Shown here: in pieces, positions 1 through 45,004 of the stretch
Position numbering within the stretch: the first letter of the stretch is position 1
Layout of the letters: every line of letters begins with the position of its first letter
Virus record (IMG/VR): IMGVR_UViG_3300045988_058230
Location: 1-45,004 of that record
Strand: one strand, 5' to 3'
Source: a virus
DNA: 45,004 nucleotides
Position numbers and translations under genes: made by a program
The notes under the pieces: model-generated
Told to the model about the DNA's origin: nothing
The model's database searches: none
The model's input: the letters and a program-made list of their open reading frames with translations, nothing else

Positions 1-55
1 GAGCGCGGCGCGTGTGTGTAGACACGGCTGGTTCGATTCCAAGGGCGGCTTTTTA
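1..55. repeat. Left copy of the exact 55-bp terminal direct repeat (identical to 44950..45004).
   Basis: Read directly: gagcgcggcgcgtgtgtgtagacacggctggttcgattccaagggcggcttttta occurs at both termini. Confidence 0.95.
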
Positions 56-56
56 T

Positions 57-129
57 ATTCCCGTAGCTCAATCGGTAGAGCAGCGGTCTCCAAAACCGCA
101 TGTTGCAGGTTCGAGCCCTGCCGGGAGTG
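57..129 (+). tRNA. tRNA-Trp (anticodon CCA), canonical cloverleaf with no encoded CCA.
   Basis: Hand fold: acceptor ATTCCCG/CGGGAGT (one G-U pair); D arm GCTC-AATCGGTA-GAGC; anticodon arm GCGGT-CTCCAAA-ACCGC; variable loop ATGTT; T arm GCAGG-TTCGAGC-CCTGC. Confidence 0.85.
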
Positions 130-251
130 CTTGCGTGCCCTATGAGGGGGCCGCGCAATAGCGGGGCATTCGGCCGCGAAAGTTCCGGATGCAGCAGCGC
201 CCACCGTTTGACGCATGTCCAACGAACTGAATGCACGGGTGCTGCTTATAT

Positions 252-387
252 GCCGTCATAGCTCAATTGGCAGAGCGCCGTCCATTTAAGGCGGGACAAC
301 GTTGGTGACACCACGGGAACATCACTGCACAGCCAACCACTGCGCACATCCATTCCGTGGGTGCTGGTTCAAATCCAGCTGGCGGCA
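252..387 (+). tRNA. Non-canonical tRNA-like gene (136 nt). Acceptor, D and T arms are perfect. The anticodon loop is CATTTAA (UUU/Lys-like, but A at position 33). A 68-nt structured insertion replaces the variable loop.
   Basis: Acceptor GCCGTCA/TGGCGGC (7 bp, one G-U pair); D arm GCTC-AATTGGCA-GAGC; anticodon stem CCGTC/GGCGG; T arm GCTGG-TTCAAAT-CCAGC. Positions 295..362 fold into a two-segment hairpin, with pairing roughly 309-319 to 353-361 and 326-332 to 340-346. Confidence 0.55.
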
Positions 388-401
388 CATTCGATATTTT
401 G

Positions 402-432
402 ACCGTTCGGATTTCCGGGCGGTTTTTCTTTT
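402..432 (+). terminator. Rho-independent terminator closing the tRNA cluster, upstream of terS.
   Basis: Stem ACCGTTCGG/CCGGGCGGT (9 bp, two G-U pairs), loop ATTT, followed by TTTTTCTTTT. Confidence 0.7.
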
Positions 433-457
433 GCATGAGTTTAGAGAGGTGGTGGCG

Positions 458-925
458 GTGGGCGCAAGGCGGCTGACAGATAAGCAAAAAAAGAAGATCG
501 TTGCTGACTATGTGCAACTCCAAAGCTACCGCGCCGCTGCAAAGTTGAACGATGTTTCAGACGCGACGGTTAAGAAAGTCGTGAAGGAAGATCCGGAGAG
601 TGCGCGTTTGTGTGCACAAAAAAAGCGGGAAAATTCGCAGGATATGCTTTCATACCTAGAGAGCAAGCGCGGGGAAGCACAAAATCTTCTCGGGCTGTAC
701 CTTCAGGCGATGGCAGACCCTGACAAAATCGCAGAGGCAACGCTGCCGCAGCTGTCCACGGCGTTTGGCACCATCGTGGACAAGTTTGCCGTGCTAGACG
801 GCCAGAGCGGCATAGAAGCCCCGGACGATGGCCTGCTTGAGGCTCTGAGCGCTGCCGCAGACCTCAGCCCGCCGGATGATGTAGACAGGCTGCCAGAGGA
901 AGAGGACGACCATGCGGAAAAGTAA
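458..925 (+). CDS. terS: Terminase small subunit (putative).
   Basis: ORF 302..925 was trimmed to the GTG at 458 behind GAGG, because 252..387 is a tRNA-like gene and 402..432 a terminator. It has an HTH-like stretch RRLTDKQKKKIVADYVQLQSYRAAAKLNDVSDATVKKV and overlaps the terL start. Confidence 0.65.
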   Translation: MGARRLTDKQKKKIVADYVQLQSYRAAAKLNDVSDATVKKVVKEDPESARLCAQKKRENSQDMLSYLESKRGEAQNLLGLYLQAMADPDKIAEATLPQLSTAFGTIVDKFAVLDGQSGIEAPDDGLLEALSAAADLSPPDDVDRLPEEEDDHAEK

Positions 926-2159
926 CGGTTTTCGCTGGAAAGGCCTCAGCCAGCGGCAAAAGCAAGTCTTGAGCTGGTGGACGCCGCAGAGCGCATACAG
1001 CGGCTACAACGGCATCATTGCCGATGGCGCTATCCGCTCGGGCAAGACCTTTGCCATGAGCTTTTCTTTTGTTCAGTGGGCTATGACCTGCTACAGCGGC
1101 CAGCAGTTTGCCATGTGTGGCAAGACCATCGCCAGCTTCCGGCGCAACGTGCTGGGCACGCTCAAGCAGCAGCTTGCAGCCCGTGGCTACAACGTCAAGG
1201 AGCATCGGGCAGAAAACTGCATGACCGTCGGCAAGGGTGGCAAAGCCAACGAATTTTACTTTTTCGGCGGCAAGGATGAGAGCAGCCAAGACCTGATCCA
1301 GGGCATCACCCTTGCCGGGGCGTTCTTCGACGAGGTGGCTCTGATGCCGCAGAGCTTCGTCAACCAGGCCACGGCCCGATGCTCTGTCACCGGGTCAAAA
1401 TTCTGGTTCAACTGCAACCCGGGCAGCCCGCAGCATTGGTTTTATCTCGAATGGGTGCGAAAATGCCGTTCCCGCAGGATGATGTATCTCCACTTTACGA
1501 TGGACGACAACCTGTCGCTTTCCGAGGACATCAAGGCCAGATACCGCAGCCAGTACAGCGGCGTTTTCTACCAGCGCTACATTCTGGGCCTGTGGACGGT
1601 GGCCGAGGGCCTTGTATATGACATGTTCGACCGCAAAAAGCACGTTGTTGATGTGCTGCCGGCGCTGTCTCCAAAGATCGCCTATGTGGCTTGCGACTTC
1701 GGCACCCAGAACGCAACGACCTTTCTGCTGTTCCAGAAGCAGGCAGATGCAGACTGCTGGATCGTCACACGGGAGTACTACTACAGCGGCCGCGAACAGA
1801 AGCGGCAAAAGACCGTGGGCGAGTATGTTGTAGACCTCAAGGCGTGGCTGGGCGGTCTCAAGCCTGAGAGGATCATCGTTGACCCATCTGCCCTGCCCCT
1901 GATTACAGAGCTGCGCAAGAATGGCTTTACTCAGACGCCCGCAAACAATGATGTCCTGAGCGGCATTCTGGACGTGCAGACCATGCTGCAGACCGGGCGG
2001 CTGAAGATCTACAAAGACTGCAAGCACACTCTGGAAGAGTTCGGCGTGTACGCTTGGGATCCAGATAAAGACGACACCGTGCTGAAGGTCAACGACCACT
2101 GCATGGACGCTATCCGCTATTTCGTGCGCACAAAGCGCCTTGTAAAACTGAGGGATTGA
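912..2159 (+). CDS. terL: Terminase large subunit.
   Basis: 415 aa with a Walker-A-like DGAIRSGKT motif and C-terminal nuclease-type acidic motifs (VACDFG, NDHCMDAIRY). It sits between terS and the portal gene. Confidence 0.9.
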   Translation: MRKSNGFRWKGLSQRQKQVLSWWTPQSAYSGYNGIIADGAIRSGKTFAMSFSFVQWAMTCYSGQQFAMCGKTIASFRRNVLGTLKQQLAARGYNVKEHRAENCMTVGKGGKANEFYFFGGKDESSQDLIQGITLAGAFFDEVALMPQSFVNQATARCSVTGSKFWFNCNPGSPQHWFYLEWVRKCRSRRMMYLHFTMDDNLSLSEDIKARYRSQYSGVFYQRYILGLWTVAEGLVYDMFDRKKHVVDVLPALSPKIAYVACDFGTQNATTFLLFQKQADADCWIVTREYYYSGREQKRQKTVGEYVVDLKAWLGGLKPERIIVDPSALPLITELRKNGFTQTPANNDVLSGILDVQTMLQTGRLKIYKDCKHTLEEFGVYAWDPDKDDTVLKVNDHCMDAIRYFVRTKRLVKLRD

Positions 2160-3544
2160 TTTTGAGCACTGTATACACATTCCAGACCTTCCAGCAGGCG
2201 CAAGCCGCCGGGGAACAGCCTGATTTCATCCGGCGGTTCGTGCAGCAGCACTGCGCTTCCAAGCCCTACAAGATGGCGCTGGACGCCGACCTGTACGATG
2301 CCCAGAAAAACCCGGGGGCTGAACGCTTCGCGCAGGCTTACGCTTTGATGCTGAAGCGCCTATCCAAAAACACCAAGCAAGACATCCTACACCCCGATAT
2401 GGTCAAGAGCAATCTTTTCCGGCGGCTCAACAAGCAGCGGGCGACCTACTCCCTCGGCAACGGCGTTGTCTTTGCGGACGATGGCGTGGACAAGGACAGG
2501 CTGGGGCAGAACTTTGATGAGCAGATCCAGAAGGCCGGATATTTCGCCCTGATCCACGGCGAGAGCTTCGGCTTCTGGAACAACGACCACCTGGTTGTTT
2601 TCAAGCTGACCGAGTTCGCTCCACTGTACGATGAAAAGACAGGCCTTTTGCAGGCGGGTGTGCGCTTCTGGCGGCTGAACCCGGACACGGATATGCATTA
2701 TATCCTGTATGAGGAGGACGGCTTTACTGAGTACACGGAAAGCAAAATCGACAGCACGATGCAGGAGACAACGTCGAAGCAGGCATACAAGAGCGTGACC
2801 GTCACCACACCCGGCGGCGGGCTGGAAAGCGTGGAGGGCGAAAATTACAGCGCTCTTCCCATTGTGCCGCTGTGGGGCTCCGACCTGCACCAAAGCACCC
2901 TTGTGGGGCTGAAAGCCTACATTGACAACACCGATCTGGTGATGTCAGGCTTCTGCAATGACCTGCAGGACTTTTCGCAGATCTACTGGCTGTGCGAGAA
3001 CTTTAACGGCATGACCGATGCCGAGCTGCAAGAGTTCCTTGTCAAGCTGAATCTGTACCACATTGCAGGCGCAGACACCAGCGAGGGCGGAAAGATCACC
3101 CCCTACACCACCGAGATTCCTGTGACGGCCCGGCAGGCTCTTTTGGAGCTGCTCCACACCCGGGTGTATGAGGACTTCGGCGGTCTGGATGTGCATTGTG
3201 TCAGCGCGGACAGCACCAACGACCATCTGGATGCAGCCTATGAACCGCTGAGCCAGAACGCGGACGACTTCGAGGCGCAGGTAAAGCCGTTCATCCGGCA
3301 GATCTGCGCACTGGCTGGCTTTGAAAACGCTATGCCGGCATTCAACCGCAGCAAGATCACCAACACAGCCGAACAGGTCGCAACGGTGATCTCCGAGGCA
3401 CCCATCATCGGGCAGGATGTGGCAATTGACCTGCTGCCCAACTTGACCCCGGAACAGAAGGAGCAGGCCAAGGCCGCGCTGATGGCTGAGAGCGCAGCAC
3501 GGGAGACCGTGGGCGAGGGGGAGAACAACGGTGATGAAACGTGA
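2156..3544 (+). CDS. Portal protein.
   Basis: 462 aa, directly after terL with a 4-nt overlap and followed by a gp7-like minor head protein. The C-terminus is acidic. The start is TTG. Confidence 0.8.
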   Translation: MILSTVYTFQTFQQAQAAGEQPDFIRRFVQQHCASKPYKMALDADLYDAQKNPGAERFAQAYALMLKRLSKNTKQDILHPDMVKSNLFRRLNKQRATYSLGNGVVFADDGVDKDRLGQNFDEQIQKAGYFALIHGESFGFWNNDHLVVFKLTEFAPLYDEKTGLLQAGVRFWRLNPDTDMHYILYEEDGFTEYTESKIDSTMQETTSKQAYKSVTVTTPGGGLESVEGENYSALPIVPLWGSDLHQSTLVGLKAYIDNTDLVMSGFCNDLQDFSQIYWLCENFNGMTDAELQEFLVKLNLYHIAGADTSEGGKITPYTTEIPVTARQALLELLHTRVYEDFGGLDVHCVSADSTNDHLDAAYEPLSQNADDFEAQVKPFIRQICALAGFENAMPAFNRSKITNTAEQVATVISEAPIIGQDVAIDLLPNLTPEQKEQAKAALMAESAARETVGEGENNGDET

Positions 3545-4578
3545 TTTCTGACCGTGACCGCATCTCTACCCGACAACTGAACCGCCTGCGCCGCCGTATC
3601 CTGCGGGTGTACGGCACTGCCCGCCAGGAGATGCAGGAGCAGCTGACTGAGTTTCTGGCAAAGTACAAAGCGCTGGACGAGCACAAACGGGCGCAGCTGG
3701 ATGCAGGCGAGATCACCGAAGAGGATTACCGCATCTGGCTGCAAAATCAGGTCTTTCAGTCAGATTTGATGCGCCAGAAGCTGGACGGCATCACCCAGAC
3801 CTGCACCACAGCCCAAGAGACGGCCTACAAGCTGGCTCGGGACGAGCAATACAACATCTTTTCCTTTGGCGCAAACTGGGCCTTCTACGAGCTGGAACAG
3901 GCCGCAGGCGTGACGTTCGGGCTGACCCTGTACAACACCGAAGCGGTCAAGCTCCTGCTGAAGGAGAACCCCCGCATGGTGCCCAATAAGCGCATCAAGA
4001 GCGAAAGCAACCGCACCTATGATGCCCGGGTGTTCAACCGCTACGTCATGCAGGGCATCGTACAGGGCAAGAGCGTCCACGACATCGCCGTGCAGGCCGT
4101 AAACGGCATGGCTGATACAGAGATCCACTGGGCCATGAGCAACGCCATCACAGCCCTTACCAGTGCCCAGAACGCCGGGGCTTTGCAGCAGATGCACAAC
4201 GCCCAGGCTTTGGGCATCGAGGTCAAAAAGCGGTGGAACTCCACCCACGACTACCGCACCCGTGAAATGCACCGCCTGCTTGACCAGCAGACGGCAGAGA
4301 TTGACAAGCCGTTCAAGGTCATGGGCTACGAGATTCAGCGGCCCGGCGACCCCAACGCAGCGCCGGAGATGGTTTACCACTGCCGCTGTGTGCTGTCCTC
4401 TGCGCTGGGCAAGTACCCCCGGCAGAACGCCATGCAGCGGGACAATGTGACCAAAGAGGCCACCCCCGTCATGGATTACACCGAGTGGTATAAATCAAAG
4501 GGCGGCAAGGAAAAAGAGCAAATGTGGTGGGCGGAAGAGAGAAAACGGAGAAAGGAGAGCGCAAAGCATGAAGAATAA
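3541..4578 (+). CDS. Minor head / head morphogenesis protein (SPP1 gp7 / Mu F-like).
   Basis: 345 aa coupled to the portal gene. It has the conserved-looking VYHCRC motif near the C-terminal third and a basic tail. Confidence 0.75.
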   Translation: MISDRDRISTRQLNRLRRRILRVYGTARQEMQEQLTEFLAKYKALDEHKRAQLDAGEITEEDYRIWLQNQVFQSDLMRQKLDGITQTCTTAQETAYKLARDEQYNIFSFGANWAFYELEQAAGVTFGLTLYNTEAVKLLLKENPRMVPNKRIKSESNRTYDARVFNRYVMQGIVQGKSVHDIAVQAVNGMADTEIHWAMSNAITALTSAQNAGALQQMHNAQALGIEVKKRWNSTHDYRTREMHRLLDQQTAEIDKPFKVMGYEIQRPGDPNAAPEMVYHCRCVLSSALGKYPRQNAMQRDNVTKEATPVMDYTEWYKSKGGKEKEQMWWAEERKRRKESAKHEE

Positions 4579-4749
4579 GAAGTTTGGGATTGTCGTAATC
4601 AACGATGATTTTTTCTTGAACTTTTGCCGTGATTTTAAGCCCCCGTGTGGTTACATTAAGCCAAAACACGCGCGGCCTTCCTACGGAAATGGCGCAAAGC
4701 CGCATGGAGCACACAAACGCCTTATTAGGACAATGGAAGGATTCAGAAA

Positions 4750-5028
4750 ATGAATGTCTTAATGTCAAATGCCGATTATGCGCCGTGGCTTATGGATGCG
4801 CTCAAGCTGATTGAAGAAGAGAAGGTCAAAAAACTTGCAGTAGTAGGCATTACGGCCAAAGGTGAGGTCATGACCGGTTATTATCACATGGAAATGTCCG
4901 ATAAAGCTCTTGTTTCTGCTCATATGCAGGCTGACGCTGTACTGGATTCGGTTTGTTCCAACGGAGAGCTGATCCAAAGACGTTGGGCAGAGCAGGAGGA
5001 AGAAGGGGAAGATGCCGATGAAATTTGA
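4750..5028 (+). CDS. Hypothetical protein with an acidic C-terminus.
   Basis: 92-aa ORF with GGAAGGA upstream of the ATG, overlapping the next gene start. Confidence 0.55.
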   Translation: MNVLMSNADYAPWLMDALKLIEEEKVKKLAVVGITAKGEVMTGYYHMEMSDKALVSAHMQADAVLDSVCSNGELIQRRWAEQEEEGEDADEI

Positions 5029-5470
5029 ATACGACATCAAATTCACCGACAACACCCCGCAGCTGCATGAGGCGATGGACTCGTGGGTGGAGCGGGTGCT
5101 GACCATCTGGGGCATGAAGGTGCAGGACTACGCCCGGCTGCTTGTGCCTACTGGCACGGCAGACAGCACAGGCATTGAGGGCTATGTGGGCGGCGCGCTC
5201 AAGCAGAGCCTGACCTACGCCGTAGACCTTGCAAAAAAGACCGTGACCATCGGGTCAAATCTCTTTTACAGCGTCTATGTTGAGCTTGGCACGGGCATTT
5301 TTGCCGAGAAGGGCAACGGACGCAAAACGCCGTGGGTCTGGAAGGACTTCAACGGCAAGTGGCACTTTACCCGGGGCATGGCCCCCCGTCCGTTCCTCCG
5401 CCCGGCGGTGGAGGATCACATTGACGAGCTGCGAAAGATCGCGGTGGAAGAAGGGAACCGGGAAAATTAA
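5012..5470 (+). CDS. HK97 gp10-like neck/tail component.
   Basis: 152 aa with an RPFLRPA motif typical of the HK97 gp10 family. Its position upstream of the scaffold and capsid genes is unusual. Confidence 0.6.
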   Translation: MPMKFEYDIKFTDNTPQLHEAMDSWVERVLTIWGMKVQDYARLLVPTGTADSTGIEGYVGGALKQSLTYAVDLAKKTVTIGSNLFYSVYVELGTGIFAEKGNGRKTPWVWKDFNGKWHFTRGMAPRPFLRPAVEDHIDELRKIAVEEGNREN

Positions 5471-5478
5471 ATATATCA

Positions 5479-5507
5479 TTGACTTTTGTGTAACCAAATG
5501 TTATAAT
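5479..5507 (+). promoter_or_regulatory. Near-consensus sigma-70-type promoter (TTGACT-17 nt-TATAAT with upstream TG) driving the moron island.
   Basis: Read directly: TTGACT at 5479..5484, a 17-nt spacer, TATAAT at 5502..5507, and TG at 5499..5500. Confidence 0.7.
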
Positions 5508-5539
5508 AATTACGGTGACACAAAAGTGAGGTGATTTAT

Positions 5540-5713
5540 ATGTCGCCTAGAACAGGACGGCCAACATCAGACCCTAAGACCCATGACACACGAATTAGAA
5601 TGTCTGACGATGAAGTTCGTATGTTGAATATCTGCTGTGAAAAAACTGGCTTAACAAAAGCCGATGTTATTCGCAAAGGCATAAAGGAGTTGTACGAACG
5701 CCTGACAAAATAA
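5540..5713 (+). CDS. Ribbon-helix-helix (CopG/MobC-like) DNA-binding protein.
   Basis: 57 aa from the ATG at 5540 (GAGG about 8 nt upstream). It shows the pattern GRPTSDPKTHDTRIRMSDDEVRMLNICCEKTGLTKADVIRKGIKELY, i.e. a beta strand followed by two helices. Confidence 0.65.
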   Translation: MSPRTGRPTSDPKTHDTRIRMSDDEVRMLNICCEKTGLTKADVIRKGIKELYERLTK

Positions 5714-5714
5714 T

Positions 5715-5755
5715 AAGCTCTCGCCCGATGATTGGTAGTCGGTGGGCGAGAGCTT
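5715..5755 (+). terminator. Strong 12-bp hairpin after the RHH gene. It is terminator-like but has no U tract.
   Basis: AAGCTCTCGCCC (5715..5726) pairs perfectly with GGGCGAGAGCTT (5744..5755), leaving a 17-nt loop. Confidence 0.5.
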
Positions 5756-5839
5756 GCAAAGCACCAGAGGTTTCCCTTTGGTAAATCCATTATACCAAAC
5801 TGGGCGACCTCTTACAAGTGAATAAGAGGTATTTTAGCA

Positions 5840-6127
5840 ATGGAAACACCAAAAATCACGAAGGTGGAGCTTGAACTGGATGCTGTTTCTGGCGAACTCC
5901 GAGTAATGCACGACCTGTTGAACATCTTTGCCAACTGGTTTGAGGAAACGCACAAGACCGATATGATCAAGCGGGAGCGCACCAGCGAGCTTGTGAGCCA
6001 GATTTGGAGCGAAGCCCCGATGTACAGCTCTATGCTGACGGCCTTGTTTGCATCCCTCACCGGGCTGGAAAAGGAAGTTGATGCAGTTCTTGAATCGGAG
6101 ATTGCGAGGGTCAGCAATGGATGCTAA
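5840..6127 (+). CDS. Hypothetical protein.
   Basis: 95-aa ORF in the moron island. Its stop overlaps the start of the next gene (ATG 6117). Confidence 0.5.
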   Translation: METPKITKVELELDAVSGELRVMHDLLNIFANWFEETHKTDMIKRERTSELVSQIWSEAPMYSSMLTALFASLTGLEKEVDAVLESEIARVSNGC

Positions 6128-6752
6128 AAAAGATATTGAAGGGAAAAGATTTGGCAGATTAATTGCGATAGAGCTTGTTCCGGGAAATGGACGTTCCAGG
6201 TGGAAATGTGTTTGCGACTGCGGTAATACTATAGAAGCAAATCGAACCAATTTGGTATCTGGAAATACCAAAAGCTGTGGATGTTTAAGAAAGGAAACTT
6301 CAAGAAAAAATGTAGAAAAGCACCCATTTACTAAAAAGCATGGGAAGCACGGAACCAGAATATATGAAACGTGGGCAAATATGCTTTCTAGGTGTAGAAA
6401 TCCTAAAATCAGATCGTATAGAGATTATGGATCCAGAGGAATCAAAGTATGTGAAGAGTGGCTTGAATTTGAAAATTTCTATAAATGGGCGTTATCATCG
6501 GGGTATAAAGAAAATTTAACGATTGACAGAATAGATGTTAATAAGGATTATTCACCAGAAAATTGCAGATGGGCAACAACAAAGCAACAGGCAAGAAACA
6601 AAAGAACATCCGTTTTTATTACTTATAAAGGAGAGACTAAGGTATTAAAAGATTGGGCGATAGAGTATAAAATAGACAGCTCAACGCTAAAAGGAAGAAT
6701 TTCGAGAGGATGGAGAATTGAAGACGCACTAACAAAACCGGTAAAAAAGTAA
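6117..6752 (+). CDS. Zinc-ribbon plus degenerate HNH-like DNA-binding protein, with the flavour of a homing endonuclease.
   Basis: The N-terminus reads GKRFGRLIAI..WKCVCDCG..SCGC and the centre reads TIDRIDVNKDYSPENCRWATTKQQARNK. The gene is AT-rich compared with the backbone. The N-terminal motif is shared with 22749..23450. Confidence 0.55.
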   Translation: MDAKKDIEGKRFGRLIAIELVPGNGRSRWKCVCDCGNTIEANRTNLVSGNTKSCGCLRKETSRKNVEKHPFTKKHGKHGTRIYETWANMLSRCRNPKIRSYRDYGSRGIKVCEEWLEFENFYKWALSSGYKENLTIDRIDVNKDYSPENCRWATTKQQARNKRTSVFITYKGETKVLKDWAIEYKIDSSTLKGRISRGWRIEDALTKPVKK

Positions 6753-6813
6753 ATTTTTTTGGAAGAAGCTCACATTGTGGGCTTCTTCTTTTTATACCCA
6801 AATTCCAATATAT

Positions 6814-6890
6814 GCCGCTTTAGCTCAGTCTGGCAGAGCACCGGACTTTTAATCCGGGGGCCGTGGGTTCAAGCCCCACAGGCGGCACCA
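6814..6890 (+). tRNA. tRNA-Lys (anticodon UUU), canonical, with encoded CCA.
   Basis: Acceptor GCCGCTT/AGGCGGC; D arm GCTC..GAGC; anticodon arm CCGGA-CTTTTAA-TCCGG; T arm GTGGG-TTCAAGC-CCCAC; 3' end ACCA. Confidence 0.9.
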
Positions 6891-6965
6891 CGCCGGCAGC
6901 ACGTCCGGAAAATAAACCTTATTGCCAAGCATGGCAGCCCGAGCAAGGGCAGAAAGGACTATCAC

Positions 6966-7556
6966 ATGGCACTCAAAAGAGCTGACATCCGCACGATTCT
7001 GGAGAACCCCGAAACCTCCAACGATGACAAGGTCGAAGCCATTCTGGACGCCCTGCACAAGGAGACGGACGGACTCAGAAATCAGCTGGATGAAGAAAAA
7101 ACAGCCCGCACACAGGCCGAGAAGGACCGTGATGCAGCCAACAGCGGCAAGCAGGCCGCTGAAAAGGCGCTGACCGACTACAAGGCCAAGCAGACAGCAG
7201 CAGCCAGCAAGGCGGCCAAGACCGCTGCGTTTAAGCAGCTGCTCAAGCAGGCGGGCGTGCTGGAAAAGTACATCGACGACATTGCCGACGACTCCAAGAA
7301 GGGCGACGAATTTGCCGCCGGTCTGGAACTGGACGCCGACGGCAAGGTGAAAGACGCCGAAAAGCAGCTTTCCAGCATCAAAAATACATGGGGCGGCAAA
7401 ATTGCCACCACCAAAACCACCGGCGCAAAGGTGGACAACCCTCCCACCAGTTACGCCGGGACTTCTCCCGAGGATTTCAAAAAGATGAGCCTTGATGACC
7501 GCATCAAGCTCAAGAACAGCAACCCTGAACTGTACCAGCAGCTCCGGGCAAAGTAA
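6966..7556 (+). CDS. Scaffolding protein (putative).
   Basis: ORF 6759..7556 was trimmed to the ATG at 6966, because the upstream part overlaps tRNA-Lys. The product is K/A/E/D-rich and coiled-coil-like, and sits directly upstream of the capsid gene. Confidence 0.7.
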   Translation: MALKRADIRTILENPETSNDDKVEAILDALHKETDGLRNQLDEEKTARTQAEKDRDAANSGKQAAEKALTDYKAKQTAAASKAAKTAAFKQLLKQAGVLEKYIDDIADDSKKGDEFAAGLELDADGKVKDAEKQLSSIKNTWGGKIATTKTTGAKVDNPPTSYAGTSPEDFKKMSLDDRIKLKNSNPELYQQLRAK

Positions 7557-7573
7557 GAAAGTGAGGCTATTAT

Positions 7574-8599
7574 ATGGCACAGACTGGCACTTTTGGCGGC
7601 TTCGACTTCGACGTTGAGGTGTTTGGCGACTACATGGCCGAGCAGAACACCATCGACACCAGCATCGAGGCCTCCGGCATCATCAAGGACGACCCCTCCA
7701 TCATGGGCCTGATCGGCGAAAAGGGCAACGTTGCAACCATCCCGTTCCACACCGAGCTGGACGCCACGGCGGATAAGCCCCTGAACAACGACGGCAAGAC
7801 CGACAACACCCCCACTGAGGTCACTGGAAACAAGCAGACCACCATGCTCATCCAGCGCATGAAGGCGTGGAAGTCTCAGGACTTCACCAAAGAGCTGACT
7901 GGCGCAAACCCGATGCAGCACATCGCAAATCAGGTCACACACTACTATCAGCAGGTCTGGCAGAATGTGCTTATGACCATCACGGACGCTGTGCTGTCTA
8001 CTACCGATCTCAAGAAGCACATCTACGACATCACCAAGGTTGGCGATGGCAAAGTTACGCCGGAATCCCTGATCTATGCGCAGGAAGCCGCTTTCGGCGA
8101 CCACGCAATGAGCGGGGGCCTGCTCATCATGCATTCCACTGTCTTTGCAAAGTATCAGGCAGCAAATCTCGTCGAGTTTGAAAAGTACACCACTCCGGGC
8201 GCTCTGTCTCAGGCTTCTCCGCTGGCACGCATCGGTGGGATGGTCGTGATCGTAAACAACGCCGTCACTTCCGCATCCATCACCGATGCTTCCATCAACG
8301 GCGGCAAGGCCACGACTGCATACAAGACCTATGTTCTGGGTGAAGGCTCTTTTGTGGGCTGCCGTAAGACCAACTACGAGAATCCCTACTACACCGACTA
8401 CGACCCTGAAAGCAAGGCCGGCGTCCAGAAGCTGTACACCAAAGAGGGCCGAGTCATTCACCCCAACGGCATGAGCTTCAAGGTGGACAACGTTGCCGAA
8501 GCGTCCCCCAACGACACCGAGCTGAGTGCAAAGGCCAACTGGGAACGCCGCATGAAGCTGGAGAACATCCGCATCGGCCAGATGCTTTCTCTGGGCTAA
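7574..8599 (+). CDS. Major capsid protein.
   Basis: 341 aa, immediately after the scaffold gene. Size and position are typical of a capsid gene. Confidence 0.8.
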   Translation: MAQTGTFGGFDFDVEVFGDYMAEQNTIDTSIEASGIIKDDPSIMGLIGEKGNVATIPFHTELDATADKPLNNDGKTDNTPTEVTGNKQTTMLIQRMKAWKSQDFTKELTGANPMQHIANQVTHYYQQVWQNVLMTITDAVLSTTDLKKHIYDITKVGDGKVTPESLIYAQEAAFGDHAMSGGLLIMHSTVFAKYQAANLVEFEKYTTPGALSQASPLARIGGMVVIVNNAVTSASITDASINGGKATTAYKTYVLGEGSFVGCRKTNYENPYYTDYDPESKAGVQKLYTKEGRVIHPNGMSFKVDNVAEASPNDTELSAKANWERRMKLENIRIGQMLSLG

Positions 8600-8619
8600 A
8601 AATTCGGGGGTGACTTTGC

Positions 8620-9030
8620 ATGACCGTCCCAGAGCTGTGCGTTTACACACACAATTTTTTTGACCGGGCGGACGACCCCGTTGCCGGGGAGTTTGCCTTT
8701 GAGCCGGACACCGTGCCCGCCGGGGTAGTGCCGGGGCAGTATTTCCTTGTGTGCGGATCCATCTTCAATGACGGCGTGCACAAGGCCGGGGACGGCGATC
8801 TGACTGCCGAGACCTTCAACGGCACGGTGCAGCCCATGCGTGTGCCACCTGACTTCGTGGCGCTGGCTGAAAAAATCGACGCATACGACAAGGCGCTCCC
8901 GTCCGGCGGCGTGTATGTATCTCAGTCCTTTGCCGGGTGGTCTGGCACGATGGCCACAGGCACGGACGGGCTGCCCGCAGACGGCAAGACCCGCTACAAA
9001 TCCGAGATCAACCAGTGGAGGAAGATGTGA
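8620..9030 (+). CDS. Hypothetical head-completion / connector-module protein.
   Basis: 136-aa ORF between the capsid and adaptor genes. The function is assigned from position only. Confidence 0.5.
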   Translation: MTVPELCVYTHNFFDRADDPVAGEFAFEPDTVPAGVVPGQYFLVCGSIFNDGVHKAGDGDLTAETFNGTVQPMRVPPDFVALAEKIDAYDKALPSGGVYVSQSFAGWSGTMATGTDGLPADGKTRYKSEINQWRKM

Positions 9031-9031
9031 C

Positions 9032-9400
9032 ATGGTCAATCCGTTCGCTGCATCCACCGTGATGCAGAGCTTTACCAAAAAATACCGTTTTCAGACCCGC
9101 AGCTATGAGCCGGACGGCGTGGGCGGCTTTGTGTCCGGCTGGACGGACGGCCCGGAGTTTGAGGCCGTGGAACGCCACGATACCACCGTGGAAGCACAGG
9201 TGGCAGAGCAGGCTGACACCGCATCTACCTATACCCTGCTGGTCAACACCGGCGTTCCGCTGGCTTTCCCGGACTACATCCGCCGGGTAAGCGATGGCCA
9301 GACTTTTCAAGTCACCAGCACGGCAGATGAGGGCAAAGCCCCGCCGGAATCCGGAATGGGACTGCGGGCCGTCAAGTGCAAAAAGGCGGTGCTGCCGTAA
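9032..9400 (+). CDS. Head-tail adaptor / head closure protein (putative).
   Basis: ORF 8840..9400 was trimmed to the ATG at 9032 (MVNPFAAS..). It is 122 aa, and its size and position match gp16/gp9-like adaptors. Confidence 0.55.
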   Translation: MVNPFAASTVMQSFTKKYRFQTRSYEPDGVGGFVSGWTDGPEFEAVERHDTTVEAQVAEQADTASTYTLLVNTGVPLAFPDYIRRVSDGQTFQVTSTADEGKAPPESGMGLRAVKCKKAVLP

Positions 9401-9777
9401 TGGGACCATCTGAGAGCATCAACCGGGCGCTGAACACTTTTTTCAACGGCTTTGGCATCCCGGGTTATCTGGAAGATAACATTCCTCCTGCCGCTTCACT
9501 GCCCTATCTGACCTACAAGCCCACCATCCCCGGCGGGTGGAACGAAATGGCATCCTTCCACGCCCGGCTGTGGTACCCAAGCAAGGGCGGCAGGGCCCCC
9601 ATTCTGCAAATCGAAGATACGATCAGCGCAGCCCTCGCAAATGGCTTGACCATCCAATGCGAGGGCGGCGCTATTCTTTTGCAAAAAGGCACCCCGTGGG
9701 CACAGCCCCTCGACAACCCGCCTGAAGGGTATCTGTGCGAATATCTCAATTTTGAAATCACGCAATTTTGCGAGTAA
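9400..9777 (+). CDS. Neck / tail-completion protein (putative).
   Basis: Start at ATG 9400, overlapping the previous stop (TAATG). It is 125 aa and lies upstream of the major tail protein. Confidence 0.5.
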   Translation: MGPSESINRALNTFFNGFGIPGYLEDNIPPAASLPYLTYKPTIPGGWNEMASFHARLWYPSKGGRAPILQIEDTISAALANGLTIQCEGGAILLQKGTPWAQPLDNPPEGYLCEYLNFEITQFCE

Positions 9778-9785
9778 GGAGCAAT

Positions 9786-10361
9786 ATGGCAAGAAAATTT
9801 TCCAAAATTTCGCAGGAAGCGTTCAAGTCCATGCAGTTCAATGCCGGAATCGTGGTCAACAAGTTTGACCCGTCCGGCACGACTGAGATCCAGGATGCAG
9901 ACATTATCACGGCCACCACCGGCGGCATCACTGCGACCTGCAAGGCAAACTTCACCGATCTGGGCGAGGACGTGGACAACGCCCAGAAGAACACCGCGGA
10001 GCTGATGCAGATCGAGGACTACGACTGCACGCTGGCCTTTACGGCCCTGAATGCCACAACGGACGTCATCAAGCTAGCCCTTGGCGCAGCCGATGTGGCA
10101 GAAAAGAAGGTCACGCCCCGCATGACGCTGGATCCCACGGAAAGCACCGGCGACTTTAAGGACATCTGGTGGGTCGGTGACACCATTGACGGTGGCTATG
10201 TGGCTGTACGTCTGATGAACGCACTCTCCACCGGCGGTTTGACCCTGAAGACGACCGACAAGGGCAAGGGCAACATTGCGGTCACCCTGACCGGCTGCCC
10301 CCGTCTGGGTAGCGACGTGGTGCCCATGGAGTGGTACTACAGCCCCAAGGCCGCAGCATAA
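9786..10361 (+). CDS. Major tail protein (putative).
   Basis: ATG at 9786 behind AAGGAG; 191 aa. It directly precedes the chaperone pair and the tape measure gene. Confidence 0.65.
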   Translation: MARKFSKISQEAFKSMQFNAGIVVNKFDPSGTTEIQDADIITATTGGITATCKANFTDLGEDVDNAQKNTAELMQIEDYDCTLAFTALNATTDVIKLALGAADVAEKKVTPRMTLDPTESTGDFKDIWWVGDTIDGGYVAVRLMNALSTGGLTLKTTDKGKGNIAVTLTGCPRLGSDVVPMEWYYSPKAAA

Positions 10362-10373
10362 GGAGGACACCGT

Positions 10374-10778
10374 ATGAAATTTTTGACAGAGCTGCCCGAT
10401 GAAGATTTTCTGCGCCACTGCTGGCAGATCGCCGATGTGGCAGAGGAGGTCTTGGAAAAATCCAAGATCATGGAGCTGCGCAAGGTTCTGCCGGTCCTGA
10501 CCGGCGATGAAACGCCGGAGGAGCTGGAACAGAAGAAGAAGGAACAGGCAAAAAAGAACATTCAGGCTATGGCAAAAAGCTTGCTGTTCGACAATGCCGC
10601 TGCCACCGCAAAGCTGCTTCCGCTGCTCTATGAGCCGGACGTGGATGAAAACGGGGTGGTTGAAAACATCGGCCCGTTCAAGAAGATGCGCGCGGTGAAA
10701 GAACTGCTGAACAACGATGATGTAATGGATTTTTTGCTCTGGTGTCTGCCGTTGGTGCTGGCGGGTACAGACGCCTGA
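10374..10778 (+). CDS. Tail assembly chaperone (gpG-like).
   Basis: 134-aa acidic protein upstream of the tape measure gene. It contains the slippery site T-TTT-TTG at 10730..10736. Confidence 0.7.
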   Translation: MKFLTELPDEDFLRHCWQIADVAEEVLEKSKIMELRKVLPVLTGDETPEELEQKKKEQAKKNIQAMAKSLLFDNAAATAKLLPLLYEPDVDENGVVENIGPFKKMRAVKELLNNDDVMDFLLWCLPLVLAGTDA

Positions 10779-11044
10779 TTTCTTCCATCAGCCCGGACGC
10801 GCTGCGGCTGTTTGGCAGGCCGTACATTTTGCAGCACTGCCTGAACGCTTTGCGGCAAGAGCGCATCACGCTCAGCTATCAGGCGTACATGACGGACGCT
10901 CTGGCGCACCTTATAGGCGCGGAAGAACGGTGGTACGACATGGTGGCCGGGCTTGTGGAAAACCGCCCACAGCCGCCGCAGCCGTCCGCTGATGAAGTGA
11001 TAGCACGCATTAAAAATGGCTTGAACGGGGGTGATGGAACCTGA
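10730..11044 (+). CDS. -1 frame extension of the tail chaperone (gpGT-like fusion made by programmed frameshifting).
   Basis: The -1 frame is open from the slippery heptamer at 10730 through 11044. This is the classic G/GT arrangement before the tape measure gene. Confidence 0.6.
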   Translation, partial: FFALVSAVGAGGYRRLISSISPDALRLFGRPYILQHCLNALRQERITLSYQAYMTDALAHLIGAEERWYDMVAGLVENRPQPPQPSADEVIARIKNGLNGGDGT

Positions 11045-11055
11045 AACTTTTTGAA

Positions 11056-13827
11056 TTGAGCGCCACCCTCGGGCTGGACGACAGCGCCTACCGGCAGGGC
11101 GTGGAAGAGGCGAAGTCTCAGACTAAGGCCGCTGTCTCCACCATGATGAAGGATTATAACCGGCTGTACAGTGAGGTCATTCACCTTACGGCAGCCTACC
11201 AGAAATCACGGAAAGAGACCGGGGAAACCTCCGAAAAAACTAAGGAATTTGCCCAGAAGCTGAAAGAAGCTCAGGCCCAACTCAATACCACGGCACAGGG
11301 GCTAAAGACTGCGGAAGGGTACATGAACAGCTTTGGGGACGCCGCATCGGGGTCCAGCAAGTCTCTGGCCGGTGCTATTGCACAAGGCACGGTCATGGCG
11401 AACGTCTTCTCGAAGCTCGGCTCCGCTGCACTCAGTGCCGCAGAGGGGTTCATCTCTTCCGGCATCGAGTACAACGCCCAGATCGAGAAATACACCACCG
11501 GCTTTACCAATATGCTGGGCAGCGCGGAAGCCGCACAGCAGGTCATGAGCCAGATCCAGGAAGATGCGGCAAAAACCCCGTTTGATGTCGAGTCCCTGAC
11601 AAAGGCAAACCAATACTTGATCTCTGCAGGCGAGAACGCTTCCTATGCCCGCAGTACCATCATGGCACTGGGTGACGCGGTCTCTGCGACCGGTGGCGGC
11701 AACGACGAGCTGAACCGCATGTCCCAGAACCTGCAGCAGATCGCCAACACCGGCAAGGCTACAACGGCCGATATCAAGCAGTTTGCTTATGCCGGCATCG
11801 ACGTGTATGGCATTCTGGCCGACTACACAGGCAAGTCCACCGCCGAAGTGCAAAACATGACCATCAGCTACGACCTTCTGACCCAGGCCCTGCAGGCAGC
11901 TTCCGAAGAAGGTGGACGCTACTACGGCAGCATGGACACCCAGAGCCAGACCATGAATGGCCGCGTGTCTACCCTGCAGGACAATGTAAAGCAGCTGGCG
12001 GGATTGCTGACCGGCGATTTGTCCAGCGGCGTCGGCGTGGTGATCTCCAATCTCAACGATCTTGTGGTCAAGGCACAAGAAGCCTACAAAACCGACGGCT
12101 GGATTGGTCTTGCAGGCGCAATTACCGGGTTGAGCGGCCCGATTTCGTCCGTCAAATCCTGGTTTGAGGGCTTTGCATCCAGTGCATCCACCTGGCTGGA
12201 CAAGCTGAGCTATAAGCTCAACCGCTTTCTGGGAAAAGCGGCTACGGCGGATTACGACACATACGAGGAGTATGCAGACGCAAACCTCCGCCAAAGAAAC
12301 CGTGACCGCTTACGGCAGCAAGCTCTTGCAGGCGTTGGCGTCAGCAACAAGAGCTGGTCCCAGCGTCAGGCGGAGTTGGCGGCAGCCAATGGCAGCGGTG
12401 GCAGCTCTATCGTCACCACAGGAGGCGGCAGCGGCTCTTCCGGCAGAAAAAAATCCGGCTCCAAGTCCACCACCGAAACGGTCATTTCGTCCATCTCCAG
12501 CACGGCTACCACCACCGCACAGAATGCGCTGGGTACCGTGACCACCAGCATCCAGACCCTTACCGAAAAGGTCAAGGACAGCTCCGGCAAGATCAAAGAC
12601 CGCATCACCGAGACCACCACCACGACCGGCAATGAGATGGTGAACGGCGTCGCCACTACCTTTAAGCAGGTCGAGACCAAAGTCAACGGCACGGTCACAA
12701 AGGTCACAAAGACCTATGACGACATGTCAAAAACGCTGCTGGGCACCTTTACCAACGTCTCGGAAACCACCTTTGACGGCATCACCACAAAGGTGCAGCA
12801 GGCGGTGGAAAAGTACGCGGACGGCAGCGAGCATATCAAGAAGACCGTCACAGAGACCGGCCAGCGCGTCGGCGAGAACGGCGCGGAGACCTACGAGAAG
12901 ATCATCACCTACATCGACGGCATTCAAGACAAGGTGACGGAGACCTCTACTCTCATCGACAAGAGCGTAAAGGGCACCCAGAGCCGCATTGACCAGCAGC
13001 TGAGCGAGGCTTCTGGCCAGCTGGATAAGGGCATTTTCGGGCTGGTAAAAAGCGCCTTTAGCGACGCCAAAAACGGCGACTGGGGCGGTCTAGCTCTGGA
13101 TTTTGTCAATCTGATCTGGGGCGAAGTATCGCAGGATCAGCGTGACGTGATCTCTAAGTGGCTTGCGGACGCGCTGACCGCGGTCAATGAGGGCTATTCG
13201 GGCGGTGGAATCAGCAAGGCGCTGGGGTCTATCCAGAGCATTTTCACAAACGGCATTACTGCCGGAGTGGATGGCGCCACTACGTCTGTAAAGGCGTTCT
13301 CTGAGATCGTGCAGGGCCTTGCAAGCTCCGGCGGCGTGGGCGGAGCACTAGGCAGCATCGTCCAGAGCTTTTCCGGCATGGCAGGCGGCATCACCTCTGC
13401 ACTGGGCGGCATCGTGTCCTTTGTGGCAGCGAACCCAGTCCTTGCCCTGATCCTGGGCGTGGGTGCTGCGGGCGCAGTCGCTGGCGGCATCGGCCTTGCC
13501 ATGTGGATGAACAAGAAGAACGACCAGCAGCCCGTCAGCCACTACCAGAGCCCCTTTGACAAGACCAGCGTGTATGACAGTCTGGGCACCTTCTCCACCC
13601 GCGCGGCCCTGCAGTACCGCGTTACCGGCCAGCAGTCCATTGTTGACCGGCAGACCAGCATTCTGGAACGCATCGAAGGGATGCTGAACGAGCATCTGCC
13701 AGACATCGGCAAGGGTCAGGTGGTCATGGATTCCGGTGAGCTGGTGGGCGTTATTTCGCCTAGGATGGCACAAAATGTTGACGCGCGCATTGGTGTGACC
13801 GTGACACGGAAAGCGAGGGGCGTGTAA
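11056..13827 (+). CDS. Tail tape measure protein.
   Basis: 923 aa, with a coiled-coil N-terminus, Thr/Gly-rich central segments and a C-terminal hydrophobic stretch. Its position after the chaperones is typical. Confidence 0.9.
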   Translation: MSATLGLDDSAYRQGVEEAKSQTKAAVSTMMKDYNRLYSEVIHLTAAYQKSRKETGETSEKTKEFAQKLKEAQAQLNTTAQGLKTAEGYMNSFGDAASGSSKSLAGAIAQGTVMANVFSKLGSAALSAAEGFISSGIEYNAQIEKYTTGFTNMLGSAEAAQQVMSQIQEDAAKTPFDVESLTKANQYLISAGENASYARSTIMALGDAVSATGGGNDELNRMSQNLQQIANTGKATTADIKQFAYAGIDVYGILADYTGKSTAEVQNMTISYDLLTQALQAASEEGGRYYGSMDTQSQTMNGRVSTLQDNVKQLAGLLTGDLSSGVGVVISNLNDLVVKAQEAYKTDGWIGLAGAITGLSGPISSVKSWFEGFASSASTWLDKLSYKLNRFLGKAATADYDTYEEYADANLRQRNRDRLRQQALAGVGVSNKSWSQRQAELAAANGSGGSSIVTTGGGSGSSGRKKSGSKSTTETVISSISSTATTTAQNALGTVTTSIQTLTEKVKDSSGKIKDRITETTTTTGNEMVNGVATTFKQVETKVNGTVTKVTKTYDDMSKTLLGTFTNVSETTFDGITTKVQQAVEKYADGSEHIKKTVTETGQRVGENGAETYEKIITYIDGIQDKVTETSTLIDKSVKGTQSRIDQQLSEASGQLDKGIFGLVKSAFSDAKNGDWGGLALDFVNLIWGEVSQDQRDVISKWLADALTAVNEGYSGGGISKALGSIQSIFTNGITAGVDGATTSVKAFSEIVQGLASSGGVGGALGSIVQSFSGMAGGITSALGGIVSFVAANPVLALILGVGAAGAVAGGIGLAMWMNKKNDQQPVSHYQSPFDKTSVYDSLGTFSTRAALQYRVTGQQSIVDRQTSILERIEGMLNEHLPDIGKGQVVMDSGELVGVISPRMAQNVDARIGVTVTRKARGV

Positions 13828-14567
13828 TGGCAAAACTTCTGGGCGCAAAAATCGGCGATTACCACACCCTGACAGACTGGGGTCTGTATCTCAAAGTTGG
13901 CAGCCCAAAGATCAGCGATGCAGAGGTAGACGAGTATCTGGTGCAGGTGCCCGGCTCTGATACGCTGCTCAACCTGACGGATGCACTGGATGGCCGCCCG
14001 CACTACAAAAAGCGTACCATCACCATGGAGCTGCTGTGCAGGGCACCAAAAAAGACCTGGTCGAATCTTTACAGTCAGATCGCAAACGCCATCCATGGCA
14101 AATGGCTACAGTGCAAATTCGACGATGACCCGTCTTTCTATTGGGAGGGGCTGTGGAGCGTGTCTATGACACGCAACAGGTTTTCCAGTGCATTCACCAT
14201 CACGGGCACCTGTGATCCATTCAAGCGCAGCGTGTACGACGGCTCTGATGACTGGCTGTGGGATGACCTTGTATTTGATACGGCAATTATCCGCAATTAT
14301 ACGGATATCCAGCTCAAAGCCAACAAGGACATCACCGTAACCGTCACCGGTGCACCAAGAGCGTCCGGCATCTACTTCAAGCGCAGCGAGACCGCCGCCG
14401 ACATTGCGGTGTCTCTCAATGGCCTTGAGGTTGGCATCCTTGCAAAGTCTACAGAGTGGCAGTACATTGAGGGCTTGCATATGCCGGATGGCGTTGTAGG
14501 TACTCTCATCTTTGCGGCGTCTGCGGATTGCAGCATCAGCATCCGATATCTAGGGGGCAGCTTATGA
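13827..14567 (+). CDS. Distal tail protein (Dit-like).
   Basis: 246 aa, translationally coupled to the tape measure gene (TAATG). Confidence 0.6.
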   Translation: MAKLLGAKIGDYHTLTDWGLYLKVGSPKISDAEVDEYLVQVPGSDTLLNLTDALDGRPHYKKRTITMELLCRAPKKTWSNLYSQIANAIHGKWLQCKFDDDPSFYWEGLWSVSMTRNRFSSAFTITGTCDPFKRSVYDGSDDWLWDDLVFDTAIIRNYTDIQLKANKDITVTVTGAPRASGIYFKRSETAADIAVSLNGLEVGILAKSTEWQYIEGLHMPDGVVGTLIFAASADCSISIRYLGGSL

Positions 14568-16237
14568 GCTATAAAGTTTATGCAGGCGTCCAGACCGGCG
14601 TTGACGTGTGGGAGACAAAGGCCTGCATTTACGACCCGGCAGACTACACGGACACAAAAAAGCTCATCAGTCCAACTCTGACACGGGAGGTGGGCAAGGC
14701 CGGAAGCTTGGAATTCACCCTGCCGCTTGGCAATGTGGCTCACTCAGCTTTGCAAAAAATGCGCACGACCGTGTCCGTAGAACAAGACGGTGCGCGCATC
14801 TGGGAGGGCAGGCCCATGAGCCATGAGCAGGATTTTATGCTGCGTCAAAAAGTCTTTTGCGAGGGAGAGCTGGCCTACCTCAACGACAGCTCCGTTGCGC
14901 CATATACAGCCAAAGACGTGACGATCAAGCAATTTCTTTCGTTCCTGCTGGAAAATCATACCGGCATGGTGGACGCATACAAGGCGTTTACCTGTGGAAA
15001 TGTTGGCTTTCCGAGCACCAGCGTGGTGGTTCCAGAACTGCATAACTGCGTGATGAAACTAGACTACATGGCAGGTACTCCGGACAGTGACGGCGATTAT
15101 AGGTATGAATATGGACTTTATACCTCATCCGGCGTTCAGCTTGTGAGCCAATATGAAGTCGGCTACTCGGATGACGACACGGCCCCGGATCCATCTGCGT
15201 ACAGATGGACGCTGAACGTAAAGTATGAAGCCTCTTCCATTGACGGACACATTTGGCGCACTGGAGAAGGCCTTTTTTCCGTGAGCGTAAACGTGGCTTT
15301 ATCCTTGGATGGGGACGGCCAGACGCACGAAGCCACGCAAAGAACGGTTACGCCGGATATCACATGTGCTACGCACTCAAAATCATTTCCGCCTGAGACG
15401 GAATACAATCTCAAAGACACGGTCTCAAAAAAATGGAAAATTGAAAAGCAGGGAGACGGTTATGCTGTCCTGTTCAACGGTGCAGCCCTGCCGGATTCTT
15501 CCGTGGTCCGTTACGATTCTGCGCCACGGTACACCTTTGGCGACGGACAAAATTTTGGCGTTACATGGGATGTCATCCAAAATGAGCTTGTGGAAGTGTA
15601 CGGCGGGTATCTGATCATCCGGCACGAAAACGGGGCCAGGTATCTGGACTACGTCCGGGAAGTGCAGGAGAAAAACGGGCAGCCCATCGCATTCGGCACA
15701 AACCTGCTCGACCTGAACAGCTACGTCAAAGCAGAGGATATCGTTACCCGTGTGATTGCAGTGGGCAAAAAAAAGTCCGGATGGTTTTTGTGGAGGCACG
15801 AAAGCACGATCACCGCCACCGCAAACGACGCTGCGGCTCAAAAGCTCTTTGGCATCATCACAAGGATCATCGTGATCGACGGCACCGCCAGCACAACACA
15901 GTCGCTTCTGGATGCCGCCAACGCGGAGCTGTCCAAAAACTTGCGTTATCTCGACGGAATCACGGTAAAGGCTGTGGACCTCAAGGATGCCGGTGTGGAT
16001 ATCGCCCGCCTTGGCTTTGGCAAGATGACACACATCTACTCCAACCCGCACGGGGTGAACACCTGGCTTTTGTGTTCTAAGATTGTGGAGCCTTTGGACG
16101 CGCCGGACAAAAAAGAATTCACGCTGGGCATTGATTTCTCCAGCGTCAGCGACTTGCAGGCCCTGAGCGCACGAAAAGCCAGTGACGCCTATGACCTGAG
16201 CCGCTCGCTGAAGGGCTATGCATCCGCAAAGGGGTGA
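14564..16237 (+). CDS. Tail-associated / baseplate hub protein (Tal-like).
   Basis: ORF trimmed to the ATG at 14564 behind AGGGGG; 557 aa. It follows the Dit-like gene. Confidence 0.6.
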   Translation: MSYKVYAGVQTGVDVWETKACIYDPADYTDTKKLISPTLTREVGKAGSLEFTLPLGNVAHSALQKMRTTVSVEQDGARIWEGRPMSHEQDFMLRQKVFCEGELAYLNDSSVAPYTAKDVTIKQFLSFLLENHTGMVDAYKAFTCGNVGFPSTSVVVPELHNCVMKLDYMAGTPDSDGDYRYEYGLYTSSGVQLVSQYEVGYSDDDTAPDPSAYRWTLNVKYEASSIDGHIWRTGEGLFSVSVNVALSLDGDGQTHEATQRTVTPDITCATHSKSFPPETEYNLKDTVSKKWKIEKQGDGYAVLFNGAALPDSSVVRYDSAPRYTFGDGQNFGVTWDVIQNELVEVYGGYLIIRHENGARYLDYVREVQEKNGQPIAFGTNLLDLNSYVKAEDIVTRVIAVGKKKSGWFLWRHESTITATANDAAAQKLFGIITRIIVIDGTASTTQSLLDAANAELSKNLRYLDGITVKAVDLKDAGVDIARLGFGKMTHIYSNPHGVNTWLLCSKIVEPLDAPDKKEFTLGIDFSSVSDLQALSARKASDAYDLSRSLKGYASAKG

Positions 16238-16241
16238 TAAA

Positions 16242-16931
16242 TTGGATAAGACATTTGACGAAGCAATTTCCGAAGTCCGCAATGCAGAGCGCGGCGTGGA
16301 AGTACGGGAAGCCCTTGCACAGGGCTTTGAGTATGTGAAGCAGTATGGCGAGGCTGTTATCGCGCGGCAGGAAGAAGCCGTTCAGAGTGCGGAAACAGCT
16401 ACAAACGCGGCGGCAACTGCCACAGCACAGGCCGCCGCAGCAGCCCAGACAGTCAAAGACGCCACTGCAAACGCCATAAGCGCAGCGCAAGAGCAGGCAG
16501 GTATTTCGACATCGAAAGCCGAGGAATCTGCTTCCAGTGCCGCAGGAGCAGCGGCCAGTCAAACTGCTGCCGCATCTAGTGCATCTGCCGCAAAGGCCAG
16601 CGAGGAAGCAGCTGCAAAGAGTGCCGCCGACGCAAAGGTTATCGTGTCCACTGACACGACCCTGACCGTATCTGGTGCACCGGCTGACGCAAAGGCGACC
16701 GGCGACGCCCTGGATCAGAGGTATAGAAAGGACGAGGTCGATGCCAAATTTGGCACGCCTGCCACGCCTGACAAGCTAGGCCCCGTAAAAGTTGGCGCTG
16801 GCCTCGGCGTGACAAACGACGGCACCCTGAGCGTGACCAGCGTCAACGGCTTTACGGTCAAGGCGCAGACCACCGACCCCGGCGTGGGCAGCCCTCTCGA
16901 CACAGGCACTGTCCTGCTGGTGTACGCATAA
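16242..16931 (+). CDS. Tail fibre / upper baseplate-like protein with an Ala-rich coiled coil.
   Basis: Probable TTG start at 16242 behind AAGGGG. The N-terminal motif VRNAERGVEVREALAQGFE resembles the N-termini of siphovirus fibre proteins. Confidence 0.5.
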   Translation: MDKTFDEAISEVRNAERGVEVREALAQGFEYVKQYGEAVIARQEEAVQSAETATNAAATATAQAAAAAQTVKDATANAISAAQEQAGISTSKAEESASSAAGAAASQTAAASSASAAKASEEAAAKSAADAKVIVSTDTTLTVSGAPADAKATGDALDQRYRKDEVDAKFGTPATPDKLGPVKVGAGLGVTNDGTLSVTSVNGFTVKAQTTDPGVGSPLDTGTVLLVYA

Positions 16932-16943
16932 GGAGGTGGGCGC

Positions 16944-17753
16944 ATGAGCATCTATCTCGGTGCCGGGAGCACGGCACACAAAATGTCCAAACTCTATGTG
17001 GGCGTGGGCGGTCAGGCCCGGCAGGTGCAAAAGGTGTACGTCGGCATAAATGGTCAAGCCCGGCTCGTCTATCAAAGCGGCAGCCCCATAGGCAGTCTGG
17101 CCGTGGGCAGCATCGTTAAAATCAAAGTAAATGGTACATCCACGGACTTCATTGCTGTTCATCAAGGTAACCCGAGCACAAGCGTTTACGACAACTCGTG
17201 CAATGGAACGTGGCTGCTGATGAAAGACAGCTACAACTATATGAAGTGGAACTCAACCGGCGAAAACGACTACGCGAGTTCAGATATCAACTCTTGGCTG
17301 AACGGCACGTTCTATAACCTTATCGACGTGGATATTCGCGCCGTGATCAAACAGGTAAAGATTCCGTATCACGGTAGTCCACTTTACGACGGCACACTTC
17401 ACACCGGCGCAAACGGTCTGAACACGAAGGTGTTCCTGCTGTCCGGCATCGAGGTTGGTTGGACGAACAGAACCAACGAATATTTCCCCAATGATGGCGT
17501 TAAACTGTCCTATTTTCTCGCTGGCACCGGAACAAATGAGAATAAAAAGCGCGTTGCCTATCGGAACGGCAGTGCTCAAGACTGGTATCTGCGTTCCCCA
17601 CGCATCATAAACACGAGCGCGAACAATGTCTGGAAAGTCGCGGACAATGGCTCCTACGACTACGACAATTGCGTCAACTCGAACGATATTCGCCCCGCTT
17701 TGATCATGCCGTCCACCACGCTGGTGGATGGGGATGGCAACGTGATGGTATAA
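16944..17753 (+). CDS. Putative receptor-binding / fibre-tip protein.
   Basis: 269 aa behind AAGGAGG. The N-terminus reads KLYVGVGGQARQVQKVYVG, followed by an Asn/Trp-rich globular part. It may be DUF6273-like, based on memory only. Confidence 0.5.
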   Translation: MSIYLGAGSTAHKMSKLYVGVGGQARQVQKVYVGINGQARLVYQSGSPIGSLAVGSIVKIKVNGTSTDFIAVHQGNPSTSVYDNSCNGTWLLMKDSYNYMKWNSTGENDYASSDINSWLNGTFYNLIDVDIRAVIKQVKIPYHGSPLYDGTLHTGANGLNTKVFLLSGIEVGWTNRTNEYFPNDGVKLSYFLAGTGTNENKKRVAYRNGSAQDWYLRSPRIINTSANNVWKVADNGSYDYDNCVNSNDIRPALIMPSTTLVDGDGNVMV

Positions 17754-17764
17754 GGAGGTACTGT

Positions 17765-18103
17765 ATGGACAACAAAATTGAGCCCGGTTACACCGCTCCG
17801 GCGGCAAAAGCCGATTACACCGCCATTGCGCAGGCCGTGAGCGAGCACAACGATGCCGCAGCAACCGGCGAGCACTACTGGGGCATCGCCCTGGCAGACG
17901 GCACCTACATGGTGTACGAGGCGGGCACGGTACCACCCCCGCCGACCGCCGAAGAGCTGGCCCAGCGTGAAAAGGAAAAGCAGGAAGCCCAGCAGCGGAA
18001 GGAAGCGCTGGACAAGCTGCCTCAGACGTTGGAAGCGCAGAAAAAAGAAAATGAGATGCTTCGGCAGTGCTTGCTGGAAATGAGCGAGACTGTCTATGCA
18101 TAA
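17765..18103 (+). CDS. Hypothetical fibre-associated protein.
   Basis: ATG at 17765 behind AAGGAGG; 112 aa with a C-terminal coiled coil. Confidence 0.55.
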   Translation: MDNKIEPGYTAPAAKADYTAIAQAVSEHNDAAATGEHYWGIALADGTYMVYEAGTVPPPPTAEELAQREKEKQEAQQRKEALDKLPQTLEAQKKENEMLRQCLLEMSETVYA

Positions 18104-18287
18104 AATCACACAAAGAATCGAAAGGATGGTATTTATGATGGCAATGCTGTGGGGACAGGAGATTATGTCTGCTGAGACTGTCGAGGAGGCAAAGGCACTG
18201 TATAAGCGCTGCCCGCGCCTGCTGAAGGAGAAGGTCAAGGCAATTCTTATCAAGAGCGGCTTTGAGGAGATCGTACAGGAGGAGTAA
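18096..18287 (+). CDS. Hypothetical small protein.
   Basis: 63-aa ORF. The RBS is weak and the start is uncertain. Confidence 0.4.
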   Translation: MHKITQRIERMVFMMAMLWGQEIMSAETVEEAKALYKRCPRLLKEKVKAILIKSGFEEIVQEE

Positions 18288-18290
18288 GCG

Positions 18291-19088
18291 ATGGAAAAAC
18301 TTTTGGAATTTCTGGCGTGGCTGGTGAAGGTGCTCTTCGGCGGGGACAGCGAAAGCCCTGCGCCGGAAACACCCAGAGAGACTCCCGTTGAGGAGGCCGT
18401 CACCGGCTGGGAGGGCGACCCGCCATACCGGTACATCGACGTGAGCCGCTATCAGGGCAAAATCACCCTCGATGGATGGCGCGAGATCAAAGCGGCTGGC
18501 TACAAAGGCGTCATGCTTAAGACGGTGAGCACCAACCGAAAGCTCTCCAAGCGGGCAGATGGCCTGTACATCGACCCCACTTTTGAGGACAATTACAAAA
18601 ACGCCAAAGCGGCAGGGCTGGACGTGGGCGTCTACTACTACACCTACGCCACCAGCGAGGCGATGGCCGACGCAGAGCTTGCCCTGCTGGCTGACGCCCT
18701 GCGTGGCAAGACGCTGGAAATGCCTGTGGCAGTGGACGTGGAGGACAACAAATTCAGGGTTCTTGGCAAGCAGGCGCTGACCGACCTGACAGCCTACGCC
18801 CTGAAAAAGGTGGAGGACATGGGCTTTTATGCCCAGCTCTATACATACACCAGCTTTGCTAAGACGCGCCTGTATATGGGCGGCGCTGCTCTCAGCCCCT
18901 ACGACGTTTGGCTGGCCGACTACACCGGCAAGACGCCTGCCGTAACCTTTGCCTACAACGCTCACCAGCACACCAGTAAGGGCAGCGTGCCTGGTATCTC
19001 CGGCAACGTAGATCTCAACGTCACTACCCTCAACTACCCCCGTATCATCTGCAAGAAGGGTCTGACCCGTCTTCGGGAGGGCAAATGA
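18291..19088 (+). CDS. Endolysin, GH25 muramidase-like.
   Basis: Contains YIDVSRYQGKI and a later DVEDN-type acidic motif. It also has an N-terminal semi-hydrophobic segment, MEKLLEFLAWLVKVLFGG. Confidence 0.8.
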   Translation: MEKLLEFLAWLVKVLFGGDSESPAPETPRETPVEEAVTGWEGDPPYRYIDVSRYQGKITLDGWREIKAAGYKGVMLKTVSTNRKLSKRADGLYIDPTFEDNYKNAKAAGLDVGVYYYTYATSEAMADAELALLADALRGKTLEMPVAVDVEDNKFRVLGKQALTDLTAYALKKVEDMGFYAQLYTYTSFAKTRLYMGGAALSPYDVWLADYTGKTPAVTFAYNAHQHTSKGSVPGISGNVDLNVTTLNYPRIICKKGLTRLREGK

Positions 19089-19474
19089 CCGAAAAAGAAG
19101 CTCTCCTGTGGGTGCTTGGCATCCTGGGCAGCCTGTGCGCTGCTGCCATCACCATCGACAAGGTGCTGGAAATTATCCACAAGTACGTCAAAAAGGTGCA
19201 GGAGCCGGACAACGCGCAGAACAAGCGCATTGACACCATTGAAAAGCGGCTGGCTGCGGTAGAAACCGTTTCCACGCAGCACGCCGCGGCCCTTAGACGC
19301 GATTTGACGCGATTCGACGGCCTCGATGAAGAAATGCGTATCGTACTCGTTGGCGTACAAAATCTTTTGGATTCGCAGCTGTCCGGCAACAATCGCGAAT
19401 GTATGCAAAAAAGCAAATCCGATATTAACAACTACCTGCTGAAAGGAGTAACGAATCATGGAAGCAATGCTTAA
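19085..19474 (+). CDS. Membrane-anchored coiled-coil protein (holin- or lysis-accessory-like).
   Basis: Has an N-terminal transmembrane segment, LLWVLGILGSLCAAAITI, and overlaps both the lysin stop and the next gene. Confidence 0.5.
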   Translation: MTEKEALLWVLGILGSLCAAAITIDKVLEIIHKYVKKVQEPDNAQNKRIDTIEKRLAAVETVSTQHAAALRRDLTRFDGLDEEMRIVLVGVQNLLDSQLSGNNRECMQKSKSDINNYLLKGVTNHGSNA

Positions 19475-19790
19475 CTTTATCCCCGCACCCGTCGCCCTGG
19501 TTCTGATGGCCCTGGGCTTTATCTCTCTGGCCGTAGGTGCCATCCGGCTGGGTTACAAGCAGTACGTTAAGCGCTGGGCGCTGGAGCTCGTGACCCTGGC
19601 AGAAAACAGCATTATGGGCAGCGGCCAGGGAGCCAAGAAAAAGGCCCAGGTCTTTGCCGCGCTGCGCGGCGCACTGCCGGACTGGCTGAAGCCTTTCATC
19701 ACCGATGAAGTGCTGGACAGCGTAATCGAAAAGGCCGTCAGCATGATGAAAAAGGCACTGGAAAGCAAGAAGCCTACCATCAACCAGTAA
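19458..19790 (+). CDS. Holin (LL-H-like).
   Basis: 110 aa with an N-terminal transmembrane segment (PAPVALVLMALGFISLAVGAI) followed by an amphipathic basic domain. Confidence 0.6.
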   Translation: MEAMLNFIPAPVALVLMALGFISLAVGAIRLGYKQYVKRWALELVTLAENSIMGSGQGAKKKAQVFAALRGALPDWLKPFITDEVLDSVIEKAVSMMKKALESKKPTINQ

Positions 19791-19801
19791 AGGAGTACTA
19801 T

Positions 19802-19969
19802 ATGCCTGTACCTATGTGCGGCGTTATCGCCGCTTCTGCAAACGCTATGAATCAAGCCCGCAAGCGTGAAAAGATGTGCAACCTGAAAGGCGACAACAAG
19901 GAGTATTGCGAATACTGTCTTCGCGGCAAAGCTGGTGAGTACATCGAAAAGCAGGCGGATAAGGAGTAA
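19802..19969 (+). CDS. Small Cys-containing basic protein (55 aa), absent from the ORF track.
   Basis: AAAGGAG lies 8 nt upstream of the ATG at 19802. Translation: MPVPMCGVIAASANAMNQARKREKMCNLKGDNKEYCEYCLRGKAGEYIEKQADKE. Confidence 0.45.
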   Translation: MPVPMCGVIAASANAMNQARKREKMCNLKGDNKEYCEYCLRGKAGEYIEKQADKE

Positions 19970-19972
19970 AGC

Positions 19973-21919
19973 ATGATCGAGCAAAGCGTATCTCTCGCAT
20001 CCAATGGCGTCGTCAAAGTGCCGGGCTATGAGCAGCTGGTGCGCTTTGGCTACACCAAGAACCGGGGCGTGTACCGCCTGCACGTCGATGCAACCGGCGA
20101 GTGGGAGGGCCTGACCATCCGGGCATTTTGGCATGTGCCTGGCGGAAAGGACCCGGCGTCCACGCTGGTGCAGAACGGCACCATGGACGTGCCCGCCAGC
20201 GTGACCGCCAAAATCGGCTCCGGCTGCGTGACCTTTGAGGGAACCGACGGCACCAAGACCGTCACCAGTGCAGACCTGCGGTATCGTGTCAGCGCCAACA
20301 GCGGCACAGAGGACGGCACAGAGCCGGAGCCTGGCACACCTGCCTGGCAGGAGCTGGTGGGGGCCGTGCACACCGATGCCACCGCCGCAGAGCAGGCAAA
20401 GACCGATGCACAGACGGCAGCCAGCGAAGCGGCCACCAGTGCGGGCAATGCGAATCAGAGCGCTCAGGAAGCCGCTGGCAGCCTGCATGAGCTGAAGAAC
20501 GGCATCGCAAGCGGTGACTTTAAGGGCGAGAAAGGTGACAAGGGCGACACTGGTCCCATCGGCCCGGTCGGCCCGCAGGGTGCGCAAGGCCCTCAAGGCC
20601 CCACAGGCGCTGCCGGAGCCACTGGTCCGCAGGGCGAGACTGGCCCTCGTGGCGAGCAGGGGCCGCAGGGCATTCAGGGTGAGCAGGGTCCACAAGGTGA
20701 ACAAGGCCCAGCAGGACCAGAGGGACCCCAGGGGCCTAAAGGCGACCCCGGACCGGCAGGTGCAGACGGCAAAGATGGCACACAAATTGATGATACCGCC
20801 GTGACCGACTCTGCCCCGTGGAGCAGCAAGCACCTTGTGGACATGCTCTGCCCGCCGCTGGACGAGACCGGGAACCCTGTTGTGTGCTATCCGGTGGCGG
20901 GATATCCGCTGGGATGTAAGGTGAGCTGGGAGCCGACGCAGGAAGGGAGCGGGGAGCCTAGCCCGGACAACATCCGGCCAATTTCCGGGCGGGATAGCGT
21001 GACGGTCGAGCGGTGCGGGGAGAACTTATTAGATGTTGCACAATGCAGAGCCGCAATACCCAGTGCAGCGTATGGCCTTACTGTAACTGTCGATGATACT
21101 GGACTTATAAGGGTATTTGGTACACCAAAAGTGAATAAGGACACCCCACGGGCTACCTTCAGAGTTTTATCTACAGACCAAGTGACACTGGCCAAATTGA
21201 CCAAAGGGTATAATGCAAAATTGTTTGTCTTGAAAGGTGTTGCAAATAACATAACTCGCATTCAAAGTGATAAGTCAATTGTATTACAGTCCCCACTATC
21301 ACCAAATACACCTGTAGATATACAGTTCAGATTTATGTACTATACAGGCAACACCGCCCCCACCATTTACACCCCTTACACCGGCCAAACCGCAACCCTG
21401 ACCCTGCCCCACACCATCTACGGCGGCACGGTGGACGCAGTGACGGGTGGGGGGAATGAGAGGTGGAAGCTGCTGACGCTGGACGGGACGGAATCGTGGA
21501 ATGCCGTTGGATCAGGTGATACTCTTTATTTTCAGAGCACTTCGATTTCCATTGGAACAAGAGTGCTGTCCAGGGACGATTATTGCACAACGTTCCCTAT
21601 TGCATCGGTTTCAAGTTCAAATACGGTACAAGGAGTAAGCGGGTGGAAAACATCCCTATATCTGCGTTGGTCTACATTTGCAGACGTTGCCGCTTTGAAA
21701 TCCTACCTCGCCGCCCAGTACGCCGCCGGAACCCCTGTGCAAGTCTGCTACAAGCTGACAGAGCCTGTACCGGTTACCGCCACAGGTGGCGTACCCATCA
21801 AGGCACTGAGCGGCGTTAACACCGTCTTGACCGATGCAGATAACGTGACTGTGACCGGCAGGGCTGACCCCATCAAACGCATTACTGATTTGGAAGCAGC
21901 GGTTGCTTCTATCAACTGA
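19973..21919 (+). CDS. Collagen-like repeat fibre protein.
   Basis: 648 aa with 28 uninterrupted G-X-Y triplets ([19 protein letters not shown]...GADGKDG), and a large C-terminal domain with AT-rich patches. Confidence 0.85.
20525..20779 (+). repeat. Collagen triple-helix coding repeat (G-X-Y, 28 triplets).
   Basis: Read from the translation of 19973..21919. Confidence 0.9.
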
Positions 21920-21932
21920 AAGGAGTAATAAA

Positions 21933-22157
21933 ATGGCTATCAAGAGTAAAGCACGGCACGATTTAACGCTGCGCAGTATCAAGCGGGAAATTGCAGCAGG
22001 ACGCGATGTTGCGTTCTGGCTGGATAAAGCATACATGCACTACGACAACGGACTGCTGACCGCAGATGACATCGCAGAGGTTGAGGCTCTGGCGCAGGCG
22101 TACTACGACGCGCTGGACGCAGAAGACAAGGCGGACGCTGAGGAAATCACGCAGTAA
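21933..22157 (+). CDS. Hypothetical acidic small protein.
   Basis: ATG at 21933 behind AAGGAG; 74 aa. Confidence 0.55.
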   Translation: MAIKSKARHDLTLRSIKREIAAGRDVAFWLDKAYMHYDNGLLTADDIAEVEALAQAYYDALDAEDKADAEEITQ

Positions 22158-22167
22158 GGAGGATATC

Positions 22168-22407
22168 ATGGCAAGCACTACATACGAGCATTTTGTTGAC
22201 ACCAACAAAATGTACGCCGCACAAGAGCAATTTCGGCACGTCACGAAAATGGTCTGCGCACGTTTTCGTGACCTCACGAAAACATACCATCTCGGCAACG
22301 TCACCGTAATGGTTCGCAACGCTGGACAGCTGCCGCAGCCCTTCTGGCTCGGTGCTGCTTGTGGCGGCGGCTCGCGTAGTCTTTCCGCCAGCGTTGCAAG
22401 GGCTTAA
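22168..22407 (+). CDS. Hypothetical protein, possibly the 5' part of a frame-disrupted gene.
   Basis: ATG at 22168 behind AAGGAGG. The last ~25 codons look low-complexity, and it overlaps the next ORF by 56 nt in another frame. Confidence 0.4.
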   Translation: MASTTYEHFVDTNKMYAAQEQFRHVTKMVCARFRDLTKTYHLGNVTVMVRNAGQLPQPFWLGAACGGGSRSLSASVARA

Positions 22408-22585
22408 TGCAGAACAGATAAAAGCTGTGATAAAACGTGCGCCGCTTGGGAGGTATGACCGGAAAATCGCCCGGTTGCGGTACGTTGACCAGCTATGCCA
22501 AGCTGATATTGCAGCGCGTGTGCCGTATTGTCGGACATCAATCGGCAATAGGCTGAAAATTATTGACAAAATACTGAATGTGTGA
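22352..22585 (+). CDS. Sigma-70 region-4-like HTH protein.
   Basis: IARLRYVDQLCQADIAARVPYCRTSIGNRLKIIDKIL resembles region 4 of sigma/ArpU/RinA-type regulators. The start is GTG at 22352. Confidence 0.5.
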   Translation: MLLVAAARVVFPPALQGLNAEQIKAVIKRAPLGRYDRKIARLRYVDQLCQADIAARVPYCRTSIGNRLKIIDKILNV

Positions 22586-22631
22586 TACCAATTATTTCTA
22601 ATTGGGCGCGTTTTCTTGTGAAGCGCGTTGA

Positions 22632-22666
22632 AGCGGCAGGCTTTCGGGTCTGCCGCTTTTCTTTTT
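22632..22666 (+). terminator. Rho-independent terminator.
   Basis: Stem GCGGCAG/CTGCCGC, loop GCTTTCGGGT, then TTTTCTTTTT. Confidence 0.7.
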
Positions 22667-22711
22667 GCACGGTTCCGCTCTTGATTTTATACTTTGCCGT
22701 TTTGGCAGCAC

Positions 22712-22750
22712 AAAACCCCCGGTGTTCCGTTTGGAGCATCGGGGTTTTTT
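22712..22750. terminator. Bidirectional terminator between convergent genes.
   Basis: AAAACCCCCGGTG...CATCGGGGTTTTTT: a stem flanked by an A run and a T run. Confidence 0.65.
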
Positions 22751-23450
22751 ACTTTTTCTTCAATTCCTCAAGCCTTCTGGAGAGTTCTTCTTCCCATCCT
22801 TCATGTTCTTTGAGGTACGGGGCGTAAATTATGCTCTCGGCTTCCTTTCGGGCTGCAGTGGCTTCTTCGATCGTGTCATAGCTGCCGAGATGATATTGCT
22901 TGCGTTGGAAATTGATATATGCACGCCATCGGCCGTGGCAGTCTTTACACACACCATTTGCGCCAGAAGTGGAATTTTTATTGATATGGCCTCCGACCCT
23001 TGTGCGAATCGACATGAGGGAAGAGCCGTCCGCGTAAGCGGTGCTGTGAATTGTCTCAGCTTTCTTTCCGATATCCCTGTTGCAATCTGCGCAATGCTGG
23101 ATCAGAGGGAGCCTTGTAAGTTTTACAGTAGTTTCCTTCCCGCACTTCGGGCAAATGGAACGGCACAGAAAGCAGCCTGACCTCTTTTCAGGTAAAACTT
23201 CCAATACTTTCCATCCGTTAATGCTCTGCCCCTCTTTTTTCTTTGCCTTTCGGAAAGCGTTCTCCGTCATGGATGGCTTTTGCCCTCGATTCGCGCAAGA
23301 CAGACAGCTGCGGCTTTTGCCAAGACGCAGGGAGCTGTCATACACGTCTTTTACCACTCCGCACTCACACTGGCATGTGTAGTAATGCGGCTTTTCAGAC
23401 GGCGCAAGTACCGTCCACTTTCCAAAATGCTTTCCAGTCAAATCTGCCAT
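22749..23450 (-). CDS. Zinc-ribbon plus AP2-domain DNA-binding protein (HNH/AP2 homing-endonuclease-like family).
   Basis: The N-terminus reads GKHFGKWTVL..YTCQCECG..SCLSC, there are several CxxC pairs, and the C-terminal AP2-like stretch reads GVCKDCHGRWRAYINFQRKQYHLGSYDTIEEATAARKEAE. Confidence 0.7.
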   Translation of the reverse strand: MADLTGKHFGKWTVLAPSEKPHYYTCQCECGVVKDVYDSSLRLGKSRSCLSCANRGQKPSMTENAFRKAKKKEGQSINGWKVLEVLPEKRSGCFLCRSICPKCGKETTVKLTRLPLIQHCADCNRDIGKKAETIHSTAYADGSSLMSIRTRVGGHINKNSTSGANGVCKDCHGRWRAYINFQRKQYHLGSYDTIEEATAARKEAESIIYAPYLKEHEGWEEELSRRLEELKKK

Positions 23451-23460
23451 AACATTTTCC

Positions 23461-23784
23461 TCAGATCAGCCCATAGTGCTCGGCCAGCAGGAAACGGACG
23501 TATTCCGGGCAGTCGCGCTCGCCCAAACACCACCCCTGCACCGTGCGGCGCGGGATTCCTGCCTGCTTTGCAAATGCGGTCTGCGACAGACCGGTACGGT
23601 CTACCAACTCCCGCATGGACAGGTGAGCAACGTCCCAGATGGTGGACAGCCTTTCTTTCTCGGCGTCCAGATCAACGCAACCAGAGGCAGCGTCCTCCAC
23701 GCTGAGGGTGACGCTGTTCAAAAAGATTTCTTTAACGGCCTTTGGGTCAGATGCCATGACGAAAAGTTCAGCTGCATTATACAT
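23461..23784 (-). CDS. HTH (XRE/Cro-like) DNA-binding protein.
   Basis: The C-terminal half reads MRELVDRTGLSQTAFAKQAGIPRRTVQGWCLGERDCPEYVRFLL. Confidence 0.65.
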   Translation of the reverse strand: MYNAAELFVMASDPKAVKEIFLNSVTLSVEDAASGCVDLDAEKERLSTIWDVAHLSMRELVDRTGLSQTAFAKQAGIPRRTVQGWCLGERDCPEYVRFLLAEHYGLI

Positions 23785-23852
23785 TGCAATTCTCCTTTTT
23801 TGATTGATAAAATCCCCGGGTGGTGTTCGCGCATCACTCGGGGCTTTTTTAT

Positions 23853-24026
23853 TTACTGCTCGTTCTCTTCAAACATTTTGAAATATTTCTCGTACTCTTC
23901 CCACTCTTCGGGGTCTGCCGGGTCATCACAAGCCGGGCTGCAATACTCTGCAATCCACTCTTCCTTGTCAGTGCTTCTCCAACCGCCATCGAACATTGCA
24001 GCTGCACTGCTGTAATAATCTTTCAT
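23853..24026 (-). CDS. Small highly acidic protein (57 aa), absent from the ORF track.
   Basis: GGAGGT lies 9 nt upstream of the ATG. Translation: MKDYYSSAAAMFDGGWRSTDKEEWIAEYCSPACDDPADPEEWEEYEKYFKMFEENEQ. A hairpin and A/T runs follow at about 23811..23850. Confidence 0.55.
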   Translation of the reverse strand: MKDYYSSAAAMFDGGWRSTDKEEWIAEYCSPACDDPADPEEWEEYEKYFKMFEENEQ

Positions 24027-24072
24027 TTTTTAGTTACCTCCAGTTGATTGTGTGGTGTCTTTCACTGTCTTT

Positions 24073-24101
24073 AGTATACGCTCATTGAGCGTATTTGTCA
24101 A
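24073..24101 (-). promoter_or_regulatory. Near-consensus promoter (TTGACA-17 nt-TATACT) on the minus strand, with a palindromic operator in its spacer.
   Basis: The reverse complement of 24073..24101 is TTGACA-AATACGCTCAATGAGCG-TATACT. Confidence 0.65.
24076..24094. promoter_or_regulatory. Perfect 19-bp palindromic operator O1 (ATACGCTCA-T-TGAGCGTAT).
   Basis: Read directly. It lies in the promoter spacer. Confidence 0.7.
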
Positions 24102-24119
24102 GGCTTTTTGCAAAATTTT

Positions 24120-24134
24120 GTGCTCATTGAGCGC
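24120..24134. promoter_or_regulatory. Second, imperfect copy of the operator, O2 (GTGCTCATTGAGCGC).
   Basis: It shares the GCTCATTGAGCG core with O1, with centres 42 bp apart. Confidence 0.55.
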
Positions 24135-24241
24135 ATTTTTTTGCTTTGACAACTGGTGTGTTTTTTGCCCTTCGTTGTACCTTCGTTGTCTCTCCCGGAG
24201 GTTTAAAGAAGTACACTGGGCACAAAGGGAGGAGGTGCCAT

Positions 24242-24634
24242 GTGTGGCACAGGTTTAACCCGAACCCGCGTGGGAGCAGCGTCGGGGACTGCGTAGTGCG
24301 GGCGGTAGCTGCGGCCACCGGTCAGAGCTGGGAGCGGGCGTATATTGCGCTGGCGCTCACCGGCTACGCCCTCGGCGATATGCCCAGCGCCAACCGCACA
24401 TGGGGCGCGTACCTCCAAAAACGCGGGTTCAAGCGCTGTTTGGTGGAAGCAGACTGCACCACCTGTTACACCGTGGCAGATTTTGCCCGGGAGTACCCGC
24501 GCGGCGTGTATGTACTGGGCTGCTCCGGCCACGTCTTGACCGTGATCGACGGCGTGTGGTGGGACAGCTGGGACAGCGGCGCGGAATGCCCAATCTACTA
24601 CTGGTACAAGGAGAAAAACGATGCCGATTTATAA
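24242..24634 (+). CDS. Hypothetical protein with a papain-like Cys/His signature (putative cysteine peptidase/amidase).
   Basis: GTG at 24242 behind GGGAGGAGG. Motifs NPNPRGSSVGDCVVRAVAAATGQSW and CSGHVLTVIDG. 130 aa. Confidence 0.5.
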   Translation: MWHRFNPNPRGSSVGDCVVRAVAAATGQSWERAYIALALTGYALGDMPSANRTWGAYLQKRGFKRCLVEADCTTCYTVADFAREYPRGVYVLGCSGHVLTVIDGVWWDSWDSGAECPIYYWYKEKNDADL

Positions 24635-25064
24635 CGGATACCCGCAAGTGTATTACCCACAACAGCCGCAGGGGCAGCTTGAACAGCTCAGGGCAGCACA
24701 ATACCAGCCCCAGCCCGTCATGATGCCGACAATGCAGGGGCAGGCCGCACCGACTGACAGCGGCTTTATCTGGGTACAGGGCGAAGCAGCGGCCCGGGGC
24801 TATCTGGTCGCCAACGGGAGCCGGGTGCTTTTACTGGATGCTGATTCCGATACCTTTTATATCAAAGAGGTTGGGCAGGACGGCAGACCGTTCCCGCTCC
24901 GCATCTACGATTACAAGGAACGCACCAGCGGCCCCAAAGCGTCGATTGCAGCCACGCCAGCCGCAAGCGGGGAGTATGTCACCCGCAAGGAGTTCAACGC
25001 GCTGGCGGCAAAGCTGGCGGCGTTGGAAAAGCAAGAAGCACCTGAGCCGGAAAAGGAGGACTAA
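24621..25064 (+). CDS. Hypothetical protein with a Q/P-rich N-terminus and a beta-rich core.
   Basis: 147 aa. It begins MPIYNGYPQVYYPQQPQGQLEQLRAAQYQPQP and contains GFIWVQGEAAARGYLV..FYIKEVGQDGRPFPLRIYDY. Confidence 0.6.
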   Translation: MPIYNGYPQVYYPQQPQGQLEQLRAAQYQPQPVMMPTMQGQAAPTDSGFIWVQGEAAARGYLVANGSRVLLLDADSDTFYIKEVGQDGRPFPLRIYDYKERTSGPKASIAATPAASGEYVTRKEFNALAAKLAALEKQEAPEPEKED

Positions 25065-25067
25065 ACG

Positions 25068-25292
25068 ATGGGTAGCAGCTTGTTTGATTCGATGGGCCGA
25101 CAGGCCCAAAACCCCATTGGTGGGCAGTTTCAGCGGTTTATGGGCCAGATGCAGGGCAAGAACCCGCAGGAGATGATAAACCAGATGCTCACCTCCGGCC
25201 AGCTCTCACAGCAGCAGCTCAACGCCATTCAGCAGCGGGCACAGCAGATCGCTCCGATGCTCAACGGCATGAAAAATATGTTTGGATTCTGA
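25068..25292 (+). CDS. Hypothetical Q/M/N-rich small protein.
   Basis: 74 aa, MGSSLFDSMGRQAQNPIGGQFQRFMGQMQGKNPQEMINQML... Confidence 0.55.
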   Translation: MGSSLFDSMGRQAQNPIGGQFQRFMGQMQGKNPQEMINQMLTSGQLSQQQLNAIQQRAQQIAPMLNGMKNMFGF

Positions 25293-25345
25293 AATGCGGC
25301 CGCATTTAGAATAAATTCAAAAATCTAACGTAAAGGAGTAAAACT

Positions 25346-26185
25346 ATGTCTCTTTCTTCTGATAGCACGGTTCTGACCATGCCGGTACAGCCCGCCAACG
25401 GCTACAGCAACGGCTTCAACGGCTGGGGCGGCGACTGGATGGGCTGGATCGTCCTCTTCCTGATTTTCGGCATGTTCGGCTGGGGCGGCATGGGCGGCTT
25501 TGGCTGGGGCGGCGGCATGGGCGGCGCTTCGCCTTATATGACCAGCGCAGTGACCCAGGCAGACCTGCAGCGCGGCTTCGACAACCAGAGCGTCATGAAC
25601 AAGCTGAACGGGCTGGAAAGCGGCCTGTGTGATGGCTTCTATGCCATGAACACCGGGATGCTTCAGGGGTTCAACGGCGTGCAGCAGGGCCTGAACGGCG
25701 TCACCAACGCCATGCAGCAGGGCTTCAACAGCACCAACGTTGCGCTGATGCAGGGGCAGAATGCTCTGGCTACACAGCTGGCAGACTGCTGCTGCAAGAC
25801 CCAGACCGCGATCCAGGGAGTCAACTACAATTTGGCCACGCAGGAGTGCGATACCCGGAACCAGATGCAGCAGGGCTTCTGCGCAACGCAGAACACCATG
25901 AACAACAACACCCGGGACATCATCGAGAATCAGAACAGCAACACCCGCGCGGTGCTCGACTTCCTGACCAATGATAAGATCGCCACCCTGCAGAGCGAGA
26001 ACAACGAGCTTCGCCGGGCTGCTTCTCAGGATCGCCAGAGCGCGTTCCTGACCACCGCGATGAACGCGCAGACCAACCAGATCATCGGGACTCTGCAGCA
26101 GAAAGCTCCCGTGCCTGCCTATCAGGTGCCCAACCCCAACGCCATTTACTATGGTTGTGGGACCGGCTGCGGCAGCTGCGCATAA
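25346..26185 (+). CDS. Membrane-anchored Q/N-rich repeat protein with a Cys-rich C-terminus.
   Basis: AAAGGAG RBS. The Gly/Trp-rich hydrophobic segment reads GWGGDWMGWIVLFLIFGMFGWGGMGGFGWGGGMGG. It has repeated QQGFN/LQGFNG motifs, a CCC triplet and the end motif YYGCGTGCGSCA. Confidence 0.7.
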   Translation: MSLSSDSTVLTMPVQPANGYSNGFNGWGGDWMGWIVLFLIFGMFGWGGMGGFGWGGGMGGASPYMTSAVTQADLQRGFDNQSVMNKLNGLESGLCDGFYAMNTGMLQGFNGVQQGLNGVTNAMQQGFNSTNVALMQGQNALATQLADCCCKTQTAIQGVNYNLATQECDTRNQMQQGFCATQNTMNNNTRDIIENQNSNTRAVLDFLTNDKIATLQSENNELRRAASQDRQSAFLTTAMNAQTNQIIGTLQQKAPVPAYQVPNPNAIYYGCGTGCGSCA

Positions 26186-26252
26186 ATGAATCACGGCAAC
26201 TGACTGCAAATTGTAGTCTGTTCAGCCCCTGAGCTGATTTTGCAAACCAGAG

Positions 26253-26279
26253 CGCCGGGGCAAAAGTCCCGGCGTTTTT
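26253..26279 (+). terminator. Rho-independent terminator.
   Basis: Stem CGCCGGG/CCCGGCG, loop GCAAAAGT, then TTTTT. Confidence 0.75.
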
Positions 26280-26299
26280 CTATGAAAGGAGCCGATAAA

Positions 26300-26722
26300 A
26301 TGGCTGAATTTAGCAACTCCAACACCGTCACTGTGGAGGCTGGTGAAAACCTCCCCCTGACCGAGACCGCAGTGAAAGCCCCCGCCTGCATCATGCACCG
26401 TGAGGGCAGCGGCCTCGTGACCCTGCGCGGTCTGACCAATCAATGCAAGGCGCGCTTCAAGGTAAGCTTTGGCGGCAATGTCGCCATTCCCACCGGCGGC
26501 ACCGTTGGGCCCGTTTCCGTGGCGCTGGCTGTCGGCGGTGAGTCGCTGACCAGTGCGACAGCCATTGTCACCCCGGCGGCAGTCGAAAATTACTTCAATG
26601 TTTTCGTGGCTGCGTTCATCGAGGTACCGCGCGGCTGTTGCGTGACCGTGGCGGTTAAAAACACCAGTGCGCAGGCAGTCAGCATTGCAAACAGCAATTT
26701 GATCGTTGAGCGGGTAGCATAA
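26300..26722 (+). CDS. BclA-C-terminal / ExsF-like (C1q/TNF-type jelly-roll) domain protein (putative).
   Basis: ATG at 26300 behind AAAGGAG; 140 aa. The alternating beta-strand pattern is NSNTVTVEAGENL..GLVTLRG..ARFKVSFGG..VSVALAVGGESL..CVTVAVKNTS..SNLIVERVA. Confidence 0.45.
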   Translation: MAEFSNSNTVTVEAGENLPLTETAVKAPACIMHREGSGLVTLRGLTNQCKARFKVSFGGNVAIPTGGTVGPVSVALAVGGESLTSATAIVTPAAVENYFNVFVAAFIEVPRGCCVTVAVKNTSAQAVSIANSNLIVERVA

Positions 26723-26738
26723 GAAAGGAGATAAAGTC

Positions 26739-27140
26739 ATGCTGGATAAACTGAATCATCTGAAGGATGAGATGTGCGACGAGCTCATGGAGCTGACCGA
26801 CAAAAAGAACCGCTCCCCGGGTGATATCGAGATGATCGGCGAGATCGTGGATATCATTCTGGACATCCACCGCATCGAGGACTACTGCGAGGGCGGCGAG
26901 TACAGCCGTGCGGGCGAGTGGGAAGCTGACATGCGCGGGACCTTTGGCCATGATGCCGGAAACGGTTACAACCGGGGCAACAGCTACGCCAACCGAGGCC
27001 GTCACTATGTGCGCGGGCACTACTCCCGCACGGATGGCCGTGAGCGCATGATCTCTGACATTGAGGAAATGATGCAGGACGCCACCGGCGCAGAGCGTGA
27101 CGCCTACAAGCGGGCAGCTGACATCTTGCGCAACGCATAA
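26739..27140 (+). CDS. Hypothetical protein with helical ends and a central G/R/Y/N-rich segment.
   Basis: 133 aa behind AAGGAG. The central segment reads GNGYNRGNSYANRGRHYVRGHYSRTDGRER. Confidence 0.6.
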   Translation: MLDKLNHLKDEMCDELMELTDKKNRSPGDIEMIGEIVDIILDIHRIEDYCEGGEYSRAGEWEADMRGTFGHDAGNGYNRGNSYANRGRHYVRGHYSRTDGRERMISDIEEMMQDATGAERDAYKRAADILRNA

Positions 27141-27158
27141 GGGAGGAGGGCGGCAGGC

Positions 27159-27488
27159 ATGGACATTGACGAGATCAATGAGCACATCCGAAAGCTCAAG
27201 TGTGAGGAAACCAGCTGGCAGAGCGTGGAAAAGCTTGCCGCCCTCTGCACTGTACGGGACGAGCTGGAAGAAGCACACGCGCCTGAAACGCAAATCCAGG
27301 CACTGCCGCCCGTGACTTATGCGGCGGCGTACTCCACGGCAGCGGAACCGCAAAGCGACTTTGTGGCGGCTGCCAGCTCTGTTCCTTTCGGTGGCCTGAT
27401 GCAGGTGCTTGACGAGCACATGAAGGCAATAAAGCTGGTTTACCCGAAAGAGTATGAGCTAGTAATGCGGAAGATAAGCGACTTGTAA
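27159..27488 (+). CDS. Hypothetical protein.
   Basis: 109 aa behind GGGAGGAGGG. It is the last gene before attP. Confidence 0.55.
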   Translation: MDIDEINEHIRKLKCEETSWQSVEKLAALCTVRDELEEAHAPETQIQALPPVTYAAAYSTAAEPQSDFVAAASSVPFGGLMQVLDEHMKAIKLVYPKEYELVMRKISDL

Positions 27489-27543
27489 AAATGCATAGAA
27501 TGTGCTATTTTTACATAAGCTTCAGCGTTTTGGCATGGGATGC

Positions 27544-27554
27544 ATAATCTAACA
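27544..27554 (+). repeat. Putative integrase arm-type site (ATAATCTAACA), P arm.
   Basis: An exact 11-mer repeated at 27738..27748. Related CTAACAAA/CCAACAAA motifs lie nearby. Confidence 0.5.
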
Positions 27555-27602
27555 GAAAGCTAACAAATTGATAATTATTCACTTTAAAACGCTAAATAAA
27601 TT

Positions 27603-27650
27603 TGATTTGTAATCAGTGGGTTGCAGGTTCAACTCCTGTCACCAGCTCCA
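27603..27650 (+). other. attP core: a copy of the 3' half of a tRNA-Thr(UGU) gene (anticodon loop through ACCA-like end).
   Basis: TGA-TTTGTAA-TCAGT-GGGTT-GCAGG-TTCAACT-CCTGT-CACCAGC-T-CCA. There is no matching 5' acceptor strand (GCTGGTG) upstream. The site lies 113 bp from the integrase stop. Confidence 0.7.
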
Positions 27651-27658
27651 AAAAATAA

Positions 27659-27700
27659 ACGCACGAACGATAAAAATGAATCGTCCGTGCGTTTTTCTTT
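27659..27700 (+). terminator. Rho-independent terminator just after the tRNA-like attP core.
   Basis: ACGCACGAACGAT...ATCGTCCGTGCGT stem followed by TTTTTCTTTTT. Confidence 0.7.
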
Positions 27701-27737
27701 TTACTTGAAATGCCTTGAAATCTCCTGAATGAACGTG

Positions 27738-27748
27738 ATAATCTAACA
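27738..27748 (+). repeat. Putative integrase arm-type site (ATAATCTAACA), P' arm.
   Basis: Exact repeat of 27544..27554, on the other side of the core. Confidence 0.5.
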
Positions 27749-27762
27749 AACAATCCAACAAA

Positions 27763-28896
27763 TCAGTACTTCATCTTCTGCATTTCCTGCAACAAATAGG
27801 CTGGATCGTTGTGGGACACGTACTTGTTTGCCGTGGTGGAGAAATTTTTGTGCCCAAGGATGGCCTGCACGGCGGTCTTTTCTAAGCCGCACTCCACCAT
27901 CTTGCTACTGGCCGTGTGGCGCAGCGTGTGTGGATGCACCCCCTCTATGTGGCATTCCTGCATCAACGCCCGGAACTTTGTAGCCACGTTGCGCTTATCC
28001 AGCTTTGTGCCGGTCTTGGATGGAATCAGCCACTCACAGCCGCTATCAAGCATCCAAAAGGCAATGATCTTGTAAATGGGCTCAAGGATGGGGATGATGC
28101 GGTTCTTGCCTGCTTCTGTCTTTTCACCGCCCTGCATGTACCGCTCTTTCAGGTGCACATCCTCGCAGCGCATGGAAAGCAGCTCGTCAATGCGCATACC
28201 GGTATAAAGCAGCACCATTGCAATTTGCGCCGTCTGCCCAAACTTCGGGTCATTTTGTCGGCTGCTGATCCGCTCGATCTCTTGGGCGGTCAGGGTGCGC
28301 TCTTCTTTTCCTGTAGCCGCCGGGAGCTGCAGTAGCATGGCGTAATTTTTGTTTATAATGTCCTGCGCCATTGCCCACTCGCAGATCTGGCTGAAAAGTG
28401 TGCGCTGCTTTTCGCAGGAGCTGCGGGAAAGTCCCTTTTCCACCATTGCGTCAATGACCTGTTGATAATCTGCCGCTTTTAAGTCCCGCAATTGTCGGTC
28501 GTATAGCGGAACAGCCTTTGCATAGGCCAGCTCGTACCCCTTTTGCATGTCCGTGCTGAGCTTGTCAAATTTGGGCTGCGCTTTCCATTTGGCATAGGCA
28601 TCCGCAAAGGTGCATTTCAGACGCGCTGCGGGCGTGTTCTGGGCGTTGTAAGCGTCCAGCGCTTGTACGGCTTCGCCTGCCGTTTCAAACGTCCCCAGAA
28701 CGTCCCTTTGGGCTGTAAGCGCCACATACGGTCTTGCCCGCGTCCCACTCAGTTTATACACGCTGCCGCTGCCCTTGGGACGGCGGCGCTTTTTTCTTTG
28801 CTGCGGGGCGGCTTCCGGCTGCTTCTTCCCGCACCACGGACAAAAAGAAGCACCATCCGGGATCTCTTTCCTGCAGCATGGTCTCACGCATTTCAT
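27763..28896 (-). CDS. int: Tyrosine integrase with an N-terminal zinc ribbon.
   Basis: 377 aa. It begins MKCVRPCCRKEIPDGASFCPWCGKK and carries catalytic-type motifs TGMRIDELL, HTLRHTASS, LGH and NKYVSH (Tyr). Confidence 0.9.
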   Translation of the reverse strand: MKCVRPCCRKEIPDGASFCPWCGKKQPEAAPQQRKKRRRPKGSGSVYKLSGTRARPYVALTAQRDVLGTFETAGEAVQALDAYNAQNTPAARLKCTFADAYAKWKAQPKFDKLSTDMQKGYELAYAKAVPLYDRQLRDLKAADYQQVIDAMVEKGLSRSSCEKQRTLFSQICEWAMAQDIINKNYAMLLQLPAATGKEERTLTAQEIERISSRQNDPKFGQTAQIAMVLLYTGMRIDELLSMRCEDVHLKERYMQGGEKTEAGKNRIIPILEPIYKIIAFWMLDSGCEWLIPSKTGTKLDKRNVATKFRALMQECHIEGVHPHTLRHTASSKMVECGLEKTAVQAILGHKNFSTTANKYVSHNDPAYLLQEMQKMKY

Positions 28897-28899
28897 GGC

Positions 28900-29487
28900 T
28901 TACTCCTTTTTCTGCCCGATATATCCAAAGGCACCATTTTCAGCAGCGGCCCTTCCGGCCTTGTAGTTGATCTTCAGGTCGTCAATGGGAGGTTGCGGAT
29001 CGTCCGGGCATGGGTCAAGGCCCGCGATCTGCGCATAGGTATACTGGTCTATGATGGTCCCGCATACACTGGCCCTGTTGTTGAGTGGGCAGTGCAGGTT
29101 TGCAGCTATCTCCGATATGACAGCAGGCGGGCTGCTGCCGTGACTGCCCTTCAGTATGAAGAGAAGCAGCTTTTTCGTCAGTGGCGGCAAGTTTACCACG
29201 AGACGGCGCAGCTCCGCGTTTAGCTCATCGTCGGCCTTGCCGTCATCCGGCACTTTGTACAGATCCGGGTGGATCATCTCCATGAACATAGATATGGGCG
29301 ACACGCCACACGCCGTGCACCAGTCCATGATCTCGTCACTGTCCGGGCTGGTGCAGCCTTTTTCCCAGCTCTGCACGGTGCGCTCTCCTTTTTCGATGCG
29401 CCTTGCGATCTCCGCTTGGCTCAGGCCAGCAGACACCCGTGCTTTTGCAAGTGCTTTCCCGATTTGGCTCGCCGTAAAATAACTCAT
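28900..29487 (-). CDS. XRE-family HTH repressor-like protein with a C-terminal domain.
   Basis: ORF trimmed to the ATG at 29487 behind GGGGGTGAAAG. HTH stretch: LSQAEIARRIEKGERTVQSWEKG. It is coupled to int. Confidence 0.75.
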   Translation of the reverse strand: MSYFTASQIGKALAKARVSAGLSQAEIARRIEKGERTVQSWEKGCTSPDSDEIMDWCTACGVSPISMFMEMIHPDLYKVPDDGKADDELNAELRRLVVNLPPLTKKLLLFILKGSHGSSPPAVISEIAANLHCPLNNRASVCGTIIDQYTYAQIAGLDPCPDDPQPPIDDLKINYKAGRAAAENGAFGYIGQKKE

Positions 29488-29525
29488 ACTTTCACCCCCA
29501 TAAAACCAGTGTGTTTTTAACAAAA

Positions 29526-29552
29526 AATGGCGCAGACTTTTTCTGCGCCATT
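29526..29552. promoter_or_regulatory. Perfect 11-bp inverted repeat (AATGGCGCAGA-CTTTT-TCTGCGCCATT) in the divergent control region.
   Basis: Read directly. It could be an operator or a bidirectional hairpin. Confidence 0.5.
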
Positions 29553-29645
29553 CGACAAATTTTATCCGTATTTTGTTTTCCAACGGCGCATGGTAAAATC
29601 TGGATTATAAATCGTAGATGTGCACAAAAGAAAGGAGAAAACAAA

Positions 29646-29756
29646 ATGGATTTTGAGCAAAGAAACGTCAAAGAAGCTGAAATGACCATCATCGATGGAA
29701 TGCCCGCCAGCATCCTGACCGGCACCGACCACACCCCTGCACCTTGGGAGGAATGA
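29646..29756 (+). CDS. Small hypothetical protein (36 aa).
   Basis: AAAGGAGAAAACAAA precedes the ATG at 29646. It is divergent from the repressor. Confidence 0.4.
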   Translation: MDFEQRNVKEAEMTIIDGMPASILTGTDHTPAPWEE

Positions 29757-29759
29757 GTT

Positions 29760-29972
29760 ATGAAAAATCTGTCACACTTTCGCACCCATGCCCGTGCCCT
29801 GCTGGCCTGCTATTTGGATATGACCCCGGAGCAGCAGCGCCTTGCTCGCGCTTACATTCAAGATAAGGCCCTGCCGGAGGTGCAAGCCCTGCGCAACGCA
29901 GCCGGTACGCCCGGCGGGGCGCTGGCTGCTGATCTGTTGCAAAATTTGCAGCAGCCTTGCAACCACGAATAA
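29760..29972 (+). CDS. Hypothetical protein.
   Basis: 70 aa behind GGGAGGA, followed by the terminator at 29989..30013. Confidence 0.5.
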   Translation: MKNLSHFRTHARALLACYLDMTPEQQRLARAYIQDKALPEVQALRNAAGTPGGALAADLLQNLQQPCNHE

Positions 29973-29988
29973 GCTGAAATGTCAGCGT

Positions 29989-30013
29989 AAATCCACGTTT
30001 TCAATGGATTTTT
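29989..30013 (+). terminator. Rho-independent terminator.
   Basis: Stem AAATCCA/TGGATTT followed by a T run. Confidence 0.6.
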
Positions 30014-30093
30014 CCACCGAAAACAGTACACGAATGGGGATTGACGGCCACAACCAACGGTTTTATAATATGGTTGTGAACATGTTTTACACG

Positions 30094-30846
30094 TTAGTTT
30101 TTGTGGTAAATGACCTCAAGTCCGTGATCTGGATGATACGACCATGTAACGGTCACTTTGTCAAAAGCTTCCTTTTGCCTTCCGTCAATGGCACGAGTGC
30201 TCACAATTTCTTCGTAAAGCCAATCGGGAAGCCCTAGCGATTCATTAGCTTCTCTAACATGCATAAGCCCAATCGCTTTATTAGTTGTATTGTCCTTCAG
30301 GTCGTATGGATTTGTATCAATTGACAGGTATGAGCCATCGTCCGCAAGCGTTATGGTGATGTCGGCATATACATCATGCAACGTCCGAAAAACGCTATCG
30401 CTTGTTGTGCCACAATCGGTAACATCCCACATACACTTGCCTATTGAGGTCTCTATTTTTTGATTTTTTTCATTAAATGTGATTTTTTGGCTGATAAGAA
30501 TAATCGGAGCTCCATCACCGGCTGTCTGCTGATATTTTCCTTTAAAAGTGAAAGTTTGATTTGCAAATGCGGTTCTCGCGTGCTCATACTGTACACTTTT
30601 TACAGCGGCATAAAAACGTTTCCCACTTTCATCTATGACGGAAAAGCATTTGTAATCGGTTTCAGGAAAAGGATAAACGGAATAATCCTCCGCGGTATAA
30701 GTGTAAAAATAGTCGAAATCGGTTCGTCCGGAAAACTCGACTGTTTGACCCACTTTGTACTGGTTCCCATCTGCAAAAGCCGTCATGGCAAAAGGAATGG
30801 ACAAAGCCGCAGTCAAACCCAATGCAAGAAACGTTCTTCTTTTCAT
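30094..30846 (-). CDS. Secreted protein of unknown function (AT-rich moron).
   Basis: ATG at 30846 behind GAGGTGG. The signal-peptide-like N-terminus is MKRRTFLALGLTAALSIPFAMTAFADG. Hairpins flank the gene at 30049..30078 and about 30876..30900. Confidence 0.7.
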   Translation of the reverse strand: MKRRTFLALGLTAALSIPFAMTAFADGNQYKVGQTVEFSGRTDFDYFYTYTAEDYSVYPFPETDYKCFSVIDESGKRFYAAVKSVQYEHARTAFANQTFTFKGKYQQTAGDGAPIILISQKITFNEKNQKIETSIGKCMWDVTDCGTTSDSVFRTLHDVYADITITLADDGSYLSIDTNPYDLKDNTTNKAIGLMHVREANESLGLPDWLYEEIVSTRAIDGRQKEAFDKVTVTWSYHPDHGLEVIYHKN

Positions 30847-31085
30847 AATAACCACCTCATATACAAAAATAGGCAGCCAACCAGCTGCCTAAAAAGCTAA
30901 ATTATCAAGGAAAATGCCAAAGGGGGAAAATAAAGTGCAAGAAAATAGCACAAAGTTTGCAAAATGTGATACAATGGAAGAAAAGTGCCGCCTCAAAGCT
31001 TTATTTTCTTCTCTGTCGGCACAGGAAAAACAAGAGGTTCTTTCCTATGCGGAAAGCCTGCTCAACAGCAGAAAGGAGTAAATCT

Positions 31086-31535
31086 GTGGATAAGTACGAG
31101 ATTGAACTGGGCCGGTACAAAACCAGAATTTTTGCTCTTCTGGCAACGGAAGCGTCCGGCCTGCCCGGAATCAAAAGCGAAGAGTGCGCAAATTGCGACC
31201 ACCGGTGCTCTCTTGAAATCGGGTGTTACTGCTTCAACTACGGATGCGGAAAGGGCAAGACCACGGAAGAGCTGCACGAAGCATTTGACCGCGTTTGTGA
31301 TGCCCTTAAAATTTCTGGCCGAAGATGGACACCAGCAAATCCAATGCGGCCTGAAGTATTTGATTCTCCCGATCTGCTCGAAGTTCTTGAAGATAGGCTT
31401 CTCCAGCTAGCGGAAGAGAATAAATGTACTCGCTGGGAAGAAAACCACCCACCCCGTCAGGAATGTACTCTTTGCGGCGCTCATCAATCAGACCACGGCC
31501 CTTCAAGTTCTGAATGTACCGATTCTGGCCGTTGA
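31086..31535 (+). CDS. Uncertain ORF. The Cys-rich N-terminal half is plausible, but the 3' 230 nt overlaps a convergent gene.
   Basis: GTG at 31086, 7 nt after AGGAG. The N-terminus reads VDKYEIELGRYKTRIF..CANCDHRCSLEIGCYCFNYGCGKG. The tail is P/R/W-rich and junk-like. Confidence 0.3.
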   Translation: MDKYEIELGRYKTRIFALLATEASGLPGIKSEECANCDHRCSLEIGCYCFNYGCGKGKTTEELHEAFDRVCDALKISGRRWTPANPMRPEVFDSPDLLEVLEDRLLQLAEENKCTRWEENHPPRQECTLCGAHQSDHGPSSSECTDSGR

Positions 31536-31647
31536 GACTGAAATCCTCGCCGGAAATGAGGCAGACTTCGTGCTGGTTCATTTTCCCGTTGTGCTTCTCC
31601 ATATATAATAGGAGAGCCAGGCTCTTTTTGTCCAAAAACTCAGCCAT
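31306..31647 (-). CDS. Winged-helix-like small protein.
   Basis: ATG at 31647 behind GGAAGGA. The product, MAEFLDKKSLALLLYMEKHNGKMNQHEV.., overlaps the upstream XRE gene stop by 8 nt. Confidence 0.6.
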   Translation of the reverse strand: MAEFLDKKSLALLLYMEKHNGKMNQHEVCLISGEDFSLNGQNRYIQNLKGRGLIDERRKEYIPDGVGGFLPSEYIYSLPLAGEAYLQELRADRENQILQAALDLLVSIFGQKF

Positions 31648-31993
31648 TGGGGTTTTCCTTCCTCTTTGCAACCTTAAATTCCATATACTCCAGAAGATCT
31701 GCACGGTCTGCATCGGTCATCTGACTTAGCAGCGTGTCAAACCTTGCATCCAGCTCGCTCCCGCCGGGAGCGAGCTTTTCTTTTTGGCTTTCATTGCCAG
31801 AAACCAAAGATTCAACGCTTATCTCAAAATAATTTGCAATTTTTTCAAGCGTCTCGTACTTCAATGTCTGCTTTCTACCAGACTTCAAATCGGATAAAGA
31901 GCCACGACTTGCACCGGAATCTCTGCACATCGTTGTCACGTTGACCCCGCGCTTTTTGCAGAGGTTTTCGATATTGTTGTACAAGTTTGCCAT
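31640..31993 (-). CDS. XRE-family repressor (CI-like) of the early switch.
   Basis: ATG at 31993. HTH stretch: IENLCKKRGVNVTTMCRDSGASRGSLSDLKSGRK. It is divergent from the Cro-like gene. Confidence 0.8.
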   Translation of the reverse strand: MANLYNNIENLCKKRGVNVTTMCRDSGASRGSLSDLKSGRKQTLKYETLEKIANYFEISVESLVSGNESQKEKLAPGGSELDARFDTLLSQMTDADRADLLEYMEFKVAKRKENPNG

Positions 31994-32050
31994 AATTCCA
32001 GACCTCAAATTGTGAGTTGCGCCGAAATTACGCGAACGCTTAAAAAAGCC

Positions 32051-32079
32051 TTGCATTTTACGCGAAAGCGTATTATACT
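32051..32079 (+). promoter_or_regulatory. Rightward early promoter (TTGCAT-17 nt-TATACT) with a TACGC-N4-GCGTA inverted repeat in the spacer.
   Basis: Read directly: TTGCAT at 32051..32056, TATACT at 32074..32079, operator at 32059..32072. Confidence 0.6.
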
Positions 32080-32123
32080 AAGACCATACCGCGATGGCGT
32101 AATACATGATTTCTAGCAATTTC

Positions 32124-32152
32124 ATTATATTACACCTATGCGTAAAAATCAA
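32124..32152 (-). promoter_or_regulatory. Leftward promoter (TTGATT-17 nt-TATAAT) for the repressor operon, face-to-face with the rightward promoter.
   Basis: The reverse complement of 32124..32152 is TTGATT-TTTACGCATAGGTGTAA-TATAAT. Confidence 0.55.
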
Positions 32153-32170
32153 TAGTTTGGAGGTGAAAAA

Positions 32171-32392
32171 ATGACAGAAAAGAAGCCTCTTTGTGAATTT
32201 GGCAAGCAAATCGAGATTGCGCTGATTCAAATGGACAAGCGTAATGATTGGTTGATTGAGCAGGTCAAAGAGGACACGGGTAGATATTTCGACCGTTCAT
32301 ATCTGCACAAGGTCAAGACGGGAGAAATCGAGACCCCCGGGATTTTGCAGAGCATCAGCAAAATACTGAACATCAGCACCCATACAACTTAA
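32171..32392 (+). CDS. Cro-like small HTH protein.
   Basis: 73 aa behind GGAGGTG, in the position opposite the repressor. Confidence 0.65.
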   Translation: MTEKKPLCEFGKQIEIALIQMDKRNDWLIEQVKEDTGRYFDRSYLHKVKTGEIETPGILQSISKILNISTHTT

Positions 32393-32406
32393 AAAGGAGG
32401 AAGCAA

Positions 32407-32604
32407 ATGCCTGATTTTGAAACATTTCTGCTTGCGCTTGCATCGATTGCACTCATTGTCGTTGCTTTTGGCTTTTCGTGGGCCGTCATTTCCGGCCTTT
32501 GGTGGCTTATCTGCATGCTCATCGGTTGGCAGTTCTCTTTCGGCGTATCAACGGCGATCTGGATTGTGGCGATGCTTCTGAAATGGGTGACAAGCCATGA
32601 TTAA
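32407..32604 (+). CDS. Small membrane protein (2 transmembrane segments).
   Basis: 65 aa with hydrophobic segments FLLALASIALIVVAFGFSWAVI and WWLICMLIGW..AIWIVAMLL. Confidence 0.6.
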   Translation: MPDFETFLLALASIALIVVAFGFSWAVISGLWWLICMLIGWQFSFGVSTAIWIVAMLLKWVTSHD

Positions 32605-32806
32605 GCCCGAACCGTGGACTGGCCGTCTGATTGGCCGGATGCACAACAACCAGATTACAGTAGACGACGTAGCAAAGCATCTTGGATTTTCGAGAAGCTA
32701 CTGTTCACTGATTTTGAACAGCAAGCGCAATCCTCCCGGCATTCGGGAAAAGATGGAAACTGCCGTCAGCGAGATCATCAAGGAAAAGGAGGACAAAACG
32801 GCATGA
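32597..32806 (+). CDS. Small HTH protein.
   Basis: 69 aa containing ITVDDVAKHLGFSRSYCSLILNSKR. Confidence 0.55.
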   Translation: MIKPEPWTGRLIGRMHNNQITVDDVAKHLGFSRSYCSLILNSKRNPPGIREKMETAVSEIIKEKEDKTA

Positions 32807-33627
32807 GCGAATTAAACAATCTCATCCCCATTAGCTACGATAACCCGGAGCGCCCCACGGTGAGCGGCCGGGAGCTGCACGAGTTTTTGCAGGTTGGCGC
32901 AGATTACCGGCATTGGTTTCCTCGTATGTGTGAGTACGGCTTTACCGAGGGCGAGGATTTCAACCCGGTCAAAATTGACCGAGTTCAAAATGAGGGCGGG
33001 CGCAAGGTCACGCGCACGGTGGACGATCACCAGCTCACCATCCCGATGGCGAAGGAGCTGTGCATGATCCAGCGCAACGAGCGTGGCAAGCAGGCGCGGC
33101 AATATTTTCTGGCTGTGGAGGCGCAATGGAACAGCCCGGAAGCGGTCATGCGCCGTGCGGTGCTTATCGCCCAGAAGCAGAACGACCAGCTCAAGGCTGC
33201 CAACCGCCAGCTTCTGGCAGAGAACAGCGACCTGAAGCCGGATGCAGAGTATGCCCGGGCGGTGTGCGTGGGCAAGAACTGCCGCACCACTACCACCCTT
33301 GCCAAGGATTACGGCCTGAGCGCCGAGAAACTCAACAGCATCCTTCACGGCCTGAAGATCCAGTACAAGACCAGCGACGGCCAGTGGGTGCTATACGCCA
33401 AGTATTGCGGCAAGGGTTACACCAAAAACCGCAAATCCACGCCGTTCCAGCACAAGAGCACCGGCGAGTGGGACACTAAGAACACCACCGTATGGACGGA
33501 AGCCGGACAGCGCTTTATCTATGAGCAGCTCAAGGCCATAGGAATGCTGCCCAGCGTGGAGCGCAGGCAGAGCGTGGAGCAGATGGAGCTTGCCGCCCAG
33601 CAGAACAACCAGGACGGGGTGGCGTAA
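32803..33627 (+). CDS. Antirepressor (AntA/Bro-like N-terminal domain plus KilAC-like C-terminal domain).
   Basis: ATG at 32803. The N-terminal region reads VSGRELHEFLQVGADYRHWFPRMCEYGFTEGEDF and the C-terminal region TTTLAKDYGLSAEKLNSILHGLKIQYK. Confidence 0.8.
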   Translation: MSELNNLIPISYDNPERPTVSGRELHEFLQVGADYRHWFPRMCEYGFTEGEDFNPVKIDRVQNEGGRKVTRTVDDHQLTIPMAKELCMIQRNERGKQARQYFLAVEAQWNSPEAVMRRAVLIAQKQNDQLKAANRQLLAENSDLKPDAEYARAVCVGKNCRTTTTLAKDYGLSAEKLNSILHGLKIQYKTSDGQWVLYAKYCGKGYTKNRKSTPFQHKSTGEWDTKNTTVWTEAGQRFIYEQLKAIGMLPSVERRQSVEQMELAAQQNNQDGVA

Positions 33628-33652
33628 GCAATATATTTTGGAGGTTACTATT

Positions 33653-34285
33653 ATGAAAAAACTGCATGTGAAAGCTACGTTTATTGAGCCGGTGCTGGGC
33701 ACATGGCCTGCAAACCCCAATGTTGCCCGGGAGTTCATCGCCAGCAAGTCGCCGGATGCTGCAACCATCGAGGATGAAGTGGCGGCTCTTGGCCCCGATG
33801 CGGTAGCCGACAAGGGCATGACCGTTTTCCCGCGTGACCCGGACGGCAATCCGATTTTTTACGATTACCAGATCAAAGGCATGTTTAAGGATGCTTGCGG
33901 CATGCTTTCCCGCATCGGCGGAAAGACCGAAACGGGAAAGAAGCGGGCTGCGAACGAAAGCGGCAAGCTGACCGCTTACAAGAAGGTCATTGACGGTCTG
34001 ATCTTCGTTCAGCCCCGCATGATCCCTATTCATGTGAACGGTGAGATTACCGACTGCCAGCGCCCTCTCCGCGCCCAGACCGCGCAGGGCGAGCGCGTAA
34101 GCCTTGTCAACAGTGAGGAGATCCCCGCTGGTTCGACCTGCGAGTTTGAGGTCATGCTGCTGGACGATTCTCACGAGAAGGTCGTGCGTGAGTGGCTGGA
34201 CTACGGTGCTCTGCGCGGCATCGGCCAATGGCGCAACAGCGGCAAAGGCCGGTTTACCTACATCGCCTATGAGGTGAATGCCTGA
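33653..34285 (+). CDS. Hypothetical protein with a C-terminal glycine-rich loop, GIGQWRNSGKGRF.
   Basis: ATG at 33653 behind GGAGG; 210 aa. It ends at a TGA that is followed in-frame by 102 sense codons. Confidence 0.7.
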   Translation: MKKLHVKATFIEPVLGTWPANPNVAREFIASKSPDAATIEDEVAALGPDAVADKGMTVFPRDPDGNPIFYDYQIKGMFKDACGMLSRIGGKTETGKKRAANESGKLTAYKKVIDGLIFVQPRMIPIHVNGEITDCQRPLRAQTAQGERVSLVNSEEIPAGSTCEFEVMLLDDSHEKVVREWLDYGALRGIGQWRNSGKGRFTYIAYEVNA

Positions 34286-34749
34286 GAGCAAGGGCATGGC
34301 ATTGACGGCCCTGATTCGCGGAGGCGGTGCAGCTCGAGGCGTGGCAATGGCAAGGCTGAGTTCGATTGGCCGTGCGATGCTTGGCAAAGGCAAGGCACGG
34401 CGGTGCAAAGCAAAGGCTATGAGGTGAACTGCTGTGCAGTGGCACTGAGAAGCACGGACAGGCAAGGCGAAGGAATGGCAGAGAAAAGCGCTGATGTGAT
34501 TTGCGAAGGAAAAGTGGTGCACCGTAACGATTCGCTGCGGCAAGGCTTTGCTTCGGATGCATTGGCATGGAAGAGAGAAGAAATGCCGTGATTTGCGATG
34601 GAATGGCTTGGCAATGAGCAGCTCGGTTGAGTAGCGCAATGGCTTTGAGAAGCGATGTTTAGCAAAGGCAGTGAAGAGTGAAGCGAGGAAGTGCAGAGAA
34701 CTGCGACGGCACAGCAAAGAAAAGACATTTTATTAAACATTTTATTAAA
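34286..34749 (+). repeat. Non-coding, purine-skewed field of degenerate repeats (GGCAA[G/T/A]GGC, CAANGGCTNTGAG, GTGATTTGCGA[A/T]GGAA x2). It ends in an exact 12-bp AT-rich tandem duplication.
   Basis: Read directly. GTGATTTGCGA..GGAA occurs at 34496 and 34588; CTATGAGGTGAA at 34268 and 34418; CATTTTATTAAA occurs twice at 34726..34749. Confidence 0.6.
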
Positions 34750-34762
34750 AGGAGAAACGAGC

Positions 34763-35005
34763 ATGAAAAAAATTATTGTTGGCGTAGCGTCCGTATTGGC
34801 AAGCGCTTTGCTGATGGCCGGATGCAATAAGCAGGTTATTGACCTGACCTATGAATACAACTGGGCACAGCTGAAAATGCCCGACGGAACGATTGTCGAG
34901 GGCAATGTCGAAAGCTGGTGCGACTATGAAGGCGACCAGCTTCAGGTTGTGATTGACGGTGTGACCTATCTGGTTCATTCGTCCAACATTGTTATGCGTC
35001 ATTGA
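34763..35005 (+). CDS. Small lipoprotein.
   Basis: ATG at 34763 behind AAAGGAG. Signal and lipobox: MKKIIVGVASVLASALLMAGC. 80 aa. Confidence 0.75.
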   Translation: MKKIIVGVASVLASALLMAGCNKQVIDLTYEYNWAQLKMPDGTIVEGNVESWCDYEGDQLQVVIDGVTYLVHSSNIVMRH

Positions 35006-35021
35006 TGCAAGGAGGGGCTTT

Positions 35022-35339
35022 ATGAAAACCACGATGCGCGATAAGGTTTGCCAGCTGATTGGCAAGTATCAGTATCTCGAAGACTATTACAAAACGAAAG
35101 CGGCCATCAACGCACAAAAGAGCTTCTTAGACGGCGGCTTTATCATCCGGCTTGCAGAGCCTGCGCAGGCGGATATGTGCGGCCAGTTCTTGGCCGATTT
35201 GAACAAGCTGCTGGAAGAGGACGAAGCTGCCGCAGCCCAGGAAGACCCCCGCAAGACCGCCCCGGCGGGCAAGTGGCGCGCGGACTCAGCGACACAGGCA
35301 GCCGAGAGAGCCGCAAAGGAGGTGCGGGACAATGGGTGA
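35022..35339 (+). CDS. Hypothetical protein.
   Basis: ATG at 35022 behind AAGGAGGGG; 105 aa. Confidence 0.6.
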   Translation: MKTTMRDKVCQLIGKYQYLEDYYKTKAAINAQKSFLDGGFIIRLAEPAQADMCGQFLADLNKLLEEDEAAAAQEDPRKTAPAGKWRADSATQAAERAAKEVRDNG

Positions 35340-35514
35340 AGCACTGGCGATTATCATCGCGTTTGCCGCCCTTCTGGGCATCTCGTGGGGCGTTACCTGC
35401 GCCGCCGTGTGGGCCATTTGCACGCTGATGCATTGGACGTTCACCTGGGCCGCCGGAACGGCGGCGTGGATTGCGCTCTGGCTCATCGGCAGCTTTGGCA
35501 GCTCTAAGAAGTGA
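35332..35514 (+). CDS. Small membrane protein (2 transmembrane segments, Trp-rich).
   Basis: 60 aa, MGEALAIIIAFAALLGISWGVTCAAVWAICTLMHWTFTWAAGTAAWIALWLIGSF. Confidence 0.55.
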   Translation: MGEALAIIIAFAALLGISWGVTCAAVWAICTLMHWTFTWAAGTAAWIALWLIGSFGSSKK

Positions 35515-35567
35515 GGCGCTGACCATGCCTGCACAGAAGAAACATACCAATAAGGAAGGTTATAAGC

Positions 35568-36299
35568 ATGAGTGAGAAGGTCATCGCCTACAAGGCCATG
35601 GATAAAAATATGAAGTGCCGTGGCAAGCAGTACGAGGTGGGCAAGACCTACACAGAGCCGGAGGCGGACTGCTGCCACGCTGGTATGCATGCCTGCGAGA
35701 ACCCGCTGGATGTGCTGCACTACTACCCGCTGAAGAATAGCCCGCGCTTTTTTGAGGTCGAGTGCGGCGGGAACGTGGATAAAAGCGGAGAGGACAGTAA
35801 ACTGGCCTGCACTGAGCTGACGGTAAAAGGTGAGGTGAATTTTGCAGGGCTGGTAAAAGCTGCGGTGAATGCCGTTTTTAATCGGGTGAAGGGCAAAGAA
35901 CCTTTTTCCAGCGGCTATTGCAGCACGGCGGGGTCCAGCGGCAATTCCAGCACGGCAGGTTCCAGCGGCAATTCCAGCACGGCGGGGTCCAGCGGCGATT
36001 ACAGCACGGCTGGTTCGAGCGGCGATTACAGCACGGCGGGGTCCAGCGGCGATTACAGCACGGCAGCAGCCACTGGGGATTATTGCAGCGCAAAAGCAGA
36101 CGGAAAAGATAGCATTGCCGTTGTAAACGGTGCTTGCGGTAAGGCATGCGGCGCAATGGGATGCTATCTGGTGCTGACCGAGTACGATGATGACGGCCAC
36201 ATGATCTGTGCCAAAATGGCCCGCATGGACGGTTCTGCCATCAGAGAAAACGTTTACTATACCCTCAAAAATGGCGAGTTTGTGGAGGCTGAGCCGTGA
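35568..36299 (+). CDS. Cys/His-rich N-terminal domain protein with six nonapeptide repeats, STAGSSG[N/D][S/Y].
   Basis: 243 aa. The N-terminal region reads KCRGKQYEVGKTYTEPEADCCHAGMHACENPLDVLHYY. The repeats correspond to the 27-bp DNA tandem array. Confidence 0.75.
   Translation: MSEKVIAYKAMDKNMKCRGKQYEVGKTYTEPEADCCHAGMHACENPLDVLHYYPLKNSPRFFEVECGGNVDKSGEDSKLACTELTVKGEVNFAGLVKAAVNAVFNRVKGKEPFSSGYCSTAGSSGNSSTAGSSGNSSTAGSSGDYSTAGSSGDYSTAGSSGDYSTAAATGDYCSAKADGKDSIAVVNGACGKACGAMGCYLVLTEYDDDGHMICAKMARMDGSAIRENVYYTLKNGEFVEAEP
35922..36083 (+). repeat. 27-bp tandem repeat x6 (coding, in frame).
   Basis: Units begin at 35922, 35949, 35976, 36003, 36030 and 36057 (AGCACGGCGGGGTCCAGCGGC[A/G]ATT[C/A]C and variants). 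Confidence 0.9.
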
Positions 36300-36413
36300 A
36301 GAAGCACTACAACAAGCGTTGGCTTGAGCAGCGTTGGGATACAAGGCAGCCGGAACGGTTGGAGCACATCCAGATGAAGCGTCAGATGAGAGCAAAAAAG
36401 GAGGGGTGCGGCA

Positions 36414-36650
36414 GTGAAGCCGAGCATGGGAATTGCAGAGTGCGTTCAGATCCTTCGGGACAATAATATCTCAAAGAGCGAAAAGGTCTTGAGAGCGCAG
36501 ATCCAGGCGGGAATTTTTCCGGAGTGGTCAAAGCCGTCCGCAGGAACAAAAGAGCCTTGCCCTGACATCTCCCGCGCCAGATTTATGGCGTGGGTGAAGG
36601 ACTTTTACAAGCTCGAAAAGGTTTACACAAAGGAGGATCCGAAAGAATGA
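36414..36650 (+). CDS. Small putative DNA-binding protein (HTH_17/excisionase-like). This is a weak call.
   Basis: GTG at 36414 behind AAGGAGGGG. It contains GIAECVQILRDNNISKSEKVLRAQIQAGIFPEW. Confidence 0.4.
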   Translation: MKPSMGIAECVQILRDNNISKSEKVLRAQIQAGIFPEWSKPSAGTKEPCPDISRARFMAWVKDFYKLEKVYTKEDPKE

Positions 36651-37105
36651 AATCTACTACTTACTACTGGCTGGCTGTCATTTTTGGCGGCGTTGGAATG
36701 GGCACAGCTATGGGCGCGGAGGGCACCGCGCAGACCACCGGATACATCTCCGGCACGCTGTTTGCGGTGTCGCTGGTGCTGATTCTGGTCGCTGTTCTGC
36801 TGGCTCGTCTGGGCTTTGCCGCAGAGGACATGGAGAGAGCCGCAAAACGGCGCAAGTACGGACAAGCTCAAAGGGTGATGAGTCTCGCCGCCCATCACCA
36901 CAAAAATAACATAAAACAGGAGGTTTTACAAGTGGCACTTTTGAGAATTTACGATGTGGAGCAAGAGCCTCCAGCGCTTGTTTCGCAGCAGCAATTTCCG
37001 GTTACTTCGGATGCAATTGTGATTGCCGATGAACTGGCAAAGAGAAAGCCCGAACGGCTGTACAGGGTGTTTGACGCCGATATGAACGTTGTGTATGCGA
37101 GGTGA
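36647..37105 (+). CDS. Membrane protein (2 transmembrane segments) with a cytoplasmic C-terminal domain.
   Basis: ATG at 36647. Transmembrane segments YYWLAVIFGGVGMGTAMGA and ISGTLFAVSLVLILVAVLLARL. Confidence 0.6.
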   Translation: MKSTTYYWLAVIFGGVGMGTAMGAEGTAQTTGYISGTLFAVSLVLILVAVLLARLGFAAEDMERAAKRRKYGQAQRVMSLAAHHHKNNIKQEVLQVALLRIYDVEQEPPALVSQQQFPVTSDAIVIADELAKRKPERLYRVFDADMNVVYAR

Positions 37106-37111
37106 ATATTT

Positions 37112-38041
37112 ATGCAAGAAGAATTGACCGTCCGGGTGGAGCACCCGGAACTGCCCGCGATCCGGTGGAATGAAGCTGAGGTGCAGCAGAACTTGACCGA
37201 GATGCTGGCCGCCTACACCGGCCGCGTCTACACCCCGGAGACCATCAAGGATGCCAAGGCCGACCGCGCCGCCGTGAACAAGCTGGACAAGCAACTCAGT
37301 GATGCCGCCCGAAGCGCAAAGGCCTTTTACATGAAGCCGTTGGAAGAGTTCTTGCAGAGCGCCAAGCAGATGCAGGGCCAGTGCAAGGCCGTCTCCGGTG
37401 CCATTGACCAGCAGGTCAAGGCGGTGGAAGAAGCCGAACGGCAGGACAAGGCCGACGACCTGCGGACTGTCTATGCGGACTGCATCGGCGAGCTGCGGGA
37501 GATGATCCCGTTTGACCGCCTGCTGGTGCCCCAGTGGCTCAACAAGACCTATGATCTGGAAAAGGCCAGCCGGGAGCTGCGCAAGAGCGTGGAGACCCGG
37601 CGGGAGGAGCTGCGGCTCATCCGGGAGAACTGCGGCGAGGACACCGAAGCCTGCACCACCGAGTATCTGCGTGAACTGAATCTGAACGCCGCCCTCGTGG
37701 AGCACAGCCGCCGCCAGAATGCCCGGGACGCCCAGCGCCGCGCAGAGGCCGAAAGAATGGCCGCAGAGCGTGCGCAGGCCACCGCTCCGGTCGTTATCCC
37801 TCCGACCGATGAAGAACGCCAGATCGCCGCAGAAGCGTTCCAAACGGCGCAGGCCAATGCAGCCATCACGCCGGATGGCAGGTTGGATTTCAGCATGCTT
37901 CAGAAATTCGCAGATCCTGAACAGCAGGAGGCTCCGGTCCGCAAGAAATACAGCTTCTGGGTAGAGTTCACCCGGGAGGACATCGCGTGGTTCAAGCAGG
38001 GAGCCGCAGAGCGCGGCTTCCGCTATGGTTCGATCAAATAA
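37112..38041 (+). CDS. DUF1351-like protein, a RecT-associated phage protein.
   Basis: 309 aa, helical and charged, directly upstream of recT as in many Firmicutes phages. The family name is from memory. Confidence 0.6.
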   Translation: MQEELTVRVEHPELPAIRWNEAEVQQNLTEMLAAYTGRVYTPETIKDAKADRAAVNKLDKQLSDAARSAKAFYMKPLEEFLQSAKQMQGQCKAVSGAIDQQVKAVEEAERQDKADDLRTVYADCIGELREMIPFDRLLVPQWLNKTYDLEKASRELRKSVETRREELRLIRENCGEDTEACTTEYLRELNLNAALVEHSRRQNARDAQRRAEAERMAAERAQATAPVVIPPTDEERQIAAEAFQTAQANAAITPDGRLDFSMLQKFADPEQQEAPVRKKYSFWVEFTREDIAWFKQGAAERGFRYGSIK

Positions 38042-38059
38042 TTTTGGAGGTACTTACTT

Positions 38060-38908
38060 ATGGCACTTACTCGTCCCGGCGCACCCGCGCCTACTTCGTC
38101 CGTTTCCAACGCACAGTCTCTGGCAAACCGTTCCGCTCAGAATGCCAACCGTGCAGGCAACACCGCTATGCAGGCCGCATCACCGTCCGTTCCTGTGGAG
38201 ATCACCGCTTCCGATGGTCAGCACTTCACTGTGAGTTTTGAAGACGTGCGCAACTTCATCTGCCCCAAAGCCACCGATTCTGAATGCAAAATCTTTCTGG
38301 AGACCTGCAAGCAGTACAAGCTGAACCCCTTTACCAAAGAGGCTCACCTGATCCACTACGACAACAAGAACGATGACACCGCCAGCACCATCGTGCTAGG
38401 CAAGAACTGCTACATGCAGATGGCCGAGCGCAACCCCAACTTTGACGGCTTTGAAGCTGGCGTTATCGTGCTCGACACCGCGGCCGGCGAGTTGATCCAC
38501 CGCGATGGCTCCATTGTTTTTGACGGTGAGGAGCTTCTCGGCGGCTGGGCGAAGGTCTACCGCAAAGACCGCACCCGCGCCAGCTACGAGGAAGTCAAGC
38601 TCAGTGAATACGACACTGGCAAATCTCTTTGGAGCGGCAAAAAGGCTACCATGATCCGCAAGGTGGCGCTGGTGCACGCTTTGCGTGAGGCGTTCCCGTC
38701 CACCTTCGGCGCTCTGTACGATGAGAGCGAGGTGCATGTGGATGCCGAAAGCACCGCCCGCGAGGTGCCGCCCGAAGATCTTCCGGTGCTCGACCCCTAC
38801 GCAGGCACCAGACGCACCCGCAAGACGGCAGGCACGCTGATCCCGGCTCAGGAAGCGCCTGCGGAAGACCAGACCGCTGATGATCCGTTTTGCGGTGATG
38901 ATGCATGA
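38060..38908 (+). CDS. recT: RecT-family single-strand annealing recombinase.
   Basis: 282 aa with RecT-like motifs: FICPKATDSECKIFLETCKQYKLNPFTKEAHLI and MIRKVALVHALREAFP. Confidence 0.85.
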   Translation: MALTRPGAPAPTSSVSNAQSLANRSAQNANRAGNTAMQAASPSVPVEITASDGQHFTVSFEDVRNFICPKATDSECKIFLETCKQYKLNPFTKEAHLIHYDNKNDDTASTIVLGKNCYMQMAERNPNFDGFEAGVIVLDTAAGELIHRDGSIVFDGEELLGGWAKVYRKDRTRASYEEVKLSEYDTGKSLWSGKKATMIRKVALVHALREAFPSTFGALYDESEVHVDAESTAREVPPEDLPVLDPYAGTRRTRKTAGTLIPAQEAPAEDQTADDPFCGDDA

Positions 38909-39435
38909 TCGTCCAGACCAAGAACGGCATCATGCTGCACGGCGAGATCGCCAAAGACCCGGTGCTCCGGGACGTCGGGCAGAAGCAGGTGCTGAAGTTT
39001 GACCTGAAGGCCAGCCGCACACAGGATGAGACCGGAAAATGGCAGAGCTTTTTTGTAGGCGTGAACCTCTGGCACGGCATCGACCAGTGGGACGGGATGC
39101 TGCAGAAAGGCGATCAGGTCACGGTTTTTGCCCAGAAGCTGAAAGAGCGGGAGTACAACGGCAAGATCTACTACGATGTGGACGCGGATGATGTTCAGCC
39201 CGGTGGGCTGGTGACATTCCGTTGGCTGCAACAGATGATCGACCTGATGGCGCAGCCCGGCCCGCCGCTAGAACCCGCAGAACCGGCAGCAGAACCGGAA
39301 GACCTGCAGGGCGCGCAGATGTACCCCGGTGAAGCACTTGCGGATTACGCACCGCACAGCACTGCCGCGCCAGAACCGGCTCCATCTACCGAGTATGACC
39401 CCATCAACGAAGACGCAGAAGATCTTCCCTTCTGA
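38905..39435 (+). CDS. ssb: Single-stranded DNA-binding protein.
   Basis: OB-fold-sized N-terminal domain, a Pro/Ala/Glu-rich linker, and the acidic tip EDAEDLPF typical of SSB C-termini. Confidence 0.8.
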   Translation: MIVQTKNGIMLHGEIAKDPVLRDVGQKQVLKFDLKASRTQDETGKWQSFFVGVNLWHGIDQWDGMLQKGDQVTVFAQKLKEREYNGKIYYDVDADDVQPGGLVTFRWLQQMIDLMAQPGPPLEPAEPAAEPEDLQGAQMYPGEALADYAPHSTAAPEPAPSTEYDPINEDAEDLPF

Positions 39436-39486
39436 TCTTGCAAGCTGTGCTATCTGGCTATACGGGCGTGCAAAGGAGGTGAGCAA

Positions 39487-40266
39487 GTGGCAAAAGAAGA
39501 AAAAAAGTCGTTTGTCGTGTATCTGGATTGGTTCGACGCGCTGGAGGAGTACACGGATGCCGAAGTCGGACAGCTGATGCGAGCTTTGGCGAAACACGTC
39601 CGCACCGGTGAAAATCCAACGTTTTCCGACCGCGGAATGCGTGGGAACTTCCGTTTTATGTGCAATGGAGTGGATTCGGCTGCGGAAAAGTACGAGAACG
39701 TCAAGCAAAAGCGCCGTGAAGCCGGAAAAGCCCGTGCTGCTCAAATGAAAGCAAGTTCAGCAAATGCTAGCACATGCTACCAAGTGCAAGCAAGTGGTAA
39801 CTATAATGATACTGTTACTGTTACTGGTACTGGAACTGTTACTGGTACTGGAACTGTTACTGGTACTGGAACTGTTATATCCCCTAACGGGGATATATAT
39901 AATAGCTCCGCCAAAGCCGCCGTTGACGTAGAACTTTCCAAGATCGTCCAGCATTATCAGCAAGCCGTCGGAGACTTCCCACGCTCTGCACTGGACAAGC
40001 TGCAGAAGTGGAGGCAGGAGTACAGCACAGAGATGATCCTGCTGGCAATCGACAAGGCCACAGAAGCCGGAAAGCGCTCGTGGAGCTACATCAACGGAAT
40101 ATTGTCCGGATGGAAACGAGACGGCCTGCGCACGCCGGGAGACGTGGAAGCCAACGAACAAAGCCGACAATCCAGACCGAGGAGCAAGCAGCCAACCGAG
40201 ACCGTAGACGACCAGCTTGCCCGGGTGCTGGCGAAGATGGACAGAGAAAGAGGGTTTGAGACATGA
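39487..40266 (+). CDS. Replisome organizer (DnaD/DnaB_2-domain-like).
   Basis: GTG at 39487 behind AAGGAGGTG. The C-terminal region reads AGKRSWSYINGILSGWKRDGLRTPGDV. The internal linker TVTVTGTGTVTGTGTVTGTGTV is encoded by an 18-bp tandem repeat. Confidence 0.7.
   Translation: MAKEEKKSFVVYLDWFDALEEYTDAEVGQLMRALAKHVRTGENPTFSDRGMRGNFRFMCNGVDSAAEKYENVKQKRREAGKARAAQMKASSANASTCYQVQASGNYNDTVTVTGTGTVTGTGTVTGTGTVISPNGDIYNSSAKAAVDVELSKIVQHYQQAVGDFPRSALDKLQKWRQEYSTEMILLAIDKATEAGKRSWSYINGILSGWKRDGLRTPGDVEANEQSRQSRPRSKQPTETVDDQLARVLAKMDRERGFET
39811..39876 (+). repeat. 18-bp tandem repeat (ACTGGTACTGGAACTGTT x3, plus a partial leading unit), coding a Thr/Gly/Val linker.
   Basis: Units lie at 39823, 39841 and 39859. 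The repeat is AT-rich relative to the rest of the gene. Confidence 0.9.
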
Positions 40267-40832
40267 CGCGGGAAGACGTGGCAAAGCTGATCCGCATGAA
40301 TTTTGTGCTGTATAAGCTGGGGTCTAAGCCACTGACCGATGAGGAGATGCAGACCACCATCGATGTGTGGGCGTACCAGTTTGGCGACTATGACGGCGAT
40401 ACTGTCAAGCGGGCTTTTCTGGCGGCGAACCGAGTATGCGTTTATCCGGTCACGGTGGCCGACATCTTCAAGCAGCTTTCCCAGTGTCTTGACCCGTCCG
40501 CTGAATGGGAAGCTCTGGCTGTAGCGGCACGCAAGGCACAGACATTTTTGAGCTGGCGCAAGTTCCCGATGGTGATCGGCATTGACGAAAAGGGCGGGCT
40601 GCTGCGTAGTGACGGGCAGAAAGAGCTGCAAGCCCTGTATGACCAACTCCCCCCGGCGGCAAAATCCTATGCCGGGAGCGTGGGAGGGCTTGCAGAGCTG
40701 GCTGAAATGCCAGACCTTACATACCGCCGTGCCGAGTTTTTGAAACAGGCACAGGCAGATATCACCACCGCCCCGCGTGAAGCGGCAAGGCTGCGGGCGA
40801 GCGAACCGACAAGGAAGGAAATTGAAAAATGA
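40263..40832 (+). CDS. Putative helicase-loader-like protein (G39P-like). This is a weak call.
   Basis: 189 aa after the DnaD-like gene, with a pattern resembling TIDVWAYQFGDYDGDTVKRAFLAANRVCVYPVTVADI. Confidence 0.4.
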   Translation: MTREDVAKLIRMNFVLYKLGSKPLTDEEMQTTIDVWAYQFGDYDGDTVKRAFLAANRVCVYPVTVADIFKQLSQCLDPSAEWEALAVAARKAQTFLSWRKFPMVIGIDEKGGLLRSDGQKELQALYDQLPPAAKSYAGSVGGLAELAEMPDLTYRRAEFLKQAQADITTAPREAARLRASEPTRKEIEK

Positions 40833-41164
40833 GCGAATTTATCGACCGCGAAAAAGCCATCGCAAACGTCAAAGCGGCATATTGCTGTGGCTGCGAAAAT
40901 TACAACGGCGTAAGGTGCCGCGCGTGTCAGATTATGGACGCGATGGATGTGCTGGAAGATGAACCGGCAGTGCCTGTGATTGACGCGAAATCCATGGAAA
41001 AGTACCTGACCGACTGGAAAGACGGGCTGACCGGGAGCGAAAATTGGGGGTACTTGTACGCAATCAGGGCAAAGCAAACGGTTCAGGTGCTGAATACCAT
41101 ACTGAACCACATTGGTTACATGCTCAATGGTGACAGCGGGGTGCAGACCGATGGTAAAACTTGA
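40829..41164 (+). CDS. Hypothetical protein with a CxxC...CxxC motif.
   Basis: 111 aa containing AYCCGCENYNGVRCRACQ. Confidence 0.55.
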   Translation: MSEFIDREKAIANVKAAYCCGCENYNGVRCRACQIMDAMDVLEDEPAVPVIDAKSMEKYLTDWKDGLTGSENWGYLYAIRAKQTVQVLNTILNHIGYMLNGDSGVQTDGKT

Positions 41165-41342
41165 ACCTTGCAAAGACTGCCCCGACCGGCACCCGATCTG
41201 CCACGATAGCTGCCCCAAGTACGCCGAGTACAAGCGTCAGTTGGAAGCGCAGCGCATCTACACCAGCGCGCACCACGCGGCAGAGAGAATCAGCCGAAAC
41301 GATTTCGACAAAGAAGGATGGATGGGAGGAAGAAAACGGTGA
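41151..41342 (+). CDS. Small Cys-rich (zinc-binding-like) protein.
   Basis: ATG at 41151. Begins MVKLEPCKDCPDRHPICHDSCPKYAEYK. Confidence 0.5.
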   Translation: MVKLEPCKDCPDRHPICHDSCPKYAEYKRQLEAQRIYTSAHHAAERISRNDFDKEGWMGGRKR

Positions 41343-41719
41343 GAGCCAAGAAGCCTCCCATCGGCACGCCCATGTGGCATGTGCTGGAACACCTGTACTA
41401 CGAAAAGACTCGCGCGGGACCGCTGATGGAATATGTGGTGCGTGAAGCCCGTGTGACCGGCTATTTTCAGGGCGGCTACACCGAGATCAGGCTGACGGGA
41501 AAGAATGCGGGAGGCTTCCTGACACCGTATTCCTATCCGCTGAGCGACATCGGGCGCAGGCTGTTTTATACCCCGGAGGAAGCCGCCCAGCTTGCAAAGC
41601 GCATGACCGAGAACGAGGATAAAATGCTCTGGTGTCGTGGACCGCTGCGCAGGCCGTGGGCGGAGTACATCGTGCCGGTGGCGGAACAGACAAGCTTATT
41701 TCAGGAGGTAAGCAGATGA
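41339..41719 (+). CDS. Hypothetical protein.
   Basis: GTG at 41339 behind GGAGGA; 126 aa. Confidence 0.5.
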   Translation: MRAKKPPIGTPMWHVLEHLYYEKTRAGPLMEYVVREARVTGYFQGGYTEIRLTGKNAGGFLTPYSYPLSDIGRRLFYTPEEAAQLAKRMTENEDKMLWCRGPLRRPWAEYIVPVAEQTSLFQEVSR

Positions 41720-41922
41720 GCAAGAAGTACAAGCCCGGCGCTTACATCGTCTCTCTCGACCACCTGATGGGGCAGGAACTTGTTTATTACGGCGGGAAAC
41801 TGCTCCACAAGGGATGGTTTGGCAACTGGCAGCTGTGGTATACGAAAGCTGAGCTTGCCAGACTGCGCATTCGGGAAGCTGTGAGAACGGAGGAAGAACA
41901 TGAAGCCGAAAACGAAATCTGA
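41716..41922 (+). CDS. Hypothetical protein.
   Basis: ATG at 41716 behind AGGAGG; 68 aa. Confidence 0.55.
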   Translation: MSKKYKPGAYIVSLDHLMGQELVYYGGKLLHKGWFGNWQLWYTKAELARLRIREAVRTEEEHEAENEI

Positions 41923-42517
41923 ACTGATGGCTGAGTGGGCCGGCCAGCCCGGCCGGCTCAAGAAAGAGCGGGAGGTCAAGGCTGTCCGCAAGGCGATGGA
42001 CGATGCCCGCGCCGTGATGCAGGACGGTCTGACCCGGTACGTCAAGAAAAAGACCAAAGCCCGCAGCATGGCAAAGGCTGAAGCTAACCCCTTTGCTGAG
42101 CTGGAAGGCTGGGAAAGCATGGAGCAGATCCAGGATGCCTACGGCTATGGCGAGATCACTGCCGACAGGCGGGATAAACTCACCGACCTGTGGGAAGCCC
42201 GGGAAGAGGCCCAGAAGCAGGAAGAACAGCAGCGCGGAAGGAAGACGCTGCATATGCTGTCCGAAAAAACGATAAAAGAAACTGCGCCGTGGGAACTGGC
42301 GTGGGAAGATGTACAGTTTGGGCTTGAATATTACAAACAACCTCTTCCCGGCGGGGCAATGTTTTGGAAACGAATAGATCAAAACCGCCAACATGCCGGA
42401 ATCATGAATTACGACGATTACGCAATCATTTTGCAGGACGGAAAATTTTTTACTTGCGGATGGATTCCGAAAATCAGCGTGATAGCTGAACTTGTAAGAT
42501 ATTTTGTTTTGAAATAA
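41900..42517 (+). CDS. Hypothetical protein.
   Basis: 205 aa with a charged helical N-terminal half and an AT-richer C-terminal half. Confidence 0.55.
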   Translation: MKPKTKSELMAEWAGQPGRLKKEREVKAVRKAMDDARAVMQDGLTRYVKKKTKARSMAKAEANPFAELEGWESMEQIQDAYGYGEITADRRDKLTDLWEAREEAQKQEEQQRGRKTLHMLSEKTIKETAPWELAWEDVQFGLEYYKQPLPGGAMFWKRIDQNRQHAGIMNYDDYAIILQDGKFFTCGWIPKISVIAELVRYFVLK

Positions 42518-42532
42518 TGGGGTGGACGGACG

Positions 42533-43183
42533 ATGAGAGTGCTTGTTGCTTGCGAAGAATCGCAGGAAGTTTGCAAGGCCTTTCGTGCGAGAGGTCACGA
42601 AGCCTACTCCTGCGATATTCAGGATCCATCCGGCGGACACCCTGAGTGGCATATTCTGGGAGATGCTTTGAAGGCTCTTGAAGGGGGGCGAATCGTGACA
42701 ATGGACGGCGTAGAGCATGATGTAGGAAAGTGGGACTTGCTCATTGCACACCCGCCTTGCACATATCTGAGCAACGCCGGAGCAAGGCATCTCTGGAAGG
42801 GACACCAGCTTCAGGCTGATCGCGTGATGCTCGGAATTCAGGGCCGCGATTTGTTCATGCGGTTTTGGTGGGCAGACGTCCCGAAAATTTGCGTAGAGAA
42901 TCCTATACCGAGCAGAGTTTTTTGTTTGCCGCCATATACACAGGCCATACAGCCGTATGAGTATGGACACCCATACAGCAAGAAAACTTGCCTTTGGCTG
43001 AAGGCTCTGCCGCCACTAATCCCGACCGATATTGTGGAGCCTGTGGCTACATGGTGTCCGTCCGGTTCTTACGCACATAAGCATGATGAGCGCAACAAGG
43101 GTATGTTTACAACTGACCGGGCAAAAAACCGGGCAAAAACTTTTCCGGGCATTGCAAAAGCAATGTCAGAACAATGGGGGTGA
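42533..43183 (+). CDS. Small C5-cytosine-methyltransferase-like protein.
   Basis: 216 aa. AHPPCTYLSNAG is motif-IV-like (PPC) and CVENP is motif-VI-like (ENV). No FxGxG motif I and no obvious target-recognition domain are visible. Confidence 0.5.
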   Translation: MRVLVACEESQEVCKAFRARGHEAYSCDIQDPSGGHPEWHILGDALKALEGGRIVTMDGVEHDVGKWDLLIAHPPCTYLSNAGARHLWKGHQLQADRVMLGIQGRDLFMRFWWADVPKICVENPIPSRVFCLPPYTQAIQPYEYGHPYSKKTCLWLKALPPLIPTDIVEPVATWCPSGSYAHKHDERNKGMFTTDRAKNRAKTFPGIAKAMSEQWG

Positions 43184-43187
43184 TTGT

Positions 43188-43412
43188 ATGACACAGAAAC
43201 AGTTTATCAAGCAGCTGATGAGCCGCGGCGTTTCGCATTCGGATGCCTGCGGGTTGGTGGCCTACATGAAAGAGCTTCGCCAGCTGATCGAAAAGCATGA
43301 GGACGTTGTGATGCTGGCGGATGCAAACACAATGCGGTTCGTCCCGGCAAAGGTTTACTCCTACGAGGAAACCTTCCAACGGATGCAGGAAGGGAGGGAC
43401 ATCTTTTGCTGA
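43188..43412 (+). CDS. Hypothetical protein.
   Basis: ATG at 43188; 74 aa. Confidence 0.5.
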   Translation: MTQKQFIKQLMSRGVSHSDACGLVAYMKELRQLIEKHEDVVMLADANTMRFVPAKVYSYEETFQRMQEGRDIFC

Positions 43413-43417
43413 AAACC

Positions 43418-43789
43418 ATGAAGATTGTACTTTACGGCGACCCCCGCACAAAGAAAAACTCCGCACGTATCCTCAAAAGCCGCTCAGGCGGGCGCTTTGT
43501 GGCCCCCAGCAAGGCCTACGTGGATTATGAGACGGACTGCCTGCGGCAAATCAAAAGGCCGCACAGCCCCATTTCTGCCCGCGTGAACGTGAGGTGCGTT
43601 TACTACATGAAGACCGCCCGCCGGGTCGATCTGGCAAACCTCATTGAGGCGACCACTGACATTCTGGTAAAAGCCCGCGTGCTGGAGGACGACAACAGCA
43701 AAATTGTTGCCGCCCACGATGGCAGCCGGGTGGAGCTTGATCGGAAACAGCCACGGGTGGAAATTGAGATTGAAGAAATGGAGGAGTAA
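43418..43789 (+). CDS. rusA: RusA-like Holliday junction resolvase.
   Basis: Motifs MKIVLYGDPRTKKNS, RVDLANLIEATTDILVKARVLEDDNSKIV and VEIEI. The size is typical of RusA. Confidence 0.7.
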   Translation: MKIVLYGDPRTKKNSARILKSRSGGRFVAPSKAYVDYETDCLRQIKRPHSPISARVNVRCVYYMKTARRVDLANLIEATTDILVKARVLEDDNSKIVAAHDGSRVELDRKQPRVEIEIEEMEE

Positions 43790-43790
43790 A

Positions 43791-44090
43791 ATGCTTGATA
43801 TGCTATTTGAAGTTGCAAGCACGCTGTTCATGGCAACACTTGCAGGATTTTTCATCTGGTTTGTTCTTAGCGATGGCAACCCAATTGAATATTTCAAGCG
43901 GTGGCGCAACCGCAACAAACCTTGCCTTTGCGACCGGTGCGTTTTCTTAAATCAAAAATTTGGAGCGTCAGAATCCGGATATCACTATATCTGCCGGAGA
44001 AGTGACAAAGACGAAGGATACATAAATCCGCCCGAATATTGCAACGATTTTGAAGAAAGGAGCAACAATGACCCGCACATGGATACCTGA
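43791..44090 (+). CDS. Membrane-anchored Cys-containing protein.
   Basis: ATG at 43791. It has an N-terminal transmembrane segment, FEVASTLFMATLAGFFIWFVL. Confidence 0.5.
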   Translation: MLDMLFEVASTLFMATLAGFFIWFVLSDGNPIEYFKRWRNRNKPCLCDRCVFLNQKFGASESGYHYICRRSDKDEGYINPPEYCNDFEERSNNDPHMDT

Positions 44091-44523
44091 CACTGACGCC
44101 CAGAAGCAGGACAAAACCGATTACCGCACCGTTAAGGCGTGGCTAAACCGCTACCGCGAAGCAGAAAAAAGATACTACTTGCTGTCTGACCGTCTGGCCG
44201 AAGCGCAGGAGGCCACCCGGCACATTACCCAGAGCCTCAGCGCGGCCCCCGGCGGCAGCAAAGATGGCCAGAGCCTTGCCCGGGCGGTGGAACGCGAGGA
44301 GGAAGCGGAGCGCCGCGCTTATGAGCAAAGAGCGGTCTGCGACAGGCTGTTTCTTGAGATAAAAAGCGCACTTGACCGGATCCAGAACGAAAAAGCATAC
44401 ACGGTGCTGTACAAGTACTATCTCGATTGCCTCACGTGGGACAGGGTCGCAAAAGATATGAATTACTCTCTGCGCATGGTCTATGTCTTGCGGCGCAAAG
44501 CAATGGAGGAGCTGAGCCTTTAA
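44068..44523 (+). CDS. Late-gene transcriptional regulator (DUF1492/ArpU/RinA-like, sigma region-4-like C-terminus).
   Basis: ATG at 44068 behind AAAGGAG. The C-terminal region reads VLYKYYLDCLTWDRVAKDMNYSLRMVYVLRRKAMEEL. It is the last gene before the packaging module on the circle. Confidence 0.65.
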   Translation: MTRTWIPDTDAQKQDKTDYRTVKAWLNRYREAEKRYYLLSDRLAEAQEATRHITQSLSAAPGGSKDGQSLARAVEREEEAERRAYEQRAVCDRLFLEIKSALDRIQNEKAYTVLYKYYLDCLTWDRVAKDMNYSLRMVYVLRRKAMEELSL

Positions 44524-44707
44524 AAACATTGCACTGTCATTACATTGCGGTTTCACTATCGCATGGTGTAAAATTGTATCATCGGAAAAGCCAAAAGGCA
44601 AACCGATGAACGCAGCCTCCGAAACGTGTCCCTTCTTGGCATTTTCCTCCTTTTCTACTTGCAGGTACCGGGCTTTGCTCTCTTCACGTTTCGCGGGCTG
44701 CTTCTAT

Positions 44708-44778
44708 GCGATACACTGAAACAAAGGCAGCCTGCCGCTCATGAGAGACAGGAGACGGTTCGATTCCGCCGTATCGCA
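44708..44778 (+). ncRNA. tRNA-like element with a perfect acceptor stem and T arm but no canonical anticodon arm.
   Basis: Acceptor GCGATAC/GTATCGC (7/7 bp), T arm GACGG-TTCGATT-CCGCC (4/5 bp), 3' end A-CC. The middle 39 nt folds only as an irregular hairpin (CCTG..CTC-ATGA-GAG..CAGG). Confidence 0.4.
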
Positions 44779-44784
44779 CCGTAT

Positions 44785-44890
44785 GGCGCATGGACTAGAC
44801 AACCCGCAAGGCCGCACGTGCAACCTCCCGTGCCGAGAAAAGGCCTTAGAATCCTTGCCAAGGTGTAGCTTTCCTGACAGGATGTGCGCC
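44785..44890 (+). ncRNA. Unassigned structured RNA candidate, closed by a GGCGCA/TGCGCC helix.
   Basis: Hand-found helices: 44785-44790 with 44885-44890; GCAAGG/CCTTGC; GCACG/CGTGC with a CAACC-containing loop. A terminator follows. No family was recognised. Confidence 0.3.
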
Positions 44891-44896
44891 AACCAA

Positions 44897-44926
44897 CAGC
44901 CCCGGCGGAAAACCGGAGCTGTTTTT
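44897..44926 (+). terminator. Rho-independent terminator.
   Basis: Stem CAGCCCCGG/CCGGAGCTG (one mismatch), loop CGGAAAA, then TTTTT. Confidence 0.7.
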
Positions 44927-44930
44927 ATAT

Positions 44931-44998
44931 GCCGCCTGAGCGCAGTTTGGAGCGCGGCGCGTGTGTGTAGACACGGCTGGTTCGATTCCAAGGGCGGC
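44931..44998 (+). ncRNA. Degenerate tRNA-like element (68 nt) that spans the circular junction.
   Basis: Acceptor GCCGCCT/GGGCGGC. The D arm GCGC-AGTTTGGA-GCGC is textbook and the T loop TTCGATT is present. However, the T stem has only 3 bp, and the anticodon hairpin CGTGT-GTGTAG-ACACG has a 6-nt loop. Confidence 0.4.
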
Positions 44999-45004
44999 TT
45001 TTTA
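44950..45004. repeat. Right copy of the exact 55-bp terminal direct repeat (identical to 1..55).
   Basis: Base-for-base identity with 1..55. The length matches a common assembler k-mer overlap for circular contigs. Confidence 0.95.

Follow-up and report, generated by a model that had tools for sequence, protein, structure and literature searches.

Does a 136-nt stretch near the start of IMG/VR virus record IMGVR_UViG_3300045988_058230 hold a genuine tRNA gene, and what could such a tRNA be for when its variable region is 68 nt long and the nucleotide before its anticodon is A? Few architectures in biology are as conserved as that of tRNAs, and U33, which precedes the anticodon, is near-universal in them. 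We analysed positions 1 to 45,004 of this record (the window hereafter, that is, the whole stretch of DNA, 45,004 nt in length); the unit, its parts, its flanks and the two other tRNAs located below all lie on its + strand. A sequence-only reading had placed a tRNA-like gene with an intact cloverleaf at 252-387 and had argued that it was unlikely to be a random fragment.

A cloverleaf with an extra domain

The tRNA-derived unit extends over 136 nt, from the 5' end of the acceptor stem to the discriminator A387 (252-387), and direct reading shows that no CCA end is encoded in it. It matches the Rfam tRNA model RF00005 from end to end (model positions 1-71) with 46.4 bits, the gathering score being 29, and with E=6.8e-07 computed over the whole window; in the alignment, the 68-nt insert falls after the anticodon arm and before the T arm. 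Units with the two other versions of the insert, types B and C below, reach 42.2 and 47.1 bits against the same model.

All the arms can be read directly. The acceptor stem (252-258/380-386) has 7 pairs, one of which is U.G; the D stem (261-264/273-276) has 4 bp and closes a D loop, AAUUGGCA, which contains G18G19. The anticodon arm (278-294) is made of the stem 278-282/290-294 (CCGUC/GGCGG) and of the loop CAUUUAA at 283-289, in which A33 is nucleotide 284, the anticodon UUU occupies 285-287, and A37 and A38 come next; tRNA positions 36-41 read UAAGGC. The remainder, at 363-387, comprises the T arm GCUGG UUCAAAU CCAGC (T stem 363-367/375-379), the acceptor 3' strand UGGCGGC and the discriminator. 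The core nucleotides U8, A14, G18G19, G53, U54-U55-C56 and A58 are all present, and they are invariant or nearly so in 108 units; A15 and U48 are present as well. In these 108 units the third pair of the T stem is C-G (36), U-A (63) or U-G (9), and the discriminator is A in 54, U in 51, G in 2 and C in 1. We concluded that 252-387 is a tRNA derivative with a full cloverleaf and the usual nucleotides for tertiary contacts, and both the intact cloverleaf and the A33 and UUU of a Lys-like loop had been read correctly from the sequence alone.

There are two departures from the tRNA family: every unit has a 7-nt loop CAUUUAA with A33 at the place of U33, and the variable region, about 4-24 nt in the family, measures 68 nt here and 53-87 nt in the homologues. 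ARAGORN makes no call on the full unit. If the insert is cut down to 4-5 nt, ARAGORN calls tRNA-Lys(UUU), with A33 or U33 alike, and this means that the call fails because of the insert alone. No simple alternative fold yields a canonical tRNA.

The insert, at 295-362, replaces an ordinary loop of 4-5 nt. It had been described as a 68-nt two-segment hairpin: the 68 nt are indeed structured and end in a CCAACCA apical loop, but they do not form one hairpin. They begin with a near-invariant single-stranded linker of 13 nt at 295-307 (GACAACGUUGGUG, consensus GACAACGYUGGUG), unpaired in the minimum free energy and consensus folds, and continue with a two-helix arm of 55 nt at 308-362, called type A, whose helices are 97-100% paired over 125 type-A variants. 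From base to tip, one finds the basal helix (308-318/353-362, with A310 bulged), a 5' internal loop with the motif ACAUC at 319-323, facing a 3' internal loop at 347-352, then the apical helix (326-332/340-346) and its loop at 333-339, of which 335-339 is the motif AACCA. The apical helix contains a conserved mismatch, A329.C343, kept in 120 of the 125 type-A variants. The arm is known in three unrelated sequence versions (A, B and C) of 55-74 nt, all multi-helix, and all three retain ACAUC in an internal loop and AACCA in the apical loop, the linker being near-invariant as well. The linker could pair with the loop motifs, as UGGU:ACCA or GGUG:CAUC, although these motifs vary too little for covariation to test it. 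A search for additional arm starts found none.

Class II tRNAs (Leu, Ser, Tyr; Sec) resemble the unit in their L shape, in the paired extra arm between the anticodon and T arms, and in the core nucleotides A15/U48 and G18G19. However, the arm of a known class II tRNA is about 10-24 nt long and begins 1-3 nt past the anticodon stem (position 43), whereas the 68-87 nt of the present variable region are divided into an invariant linker of 13 nt and an arm of two or three helices with internal loops, and the anticodon is UUU, not that of a Leu, Ser, Tyr or Sec tRNA, with A33 before it. As for tRNA-Sec, it has a UCA anticodon, an 8/5 or 9/4 acceptor/T geometry and a 6-bp D stem; the unit has UUU, 7/5 and 4 bp. 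Both assignments, class II and Sec, were rejected, the second in agreement with what had been stated from the sequence.

Other tRNA-like mimics, such as the tRNA-like domain of tmRNA and the bacterial Y-RNA-like YrlA, also join a tRNA-shaped module to further structured RNA, but they lack a true anticodon arm or have a replaced acceptor stem, whereas the cloverleaf is complete here. ARAGORN finds no tmRNA, and the full anticodon arm speaks against one; YrlA scores 19.4 bits, far below the threshold of 69, and this elsewhere in a relative. A hammerhead was rejected too: the CUGGUGA of the linker resembles the box CUGAUGA, but the essential A6 and GAAA are missing, and most units read UUGGUGA. 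So was a guide or antisense RNA acting on the phage's own genome, where words complementary to the insert occur at chance level only. The literature found by our searches contains no description of such a tRNA.

Could the insert be an intervening sequence, intron or excised hairpin, whose removal leaves a tRNA of normal size? Its length varies between 53 and 87 nt and its helices differ from type to type, as is often the case in introns; in one natural variant, L145, the apical hairpin is absent; and the intron mode of ARAGORN can force an intron model. But this mode (-i), run on seven homologues, returns five anticodon calls (Asn-AUU, Val-UAC, Lys-UUU, 'Stop'-UUA and Glu-UUC) and is thus inconsistent; the insert sits in the variable region, outside the anticodon loop and away from the 37/38 site; group I and other ribozyme families are unmatched, inserts of types A, B and C giving nothing but tRNA in Rfam at E up to 5; 68 nt is far below the size of self-splicing introns; and a bulge-helix-bulge splicing endonuclease is not known from bacteria. 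Moreover, the linker and loop motifs, invariant across the three arm versions, fit a function in the mature RNA, and A33 would remain after excision anyway. We regard an intervening sequence as very improbable, and the processed precursor, one of the candidate roles in the sequence-only reading, is not supported if it means excision of the insert.

Conservation and covariation of the unit

We collected homologues of the unit from 317 loci of gut phages and metagenomes, in which they amount to 160 distinct variants; they were recovered in independent assemblies (IMG/VR, ENA, GenBank and Logan). The family carrying it consists of very abundant temperate siphoviruses of the human gut; the nearest named relatives of the present phage are Bacillota phages, with a TerL identity of 57% or less. 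With the type A core as the only query, the unit is absent from 185,579 reference prokaryote genomes. A 20-mer of the type A arm gave just 3 chance matches in the 185,579 reference genomes, and a host gene or attachment site was rejected accordingly. The loop CAUUUAA is invariant in all the units recovered without imposing the loop in the search. Relatives with another nucleotide than U35 were not found in the viral or metagenome collections: every unit with the linker has U35, which discards a wider set of such tRNAs with different anticodons. Nor did we find a CAUUUAA-loop tRNA with the same body and no linker.

In a relative which is 79% identical, the unit is 94% identical while the upstream spacer is unalignable. 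Covariation is seen in all four helices of the cloverleaf and in the helices of the arm. In the covariation test, 98.5% of the cells are paired against 93.6% in shuffles, and 10 pairs have a double change where 4.7 are expected; none of 500 shuffles attains the observed values, and slid controls are only 28-43% paired. Pairs 2 and 4 of the anticodon stem covary, each of the three helices of the type B arm has a compensatory double change, and compensatory changes in the helices of the insert are also seen across arm types; the refutation proposed earlier, homologous phages without compensatory changes in the insert helices, thus turned out in favour of the finding. A unit 94% identical beside an unalignable spacer, with helices that covary, is more than chance, in keeping with the earlier claim that a random fragment is unlikely.

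These results also bear on the suspicion of a tRNA pseudogene in decay, or else of an artefact of chance or of assembly, as the missing ARAGORN call and the degenerate tRNA-like fragments found elsewhere in the same RNA island may suggest. The 160 distinct variants of the unit preserve every helix by compensatory change, it is far better conserved than its flanks, and the independence of the assemblies speaks against an artefact. Such an explanation, to which we leave next to no chance, is effectively refuted by covariation and conservation. Hence, 252-387 is a real RNA gene, maintained by selection.

An exchangeable tRNA cassette

The unit occupies a slot for an exchangeable tRNA cassette, in an RNA island which has the late-activator gene on one side and terS on the other. 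The island holds the degenerate fragments just mentioned as well. The upstream flank of the cassette is CTTATAT (245-251), and phages with an empty slot read ...GCTGCTTAT|TTTGATATT... at this place. Downstream, at 388-434, the flank CATTCGATATTTT is followed by an intrinsic terminator (stem-loop 401-424 and T-run) which stands directly before the ribosome-binding site of terS and its GTG start at 458. A constant neighbour, tRNA-Trp(CCA) at 57-130, about 195 nt upstream of the slot, is found in 179 of 203 loci.

Between the same flanks, other phages have a precisely empty site, a normal tRNA-Thr(UGU) or a normal tRNA-Lys(UUU). The tRNA-Thr(UGU) which fills this slot in sister phages shares its acceptor stem and D arm with the odd unit (the region 252-276, i.e. 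the acceptor 5' strand 252-258, U8, A9 and the D arm 261-276, is the same) and has a different anticodon arm. Among loci with 97-100% identical TerL, 50 of 88 contain the unit. That the unit has, in its acceptor stem and D arm, the body of the family's tRNA-Thr, and that it is a cassette either present or absent, goes beyond the sequence-only reading.

The most ordinary role to be considered is that of an elongator tRNA-Lys(UUU), odd in shape, which would supply the decoding of AAA, its giant arm being tolerated or mildly useful as the arms of class II tRNAs are. The cloverleaf, the tertiary nucleotides, the 7-nt loop, the invariant UUU and A37 are all intact, and the slot otherwise holds normal tRNAs. 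The Lys and Thr tRNAs of the family have one common body and differ in the anticodon loop alone; it is therefore the anticodon, UUU in the unit, that seems to decide identity. Against this, A33 is invariant and strictly coupled to the insert, and neither the unpaired 13-nt linker nor the conserved loop motifs occur in any class II tRNA. A73 is an identity element for LysRS, and the near-even split of the discriminator between A (54) and U (51) would be unusual under selection for charging by LysRS. Furthermore, the unit is not the sole UUU tRNA of the phage: the second tRNA slot of the same genome holds a canonical tRNA-Lys(UUU) with its CCA encoded (6814-6890), and in 9 loci a canonical tRNA-Lys is even a direct neighbour, 492 nt downstream of the odd unit. 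Engineered tRNAs speak both ways, as those with hairpin aptamers at the V-arm's tip can stay translationally active while V-loop Spinach tRNAs are only marginally so (PMC7590224). We consider an elongator an unlikely answer.

Is the arm itself, with its linker and its ACAUC and AACCA motifs, the effector of a regulatory RNA or aptamer, the tRNA body serving mainly for processing and stability? Its partner would then be foreign to the defence by tRNases, for instance a factor controlling late genes or lysogeny, or an enzyme which uses aminoacyl-tRNA outside the ribosome. The motifs are near-invariant in three arm versions although the helices differ; the A.C mismatch, conserved in 120/125, suggests that recognition is specific; to judge by the variable discriminator, charging matters little; and the unit is located in the late operon's leader region, just ahead of a terminator. 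Engineered V-arm aptamers do recruit or sequester proteins (PMC7590224). However, the anticodon loop varies no more than the arm motifs do, an invariance which a mere scaffold does not need, and antisense targets of the insert in the phage genome do not exceed chance. The presence of the unit is associated with none of the ORFs within 3.5 kb on its two sides (best p = 0.008 before multiple-test correction), and no co-varying neighbour gene is thus at hand as a partner. Besides, sister phages with an empty slot retain this terminator and these late genes, which means that the unit is needed neither for read-through nor for late expression; an antitermination RNA acting on the terminator (401-434) was rejected for this reason. 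All in all, we find a role of this kind rather doubtful.

A possible anti-defence role

The reading that we prefer, tentatively and with less than even confidence, is that the unit may act as an anti-defence surrogate of tRNA-Lys(UUU), directed against a host tRNase which attacks the anticodon arm of tRNA-Lys and tRNA-Thr. The prime targets of AriB, the nuclease of PARIS, are precisely tRNA Lys(UUU) and Thr(UGU); AriB recognises U36AAUC|A41 and cleaves between 40 and 41, U39A abolishes cleavage, and the tRNA-Lys of phage T5 escapes through changes at 39, 41 and 16 (PMC12409363). That phage tRNAs mutated in the anticodon loop evade tRNases is a more general idea (PMC10264068). Positions 36-41 read UAAGG|C in the odd unit, against UAAUC|C and UAAUC|G in the canonical Lys and Thr cassettes and UAAUCA in the target of E. 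coli. The unit is hence altered at positions 39-40, critical for recognition and cleavage by AriB, and its extra arm begins 3 nt past the AriB site, with the reservation that these rules derive from E. coli and perhaps do not transfer to the phage's own host. The nuclease-resistant or decoy Lys-tRNA suggested by the sequence-only reading thus gains circumstantial support from positions 39 and 40, as a candidate role.

In such a scheme, the unit would be co-transcribed with tRNA-Trp, excised by RNase P and RNase Z, and given its CCA afterwards. It would fold into an L, its extra domain projecting from the variable pocket beside the 3' strand of the anticodon stem. The enzyme to be countered could be similar to PARIS/AriB, to PrrC/RloC, or of a related kind. 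In a first version, the unit would be a cleavage-proof Lys tRNA, altered at positions 33, 39 and 40, with the arm as a steric shield; in a second version, it would be a decoy which still shows the UUU loop but cannot be cut, and whose conserved arm motifs hold the enzyme or another protein. That it is a natural "armoured" or decoy tRNA in the strong sense, a counter-defence device made of RNA only, whose aptamer-like domain in the variable pocket blocks or traps an immune nuclease directed at tRNA-Lys/Thr (PARIS/AriB-like, PrrC/RloC-like or of a kind not yet described), and so an inhibitor rather than a mere replacement, seems unlikely to us at present.

Two systems can be compared with this anti-defence reading. 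The anti-tRNase tRNAs of T5 likewise include a phage UUU tRNA substituted at positions read or cut by AriB (39-41), but they are of normal size and have U33; the giant arm and its motifs have no counterpart there, and resistance of the present unit is only a candidate property. Engineered aptamer-tagged and V-Spinach tRNAs also carry a structured module in the variable arm or loop, and show that a protein can be recruited or sequestered by such a module with the tRNA body still folded; these are synthetic, whereas the unit is natural, conserved and widespread (PMC7590224).

Several observations go against an anti-defence role. Cassettes for Lys(UUU), Thr(UGU) and Met/Ile2(CAU) can equally be explained by the supply of A-ending codons in a phage of 55% GC, where AAA is the minority codon for Lys (116 against 223 AAG). 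A pure steric shield has no need of invariant sequence motifs. Systems of the PARIS, PrrC or RloC type could not be linked to the host. Finally, there is no co-varying protein partner within 3.5 kb, and the ORFs scanned contain no reverse transcriptase (RT), ligase, aaRS, nuclease, RNA-repair gene or PADLOC defence family. A helper of frameshifting at a Lys slippery site of the tail chaperone was rejected independently, as the site is U-rich (GGATTTTTTG) and not a Lys one.

This natural and widespread tRNA derivative, without U33 and with a structured variable domain of 68-87 nt, lies outside the known range, whose upper limit is about 24 nt. Hundreds of genomes of human-gut phages contain it and standard annotation misses it, which warns of an under-reporting of non-canonical viral tRNAs by tRNA finders. 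Whatever its function, it provides a natural model of aptamer-tagged tRNAs, and it leads to the hypothesis that phages may evolve shielded or decoy tRNAs, beyond point-mutated ones. If the inhibitor reading were true, abundant phages of the human gut would provide both the first natural case of a tRNA with an aptamer domain and a new class of anti-defence RNA.

A tRNA fold carrying a linker and an arm

The odd unit, the tRNA-derived gene at 252-387 (+), is matched by the Rfam tRNA model (252-387 (+), model positions 1-71, 46.4 bits for a gathering score of 29), with a single large insertion placed by the alignment between the anticodon arm and the T arm. Read directly from the + strand, it has an acceptor stem of 7 pairs, one of them U.G (252-258/380-386), U8 and A9 between the acceptor 5' strand and the D stem, a D stem (261-264/273-276) with the loop AAUUGGCA, an anticodon stem (278-282/290-294) with the loop CAUUUAA (283-289), in which A33 is nucleotide 284 and the anticodon UUU occupies 285-287, an insert of 68 nt (295-362), a T stem (363-367/375-379) with the loop UUCAAAU, and the discriminator A387; CCA is not encoded. 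Its MFE fold is a cloverleaf plus a long hairpin. The cloverleaf, the A33, the UUU anticodon and the structured 68-nt insert described in the sequence-only reading are thus borne out both by the Rfam match and by direct reading. In tRNAs, U33 and a variable region of at most about 24 nt are near-universal; the unit keeps the core tRNA nucleotides and passes the Rfam model but departs from both rules, with A33 in place of U33 and a variable region of 68 nt.

ARAGORN, applied to the window, called a tRNA-Trp(CCA) at 57-130 and a tRNA-Lys(UUU) at 6814-6890. Of the programs which the sequence-only reading had proposed to run, Infernal/Rfam matches a tRNA, while ARAGORN is silent on the unit unless the insert is trimmed: when it is cut in silico to 4-5 nt, a tRNA-Lys(UUU) is called, whether position 33 is A or U. 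Hence, we concluded that the insert alone prevents detection.

The insert had been taken as one long two-segment hairpin of 68 nt. A structured arm with a CCAACCA loop is indeed present, but the first 13 nt (295-307) form an unpaired linker and only the remaining 55 nt (308-362) form the arm, made of a basal helix, a large internal loop and a 7-bp apical helix with an A.C mismatch. The linker, GACAACGYUGGUG, is near-invariant and common to all units, and is followed by one of three arm versions whose helix sequences are unrelated to each other. Type A, with 55 nt, is that of the window and occurs in about 258 loci; type B, with 69-74 nt in three stacked helices, occurs in about 45, and type C, with 56-57 nt, in 14. 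No further arm start was found after the linker; in one single variant the apical hairpin is missing, and in another the arm pairs perfectly. Among 125 type A variants the helices are 97-100% paired and the A.C mismatch is kept in 120, and the three helices of type B have each undergone a compensatory double change. Two motifs survive in types A, B and C: ACAUC, in the internal loop immediately before the apical helix on its 5' side, and AACCA in the apical loop (100 of 108 units, the others being one base off). The linker and the motifs hardly vary, and tertiary pairings between them, UGGU with ACCA or GGUG with CAUC, are possible. An Rfam search with arm types A, B and C, up to E = 5, gave nothing except tRNA. 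We found no CAUUUAA-loop tRNA of the unit's body lacking the linker and, in viral or metagenome collections, no linker-bearing unit with a nucleotide other than U35; the unusual features of the unit are strictly coupled.

That the insert is an intron to be excised is very improbable: its position, in the variable region, is unsuitable, a ribozyme signature is absent, the motifs are invariant, and the intron models of ARAGORN are inconsistent among homologues. In type B units (e.g. L124:3505-3659), one can notice that the 3' part of the arm contains GGCGG, the sequence of the 3' strand of the anticodon stem, which could pair alternatively with the 5' strand of that stem, in type B but not in types A or C; the intron mode of ARAGORN exploits this pairing.

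Conservation and covariation among homologous loci

The related gut-phage contig MT839005 is 79% identical overall to the window and its unit about 94% identical; in the T stem, a U-A pair is replaced by C-G in a compensatory change. The spacer directly upstream of the unit cannot be aligned between the two. A 25-mer of the extra arm occurs in at least 119 IMG/VR contigs, a 5'-half pattern with the CAUUUAA loop gave further relatives bearing different arms, and a metagenome scan gave at least 119 additional relatives, so that the collected set holds at least 160 distinct unit sequences from at least 317 loci. A 20-mer of the type A arm had three chance matches only in 185,579 reference prokaryote genomes. 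Some of the unit-bearing metagenome contigs are 83-250 kb long, which means that the phage exists as a prophage too.

The cloverleaf helices covary among 108 distinct units. In the acceptor stem, pair 5 occurs as U-G, C-G or U-A and pair 6 as C-G, U-G or U-A; in the anticodon stem, C-G gives way to A-U at pairs 2 and 4; and T-stem pair 3 is U-A in 63 units, C-G in 36 and U-G in 9. The discriminator is A in 54 units and U in 51. RNAalifold, on an alignment of 49 sequences, recovered the cloverleaf and the base of the extra arm. In an explicit pair count, 98.5% of the paired cells were observed to pair (93.6% when shuffled) and 10 pairs were changed on both sides (4.7 expected), values matched by none of 500 shuffles; when the 3' partners were slid by 1-3 columns, only 28-43% remained paired. 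Six of the ten double-change pairs lie in the extra arm. The covariation among phage homologues which the sequence-only reading had proposed to look for is therefore present, the insert helices included. Judging from these alignments, the unit can be regarded as a selected gene, born neither of chance nor of decay. The chance that it is a pseudogene or an artefact is practically nil, as this is excluded by the covariation and as the unit was recovered from independent assemblies.

An exchangeable slot in the RNA island of a temperate phage

The two ends of the window are identical (1-55 = 44950-45004). This makes it a complete phage genome of about 44.95 kb (~44,949 bp), either circular or terminally redundant, and the tRNA island spans the end junction. 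The phage is a temperate siphovirus, with an integrase (27763-28896, minus strand), CI/Cro-like regulators, an antirepressor, a DUF1492/ArpU-like late regulator (44050-44523), RecT, SSB, a DnaD-like protein, a methyltransferase, RusA, and TerS, TerL, portal and tail genes; its closest named relatives by TerL are phages of Bacillota, at most 57% identical. No RNA ligase, reverse transcriptase, aminoacyl-tRNA synthetase, tRNA nuclease or known defence protein was found among the ORFs scanned. Upstream of the 923-aa tape-measure gene, the overlapping ORFs 10374-10778 and 10742-11044, with the U-rich run GGATTTTTTG at about 10727-10736, look like the usual tail-chaperone programmed frameshift, and a 648-aa protein with collagen triple-helix repeats (19973-21919 (+), Pfam PF01391, E = 1.5e-13) is presumably a tail fibre.

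From the late regulator gene to terS runs a gene-free RNA island of about 870 nt, in which two degenerate tRNA-like fragments, the tRNA-Trp(CCA), a strongly folded spacer, the odd unit and an intrinsic terminator follow one another. The terminator (stem 401-424 and T-run) abuts the ribosome-binding site of terS, and in 179 of 203 loci the distance from the tRNA-Trp to the unit downstream of it is about 195 nt. The fragments have neither an ARAGORN nor an Rfam call. That at 44706-44782 lacks a D arm; its acceptor stem is GCGAUAC/GUAUCGC, and a T arm and a 3' ACC are present. That at 44931-45001, continuing as 1-49, combines an acceptor stem and a D arm (GCGC/GCGC) with a weak T stem and an "anticodon" loop of 6 nt (fold z = -2.0), its anticodon region being different in MT839005. 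Between the tRNA-Trp and the slot, the spacer (131-251) forms three hairpins (-52 kcal/mol, z = -2.4); MT839005 conserves the 5' two-thirds of it and has a different hairpin in place of the last one, so that structure directly upstream of the slot seems to be maintained. In some relatives, ARAGORN finds in the island a tRNA whose anticodon has four bases, "(attg)", in a loop of 8 nt (at L021, where it lies about 479 nt upstream of the unit, and at L218).

Among the 88 loci whose TerL is 97-100% identical to that of the window, the unit is present in 50 and absent in 38. Many unit-less loci are collinear to window position 249 and resume at 390, reading ...GCTGCTTAT|TTTGATATTTTGACCG..., which is a precise empty site. 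Others hold, between exactly the same flanks, a normal 75-nt tRNA-Thr(UGU), identical to the unit over the first 25 nt (acceptor strand and D arm), the T loop and the 3' acceptor strand; what sets it apart is only the anticodon arm, whose loop is CUUGUAA and not CAUUUAA, together with the variable region and the T stem. At a single locus, L225, these flanks enclose a canonical tRNA-Lys(UUU). The slot thus takes tRNA cassettes, of which the unit is one allele. In the 3.5 kb flanking the unit on each side, no ORF is associated with the unit being present.

These empty sites bear on the reading of the unit as a tRNA-scaffolded aptamer or regulator with no part in defence, which would account for the invariant arm motifs. 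We consider it unlikely. It leaves the equally invariant anticodon loop unexplained, no target was identified, the antisense matches of the insert in the phage genome do not go beyond chance, and late-gene read-through does not need the unit, since phages with an empty slot retain the same terminator.

In the phage family, Trp-CCA, Met/Ile2-CAU, Lys-UUU and Thr-UGU cassettes recur, distributed over two or three slots. Those for Lys(UUU) and Thr(UGU) are one body, differing essentially only at the anticodon loop (CUUUUAA vs UUUGUAA) and position 26, and at two loci, L050 and L084, the tRNA-Trp body that lies about 199 nt before the unit has a CUA anticodon, making amber-suppressor twins; no in-frame TAG was found in the 13 genes of the window that were tested. 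Switching of anticodons on one fixed scaffold is thus common in this family, and aminoacylation identity is probably set mostly by the anticodon. An HNH endonuclease gene (6048-6752 (+), PHROG 374, E = 4e-80) lies immediately upstream of the tRNA-Lys(UUU) (6814-6890 (+)) in the head-gene region; relatives have a Lys, Thr or Met tRNA in this second slot, which suggests a mobile cassette.

The window carries both the unit and a canonical tRNA-Lys(UUU), and in nine loci the latter lies 492 nt downstream of the former; hence the unit is no substitute for tRNA-Lys. The intact tRNA features, and engineered V-arm fusions as a precedent (PMC7590224), could make the unit a plain translating tRNA-Lys. 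This is rather improbable, given the invariant A33, the divided discriminator, the co-occurring normal tRNA-Lys and the marginal activity of V-loop Spinach tRNAs (PMC7590224).

A possible device against tRNA nucleases

The PARIS nuclease AriB recognizes U36-A-A-U39-C40|A41; its cut, between 40 and 41, falls on the 3' strand of the anticodon stem, and it also reads the D loop (U16). Its cleavage is abolished by U39A, and T5 escapes through tRNA variants altered at 39, 41 and 16 (PMC12409363). Positions 36-41 are UAAUC|C in the Lys cassette, UAAUC|G in the slot Thr and UAAGG|C in the odd unit, as compared by AriB rules which come from E. coli and may not transfer. The unit has, moreover, A33, and its large arm starts three nt past the AriB-equivalent cut site.

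The unit, whose tRNA fold is intact and covaries, whose UUU/A33 loop is invariant, whose extra domain is constrained and which lies in a tRNA slot, might then be an anti-tRNase device built on a tRNA, a reading which we put forward tentatively and with somewhat less than even confidence. It would be either a Lys tRNA proof against cleavage, with the arm as a shield, or a decoy displaying the UUU loop and itself uncuttable; the conserved motifs of the arm would serve to fold the shield or to hold a protein. No tRNA nuclease linkable to the host of the phage was found. The supply of A-ending codons could equally account for the canonical cassettes; in the 13 genes tested, Lys is encoded by 116 AAA and 223 AAG.

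The unit fits none of the known kinds considered, namely class II tRNA, tRNA-Sec, intron-containing tRNA, tmRNA and Y-RNA-like mimic; the sequence-only reading had rightly set it apart from tRNA-Sec, and the other class II tRNAs fit no better. Synthetic aptamer-tagged tRNAs are the closest to it in architecture, and the anti-PARIS tRNAs of the T5 type may be the closest in function. No natural tRNA of this kind was found described in the literature searched. The unit is structurally surprising and abundant in the human gut virome, where standard tRNA annotation is blind to it, and it gives a directly testable hypothesis on the arms race between phages and the tRNA nucleases of their hosts.

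Follow-up and report, generated by a model that had tools for sequence, protein, structure and literature searches.

The seven genes at positions 24242–27488 of the window (the whole 45,004-nucleotide stretch of viral DNA analysed here), called P1 to P7 below, and the gene for a probable small HTH regulator that precedes them in related phages make up what sequence comparison indicates to be one conserved accessory operon, which is carried by thousands of phages of gut Clostridia. The operon appears to move horizontally among temperate siphoviruses of these hosts and to lie at the prophage edge, adjoining attP; it is a deeply conserved linkage group, unlike the patchy cargo that is usual at conversion sites.

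The seven genes and their position

All seven open reading frames that the first-pass annotation had grouped into a cassette were found at this locus on the + strand: P1 (24242–24634, 130 aa, with a GTG start and the ribosome binding site GGGAGGAGG at 24227–24235), P2 (24621–25064, 147 aa), P3 (25068–25292, 74 aa), P4 (25346–26185, 279 aa, with the C-terminal end CGTGCGSCA), P5 (26300–26722, 140 aa, counted from an ATG at 26300 within a longer reading frame that begins at 26240), P6 (26739–27140, 133 aa) and P7 (27159–27488, 109 aa). We regard them as real genes because P1 to P5 match PHROG families in profile searches (E 1e-19 to 2e-62) and because syntenic homologues of all seven occur in many loci. 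The searches of Pfam, NCBIfam and the PDB gave no sequence match for any of the seven, and none is similar in sequence to a structural PHROG, in agreement with the earlier observation that none has a recognisable virion role. The unusual amino acid compositions noted at the same time are borne out for the N-terminus of P2, for P3 and P4, and for the middle of P6.

The module had been placed between the tail/lysis genes and attP. Its position next to attP holds, but it does not abut the lysis genes: the holin gene (19458–19790) lies ~4.4 kb before P1, and the interval contains a collagen-like fibre gene, small open reading frames and a gene for a small HTH protein, together with three genes on the − strand: one for an AP2/HNH endonuclease, one for an XRE regulator and a reading frame of 57 aa. 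The attP core (27584–27651, + strand) duplicates the 3′ part of a tRNA gene; positions 27584–27639 match positions 10–63 of the Rfam tRNA model (E 7e-4), and the sequence runs on to ...CCAGCTCCA. Its identification is supported by this partial tRNA and by the tyrosine integrase gene that follows on the − strand (27763–28896; Pfam Phage_integrase, 4.5e-31), with which the lysogeny module starts. A bidirectional terminator (27657–27694, a 15-bp hairpin with T-runs on both strands) separates the cassette and attP from the integrase gene.

Linkage and distribution of the module

Of 82 related loci, which come from Lachnospiraceae, Oscillospiraceae and Ruminococcus, about 45 share the order P1–P7, at identities of 35–50%; the median pairwise identities are only 36–50%. 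P4 is present in all 82, P1 in 48, P2 and P5 in 43 each, P6 in 34 (each time after the P5 slot), P3 in 25 (each time between P2 and P4) and P7 in 13 (each time last). This conservation of gene neighbourhood, a check that had been suggested for the cassette, indicates that P1–P7 is one linked module and not a chance run of odd reading frames. Within the phage collection P2 and P6 turned up only in phages that carry the module, and natural P1-P2 fusion proteins occur (P0457 and P0499). It is extremely improbable that these are unrelated small morons that merely travel together; P1 does occur alone in many unrelated phages, P1, P3 or P7 is missing from some loci and the P5 slot is replaceable, but the gene order is fixed over deep divergence, P2–P6 co-occur exclusively, P1 and P2 can be fused, and a conserved RNA element is linked to the junction of P4 and P5 (below), all of which speaks for a system.

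Almost all of the hosts are Clostridia, and one module-carrying lineage has inserted into sigG, a sporulation gene. The module is also present in Butyrivibrio virus Ceridwen, whose host, Butyrivibrio fibrisolvens, is not known to form spores, and in metagenome-assembled genomes (MAGs) of taxa described as non-sporulating, for example Subdoligranulum and Christensenella. Tyrosine-integrase phages (the window, L002 and L091) have the order module-attP-int, and serine-integrase phages (L086, L087 and L092) the order int-attP-module. Well-known morons next to attP are PVL or sak-scn-chp in Staphylococcus aureus prophages and bor/lom in lambda, and like them the present module is found at the prophage edge between late genes and attP, with terminators on both sides and, for about half of the loci, a −10-like box ahead of it. 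Those conversion cassettes are a patchy cargo that is specific to the host and encodes secreted products, whereas this seven-gene linkage group is kept across Clostridia families and its products lack export signals.

The preceding HTH gene and the leader

The HTH gene upstream of the module, p77 (22352–22585, + strand), encodes a small protein of the sigma-70 region 4 / LuxR-GerE type, with weak matches to phrog_36 ("transcriptional regulator") and to sigma-factor models. Homologues of p77 lie directly upstream of P1 in six loci, and in L091 the slot before P1 is occupied by a 64-aa protein that matches Pfam GerE; in the window the three inserted − strand genes part p77 from P1. It is a probable regulator belonging to the module. 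The leader (24119–24241, + strand) contains a terminator-like hairpin with a T-run (24119–24135), TTGACA at 24146–24151 and two tandem copies of CCTTCGTTGT (24169–24178 and 24180–24189), exact copies of which are confined to the leader within the window. Before P1, about half of the related loci have direct repeats particular to the phage, together with a TATAAT-like box and a terminator hairpin that has a T-run, and a promoter at this place is not statistically established. The module directly adjoins the upstream late/lysis genes in about half of the loci, with no obvious promoter, and expression in the lysogen is thus only putative.

P1, a predicted papain-like enzyme

P1 matches phrog_3754 (1.5e-30), and the residues N6/N8, D16-C17, R20, H97 and D108 are invariant in its alignment. 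In the AF2 model (pLDDT 93.9) C17 is at the N-terminus of a helix and H97 and D108 are on adjacent strands, and the Foldseek matches, although weak (best E 0.19, TM 0.41), are all papain-like enzymes. The earlier description of P1 as Cys/His peptidase-like fits this invariant C17/H97/D108 triad on a papain-like topology, and we predict that P1 is a papain-like Cys-His-Asp enzyme. It resembles the small papain-like enzymes of clan CA type, such as the Josephin deubiquitinases, the YopT/AvrPphB family and the NlpC/P60-type amidase Tae4, in the placement of these three residues, in a D-S-W motif reminiscent of papain's N-S-W and in its size of ~125 aa; it differs from them in that its structural matches are weak and that Pfam, NCBIfam and the PDB give no sequence match. 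Its chemistry may be that of a peptidase, a deubiquitinase-like enzyme, an amidase or a transglutaminase. The P1 family comprises 3,413 clusters and includes members without the rest of the module in Bacillus, Geobacillus, Myxococcus and Lak phages, so P1 may have an independent role.

P2, P3, P6 and P7

P2, which matches phrog_21718 (2e-24), has a Q/P/Y-rich, disordered N-terminus followed in the alignment by a small conserved beta domain (IWVQGE...FYIK...G.P) and, at the C-terminus, by an amphipathic helix. P3 is a Q/M/N-rich peptide (22% Q, 12% M), probably helical, that matches phrog_22984 (1.4e-19). The P6 alignment shows helical ends around a low-complexity core rich in G, R, Y and S (…SYA.RG.HYVRGHYSR…). 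P7 has conserved N- and C-terminal helices (…MDELM.TL…PR.Y..VMRKI) and gave no family match in the profile searches.

P5, a predicted TNF/C1q-like jelly roll

P5 matches phrog_20016 (2e-60), has more than 7,900 homologues (a lower bound) and is a stand-alone domain with an invariant Cys-Cys pair (113–114) and no signal peptide. Foldseek comparison of its AF2 model (pLDDT 89.6) with the PDB returned EDA-A1, the F-BclA C-terminal domain, 4-1BBL, ExsF, ExsFA, BxpB and BclA (E 2e-6 to 1e-4), and the BclA-C/ExsF-like jelly roll first proposed for P5 agrees with TM values of 0.6–0.75 to the BclA C-terminal domain, F-BclA, ExsF/ExsFA, BxpB and TNF ligands. P5 is therefore predicted to be a TNF/C1q-like jelly roll, and is presumably trimeric. 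In at least 11 loci its slot holds an unrelated protein of 131–134 aa in which at least five Cys are invariant.

The likeness to the Bacillus exosporium proteins ExsFA/BxpB and the C-terminal domain of BclA lies in the shared fold (TM 0.66–0.75, E 1e-5 to 5e-5), in the stand-alone domain of ~140–170 aa without a signal peptide (as in ExsFA/BxpB) and in the Cys-rich partners that adjoin P5, as ExsY/CotY adjoin ExsF. A GenBank protein 91% identical to P5 carries the name "BclA". P5 differs from these exosporium proteins in having no detectable sequence homology, in lacking a collagen-like region and the N-terminal targeting motif of BclA, and in being encoded by phages whose hosts have no known exosporia and include at least one that does not sporulate. 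The proposed reminiscence of GerQ, CotY/ExsY and BclA did not extend to sequence, since no match to these families was found at E up to 1. A spore-specific module would be expressed in the mother cell, with P4 on the outer forespore membrane and the ExsF-like P5 and the Q/Y/Cys-rich proteins adding an exosporium- or coat-like layer that alters the spore surface. Such a function would suit the four exosporium proteins (BclA, F-BclA, ExsF/ExsFA and BxpB) among the best PDB matches of P5, the GerE-type HTH protein before the module in L091, the predominance of Clostridia and the lineage in sigG, and coat and exosporium proteins likewise lack signal peptides and are rich in Cys, Tyr or Gln. We nevertheless think it quite unlikely: no module protein belongs by sequence to a spore protein family, the visible −10 boxes are TATAAT-like (sigma-A type) and not of the sigma-E or sigma-K type, TNF-like domains are common in phages generally, and the presence of the module in Ceridwen and in the Subdoligranulum and Christensenella MAGs argues against a spore-only role. 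Of the earlier spore-surface idea, the fold of P5 stands, but the idea is weakened by the phage of non-sporulating Butyrivibrio.

The viral TNF-like folds found with Foldseek in BFVD are mostly fibre knobs, so P5 fits a virion role as well. In a virion accessory module P5 would be a separate fibre knob or a capsid decoration trimer, P1 a maturation protease, and P4, P2 and P3 fibre, ejection or assembly factors, with the cysteines stabilising the particle after release. The TNF-like fold is, in BFVD and the PDB, typical of the knobs of tail fibres, whiskers and spikes; the module runs in the same direction as the late genes (directly after lysis genes in L001, L002 and L091), a collagen-like fibre gene is nearby, virion proteins also lack signal peptides, and the module is retained in Ceridwen, an apparently virulent phage (PMC7372960). 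We consider a virion role rather doubtful all the same, as the module is remote from the structural genes (in serine-integrase phages it has the integrase on one side and early genes on the other), stand-alone P5-like proteins occur in BFVD on contigs labelled as siphoviruses, podoviruses and myoviruses, P5, in contrast to receptor-binding proteins, is one of the most conserved parts, P4 contains a segment of membrane type, and structural PHROGs show no sequence similarity.

P4 and a proposed membrane-associated assembly

P4 matches phrog_16490 (2e-62) and also has more than 7,900 homologues (again a lower bound). From its N- to its C-terminus it consists of an acidic N-tail, a single hydrophobic Gly/Trp-rich segment (16 G and 5 W in residues 26–70) and a Q/N-rich helical region (27 Q and 27 N in the remainder); the alignment shows an invariant CCC motif in the last of these, a P.PAY.VPNP motif and a Cys/Gly-rich C-terminal tail. 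P4 of the window has nine Cys in the whole protein, and the C-terminal tails of P4 proteins have 7–17. Among P1–P7 only P4 has a hydrophobic segment, and the other six have no signal peptide. The N-tail has almost no K or R (on average 0.5, compared with 2.1 in the 45 residues that follow the segment), which, with its acidity, speaks weakly for a cytoplasmic C-domain.

Superinfection exclusion proteins of Gram-positive phages such as Sie2009 and Ltp are single small genes, and many Sie proteins are small and membrane-anchored. P4 is likewise a phage protein, predicted to be membrane-anchored, that is encoded near the lysogeny module; it differs in being accompanied by P2, P3, P5 and P6 and in having no sequence similarity to the Sie proteins. 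An exclusion or abortive infection system, with P4 as an effector in the membrane or a block to entry, P1 as an effector protease and P5 as the sensor, would accord with the place next to attP and the immunity region, typical of such genes, and with the moron-like layout of about half of the loci, in which a terminator and then a −10-like box precede P1. It appears unlikely, since most of the parts are low-complexity or structural-looking and not enzymatic, and since seven-gene synteny down to 35–40% identity, with more than 7,900 homologues each of P4 and P5, is unlike the patchy turnover of defence cargo. PADLOC matched no known defence system and gave only compositional matches to the ZorA coiled coil (E 0.04–0.1), which leaves the defence alternative raised earlier without support from it.

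Weak P4-like matches (27% identity over the Q/N-rich part) were found in crAss-like phages beside holin and LysB-like genes. These bear on whether the module could be lysis-coupled cargo, a bacteriocin-like or matrix-forming product or lysis accessory that has no export signal and is released or activated by the action of holin and endolysin. Many relatives carry the module directly after the holin or endolysin gene, and P1 shows a weak resemblance to small hydrolases of the papain-like or NlpC/P60-like kind, Tae4 among them. We judge such coupling very unlikely, in that the crAss similarity is weak and the neighbouring genes there are not homologous, the module is away from the lysis genes in serine-integrase phages, and the searches with P1–P7 found no toxin-like or cell-wall-binding domain.

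We tentatively propose, as the leading possibility although it still falls well short of likely, that the operon's proteins come together in a cysteine-rich assembly on the cytoplasmic side of the membrane, nucleated by P4. P4 would insert through its single Gly/Trp-rich segment, and the nucleating anchor would be formed by its helical Q/N-rich stalk, the CCC motif and the tail rich in Cys and Gly; the protein in the P5 slot (the jelly roll, or in some phages the unrelated Cys-rich beta protein) would be the building block or cap, and the low-complexity proteins P2, P3 and P6 (Q/Y/P-rich and R/G/Y-rich) would be adaptors or matrix. P1 could work on or with P2, by processing it or by cross-linking Gln-rich partners. 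Because the cytoplasm is reducing, cysteines could be cross-linked there only through bound metal, or would have to be oxidised after lysis or within spore layers. The benefit would probably be a changed host envelope or spore surface, or altered progeny release.

A conserved RNA element between P4 and P5

In this proposed assembly the ratio of P1–P4 to P5–P7 would be set or gated by a structured RNA element 3′ of P4 (26180–26300, + strand), which consists of three hairpins (about 26202–26218, about 26223–26236 and 26249–26278), the last being a GC-rich terminator after which come a U-run and, immediately, the P5 ribosome binding site. The terminator that had been noticed before P5 is real and conserved. 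Terminator-based leader or attenuator RNAs likewise have a GC-rich hairpin and U-run directly before the ribosome binding site of the next gene, here after conserved hairpins; the P4-P5 element differs from them in lying inside an operon, with no alternative antiterminator pairing established and no match in Rfam to the three-hairpin element. Its folding z-score is −3.8, and a covariance model built for it (R1) gave 29 matches in 1.15 Mb, all of them directly after P4 and on the P4 strand. Hairpins 2 and 3 covary strongly, with compensatory changes in 13 of 16 pairs and 90.6% of cells paired (76% when shuffled and 40–54% when the partner was slid). Hairpin 1 is present in 28 of the 29 instances, with differing stem sequences.

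Conservation and distribution of the module

The seven plus-strand open reading frames of the cassette (24242-27488) are present as the first-pass annotation described them, and its claims about their composition are correct; P1 to P7 are genes and not chance open reading frames. P1 through P5 match PHROG families, all of them labelled "unknown function", with E-values from 1e-19 to 2e-62, and no structural PHROG is found among the matches of P1-P7, in agreement with the earlier remark that none of these proteins has a recognisable phage-structural role. P4 and P5 have, as a lower bound, more than 7,900 non-redundant homologues each, and P1 is represented by 3,413 clusters in a 50%-identity library; the abundance of P4 and P5 makes the module one of the commoner gene sets still uncharacterised in Clostridia prophages of the human gut. 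A search of the literature for the PHROG identifiers, for BclA-like phage proteins and for genes of the spore coat or exosporium carried by phages found no paper on it.

A P4 profile scan of one genome per species yielded 80 loci, which together with two annotated phages were mapped with the window proteins. Gene neighbourhood is conserved: the order P1-P2-P3-P4-P5-P6-P7 is fixed in the mapped loci, many of which are partial (P4 was found in 82, P1 in 48, P2 and P5 in 43 each, P6 in 34, P3 in 25 and P7 in 13), and the median pairwise identity of the module proteins is only 36-50%. P1-P7 are a single linkage group. Almost all of the 80 loci are carried by Lachnospiraceae, Oscillospiraceae, Ruminococcus, Acutalibacteraceae, Eubacterium and Blautia, with Dorea, Enterocloster, Subdoligranulum and Christensenella as further carriers; the few that lie in Bacteroidota or Collinsella MAGs are probably mis-binned.

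In the phage collection P2 and P6 are restricted to module-bearing genomes, and P1 also occurs on its own in Bacillus Tsamsa-like phages, Geobacillus GBK2, Myxococcus Mx1 and Prevotella Lak megaphages. Two proteins from metagenomes, P0457 and P0499, join P1 to P2 in frame as natural fusions, which argues that P1 and P2 work together. Two others, P0467 and P0510, are tandem P1-P1 proteins, the latter with an N-terminal hydrophobic segment, and no Pfam domain was found in the long P1 homologues. In many relatives a small open reading frame of about 45-50 codons (motif Y..RLIAAG....A......Y) that is absent from the window abuts P1 (related loci L002:7077-7226, L081, L026, L021, L009 and L001).

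Position at the prophage edge

The placement of the cassette between the late genes and attP, at the edge of the prophage, was confirmed in the window and found also in four related loci (L002, L091, L085 and L090). In the phages with a tyrosine integrase (the window, L002 and L091) the order is lysis genes, an HTH gene where there is one, module, attP and integrase. A Lachnospira lineage that has a serine recombinase shows, in its free form, the order recombinase, attP, module, antirepressor and early genes, and in its integrated form the module lies right at one end of the prophage. Because both integrase types place the module there, its constant feature is the prophage edge beside attP and not the lysis genes. 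This position, and the terminators that bracket the module, fit a role in lysogenic conversion or exclusion. The defence system that had been offered as an alternative found no backing in PADLOC, which gave only matches of P4 to the ZorA coiled coil (E 0.04-0.1) and none for the remaining six proteins. The module is also present, 3' of the lysis genes, in the Butyrivibrio phage Ceridwen, a virus without an integrase for which only lytic growth has been observed (PMC7372960).

A Lachnospira-type lineage that carries P2-P5 is integrated within the sporulation sigma-G gene, sigG (L085:8398-8886 and L090:6473-6964, and also L004, L052 and L053, about 1-1.8 kb 5' of P4). The host fragment that adjoins the module encodes SigG residues 98-257 (NCBIfam, 3e-78), and the serine recombinase gene, just 5' of the module in the free form, moves to the opposite end of the prophage on integration. 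This arrangement resembles that of the skin element, but the target gene here is sigG.

Predicted structure of P5 and an alternative occupant of its slot

P5 (26300-26722, 140 aa) had been called a BclA-C/ExsF-like jelly roll, and structure prediction upholds the fold. The best AF2 model of the monomer is an all-beta, ten-strand jelly roll that can be superposed on TNF and C1q domains, with a mean pLDDT of 89.6; it was built from a shallow alignment (84-97% identity), and the other four of the five models reached pLDDT values of 51-76. Foldseek returned 85 PDB matches at E<=1e-3, of which the top ones, with TM scores of 0.6-0.75, are EDA-A1, 4-1BBL and four Bacillus exosporium proteins, BclA-CTD, F-BclA-CTD, ExsF/ExsFA and BxpB. 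Among predicted viral structures P5 matches, on the one hand, stand-alone proteins of 130-143 aa from gut phage MAGs, of which some carry the name "BclA protein", and, on the other, knobs in tail fibres and in collagen-like proteins. This fibre-knob fold, the shared orientation of the module and the late genes and the module's retention in a lytic phage fit a role in the virion or in release.

The GenBank name of a 91%-identical P5 homologue is BclA. P5 has no GXX repeats and no match to Pfam Collagen or BclA, so that this name is at best fold-based, and we rejected membership of P5 in the BclA family, whose members combine a collagen-like GXX region with an N-terminal exosporium-targeting motif in one protein. 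The resemblance to GerQ, CotY/ExsY and BclA proposed by the first-pass annotation was not borne out by sequence, since none of the three was matched by any of the seven proteins in Pfam (E up to 1) or NCBIfam. More generally, comparison of the seven proteins, singly and as profiles, with Pfam, NCBIfam, PADLOC and the sequences of the PDB gave nothing significant.

In at least 11 loci the P5 slot is filled by an unrelated, strongly conserved, Cys-rich beta protein of 131-134 aa with the motif MACKPVCKLCD...NRCC...TACGIRTRTRYS...GTAPAAP (L010:3273-3674, L044:6492-6893, L007:9109-9510 and eight more loci). It has no Pfam or PDB relative, and the possibility that it is a diverged P5 was discarded at an hhalign probability below 1%.

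P1, a papain-like enzyme

P1 (24242-24634, 130 aa) had been described as Cys/His peptidase-like, and its residues are placed in the Cys-His-Asp arrangement of clan CA. Residues N6/N8, D16-C17, R20, H97 and D108 are invariant, the triad C17/H97/D108 being so in sets of 44 and 76 sequences. In the AF2 model (pLDDT 93.9) C17 lies at the N-terminus of a helix, H97 and D108 lie on neighbouring strands, and, as in papain, S-W comes next after D108. The Foldseek matches are weak (E 0.19-1.2) and all papain-like, namely Josephin-2, AvrPphB, Tae4, TssM and PaTox, and no sequence match was found in Pfam, NCBIfam or the PDB. From the invariant triad, the topology of the model and these papain-like matches we infer that P1 is a papain-like Cys-His-Asp enzyme of an unassigned family; it could be a peptidase, an amidase or a transglutaminase.

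The triad spacing of Peptidase C39, the double-glycine leader peptidases, is similar to that of P1. Assignment to that family was rejected, as there was no Pfam match to it among 44 members (E up to 1) and no C39 protein was among the top Foldseek matches.

The remaining module proteins

P4 (25346-26185, 279 aa) begins with an acidic N-terminal tail nearly devoid of K and R. One hydrophobic segment, rich in Gly and Trp, comes next, and after it a Q/N-rich region in which a CCC is invariant, then a P.PAY.VPNP motif and, in the C-terminal tail, runs of the CGC..GCGC type; P4 proteins contain 7-17 Cys each. Its charge distribution weakly favours a cytoplasmic location of the C-terminal domain, and the type of P4 tail did not track with the type of P5. 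P4 is the only module protein in which a signal peptide or membrane segment was found. Alignments show that P2 (24621-25064, 147 aa) has a disordered Q/Y/P-rich N-terminus, a small conserved beta domain and a C-terminal amphipathic helix, that P6 (26739-27140, 133 aa) has a G/R/Y/S-rich core between helical ends, and that the terminal helices of P7 (27159-27488, 109 aa) are conserved. P3 (25068-25292), a Q/M/N-rich peptide of 74 aa, is probably helical.

Proteins of crAss-like phages annotated "viral fibre/spike" were considered as P4 relatives and set aside: they resemble P4 weakly and only in the Q/N-rich part, and the genes next to theirs encode no homologue of P2 or P5, for which reasons we take the resemblance to be compositional or very distant. 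In one such phage, cr109_1, the weakly P4-like "outer capsid protein/viral fibre" gene (L083:5728-6711) contains two in-frame stops under table 11, which fits stop-codon recoding, and it follows genes for a holin, a LysB/FtsL-like protein and a "sigma factor/ubiquitin-like" protein.

An RNA element between P4 and P5, and the region upstream of P1

The 115-nt spacer that separates P5 from P4 folds as three hairpins (window 26180-26300; z = -3.8), of which hairpin 3 is a GC-rich terminator hairpin whose U-run leads straight into the P5 RBS. Relatives have the same three-hairpin architecture with different stem sequences. A covariance model built from 21 instances and searched against 1.15 Mb of related sequence gave 29 matches, all on the coding strand directly after P4, some of them in loci that did not contribute to the seed and some in loci with a gene other than P5 next. 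In hairpins 2 and 3 together 90.6% of alignment cells are paired; shuffling gives 76%, and sliding the partner 40-54%. Compensatory changes occur in 13 of 16 pairs. This alignment was fitted to the model, which favours pairing. For hairpin 3 the values are 94.8% and 9 of 10 pairs, and the U-run is visible in the alignment; hairpin 1 forms in 28 of the 29 instances, with unrelated stems. The element has no match in Rfam, and it is lacking both in loci whose P4 and P5 genes abut, at 12-32 nt from each other, and in those with the alternative P5-slot protein. Alternative pairings of hairpins 2 and 3, sought by eye as a possible antiterminator, are inconsistent between subtypes. We read the element, from its sequence and predicted folding, as a putative intra-operon terminator or attenuator that would set or gate expression of P5-P7; this conserved element is a new candidate cis-regulatory motif.

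In the window the leader 5' of P1 contains a terminator-like hairpin and a TTGACA box, as well as the sequence CCTTCGTTGT, twice in tandem. This sequence has no exact copy elsewhere in the genome and is not shared with the phage's other promoters, so that nothing points to co-regulation with the late operon. Approximately half of the relatives have before P1 direct repeats specific to each phage, along with a terminator hairpin plus T-run and a TATAAT-like box, and in the other half a small open reading frame abuts P1. An independent promoter of the module is plausible on these features. It was not accepted as proven, since the counts of -10-like boxes after the terminator (about 19-20 of 41 loci) are no commoner than upstream of internal genes and do not separate the two kinds of region.

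The -10 boxes are sigma-A-like and some carriers live in non-sporulating hosts, and both observations weaken the first-pass hypothesis that the module modifies the host spore. It is kept alive by the exosporium-like fold of P5, the coat-like composition of the proteins and their lack of export signals, by hosts that are almost all Clostridia, and by a GerE-type neighbour: homologues of p77, the HTH gene upstream of the module, lie just 5' of it in six loci, and in L091 this slot holds a 64-aa GerE/LuxR-type HTH protein.

Possible functions of the module

The data above reveal a conserved unit of several proteins, most of whose parts look structural: a Cys-tailed membrane anchor, a slot for a small Cys-bearing beta-sandwich, three low-complexity proteins and an enzyme tied to P2. 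No counterpart has been described for this unit, in which a TNF-like protein and a papain-like enzyme occur with a Cys-rich membrane anchor and three low-complexity proteins. The most economical reading, which we hold only tentatively, is a protein assembly of which P4 would be the membrane-bound nucleus and whose partners P1 would process or cross-link.

A more elaborate and improbable picture is that of an exosporium-like construction kit in phages of gut Clostridia. P4 would be its membrane anchor, P5 an ExsF/BclA-type TNF-like trimer, P2, P3 and P6 a Gln/Tyr/Cys-rich matrix and P1 a papain-like or transglutaminase-like cross-linker. The kit would act in the mother cell during sporulation, or in the infected cell as it dies, by adding a cross-linked layer to the surface, and a new RNA switch of the terminator type, placed between P4 and P5, would gate it. 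If so, spore or particle properties relevant to transmission between hosts would change. Should the module alter the surface of the cell or spore, the sensitivity to phages or the stability of virions, it would bear on the persistence and transmission of dominant gut Firmicutes and their phages. Cultured carriers exist (Lachnospira intestinalis CLA-AA-H89B, Enterocloster hominis CLA-SR-H021, Lachnospiraceae bacterium JLR.KK009, and Butyrivibrio phage Ceridwen on DSM 3071), and the question is therefore directly testable.

Genome surroundings of the cassette in the window

The window is a complete temperate siphovirus genome of 45,004 bp. Its plus-strand late region contains the terminase gene (912-2159), a 923-aa open reading frame (11056-13827) that is a candidate tape-measure gene by position alone, genes for Dit, Tal and then a DUF6273/Hoc-like protein, a GH25 endolysin (18291-19088) followed by a 129-aa coiled-coil protein, and a holin (19458-19790). 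A plus-strand gene for a 648-aa collagen-like fibre protein (19973-21919; G-X-Y repeats at approximately residues 185-270; local GC 66%) is placed after the holin and not among the tail genes. Small open reading frames after it include p77 (22352-22585, plus strand; 77 aa), and two terminators come next. Between p77 and P1 are inserted three minus-strand genes (22749-24026), encoding an AP2/HNH homing-endonuclease-like protein, an XRE HTH regulator and a 57-aa acidic protein, which carry their own TTGACA/TATACT promoter; in relatives, unlike the window, p77 lies directly 5' of the module. In Dulem virus 33 an endonuclease insertion sits between P3 and P4 instead. The cassette is followed by a partial tRNA that marks attP (27584-27639), a bidirectional hairpin, the tyrosine integrase and CI-like repressor genes (both on the minus strand) and the early genes.

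The window also has a tRNA-Trp (57-130) and, within the head region, a tRNA-Lys (6814-6890). A third tRNA-like match (252-387; Rfam, 46 bits), which adjoins the tRNA-Trp and was not called by ARAGORN, covers 136 nt against a 71-position model and thus carries an insertion of about 65 nt, an intron or a long arm. Two stretches, 6001-7000 and 30001-31000, have a GC content of about 41-42% compared with about 55% for the genome; one of them contains the tRNA-Lys, and both may be recently acquired DNA.

What the first reader, a model, noticed from the sequence alone, without database searches (positions are those of the whole stretch)
33653..34285. Early-region protein ending in a Cas6/RAMP-style glycine-rich loop, next to a repeat field
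The 210-aa product ends ...DYGALRGIGQWRNSGKGRFTYIAYEVNA. The stretch G-I-G-x5-G-K-G fits the G-h-G-x5-G-h-G glycine-rich loop found near the C-terminus of Cas6 and other RAMP RNA-binding proteins. The size is similar too. It lies directly upstream of ~460 bp of non-coding degenerate repeats. If it is an RNA-binding or RNA-processing protein, the adjacent repeats could be its substrate. This is a single-motif argument and may be coincidental.
Basis: inference. Interest (0 to 1): 0.65.

Follow-up and report, generated by a model that had tools for sequence, protein, structure and literature searches.

The report
Phage Cas7-like protein with G-lattice repeats
A very common but unnamed early gene of gut-bacterial phages encodes a stand-alone relative of the CRISPR backbone protein Cas7, and it always travels with a 150-800-base non-coding stretch carrying a G every 5.15 bases, a protein/nucleic-acid pairing I could not find described anywhere.

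Summary

**The protein.** The 210-aa ORF (33653-34285) is real. It has no Pfam, PHROG or NCBIfam match. Its predicted fold (pLDDT 86) matches only Cas7-type RAMP proteins: type VII Cas7, Csm3, Cas7-11 and Cmr4. It does not match Cas6. The C-terminal glycine-rich loop is conserved across the family and aligns with the loops of Cas7 and Csm4.

**The repeats.** The 464 nt downstream are not a CRISPR array. They form a quasi-periodic lattice of about 88 G(C/A)NNN units with a non-integer period of 5.15 nt. Spectral power is 14.8, against 2.5±0.5 in shuffles.

**The linkage.** The same lattice flanks the gene in about 180 of 186 related loci, down to roughly 35% protein identity. It lies 3' or 5' of the gene and is always G-rich on the sense strand. 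The period is constant (5.15±0.03) even though the sequences are unalignable.

**Other context.** No cas genes or CRISPR arrays accompany it. The module sits at the start of the early operon of temperate phages. Rare two-domain fusions are predicted to resemble fused Cas7 backbones, and the one fusion locus with a full-length field shows a doubled (10.4 nt) superperiod.

**Best reading (inferred).** The protein forms a CRISPR-independent Cas7 filament on the lattice transcript. Its function is probably counter-defence, which is untested.

The parts
33640..33644 (+). Shine-Dalgarno sequence GGAGG, 8 nt before the ATG of the Cas7-like gene
   Evidence: Read directly from the sequence.
33653..34285 (+). 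Gene for a 210-aa stand-alone Cas7-like (RAMP) protein. It belongs to a very large unnamed phage family.
   Evidence: ORF. No Pfam, PHROG or NCBIfam hit. Over 7,900 clusters at 90% identity and 1,712 clusters at 50% identity. AF2 pLDDT 86. Foldseek top 50 are all Cas7-type RAMPs. Weak PADLOC hits to Cas7_IIId, Csm3 and Csm4 in some members.
34049..34123 (+). Codons for residues 133-157, a long beta-hairpin (predicted Cas7 'thumb'). Conserved residues are R137, L139, R140, T143, G146, R148, S154 and E155.
   Evidence: Secondary structure E133-143/E146-157. Conservation. This stretch aligns to type VII Cas7.
34217..34255 (+).
   Evidence: Conservation. Aligned to the G-rich loops of type VII Cas7 and Csm4.
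34286..34728 (+). G-lattice field of about 88 units, G(C/A)NNN with occasional 6-mers ending in G. Period is 5.14-5.15 nt. It is G- and A-rich on the sense strand and starts at the stop codon.
   Evidence: Autocorrelation and spectrum. Unit segmentation. No promoter or terminator on the + strand between the gene and the field, or after the field. The same kind of field sits next to homologues in about 180 loci.
34291..34312 (+). Possible small hairpin at the 5' edge of the field (AGGGC-N12-GCCCT). Weak.
   Evidence: Read from the sequence. L007 has AGGC-N8-GCCT at the same place. Across 41 loci, 40-nt windows starting 0-10 nt after the stop fold to -9.6/-9.7 kcal/mol, against about -7 kcal/mol inside the field. 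Strong hairpins at this spot in L185 and L186.
34725..34748 (+). Two exact copies of ACATTTTATTAA. They end the non-coding region just before the RBS of the next gene (ATG 34763).
   Evidence: Role unknown.

Best explanation
The gene and the field form one two-part module of temperate phages.

**Protein.** It is a stand-alone, probably non-catalytic, Cas7-type RAMP protein.

**Field.** It is transcribed with the gene, as its 3' trailer (as here) or its 5' leader. It gives a long purine-rich RNA that presents a G about every 5.15 nt.

**Proposed mechanism (inferred).** The protein polymerises head-to-tail on this RNA, as Cas7 subunits do on crRNA, with one RAMP domain per lattice unit and a pocket that reads the periodic G. 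The result would be a CRISPR-independent Cas7 ribonucleoprotein filament of roughly 30-150 subunits.

**Proposed function (more speculative).** The module is made at the very start of the early operon. The most likely use of such a filament is counter-defence, for example as a decoy backbone that ties up host type III or other class 1 CRISPR subunits, or other RNA-directed defences.

**Shown here:** the fold, family-wide conservation of the RAMP motifs, the lattice, and its strict linkage and orientation.

**Inferred:** RNA (rather than DNA) as the bound form, filament formation, and the biological role.
For: **Fold**
- All top 50 Foldseek PDB hits are Cas7 of type VII, III-A, III-B, III-D or III-E.
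- A family profile hits type VII Cas7 and Csm4 sequences.
- PADLOC gives weak Cas7_IIId/Csm3/Csm4 hits.
- The BFVD homologue (68% identity) is named 'Cas system-associated RAMP superfamily protein'.

**Linkage**
- A period of 5.10-5.25 nt dominates the 350 nt after the gene in 86 of 90 close relatives.
- In 80 genome loci at 50-85% identity, 78 have their strongest 3.5-12-nt periodicity at 5.0-5.2 nt. In 71 of these the power is at least 7. With the exception of L125 and the weak signals in L123 and L163, it directly abuts the gene.
- All 13 loci at 31-39% identity to the two-domain query P0198 have the field.
- In 4 apparent exceptions the field lies 0.6-1.9 kb downstream.
- No other conserved partner gene was found.

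**Selection acts on the lattice, not the sequence**
- Only 28 of 2,556 field pairs are detectable by blastn.
- The period is 5.147±0.027 across loci and does not depend on AT content between 33% and 62%.
- Six consecutive units span exactly 31 nt in 68% of cases. The 6-mers recur every 5-7 units and carry a GG doublet.
- Indels between close relatives are multiples of the lattice unit.

**RNA and co-transcription**
- G exceeds C on the sense strand in 62 of 63 downstream fields and 16 of 16 upstream fields.
- No promoter or terminator lies between gene and field in the window.
- In L117 the field is the 5' leader of the first early gene.
- In L185 an intrinsic terminator follows the field directly.

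**Filament**
- Natural two-domain fusions exist (P0138, P0198).
- The P0198 model (pTM 0.81) superposes as a whole on fused multi-Cas7 proteins, with TMq 0.40-0.48 against 0.26 for a single Csm3.
- The field next to P0198 shows a 10.4-nt subharmonic with power 3.2. This exceeds all 73 single-domain fields, whose maximum is 1.9.
Against: - No experiment or transcript data exist. Binding is inferred only from co-inheritance.
- All known Cas7 proteins hold RNA in 6-nt steps and without base specificity. A 5.15-nt, G-specific, non-integer register has no precedent.
- 2 × 5.15 = 10.3, which equals a B-DNA helical repeat. The long-range phase coherence therefore fits a rigid duplex at least as naturally as a flexible RNA.
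- The field RNA is neither unusually structured nor unusually unstructured.
- The subharmonic evidence rests on one locus. The second fusion locus (L186) is truncated and shows none.
- AlphaFold's domain arrangement for the fusion may be borrowed from Cas7-11-like structures it was trained on.
- Nothing links the hosts to type III CRISPR. The counter-defence role rests only on gene position and analogy.
Confidence: 0.5

Rival explanations
1. The field acts as duplex DNA. The protein (or a host factor) binds the double helix at every half turn, alternating faces, and builds a nucleoprotein structure over 150-800 bp. This structure would have a regulatory or architectural role in the early region.
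For: - The period is non-integer, and twice 5.155 is 10.31, a typical helical repeat of protein-bound or A-tract-rich B-DNA.
- Phase coherence extends beyond 130 nt. 6-mers are regularly spaced and GG doublets occur where the ideal site falls between two bases, as expected for a rigid lattice.
- About half of the units start with the self-complementary GC step.
Against: - The protein fold belongs to a superfamily known only to bind single-stranded RNA.
- The strand orientation of the lattice relative to the gene is kept in 78 of 79 cases, in both the 5' and 3' arrangements.
- Non-lattice positions are also strand-asymmetric (A 0.38 against T 0.21).
- The period does not track AT or AA/TT content, as intrinsic DNA twist would.
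- No 10.3-nt line appears in the averaged spectrum.
Confidence: 0.2
2. The protein is an orphan viral Cas7 that works as an anti-CRISPR by itself, poisoning or capping host Csm/Cmr/Cascade backbones. The field is only a cis element of the mRNA (for example a Rho-resistant, G-rich, C-poor untranslated spacer, or a translational regulator) and is not a filament template.
For: - Orphan viral cas homologues that inhibit CRISPR are documented (bioRxiv 10.1101/2023.06.24.545427).
- The module sits at the start of the early operon.
- The G-rich, C-poor composition is the opposite of a Rho loading site (the Rho point rests on my own knowledge).
Against: - A spacer or anti-Rho element does not need a phase-coherent 5.15-nt lattice conserved across unalignable sequences.
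- It would not need lattice-preserving indels.
- It would not be expected to show a doubled period next to a doubled protein.
Confidence: 0.12
3. The protein is a Cas6-like endoribonuclease that cuts the repeat transcript into small units.
For: - RAMP fold and G-rich loop.
- A repeat transcript lies next to the gene.
- A modest hairpin tendency at the 5' edge of fields.
Against: - Structural matches are to Cas7, not Cas6.
- There is one RRM core plus a thumb, not the double-RRM Cas6 architecture.
- No invariant His or other obvious catalytic residue. The invariant residues are L15, G76, K79, R137, G146, S154, R194 and G199.
- Units are 5-6 nt without hairpins, unlike any Cas6 substrate.
Confidence: 0.06
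4. The module is a prophage-carried defence (or superinfection-exclusion) system, not counter-defence. A Cas7-like RNP would sense or block incoming phage nucleic acids.
For: - Prophages often carry defence genes near the lysogeny switch (my own knowledge).
- A lipoprotein gene follows the field in the window.
- Type III and type VII relatives are defence proteins.
Against: - The module is oriented with, and embedded in, the lytic early operon (cro, Ant, RecT, SSB direction) without its own promoter or terminator.
- No effector (nuclease, Cas10, protease) is linked to it.
- The low-complexity lattice carries no guide information.
Confidence: 0.08
5. Coincidence. The glycine motif is a chance match and the repeats are unrelated simple sequence.
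Against: - Fold, profile and motif conservation.
- Lattice power is about 25 sd above shuffles.
- The field co-occurs with the gene in about 180 independent loci.
Confidence: 0.01

Closest known systems
Cas7 backbone subunits of type VII and type III CRISPR-Cas (type VII Cas7, Csm3, Cmr4)
   Same: - Same RAMP fold with a thumb hairpin and a C-terminal G-rich loop, and these are the best structural and profile matches.
- Similar size (about 200 aa).
- Like type VII Cas7, it has no conserved catalytic Asp in the beta1-alpha1 loop.
   Different: - No cas5, cas10, cas11, cas6 or cas14 gene and no CRISPR array nearby.
- Below the curated thresholds of all Cas7 sequence models.
- Encoded by phages.
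- The partner nucleic acid is a 5.15-nt G lattice rather than a crRNA held in 6-nt steps.
Fused multi-Cas7 effectors (Cas7-11/gRAMP of type III-E, Cas7 fusions of type III-D)
   Same: Rare family members are tandem fusions of two RAMP domains (P0138, P0198). The model of P0198 superposes as a whole on these proteins.
   Different: - Only two domains.
- No Cas11-like insertion, no crRNA-processing domain and no TPR-CHAT partner.
- Most family members are single-domain.
Orphan viral cas genes acting as anti-CRISPRs (AcrIB3, AcrIB4, AcrVIA2; Katz et al., bioRxiv 10.1101/2023.06.24.545427)
   Same: A Cas homologue encoded by a phage without an array or a cas operon, in an early or anti-defence-type position.
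   Different: - Those were found by sequence similarity to host Cas proteins. This family is too divergent for that.
- None of them is reported with a dedicated repeat field.
- Anti-CRISPR activity is untested here.
RNA anti-CRISPRs (Racr, solitary CRISPR repeat units in phages; PMC10651486)
   Same: A phage-encoded non-coding RNA proposed to engage Cas7-type proteins in non-productive complexes.
   Different: Racrs mimic the host CRISPR repeat (about 30 nt with a hairpin or handle) and use host Cas proteins. This field has no repeat-like unit, and the phage brings its own Cas7-like protein.
Type III toxin-antitoxin systems (ToxIN, CptIN)
   Same: A protein gene next to a tandem-repeat RNA that assembles with it (my own knowledge).
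   Different: ToxI-type repeats are exact 34-45-nt units processed by a ToxN endoRNase of unrelated fold. Here the units are 5-6 nt and degenerate, and the protein is a RAMP.
Sequence-periodic RNA assembly sites (TMV origin of assembly with G every third base; TRAP binding to GAG/UAG triplets spaced by 2-3 nt)
   Same: One conserved base or triplet per protein subunit along an otherwise free sequence (my own knowledge). This is the closest analogy for how a G lattice could template an oligomer.
   Different: - Unrelated proteins.
- Those periods are integers.
- TRAP sites are short (11 repeats). This field has 30-150 units with a non-integer period and long-range phase coherence.

Membership tests
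RAMP superfamily / Cas7 (Csm3-Cmr4-type VII Cas7 group) | RRM (ferredoxin-like) core with a protruding beta-hairpin 'thumb' | tested here: met
   AF2 model pLDDT 86, pTM 0.79. The Foldseek PDB top 50 are all Cas7-type chains, with E 1e-9 to 1e-6 and TM 0.45-0.56.
RAMP superfamily / Cas7 (Csm3-Cmr4-type VII Cas7 group) | Conserved glycine-rich loop near the C-terminus | tested here: met
   The consensus is G-h-G-Q-W-R-N-x-G-x-G-R-F. G199 and R194 are invariant, and G189, Q192, W193, N195 and F201 are at least 90% conserved. The loop aligns to the loops of type VII Cas7 and Csm4.
RAMP superfamily / Cas7 (Csm3-Cmr4-type VII Cas7 group) | Match to curated sequence models of the family (Pfam RAMP, NCBIfam, PADLOC cas7/csm3) | tested here: not met
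   No Pfam or NCBIfam family for the window protein or for 31 members. PADLOC gives only weak hits: Cas7_IIId in 6 of 31 members (best E 2.5e-4), and Csm3 or Csm4 in 1-2 members.
RAMP superfamily / Cas7 (Csm3-Cmr4-type VII Cas7 group) | Catalytic Asp after beta1 (Csm3 D32/33, Cmr4 D26) for target RNA cleavage | tested here: not met
   No invariant acidic residue in residues 11-30. Positions 21 and 23 vary among N, D, K and E, and E12 is present in most but not all of the 31 sequences. This resembles the inactive type VII and type I Cas7 proteins.
RAMP superfamily / Cas7 (Csm3-Cmr4-type VII Cas7 group) | Encoded in a cas operon next to a CRISPR array | tested here: not met
   Neighbours are phage early genes: repressor, Cro, Ant, DUF7666, DUF1351, RecT, SSB and DnaD. 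No repeat-spacer array is in the window. No conserved cas neighbour in 81 loci.
RAMP superfamily / Cas7 (Csm3-Cmr4-type VII Cas7 group) | Head-to-tail filament on RNA with 6 nt per subunit | not testable with these tools
   Indirect evidence only. Tandem fusions are predicted to be arranged like neighbouring Cas7 domains. The linked lattice has a period of 5.15 nt, not 6.
Cas6 endoribonuclease | Two RRM domains; best structural matches to Cas6; catalytic His/Tyr/Lys; hairpin or defined repeat substrate | tested here: not met
   Single RRM core. No Cas6 in the top 50 hits for the monomer. Cas6 appears only at ranks 49-50 with TM 0.19 for the two-domain model. No invariant His. Units of 5-6 nt have no hairpins.
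CRISPR array | Direct repeats of 23-47 nt separated by unique spacers of similar length | tested here: not met
   Only short degenerate families were found. The spectrum has a single line at 5.15 nt and its harmonic. No array elsewhere in the window.
Orphan viral cas homologue with anti-CRISPR function | cas homologue on a virus without array or operon | tested here: met
   Structural homologue of Cas7 on a temperate phage with integrase, repressor and a structural module.
Orphan viral cas homologue with anti-CRISPR function | Inhibits a CRISPR-Cas system of the host | not testable with these tools
   This needs plasmid- or phage-targeting assays. Host CRISPR content is not visible in the data at hand.
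Known RNA families (Rfam 15) | Covariance-model match | tested here: not met
   No match at gathering score in the window, apart from three tRNA matches outside this region. No match at E<=1 in 33400-35100.

The most novel reading that the evidence does not exclude
A widespread class of phage ribonucleoprotein not described before, to my knowledge. A CRISPR-independent Cas7 filament is templated by a genome-encoded, quasi-periodic (5.15 nt) G-lattice RNA, and the lattice constant is set by the geometry of the protein polymer. It would be the first Cas7 relative with its own non-guide RNA partner and with base-specific, non-6-nt register. It may be used to disarm RNA-guided or RNA-sensing host defences, and may be informative about how Cas7 backbones arose or decay.
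Probability: 0.4. Interest if true: 0.9.

Novelty: categorically new. Interest (0 to 1): 0.85.

Why it matters
**Scale.** The family is large: at least 7,989 clusters at 90% identity and 1,712 at 50%. It is found in phages and prophages of Faecalibacterium, Oscillospiraceae, other Clostridia and Coriobacteriia. It carries no functional annotation in Pfam, PHROGs or NCBIfam.

**Link to CRISPR.** This work ties the family to the CRISPR backbone protein Cas7. It also shows that the gene is inseparable from a non-coding element of a kind I could not find described. That element is conserved as a non-integer spatial lattice rather than as a sequence.

**If the filament model holds.** It would be a new way of building a Cas7-type RNP without CRISPR. 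It would be a probable new counter-defence strategy in the human gut virome. It could also serve as a programmable protein-RNA polymer with a simple sequence code.

**If the DNA model holds.** It would be a RAMP protein that reads the DNA helix, which would be equally unexpected.

**Testability.** Either way the finding can be tested directly with a few oligonucleotides and one recombinant protein.

Tried and rejected
- **Sequence-family searches with the window protein alone** (Pfam, PHROGs, NCBIfam, PDB sequences) gave nothing. Only the family profile and the predicted structure were informative.
- **CRISPR-array reading.** Rejected. There is no repeat-spacer pattern.
- **Coding reading of the field.** Rejected. 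There is no period-3 signal. The 49- and 62-aa + strand ORFs, and the 395-aa antisense ORF 33530-34717, are by-products of the purine-rich, stop-poor composition.
- **Structured-RNA reading.** No support. MFE z = -0.11 and no Rfam hit.
- **Replication-origin reading.** Unlikely. The phage has classic 18-nt iterons inside its DnaD-like gene at 39792-39875.
- **31-nt higher-order repeat as the cause of the regularity.** Not supported. The averaged spectrum has no 31-nt line. Autocorrelation decays smoothly through lags 31, 36, 62, 67 and 98, as for a continuous 5.155-nt lattice.
- **Intrinsic terminators after fields.** Found in only 2 of 72 loci, so the field is usually internal to the early transcript.
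- **Search for a third conserved gene.** None found.
- **Fused domains in longer members.** Only a Big_2 domain in one member and Lys-rich tails in others.
- **Locus of the second fusion protein, P0138.** Too short to test the subharmonic. The IMG/VR scan for P0138 found nothing.
- **Literature searches** for orphan or viral Cas7, Cas7-like prophage RNPs, 5-nt periodicity and RAMP proteins in gut phages found no description of this module.
Full report
**1. The observation**

The + strand ORF 33653-34285 starts at an ATG 8 nt after a GGAGG.

The next gene is a small lipoprotein-like ORF whose product begins MKKIIVGVASVLASALLMAGC. It starts at 34763, so 34286-34749 is intergenic.

The surroundings are the early region of a temperate tailed phage:
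- integrase, 27763-28896 (-)
- XRE repressor, 31640-32056 (-)
- a cro-like gene from 32171
- AntA/KilAC antirepressor, ending at 33627
- the gene in question and the non-coding field
- DUF7666, DUF1351, RecT, SSB and a DnaD-like replisome organiser

Structural genes fill the first half of the window.

**2. The protein is a Cas7-type RAMP protein, not Cas6**

Alone, the sequence matches nothing meaningful in Pfam, PHROGs, NCBIfam or PDB sequences. It nevertheless belongs to a very large unnamed family:
- 7,989 clusters at 90% identity among the 8,000 candidates scored
- 1,712 clusters at 50% identity

An alignment of 31 members at 40-57% identity (A1) shows what is conserved:
- Invariant: L15, G76, K79, R137, G146, S154, R194, G199.
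- A YDYQIKGFFK helix start.
- An RPLRxxTxQGERVALxxSE hairpin.
- The loop EWLDYGxxxGLGQWRNxGxGRF.

A profile of A1 hits type VII Cas7 (8yhd and related entries, E 1e-4) and Csm4 (E 2.7e-3). Both alignments run through the hairpin and the glycine-rich loop.

AlphaFold2 with A1 gives pLDDT 86 and pTM 0.79. Foldseek against the PDB returns 223 hits at E<=1e-3. All top 50 are Cas7-family chains: type VII Cas7, Csm3 from five organisms, Cas7-11, Cmr4 and type III-D fusions. Their E-values run from 1e-9 to 1e-6 and TM from 0.45 to 0.56.

PADLOC's cas models give weak hits in some members: Cas7_IIId in 6 of 31, plus Csm3 and Csm4. In BFVD the closest viral structure (68% identity) already carries the automatic name 'Cas system-associated RAMP superfamily protein'.

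No acidic residue is invariant where Csm3 and Cmr4 carry their catalytic Asp. The protein therefore looks like a non-cleaving backbone subunit, as in type VII and type I systems.

**3. The 'degenerate repeats' are a G lattice with a non-integer period**

- Identity autocorrelation of 34286-34749 peaks at lags 5, 10/11, 15/16, 20/21, 26, 31 and 36, with no period-3 signal.
- The spectrum has one sharp line at 5.14-5.15 nt. Its power is 14.8, against 2.47±0.48 (maximum 5.5) in 1000 dinucleotide-preserving shuffles. No other part of the window comes near.
- Chaining the G's splits the field into about 88 units, such as GCAAG GGCAT GGCATT GACG GCCCT GATTC.
- Pooled over 64 fields there are 4,121 five-mers, 948 six-mers and 194 four-mers.
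- The unit profile is G at position 1, C 0.48 / A 0.33 at position 2, A 0.47 at position 3, then A or T.
- Six-mers are typically GCAAnG followed by the next G. This is a GG doublet placed where the ideal site falls between two bases.
- Six consecutive units span exactly 31 nt in 68% of cases, against about 40% expected for random placement of six-mers. Six-mers recur every 5-7 units rather than geometrically.
- Averaged over 73 fields, the autocorrelation is as high at lag 31 (0.417) as at lag 5 (0.421). It decays slowly through lags 62, 67, 98 and 129.
- The averaged spectrum shows only 5.155 nt and its harmonic, with no 31-nt line.

The element is therefore a phase-coherent lattice of about 5.155 nt, not a tandem repeat of a defined sequence.

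**4. Gene and lattice are inseparable**

*Close relatives (82-97% identity, 90 loci).* The 350 nt after the stop have a dominant period of 5.10-5.25 nt in 86 loci. The other four (L060, L077, L078, L083) lack it there. In the three I scanned further (L060, L077, L083) the field lies 0.6-1 kb further on.

*Species-representative genomes (50-85% identity, 80 loci).* The hosts are Faecalibacterium, Oscillospiraceae, other Clostridia, Coriobacteriia and a few other bins.
- In 78 loci the strongest 3.5-12-nt periodicity of the roughly 10-kb locus lies at 5.0-5.2 nt.
- In 71 of these the power is at least 7.
- The field directly abuts the gene in most cases. It is downstream in 63-64 loci and upstream in 16.
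- L125 is the clear outlier, with the field about 1.9 kb downstream. The signals assigned to L123 and L163 lie 0.7-1.3 kb upstream.

*More distant loci.* All 13 IMG/VR loci at 31-39% identity to the two-domain query P0198, with GC from 43% to 63%, also have the field.

*Properties shared across loci.*
- The period is 5.147±0.027 and is independent of AT content.
- Only 28 of 2,556 field pairs share blastn-detectable similarity.
- Base composition varies widely. C falls to 0.04 and T rises to 0.32 in some fields.
- G exceeds C on the gene's sense strand in 62 of 63 downstream fields and in 16 of 16 upstream fields.
- Between close relatives, indels cluster on lattice multiples: 5, 10/11, 16, 20/21, 25/26, 31, 36, 57, 62, 67 and 72 nt.
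- Flanking genes differ between lineages.
- Clustering all ORFs of 81 loci finds no third conserved partner and no cas genes. It finds only the generic repressor, SSB, Ant, DUF1351 and exonuclease genes.

**5. Evidence on how it works**

*Transcription*
- No promoter-like or terminator-like site lies on the + strand between gene and field, or after the field.
- Only 2 of 72 fields end with a terminator.
- In L117 the field fills the leader between the divergent switch region and the Cas7-like gene, which is the first early gene.
- In L185 a hairpin precedes the field and a strong intrinsic terminator follows it.
- Together with the fixed strand orientation, this points to the sense transcript as the active form.

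*Oligomerisation*
- Two family members are natural tandem fusions of two RAMP domains.
- The P0198 model (pLDDT 83, pTM 0.81) finds fused multi-Cas7 proteins as its best matches. These are the type III-D fusion 8s9u_D and many Cas7-11/gRAMP entries.
- Those alignments cover the whole query with TMq 0.40-0.48. A single Csm3 gives 0.26.
- The two domains are therefore predicted to sit like neighbouring backbone subunits.

*One domain per unit*
- The field next to P0198 shows a subharmonic at 10.4 nt with power 3.2, alongside the 5.17-nt line. Its units alternate between GGTAA-like and AGCAA-like.
- None of 73 single-domain fields exceeds 1.9 at twice its own period.
- This rests on a single locus. 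The second fusion locus (L186) is cut after about 150 nt of field.

*5' edge*
- The first 40-50 nt after the stop fold somewhat better than the field interior (-9.7 against about -7 kcal/mol per 40 nt). This may mark a start or nucleation site.

**6. Interpretation**

The best-supported model has the protein polymerising head-to-tail on the lattice transcript, one RAMP domain per unit, with each domain reading the periodic G. This would give a CRISPR-independent Cas7 filament.

The weak point is the register. Known Cas7 proteins hold RNA in 6-nt steps without base specificity, and a non-integer, phase-coherent period is what a rigid helix would give. Twice 5.155 is 10.31, a plausible B-DNA repeat. 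A duplex-DNA reading is therefore the main rival.

Four results argue against that rival:
- the fold;
- the conserved strand orientation in both gene-field arrangements;
- the strand asymmetry at non-lattice positions;
- the lack of any dependence of the period on composition.

These arguments do not exclude it.

The biological role is open. The module's position at the head of the early operon suggests counter-defence. So do the precedent of orphan viral cas genes acting as anti-CRISPRs (10.1101/2023.06.24.545427) and the precedent of RNA anti-CRISPRs. This is analogy, not evidence.

**7. Comparison with what is known, and novelty**

- The protein is a highly divergent member of the Cas7/RAMP superfamily by fold and motif. 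It fails the curated sequence models and lacks the genomic context that defines a Cas protein.
- The field is not a CRISPR array, not a Racr-type solitary repeat, not a ToxI-type repeat RNA, and not in Rfam.
- Five literature searches found no description of a stand-alone viral Cas7 with a dedicated repeat element, nor of a 5-nt G lattice in phages. The library does not hold subscription-only papers, so prior description cannot be fully excluded.

I rate the module as categorically new, although its protein component belongs to a known superfamily.

**8. Verdict**

The finding is considerably more interesting than a single-motif argument suggested.

Noticed in passing
window 39792-39875: Four to five copies of an 18-nt unit (TACTGGTACTGGAACTGT) inside the DnaD-like replisome-organiser gene (39487-40266). 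This looks like the phage's iteron-type replication origin.
   Followed up: partly
window 35879-36108 (inside gene 35568-36299): Seven copies of a 27-nt repeat that encode a nonapeptide repeat (SSG[DN][YS]STAG) in the middle of a DUF7666 protein. A DUF7666 gene also follows the module in L005.
   Followed up: no
window 252-387: Rfam's tRNA model matches a 136-nt stretch (46 bits, full model length), but ARAGORN does not call it. It may be a tRNA gene interrupted by an insertion or intron, next to tRNA-Trp at 57-130.
   Followed up: no
window 6814-6890 (low-GC stretch 6001-7000, GC 0.42): A tRNA-Lys(UUU) gene sits in a markedly AT-rich kilobase within the structural-gene half of the phage.
   Followed up: no
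window 33530-34717 (- strand): A 395-aa antisense ORF spans the Cas7-like gene and most of the field. Similar antisense ORFs recur in 64 of 81 loci. They are a by-product of the purine-rich, stop-poor sense strand, and gene callers sometimes annotate pieces of the field (a 77-aa 'gene' in L001).
   Followed up: yes
P0138 (458 aa), P0198 (432 aa); loci L186, L185: Natural tandem fusions of two Cas7-like domains exist. In both loci a strong hairpin sits right after the stop codon and before the lattice. In L185 an intrinsic terminator closes the field.
   Followed up: partly
P0125, P0128, P0135 (family members of 291-349 aa): Some members carry C-terminal additions. P0125 has a Big_2 Ig-like domain. 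P0128 and P0135 have long low-complexity tails ending in Lys/Arg-rich stretches.
   Followed up: no
window 34725-34748: An exact tandem duplication of ACATTTTATTAA separates the end of the G lattice from the ribosome-binding site of the following lipoprotein-like gene (34763-35005).
   Followed up: no
L139 around 3251: This locus lacks a clear G lattice next to the gene. It has a strong 6.0-nt periodicity about 2.4 kb upstream of the gene's stop. This is probably a coding repeat, but I did not examine it.
   Followed up: no
L001-L004 (contigs of about 100-215 kb): An 83%-identical homologue with its field sits among dozens of small unannotated genes. A DUF2786/DUF7168 gene and a PemK-type toxin gene lie just downstream. 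This context differs from the lysogeny-switch position seen elsewhere.
   Followed up: no

What the first reader, a model, noticed from the sequence alone, without database searches (positions are those of the whole stretch)
34286..34749. 460-bp purine-skewed non-coding field of degenerate iteron-like repeats ending in an AT-rich tandem duplication
No credible ORF fits this region. The plus strand is G/A-rich, so much so that the minus strand has no stop for 1.2 kb, which creates the spurious 395-aa ORF. The field contains these repeat families:
- GGCAA[T/A/G]GGC-type motifs, at least seven copies
- CAANGGCTNTGAG motifs at about 34351, 34411, 34540 and 34637
- GTGATTTGCGA[A/T]GGAA twice, 92 bp apart
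- an exact CATTTTATTAAA tandem duplication at 34726..34749
Iterons plus an AT-rich unwinding element is the classic architecture of a replication origin. Alternatives are a protein-sequestering array, a structured ncRNA, or a substrate for the upstream protein.
Basis: partly seen in the sequence, partly recalled or inferred. Interest (0 to 1): 0.65.

Follow-up and report, generated by a model that had tools for sequence, protein, structure and literature searches.

The report
Phage VIPR guide-RNA repeat array
The 460-bp "iteron field" is not a replication origin: it is the five-base-repeat guide-RNA array of a VIPR system, lying directly behind the gene for its small Cas7-like partner protein, a phage-borne RNA-guided DNA-recognition system first described in 2026 preprints.

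Summary
The region is real, non-coding and purine-rich. Its organising feature is not iterons. It is a phase-coherent 5.14-nt lattice of about 88 units with consensus n-G-C/Y-N-N (spectral power 14, against at most 3.9 in 300 shuffles). This lattice occurs nowhere else in the 45-kb window and is confined to about 34287-34727.

The gene immediately upstream (33653-34285, 210 aa, no Pfam or PHROG hit) folds with high confidence (pLDDT 92.8) as a single-domain RAMP. Its best structural matches are Cas7 and Csm3. A family profile aligns end to end with the experimentally characterised Vipr protein of coliphage SUSP1 (hhalign E 1e-5), including the G-loop Trp-Arg pair.

Gene and lattice travel together. 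Of 199 loci fetched for homologues down to about 46% identity, 182 have a same-strand array directly downstream (163) or upstream (19).

This matches the VIPR systems described in bioRxiv 10.64898/2026.04.26.720920 and .720927. There, Vipr protomers polymerise on pentanucleotide-repeat vrRNAs, and the variable bases read double-stranded DNA.

Features particular to this clade:
- Only G2 and Y3 are conserved (a "YNNNG" consensus).
- A 6-nt GCRAN unit occurs every 5-7 units.
- No structured tail is evident.
- No conserved accessory gene is present.

I found no natural targets. The origin reading is rejected.

The parts
33653..34285 (+). vipr gene: a 210-aa stand-alone RAMP (Cas7-like) protein with an RRM core, a helical bundle (about residues 22-52), a beta-hairpin thumb (about 133-157) and the C-terminal G-loop GIGQWRNSGKGRF (189-201).
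   Evidence: No Pfam, PHROG, PADLOC or NCBIfam hit. AF2 pLDDT 92.8. Foldseek top hits are type VII Cas7, Csm3 and Cas7-11, E 2e-9, probability 1.0. hhalign against SUSP1 Vipr gives E 9.8e-6 over 175 columns. W193 and R194 are nearly invariant across the family.
34287..34727 (+). vrRNA array: about 88 tandem units (74 pentamers, 14 hexamers, 3 tetramers) with consensus n-G-C/Y-N-N, forming a continuous lattice of period 5.14 nt.
   Evidence: Spectral and autocorrelation analysis, phase profile and segmentation. The conserved G2/Y3 positions change at 2.2% and 4.9%, against 8.7-10.1% at the other positions among relatives. The array co-occurs with vipr in 182 of 199 loci.
34286..34322 (+). Conserved 5' island of the array (blocks 1-2), starting immediately after the vipr stop codon.
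   Evidence: Identical block 2 occurs in 61 arrays. The island is 95-100% identical across relatives whose neighbouring blocks differ.
34415..34440 (+). Conserved block 6 (GGCTATGAGGTGAACTGCTGTGCAGT), an anchor between two hypervariable zones. It contains the 12-mer CTATGAGGTGAA, which is also found at the 3' end of vipr (34267-34278).
   Evidence: Present unchanged in 81 of 163 arrays. Repeat D8. Conservation.
34472..34538 (+). Conserved blocks 8-9. Block 8 is paralogous to block 11 (34563-34598), and both end in GTGATTTGCGAw. They may be invariant handle or tail segments, or conserved guides.
   Evidence: Repeat family D1. Found in 49 and 33 arrays respectively. 94-100% identity among relatives.
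34343..34348 (+). Example of the 6-nt 'punctuation' unit (nGC-R-A-N followed by GGC or GGA). The 14 such units start at 34287, 34317, 34343, 34383, 34409, 34435, 34466, 34502, 34533, 34558, 34594, 34635, 34661 and 34702.
   Evidence: Segmentation. Across 163 arrays the hexamers are spaced 5-7 units apart (mode 6) and have their own consensus: C3 91%, R4 91%, A5 73%.
34725..34748 (+). AT-rich tandem duplication ACATTTTATTAA x2 at the 3' edge of the array, directly before the ribosome-binding site (AAGGAG) and ATG (34763) of the next gene.
   Evidence: Some relatives carry one copy and others two.

Best explanation
This is a VIPR (Viral Interference Programmable Repeat) locus in a temperate Faecalibacterium phage. 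It consists of the vipr gene (33653-34285) and, directly behind it on the same strand, its vrRNA array (about 34287-34727).

Mechanism shown for the SUSP1 system in the two 2026 preprints, and inferred here by homology:
1. The array is transcribed, here probably together with vipr, since no terminator separates them.
2. One Vipr protomer binds each roughly 5-nt unit.
3. The thumb and G-loop flip out and hold the conserved G-Y core, with the Trp stacking on G and the Arg on the pyrimidine. This builds a helical filament that presents the variable bases of every unit.
4. Those bases pair discontinuously with double-stranded DNA, skipping one target base per unit in SUSP1.
5. The complex silences transcription of the bound gene, typically in a competing phage or satellite.

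Particular to this clade (shown here):
- Only G2 and Y3 are conserved, and the first position is free (a 'YNNNG' consensus).
- A 6-nt GCRAN unit is inserted every 5-7 units, which gives the 36/7-nt period.
- Arrays are long and continuous (29-144 units).
- Arrays are mosaics of conserved anchor blocks and hypervariable cassettes.
- No accessory (vap) gene is conserved next to them.
For: Protein:
- High-confidence RAMP fold. The best PDB matches are Cas7 and Csm3.
- The family profile aligns collinearly with SUSP1 Vipr at E 9.8e-6.
- The G-loop QWR (192-194) aligns with SUSP1 D177-W178-R179, and W and R are nearly invariant in the family. The preprint assigns these residues to G2 stacking and Y3 contact.

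RNA or DNA array:
- The 5.14-nt lattice is far above chance and unique in the window.
- The unit n-G-C/Y-N-N has G2 at 97% across 14,000 units.
- Among close relatives, substitutions avoid G2 (2.2%) and Y3 (4.9%) and fall on the other positions (8.7-10.1%). This is the conserved-core, hypervariable-position signature of vrRNAs.

Linkage:
- 163 of 199 family loci have the array directly downstream, and 19 more have it directly upstream on the same strand, down to about 46% protein identity.
- The other flanking genes are not conserved.

Context and controls:
- The locus sits in the prophage early region, beside the integrase, repressor and antirepressor genes.
- The host is Faecalibacterium.
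- The same periodicity method applied to the published SUSP1 vrRNA tracts gives period 5.0.
- The system is described.
Against: - There are no expression or binding data for this locus.
- The published type II vrRNAs are about 100 nt: 9-16 strict YNNGG units followed by a structured tail. Here the lattice runs unbroken for about 440 nt, the first G is present in only 41% of units, and no tail, hammerhead or other Rfam element is evident.
- The two SUSP1 residues that read G1 (H17, D177) are T17 and Q192 here.
- No natural target was found with the published 1-nt-skip rule or with seven alternative rules in 1.67 Mb of related phage DNA. Three IMG/VR pattern scans also found none.
- No vap gene is present.
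- I could not see the preprint's figures or data tables, so I could not confirm that this clade or its type is among the 667 catalogued systems.
Confidence: 0.9

Rival explanations
1. Replication origin: the degenerate repeats are iterons bound by an initiator (for example the DnaD-like protein), and the AT-rich duplication is the unwinding element.
For: The region is non-coding, rich in repeats and ends in an AT-rich stretch. It lies in the early region of the phage.
Against: - The repeat unit is 5 nt, not iteron-sized, and is strand-asymmetric.
- The field co-varies in position with the RAMP gene, not with any replication gene, across 182 loci.
- The neighbouring genes are otherwise unconserved.
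- The AT-rich duplication is present in one or two copies among close relatives.
- There is no GC-skew inflection.
- Conventional exact tandem repeats lie inside the DnaD-like gene instead.
Confidence: 0.03
2. Decoy or sponge ribonucleoprotein: the phage Cas7-like protein and the repeat RNA act as an anti-CRISPR or anti-defence decoy, for example by soaking up host Cas or RNA-binding proteins, rather than as a DNA-targeting guide.
For: - Phages are known to encode cas-gene homologues and repeat-like RNAs that act as anti-CRISPRs (titles and abstracts listed: PMC10651486 and 10.1101/2023.06.24.545427).
- No targets were found for the array.
- The array is far longer than the published guides.
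Against: - The variable positions evolve four times faster than the G core, and arrays are mosaics of hypervariable cassettes. That is expected for information-carrying guides, not for a generic sponge.
- The protein is homologous to a Vipr shown experimentally to guide DNA binding.
- The lattice period (5.14) does not match the 6-nt period of host Cas7 backbones.
Confidence: 0.04
3. Independent structured non-coding RNA, or a cis-regulatory leader for the downstream lipoprotein-like gene.
For: Long intergenic region in the sense orientation, just upstream of a ribosome-binding site.
Against: - Folding energy is no better than that of shuffles on either strand: z 0.02 and 0.76.
- No Rfam family matches.
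- The downstream gene is not conserved with the array. It is absent from all family loci with under 90% vipr identity.
Confidence: 0.02
4. Functionless, slippage-generated degenerate microsatellite, or a decayed or hidden coding sequence.
For: Many indels and length variation (369-605 nt) among close relatives. Several 30-100-codon open frames exist.
Against: - Long-range phase coherence is preserved in all 40 distinct close relatives and across clades with unrelated array sequence.
- There is position-specific constraint on G2 and Y3.
- There is no 3-nt periodicity, and open frames shift between relatives.
Confidence: 0.01

Closest known systems
VIPR systems, type II prototype (Escherichia phage SUSP1 and Pseudomonas fulva prophage); bioRxiv 10.64898/2026.04.26.720920 and 10.64898/2026.04.26.720927
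   Same: - A small, stand-alone, single-RRM RAMP with a thumb, helical bundle and G-loop containing W-R.
- Encoded by a phage or prophage.
- Flanked on the same strand by a long intergenic tract of tandem pentanucleotide units, with a conserved G-pyrimidine core and hypervariable remaining positions.
- No cas genes and no CRISPR array.
   Different: - SUSP1 has separate vrRNAs of about 100 nt, with 9-16 strict YNNGG units (period 5.0), each capped by a pseudoknotted tail, plus a vap1 gene.
- Here there is one continuous lattice of about 88 units with a 6-nt unit every 5-7 units (period 5.14).
- The first G is not conserved, and its SUSP1 contacts H17 and D177 are T and Q here.
- No tail is evident and no vap gene is conserved.
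- Natural targets are undetermined.
- Protein identity to SUSP1 Vipr is only about 28% over the profile alignment.
Class 1 CRISPR Cas7 (Csm3, Cmr4, type VII Cas7) backbone filaments on crRNA
   Same: Same fold (best Foldseek hits). Same principle of one protomer per short RNA segment, with a thumb breaking the guide at regular intervals.
   Different: - Cas7 segments are 6 nt, and the guide is a contiguous spacer flanked by repeat-derived handles.
- Cas7 needs Cas5, Cas6, Cas10 or Cas8 partners and a repeat-spacer array. None of these is present within the window neighbourhood.
- Here the repeat is inside the guide and sequence-specific.
Iteron-type replication origins of phages and plasmids (for example lambda ori inside gene O)
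   Same: Non-coding or repeat-rich DNA with a nearby AT-rich stretch in the early region.
   Different: - Iterons are 17-22 bp and phased with the DNA helix.
- They are bound by an adjacent initiator and are not strand-asymmetric.
- None of these features holds here. See the membership test.

Membership tests
VIPR system | Vipr protein: small (about 20 kDa) stand-alone RAMP with an RRM core, thumb and glycine-rich loop, lacking a second RRM. | tested here: met
   210 aa. The AF2 model has pLDDT 92.8, with a beta-hairpin at 133-157, a helical insert at 22-52 and a C-terminal GIGQWRNSGKGRF loop. Foldseek matches Cas7 and Csm3 at E 2e-9, probability 1.0.
VIPR system | Homology to an experimentally characterised Vipr (SUSP1), including the G-loop residues that hold G2 (Trp) and Y3 (Arg). 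| tested here: met
   hhalign of the 80-sequence family profile against SUSP1 Vipr (KT454805.2, 28474-29061, minus strand): probability 82.5%, E 9.8e-6, 175 collinear columns. D177-W178-R179 aligns with Q192-W193-R194. W193 and R194 are at least 90% conserved.
VIPR system | Adjacent same-strand tract of tandem pentanucleotide repeats, with a conserved GGY (or related NNNGG, YNNNG or NNNNG) core alternating with hypervariable bases. | tested here: met
   About 88 units with consensus n-G-C/Y-N-N. Substitution rates among relatives are G2 2.2% and Y3 4.9%, against 8.7-10.1% at the other positions. This is the YNNNG-type consensus, which the preprint lists as an accepted variant. The strict YNNGG form is not met, since G1 is present in only 41% of units.
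VIPR system | The gene and the repeat tract are genomically linked across the family, in phage or prophage genomes, without cas genes or CRISPR arrays. | tested here: met
   182 of 199 loci have an adjacent same-strand array. All are IMG/VR viral contigs or Faecalibacterium MAG prophages. Neighbours here are an integrase, repressor, antirepressor and RecT. PADLOC gives no significant Cas hit (the only match, Cas11d to a 78-aa ORF, has E 0.02).
VIPR system | Discrete vrRNAs of 9-16 repeats, each followed by an invariable structured 3' tail (type II architecture; other types have staggered, ribozyme-separated or single-guide arrays). | tested here: inconclusive
   - The lattice is continuous over about 440 nt.
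- There is no excess folding energy and no ribozyme or Rfam hit.
- Conserved blocks (6, 8-9, 11, 13) alternate with hypervariable blocks and could be handles.
- Structural breakpoints are only weakly enriched at hexamer boundaries, 23% against 17.5% expected.
- This might correspond to the preprint's 'staggered arrays', but that figure is not available.
VIPR system | Accessory vap gene next to vipr (typical but not obligatory: seven types are described with six vap families, and some Viprs are stand-alone). | tested here: not met
   No neighbour is conserved beyond the closest relatives. There are 55 upstream and 58 downstream gene clusters among about 170 loci. The preprint states that stand-alone genes exist, so this does not exclude membership.
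VIPR system | Variable bases match natural DNA targets (competing phages) under the 1-nt-skip code. | tested here: inconclusive
   - There was no excess over reversed-order controls for 2- or 3-base reads with skips of 0-3 and two ways of handling hexamers, in 1.67 Mb of related phage DNA.
- An IMG/VR scan with block 12 gave 38 chance-level environmental hits with no extension.
- Conserved blocks 8+9 gave 0 hits at either spacing.
- These searches were small and exact-match only.
VIPR system | vrRNAs are expressed, processed, and co-purify with Vipr as a helical filament. | not testable with these tools
   This needs small-RNA sequencing, pull-down or cryo-EM.
Iteron-type replication origin | Several direct repeats of about 17-22 bp that serve as initiator binding sites. 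| tested here: not met
   Only a 5-nt lattice, one 40-nt paralogous pair and short chance-level families were found.
Iteron-type replication origin | A conserved AT-rich unwinding element, and linkage to the initiator gene. | tested here: not met
   The AT-rich 12-mer is present in one or two copies among close relatives and overlaps the upstream region of the next gene. The DnaD-like gene is 5 kb away and has its own internal repeats. The field tracks vipr, not replication genes.
Iteron-type replication origin | An inflection in cumulative GC skew at the site. | tested here: not met
   Cumulative skew rises monotonically from about 32 kb to 45 kb. The local high skew simply reflects the G-rich array.
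CRISPR array | Identical 23-50-nt repeats separated by unique spacers of similar length, with cas genes nearby. | tested here: not met
   No such repeat-spacer structure was found, and no cas genes other than the solo RAMP.

The most novel reading that the evidence does not exclude
The Faecalibacterium-phage clade may be a mechanistically distinct VIPR variant rather than a routine member. The evidence that leaves this open:
- There are three free bases per unit (YNNNG), and the G1-reading residues are lost.
- A regularly inserted 6-nt GCRAN unit every 5-7 units locks the array into a 36/7-nt lattice over hundreds of nucleotides.
- There are no tails and no accessory gene.
- No targets are detectable under the published 1-nt-skip code.

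The hexamer spacing (mode 6 units) equals the six protomers per turn reported for the binary Vipr filament. The extra base could therefore be a once-per-turn structural or processing mark, and the read-out rule could differ from that of SUSP1.
Probability: 0.3. Interest if true: 0.6.

Novelty: new member of a known kind. Interest (0 to 1): 0.5.

Why it matters
VIPR is a very recently reported form of RNA-guided DNA recognition, known so far only from preprints. It has been proposed as the ancestor of the CRISPR RAMP proteins.

This locus shows that the system is abundant in temperate phages of Faecalibacterium, a dominant human-gut commensal. The protein search returned more than 8,000 protein clusters at 90% identity and 1,712 representatives at 50% identity. 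That implies widespread RNA-guided conflict between phages in the gut.

The clade-specific features give concrete handles for testing how general the published code is:
- the 36/7-nt lattice with regular 6-nt units
- the YNNNG consensus
- very long arrays with no tails
- the absence of an accessory gene

For genome annotation, long purine-rich "non-coding repeat fields" behind small orphan genes in prophages can be recognised by a simple roughly 5-nt Fourier signal. They should not be called origins.

Tried and rejected
- **Rfam.** Gathering thresholds on the whole window found only tRNAs. A search of the gap at E up to 10 gave only noise.
- **BLASTN.** The gap has no match in INPHARED phages.
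- **RNA folding.** Both strands fold no better than shuffled sequence, so the structured-RNA reading was dropped.
- **Coding potential.** Open frames shift between relatives and there is no 3-nt periodicity, so coding was rejected.
- **Family libraries.** Pfam, PHROGs, PADLOC, NCBIfam and a PDB sequence search gave no hit for the upstream protein. Only structure prediction identified it.
- **Profile-based locus search.** The search for related loci with the diverse alignment failed for lack of a conserved stretch. I replaced it with a degenerate DNA pattern for the G-loop.
- **One distant homologue.** The only contig was 808 bp and uninformative.
- **Target decoding.** Sixteen rule combinations gave no excess over controls in the local database, apart from trivial matches of arrays to unmasked arrays at period 5. 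Three IMG/VR scans gave chance hits or none.
- **Hexamers as cassette boundaries.** Structural breakpoints are only weakly enriched there.
- **Long-range pairing 34430-34444 with 34702-34716.** The partner sequence does not co-vary among relatives.
- **Accessory gene.** No conserved vap-like neighbour was found.
- **Preprint supplementary tables.** They are not held as text, so I could not look up this clade or its type.

Full report
**1. What is there**

The finding lies in a 477-bp gap (34286-34762) between two + strand genes in the early region of a temperate phage. The surrounding genes, in order, are:
- integrase, 27763-28896 (minus strand)
- cI-like repressor, 28900-29583 (minus strand)
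- an AntA/KilAC antirepressor, 32803-33627
- a 210-aa orphan gene, 33653-34285
- the gap
- a small lipoprotein-like ORF, 34763-35005
- then DUF7666, DUF1351, RecT, SSB and a DnaD-like replisome organiser

The host is Faecalibacterium. The + strand of the gap is 64% purine. This explains the stop-free 395-aa ORF on the minus strand (33530-34717), which is spurious because it runs antisense to the orphan gene.

**2. Checking the observation**

- the 92-bp-spaced GTGATTTGCGAwGGAA pair
- the exact ACATTTTATTAA duplication at 34725-34748

The "GGCAA[T/A/G]GGC, at least seven copies" motif is exact only twice in the field and is not above chance window-wide. The looser form GCRANGG[C/A] occurs ten times in the field. 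CAANGGCTNTGAG is exact twice.

The whole field is a lattice with period 5.14 nt (36/7):
- Spectral power is 14.1, against mean 2.5 and maximum 3.9 in 300 shuffles.
- G autocorrelation peaks stay undiminished out to at least lag 128.
- The signal is the strongest of its kind in the 45-kb window and is confined to about 34290-34720.
- The phase profile gives the unit (T/A/G)-G-C-A/N-N.

Dynamic-programming segmentation yields about 88 units: 74 pentamers, 14 hexamers and 3 tetramers.

**3. It is not coding and not a compact RNA**

- Open frames in the gap shift among relatives and there is no 3-nt periodicity.
- Neither strand folds better than shuffled sequence, with z-scores of 0.02 and 0.76.
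- Rfam finds nothing.

**4. The upstream protein**

The 210-aa protein has no hit in Pfam, PHROGs, PADLOC, NCBIfam or PDB sequences. It nevertheless belongs to a very large family. The search returned more than 8,000 clusters at 90% identity in gut metagenomes and 1,712 representatives at 50% identity.

Its C-terminus, GIGQWRNSGKGRF, looked like a RAMP glycine-rich loop. AlphaFold2 on an 80-sequence alignment gave pLDDT 92.8. Foldseek against the PDB returned type VII Cas7, Csm3 and Cas7-11 domains at E 2e-9 and probability 1.0. It is therefore a stand-alone Cas7-like RAMP with a beta-hairpin thumb (about 133-157) and a helical insert (about 22-52).

**5. Gene and lattice are one module**

In 80 close IMG/VR relatives the gap always follows the gene. 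It varies from 369 to 605 nt with many indels, yet every one of 40 distinct versions keeps a 5.12-5.22-nt period.

A degenerate DNA pattern for the G-loop fetched 120 further, more diverse loci, with 46-95% protein identity. Most of these have the same 5.1-5.2-nt signal in the 450 nt downstream, although the array sequences are unrelated.

| Array position relative to the gene | Loci (of 199) |
|---|---|
| Segmentable array directly downstream | 163 |
| Array directly upstream, same strand | 19 |
| Neither (mostly truncated or spurious fragments) | 17 |

No other neighbouring gene is conserved.

**6. Identification**

A literature search found two 2026 preprints from one group. They describe VIPR systems:
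- a phage-encoded, roughly 20-kDa ancestral RAMP (Vipr)
- vrRNAs made of tandem pentanucleotide YNNGG units, with a conserved GGY and hypervariable NN
- one Vipr protomer binding each unit; the thumb and G-loop flip out GGY, with W178 stacking on G2 and R179 contacting Y3
- the NN bases pairing with double-stranded DNA while skipping every third target base
- the resulting complex repressing genes of competing phages
- seven types, with alternative consensus units (NNNGG, YNNNG, NNNNG) and alternative array layouts (staggered, ribozyme-separated, single-guide)

I located the SUSP1 locus (KT454805.2: vipr at 28474-29061, minus strand, flanked by GGTnn tracts). Its tracts give period 5.0 with my method.

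The family profile aligns collinearly with SUSP1 Vipr (hhalign E 9.8e-6, probability 82.5%, 175 columns). SUSP1 D177-W178-R179 falls on Q192-W193-R194, and H17 falls on T17. W193 and R194 are nearly invariant in the family.

**7. Independent test of the vrRNA signature**

Among close relatives, substitutions per aligned site depend on the position within the unit:

| Unit position | Substitution rate |
|---|---|
| 1 | 10.1% |
| 2 (G2) | 2.2% |
| 3 (Y3) | 4.9% |
| 4 | 8.7% |
| 5 | 8.7% |
| extra base of hexamers | 11.4% |

Across 14,000 units, G2 is present in 97%. Position 3 is C 60%, A 29%, T 10%. Position 1 is G in only 41%.

The conserved core here is therefore G-Y with three free positions, the "YNNNG" variant. 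This fits the loss of both SUSP1 residues that hydrogen-bond G1. That last link is my inference.

**8. Clade-specific anatomy**

The non-integer period arises from 6-nt units with consensus nGC-R-A-N, almost always followed by GGC or GGA. They recur every 5-7 units, with mode 6. One relative (L095) carries five tandem copies of a 36-nt, seven-unit block.

Arrays are mosaics. Anchor blocks are shared unchanged by 33-81 arrays: block 2, block 6 at 34415-34440, and blocks 8-9 at 34472-34538. Hypervariable cassettes of varying number lie between them.

Structural breakpoints are only weakly enriched at hexamers. Whether hexamers delimit individual guides is therefore open. Their spacing equals the six protomers per turn of the published binary filament, but this is a coincidence I cannot test.

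The AT-rich 12-mer at the 3' edge occurs once or twice among relatives.

**9. What I could not show**

I found no natural targets.
- I tried two- or three-base reads with skips of 0-3 and two treatments of hexamers. None gave an excess over reversed-order controls in 1.67 Mb of related phage DNA.
- The IMG/VR pattern scans gave only chance hits or none.
- These searches were small and required exact matches.

No tail structure is evident and no vap gene is conserved. Expression cannot be tested here. The preprint's figures and tables were unavailable, so the type assignment is only an inference. It is possibly the vap-less type, since seven types are described with six vap families.

**10. Verdict**

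The origin interpretation is rejected:
- There are no iteron-sized repeats.
- The AT-rich element is polymorphic.
- There is no GC-skew inflection.
- The field is linked to the RAMP gene rather than to replication genes.
- Better repeat candidates lie inside the DnaD-like gene, at 39749-39877.

The locus is a member of the recently described VIPR kind (confidence about 0.9). It has variant features, namely YNNNG units, regular hexamers, a long continuous array and no accessory gene. These leave about a 30% chance that its read-out rule or processing differs from the published prototype.

Noticed in passing
window 39749-39877: Inside the DnaD-like replisome-organiser gene there are an exact 18-bp x3.4 tandem repeat (39817-39877, encoding the TGTGTV repeats) and a 10-bp x4.9 repeat (39749-39796). 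These are a more conventional candidate for the phage origin than the field under study.
   Followed up: partly
window 252-387: Rfam calls a tRNA (46 bits) interrupted by an insert of about 65 nt after the anticodon arm. ARAGORN does not call it. It sits next to an intact tRNA-Trp (57-130). It could be an intron-containing or a disrupted tRNA.
   Followed up: no
window 34267-34278 and 34417-34428: The 12-mer CTATGAGGTGAA at the 3' end of the vipr coding sequence recurs exactly in the most conserved array block (block 6, present in 81 of 163 arrays). It may be a duplication remnant or a functional signal, since it contains a GAGGTGA Shine-Dalgarno-like core.
   Followed up: partly
window 35907-36082: The DUF7666 gene carries 27-bp x6 tandem repeats that encode a Gly/Ser-rich, collagen-like stretch (SSGNSSTAG and similar).
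   Followed up: no
L093, L110, L116, L120, L123, L125, L126, L132, L133, L138, L140, L141, L143, L145, L147, L157, L158, L174, L201: In 19 more distant family members the periodic array lies directly upstream of vipr on the same strand, instead of downstream.
   Followed up: partly
L095, about 258-450 nt after the vipr stop: There are five near-identical tandem copies of a 36-nt block made of seven units (six pentamers plus one hexamer). This is evidence that whole blocks can be duplicated.
   Followed up: partly
L013, L015, L016, L018, L022, L042, L043, L063, L075, L077: In these close relatives the distance from the vipr stop to the lipoprotein-like gene is 1.2-1.5 kb rather than about 0.45 kb. 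This implies an extra insertion of about 800 bp after the array, probably a gene.
   Followed up: no
window 34430-34444 and 34702-34716: A 15-nt inverted repeat (87% complementary) brackets 257 nt of the array. The 3' arm is mutated without compensation in many relatives (26 of 43 keep it), so a conserved long-range helix is unlikely.
   Followed up: yes
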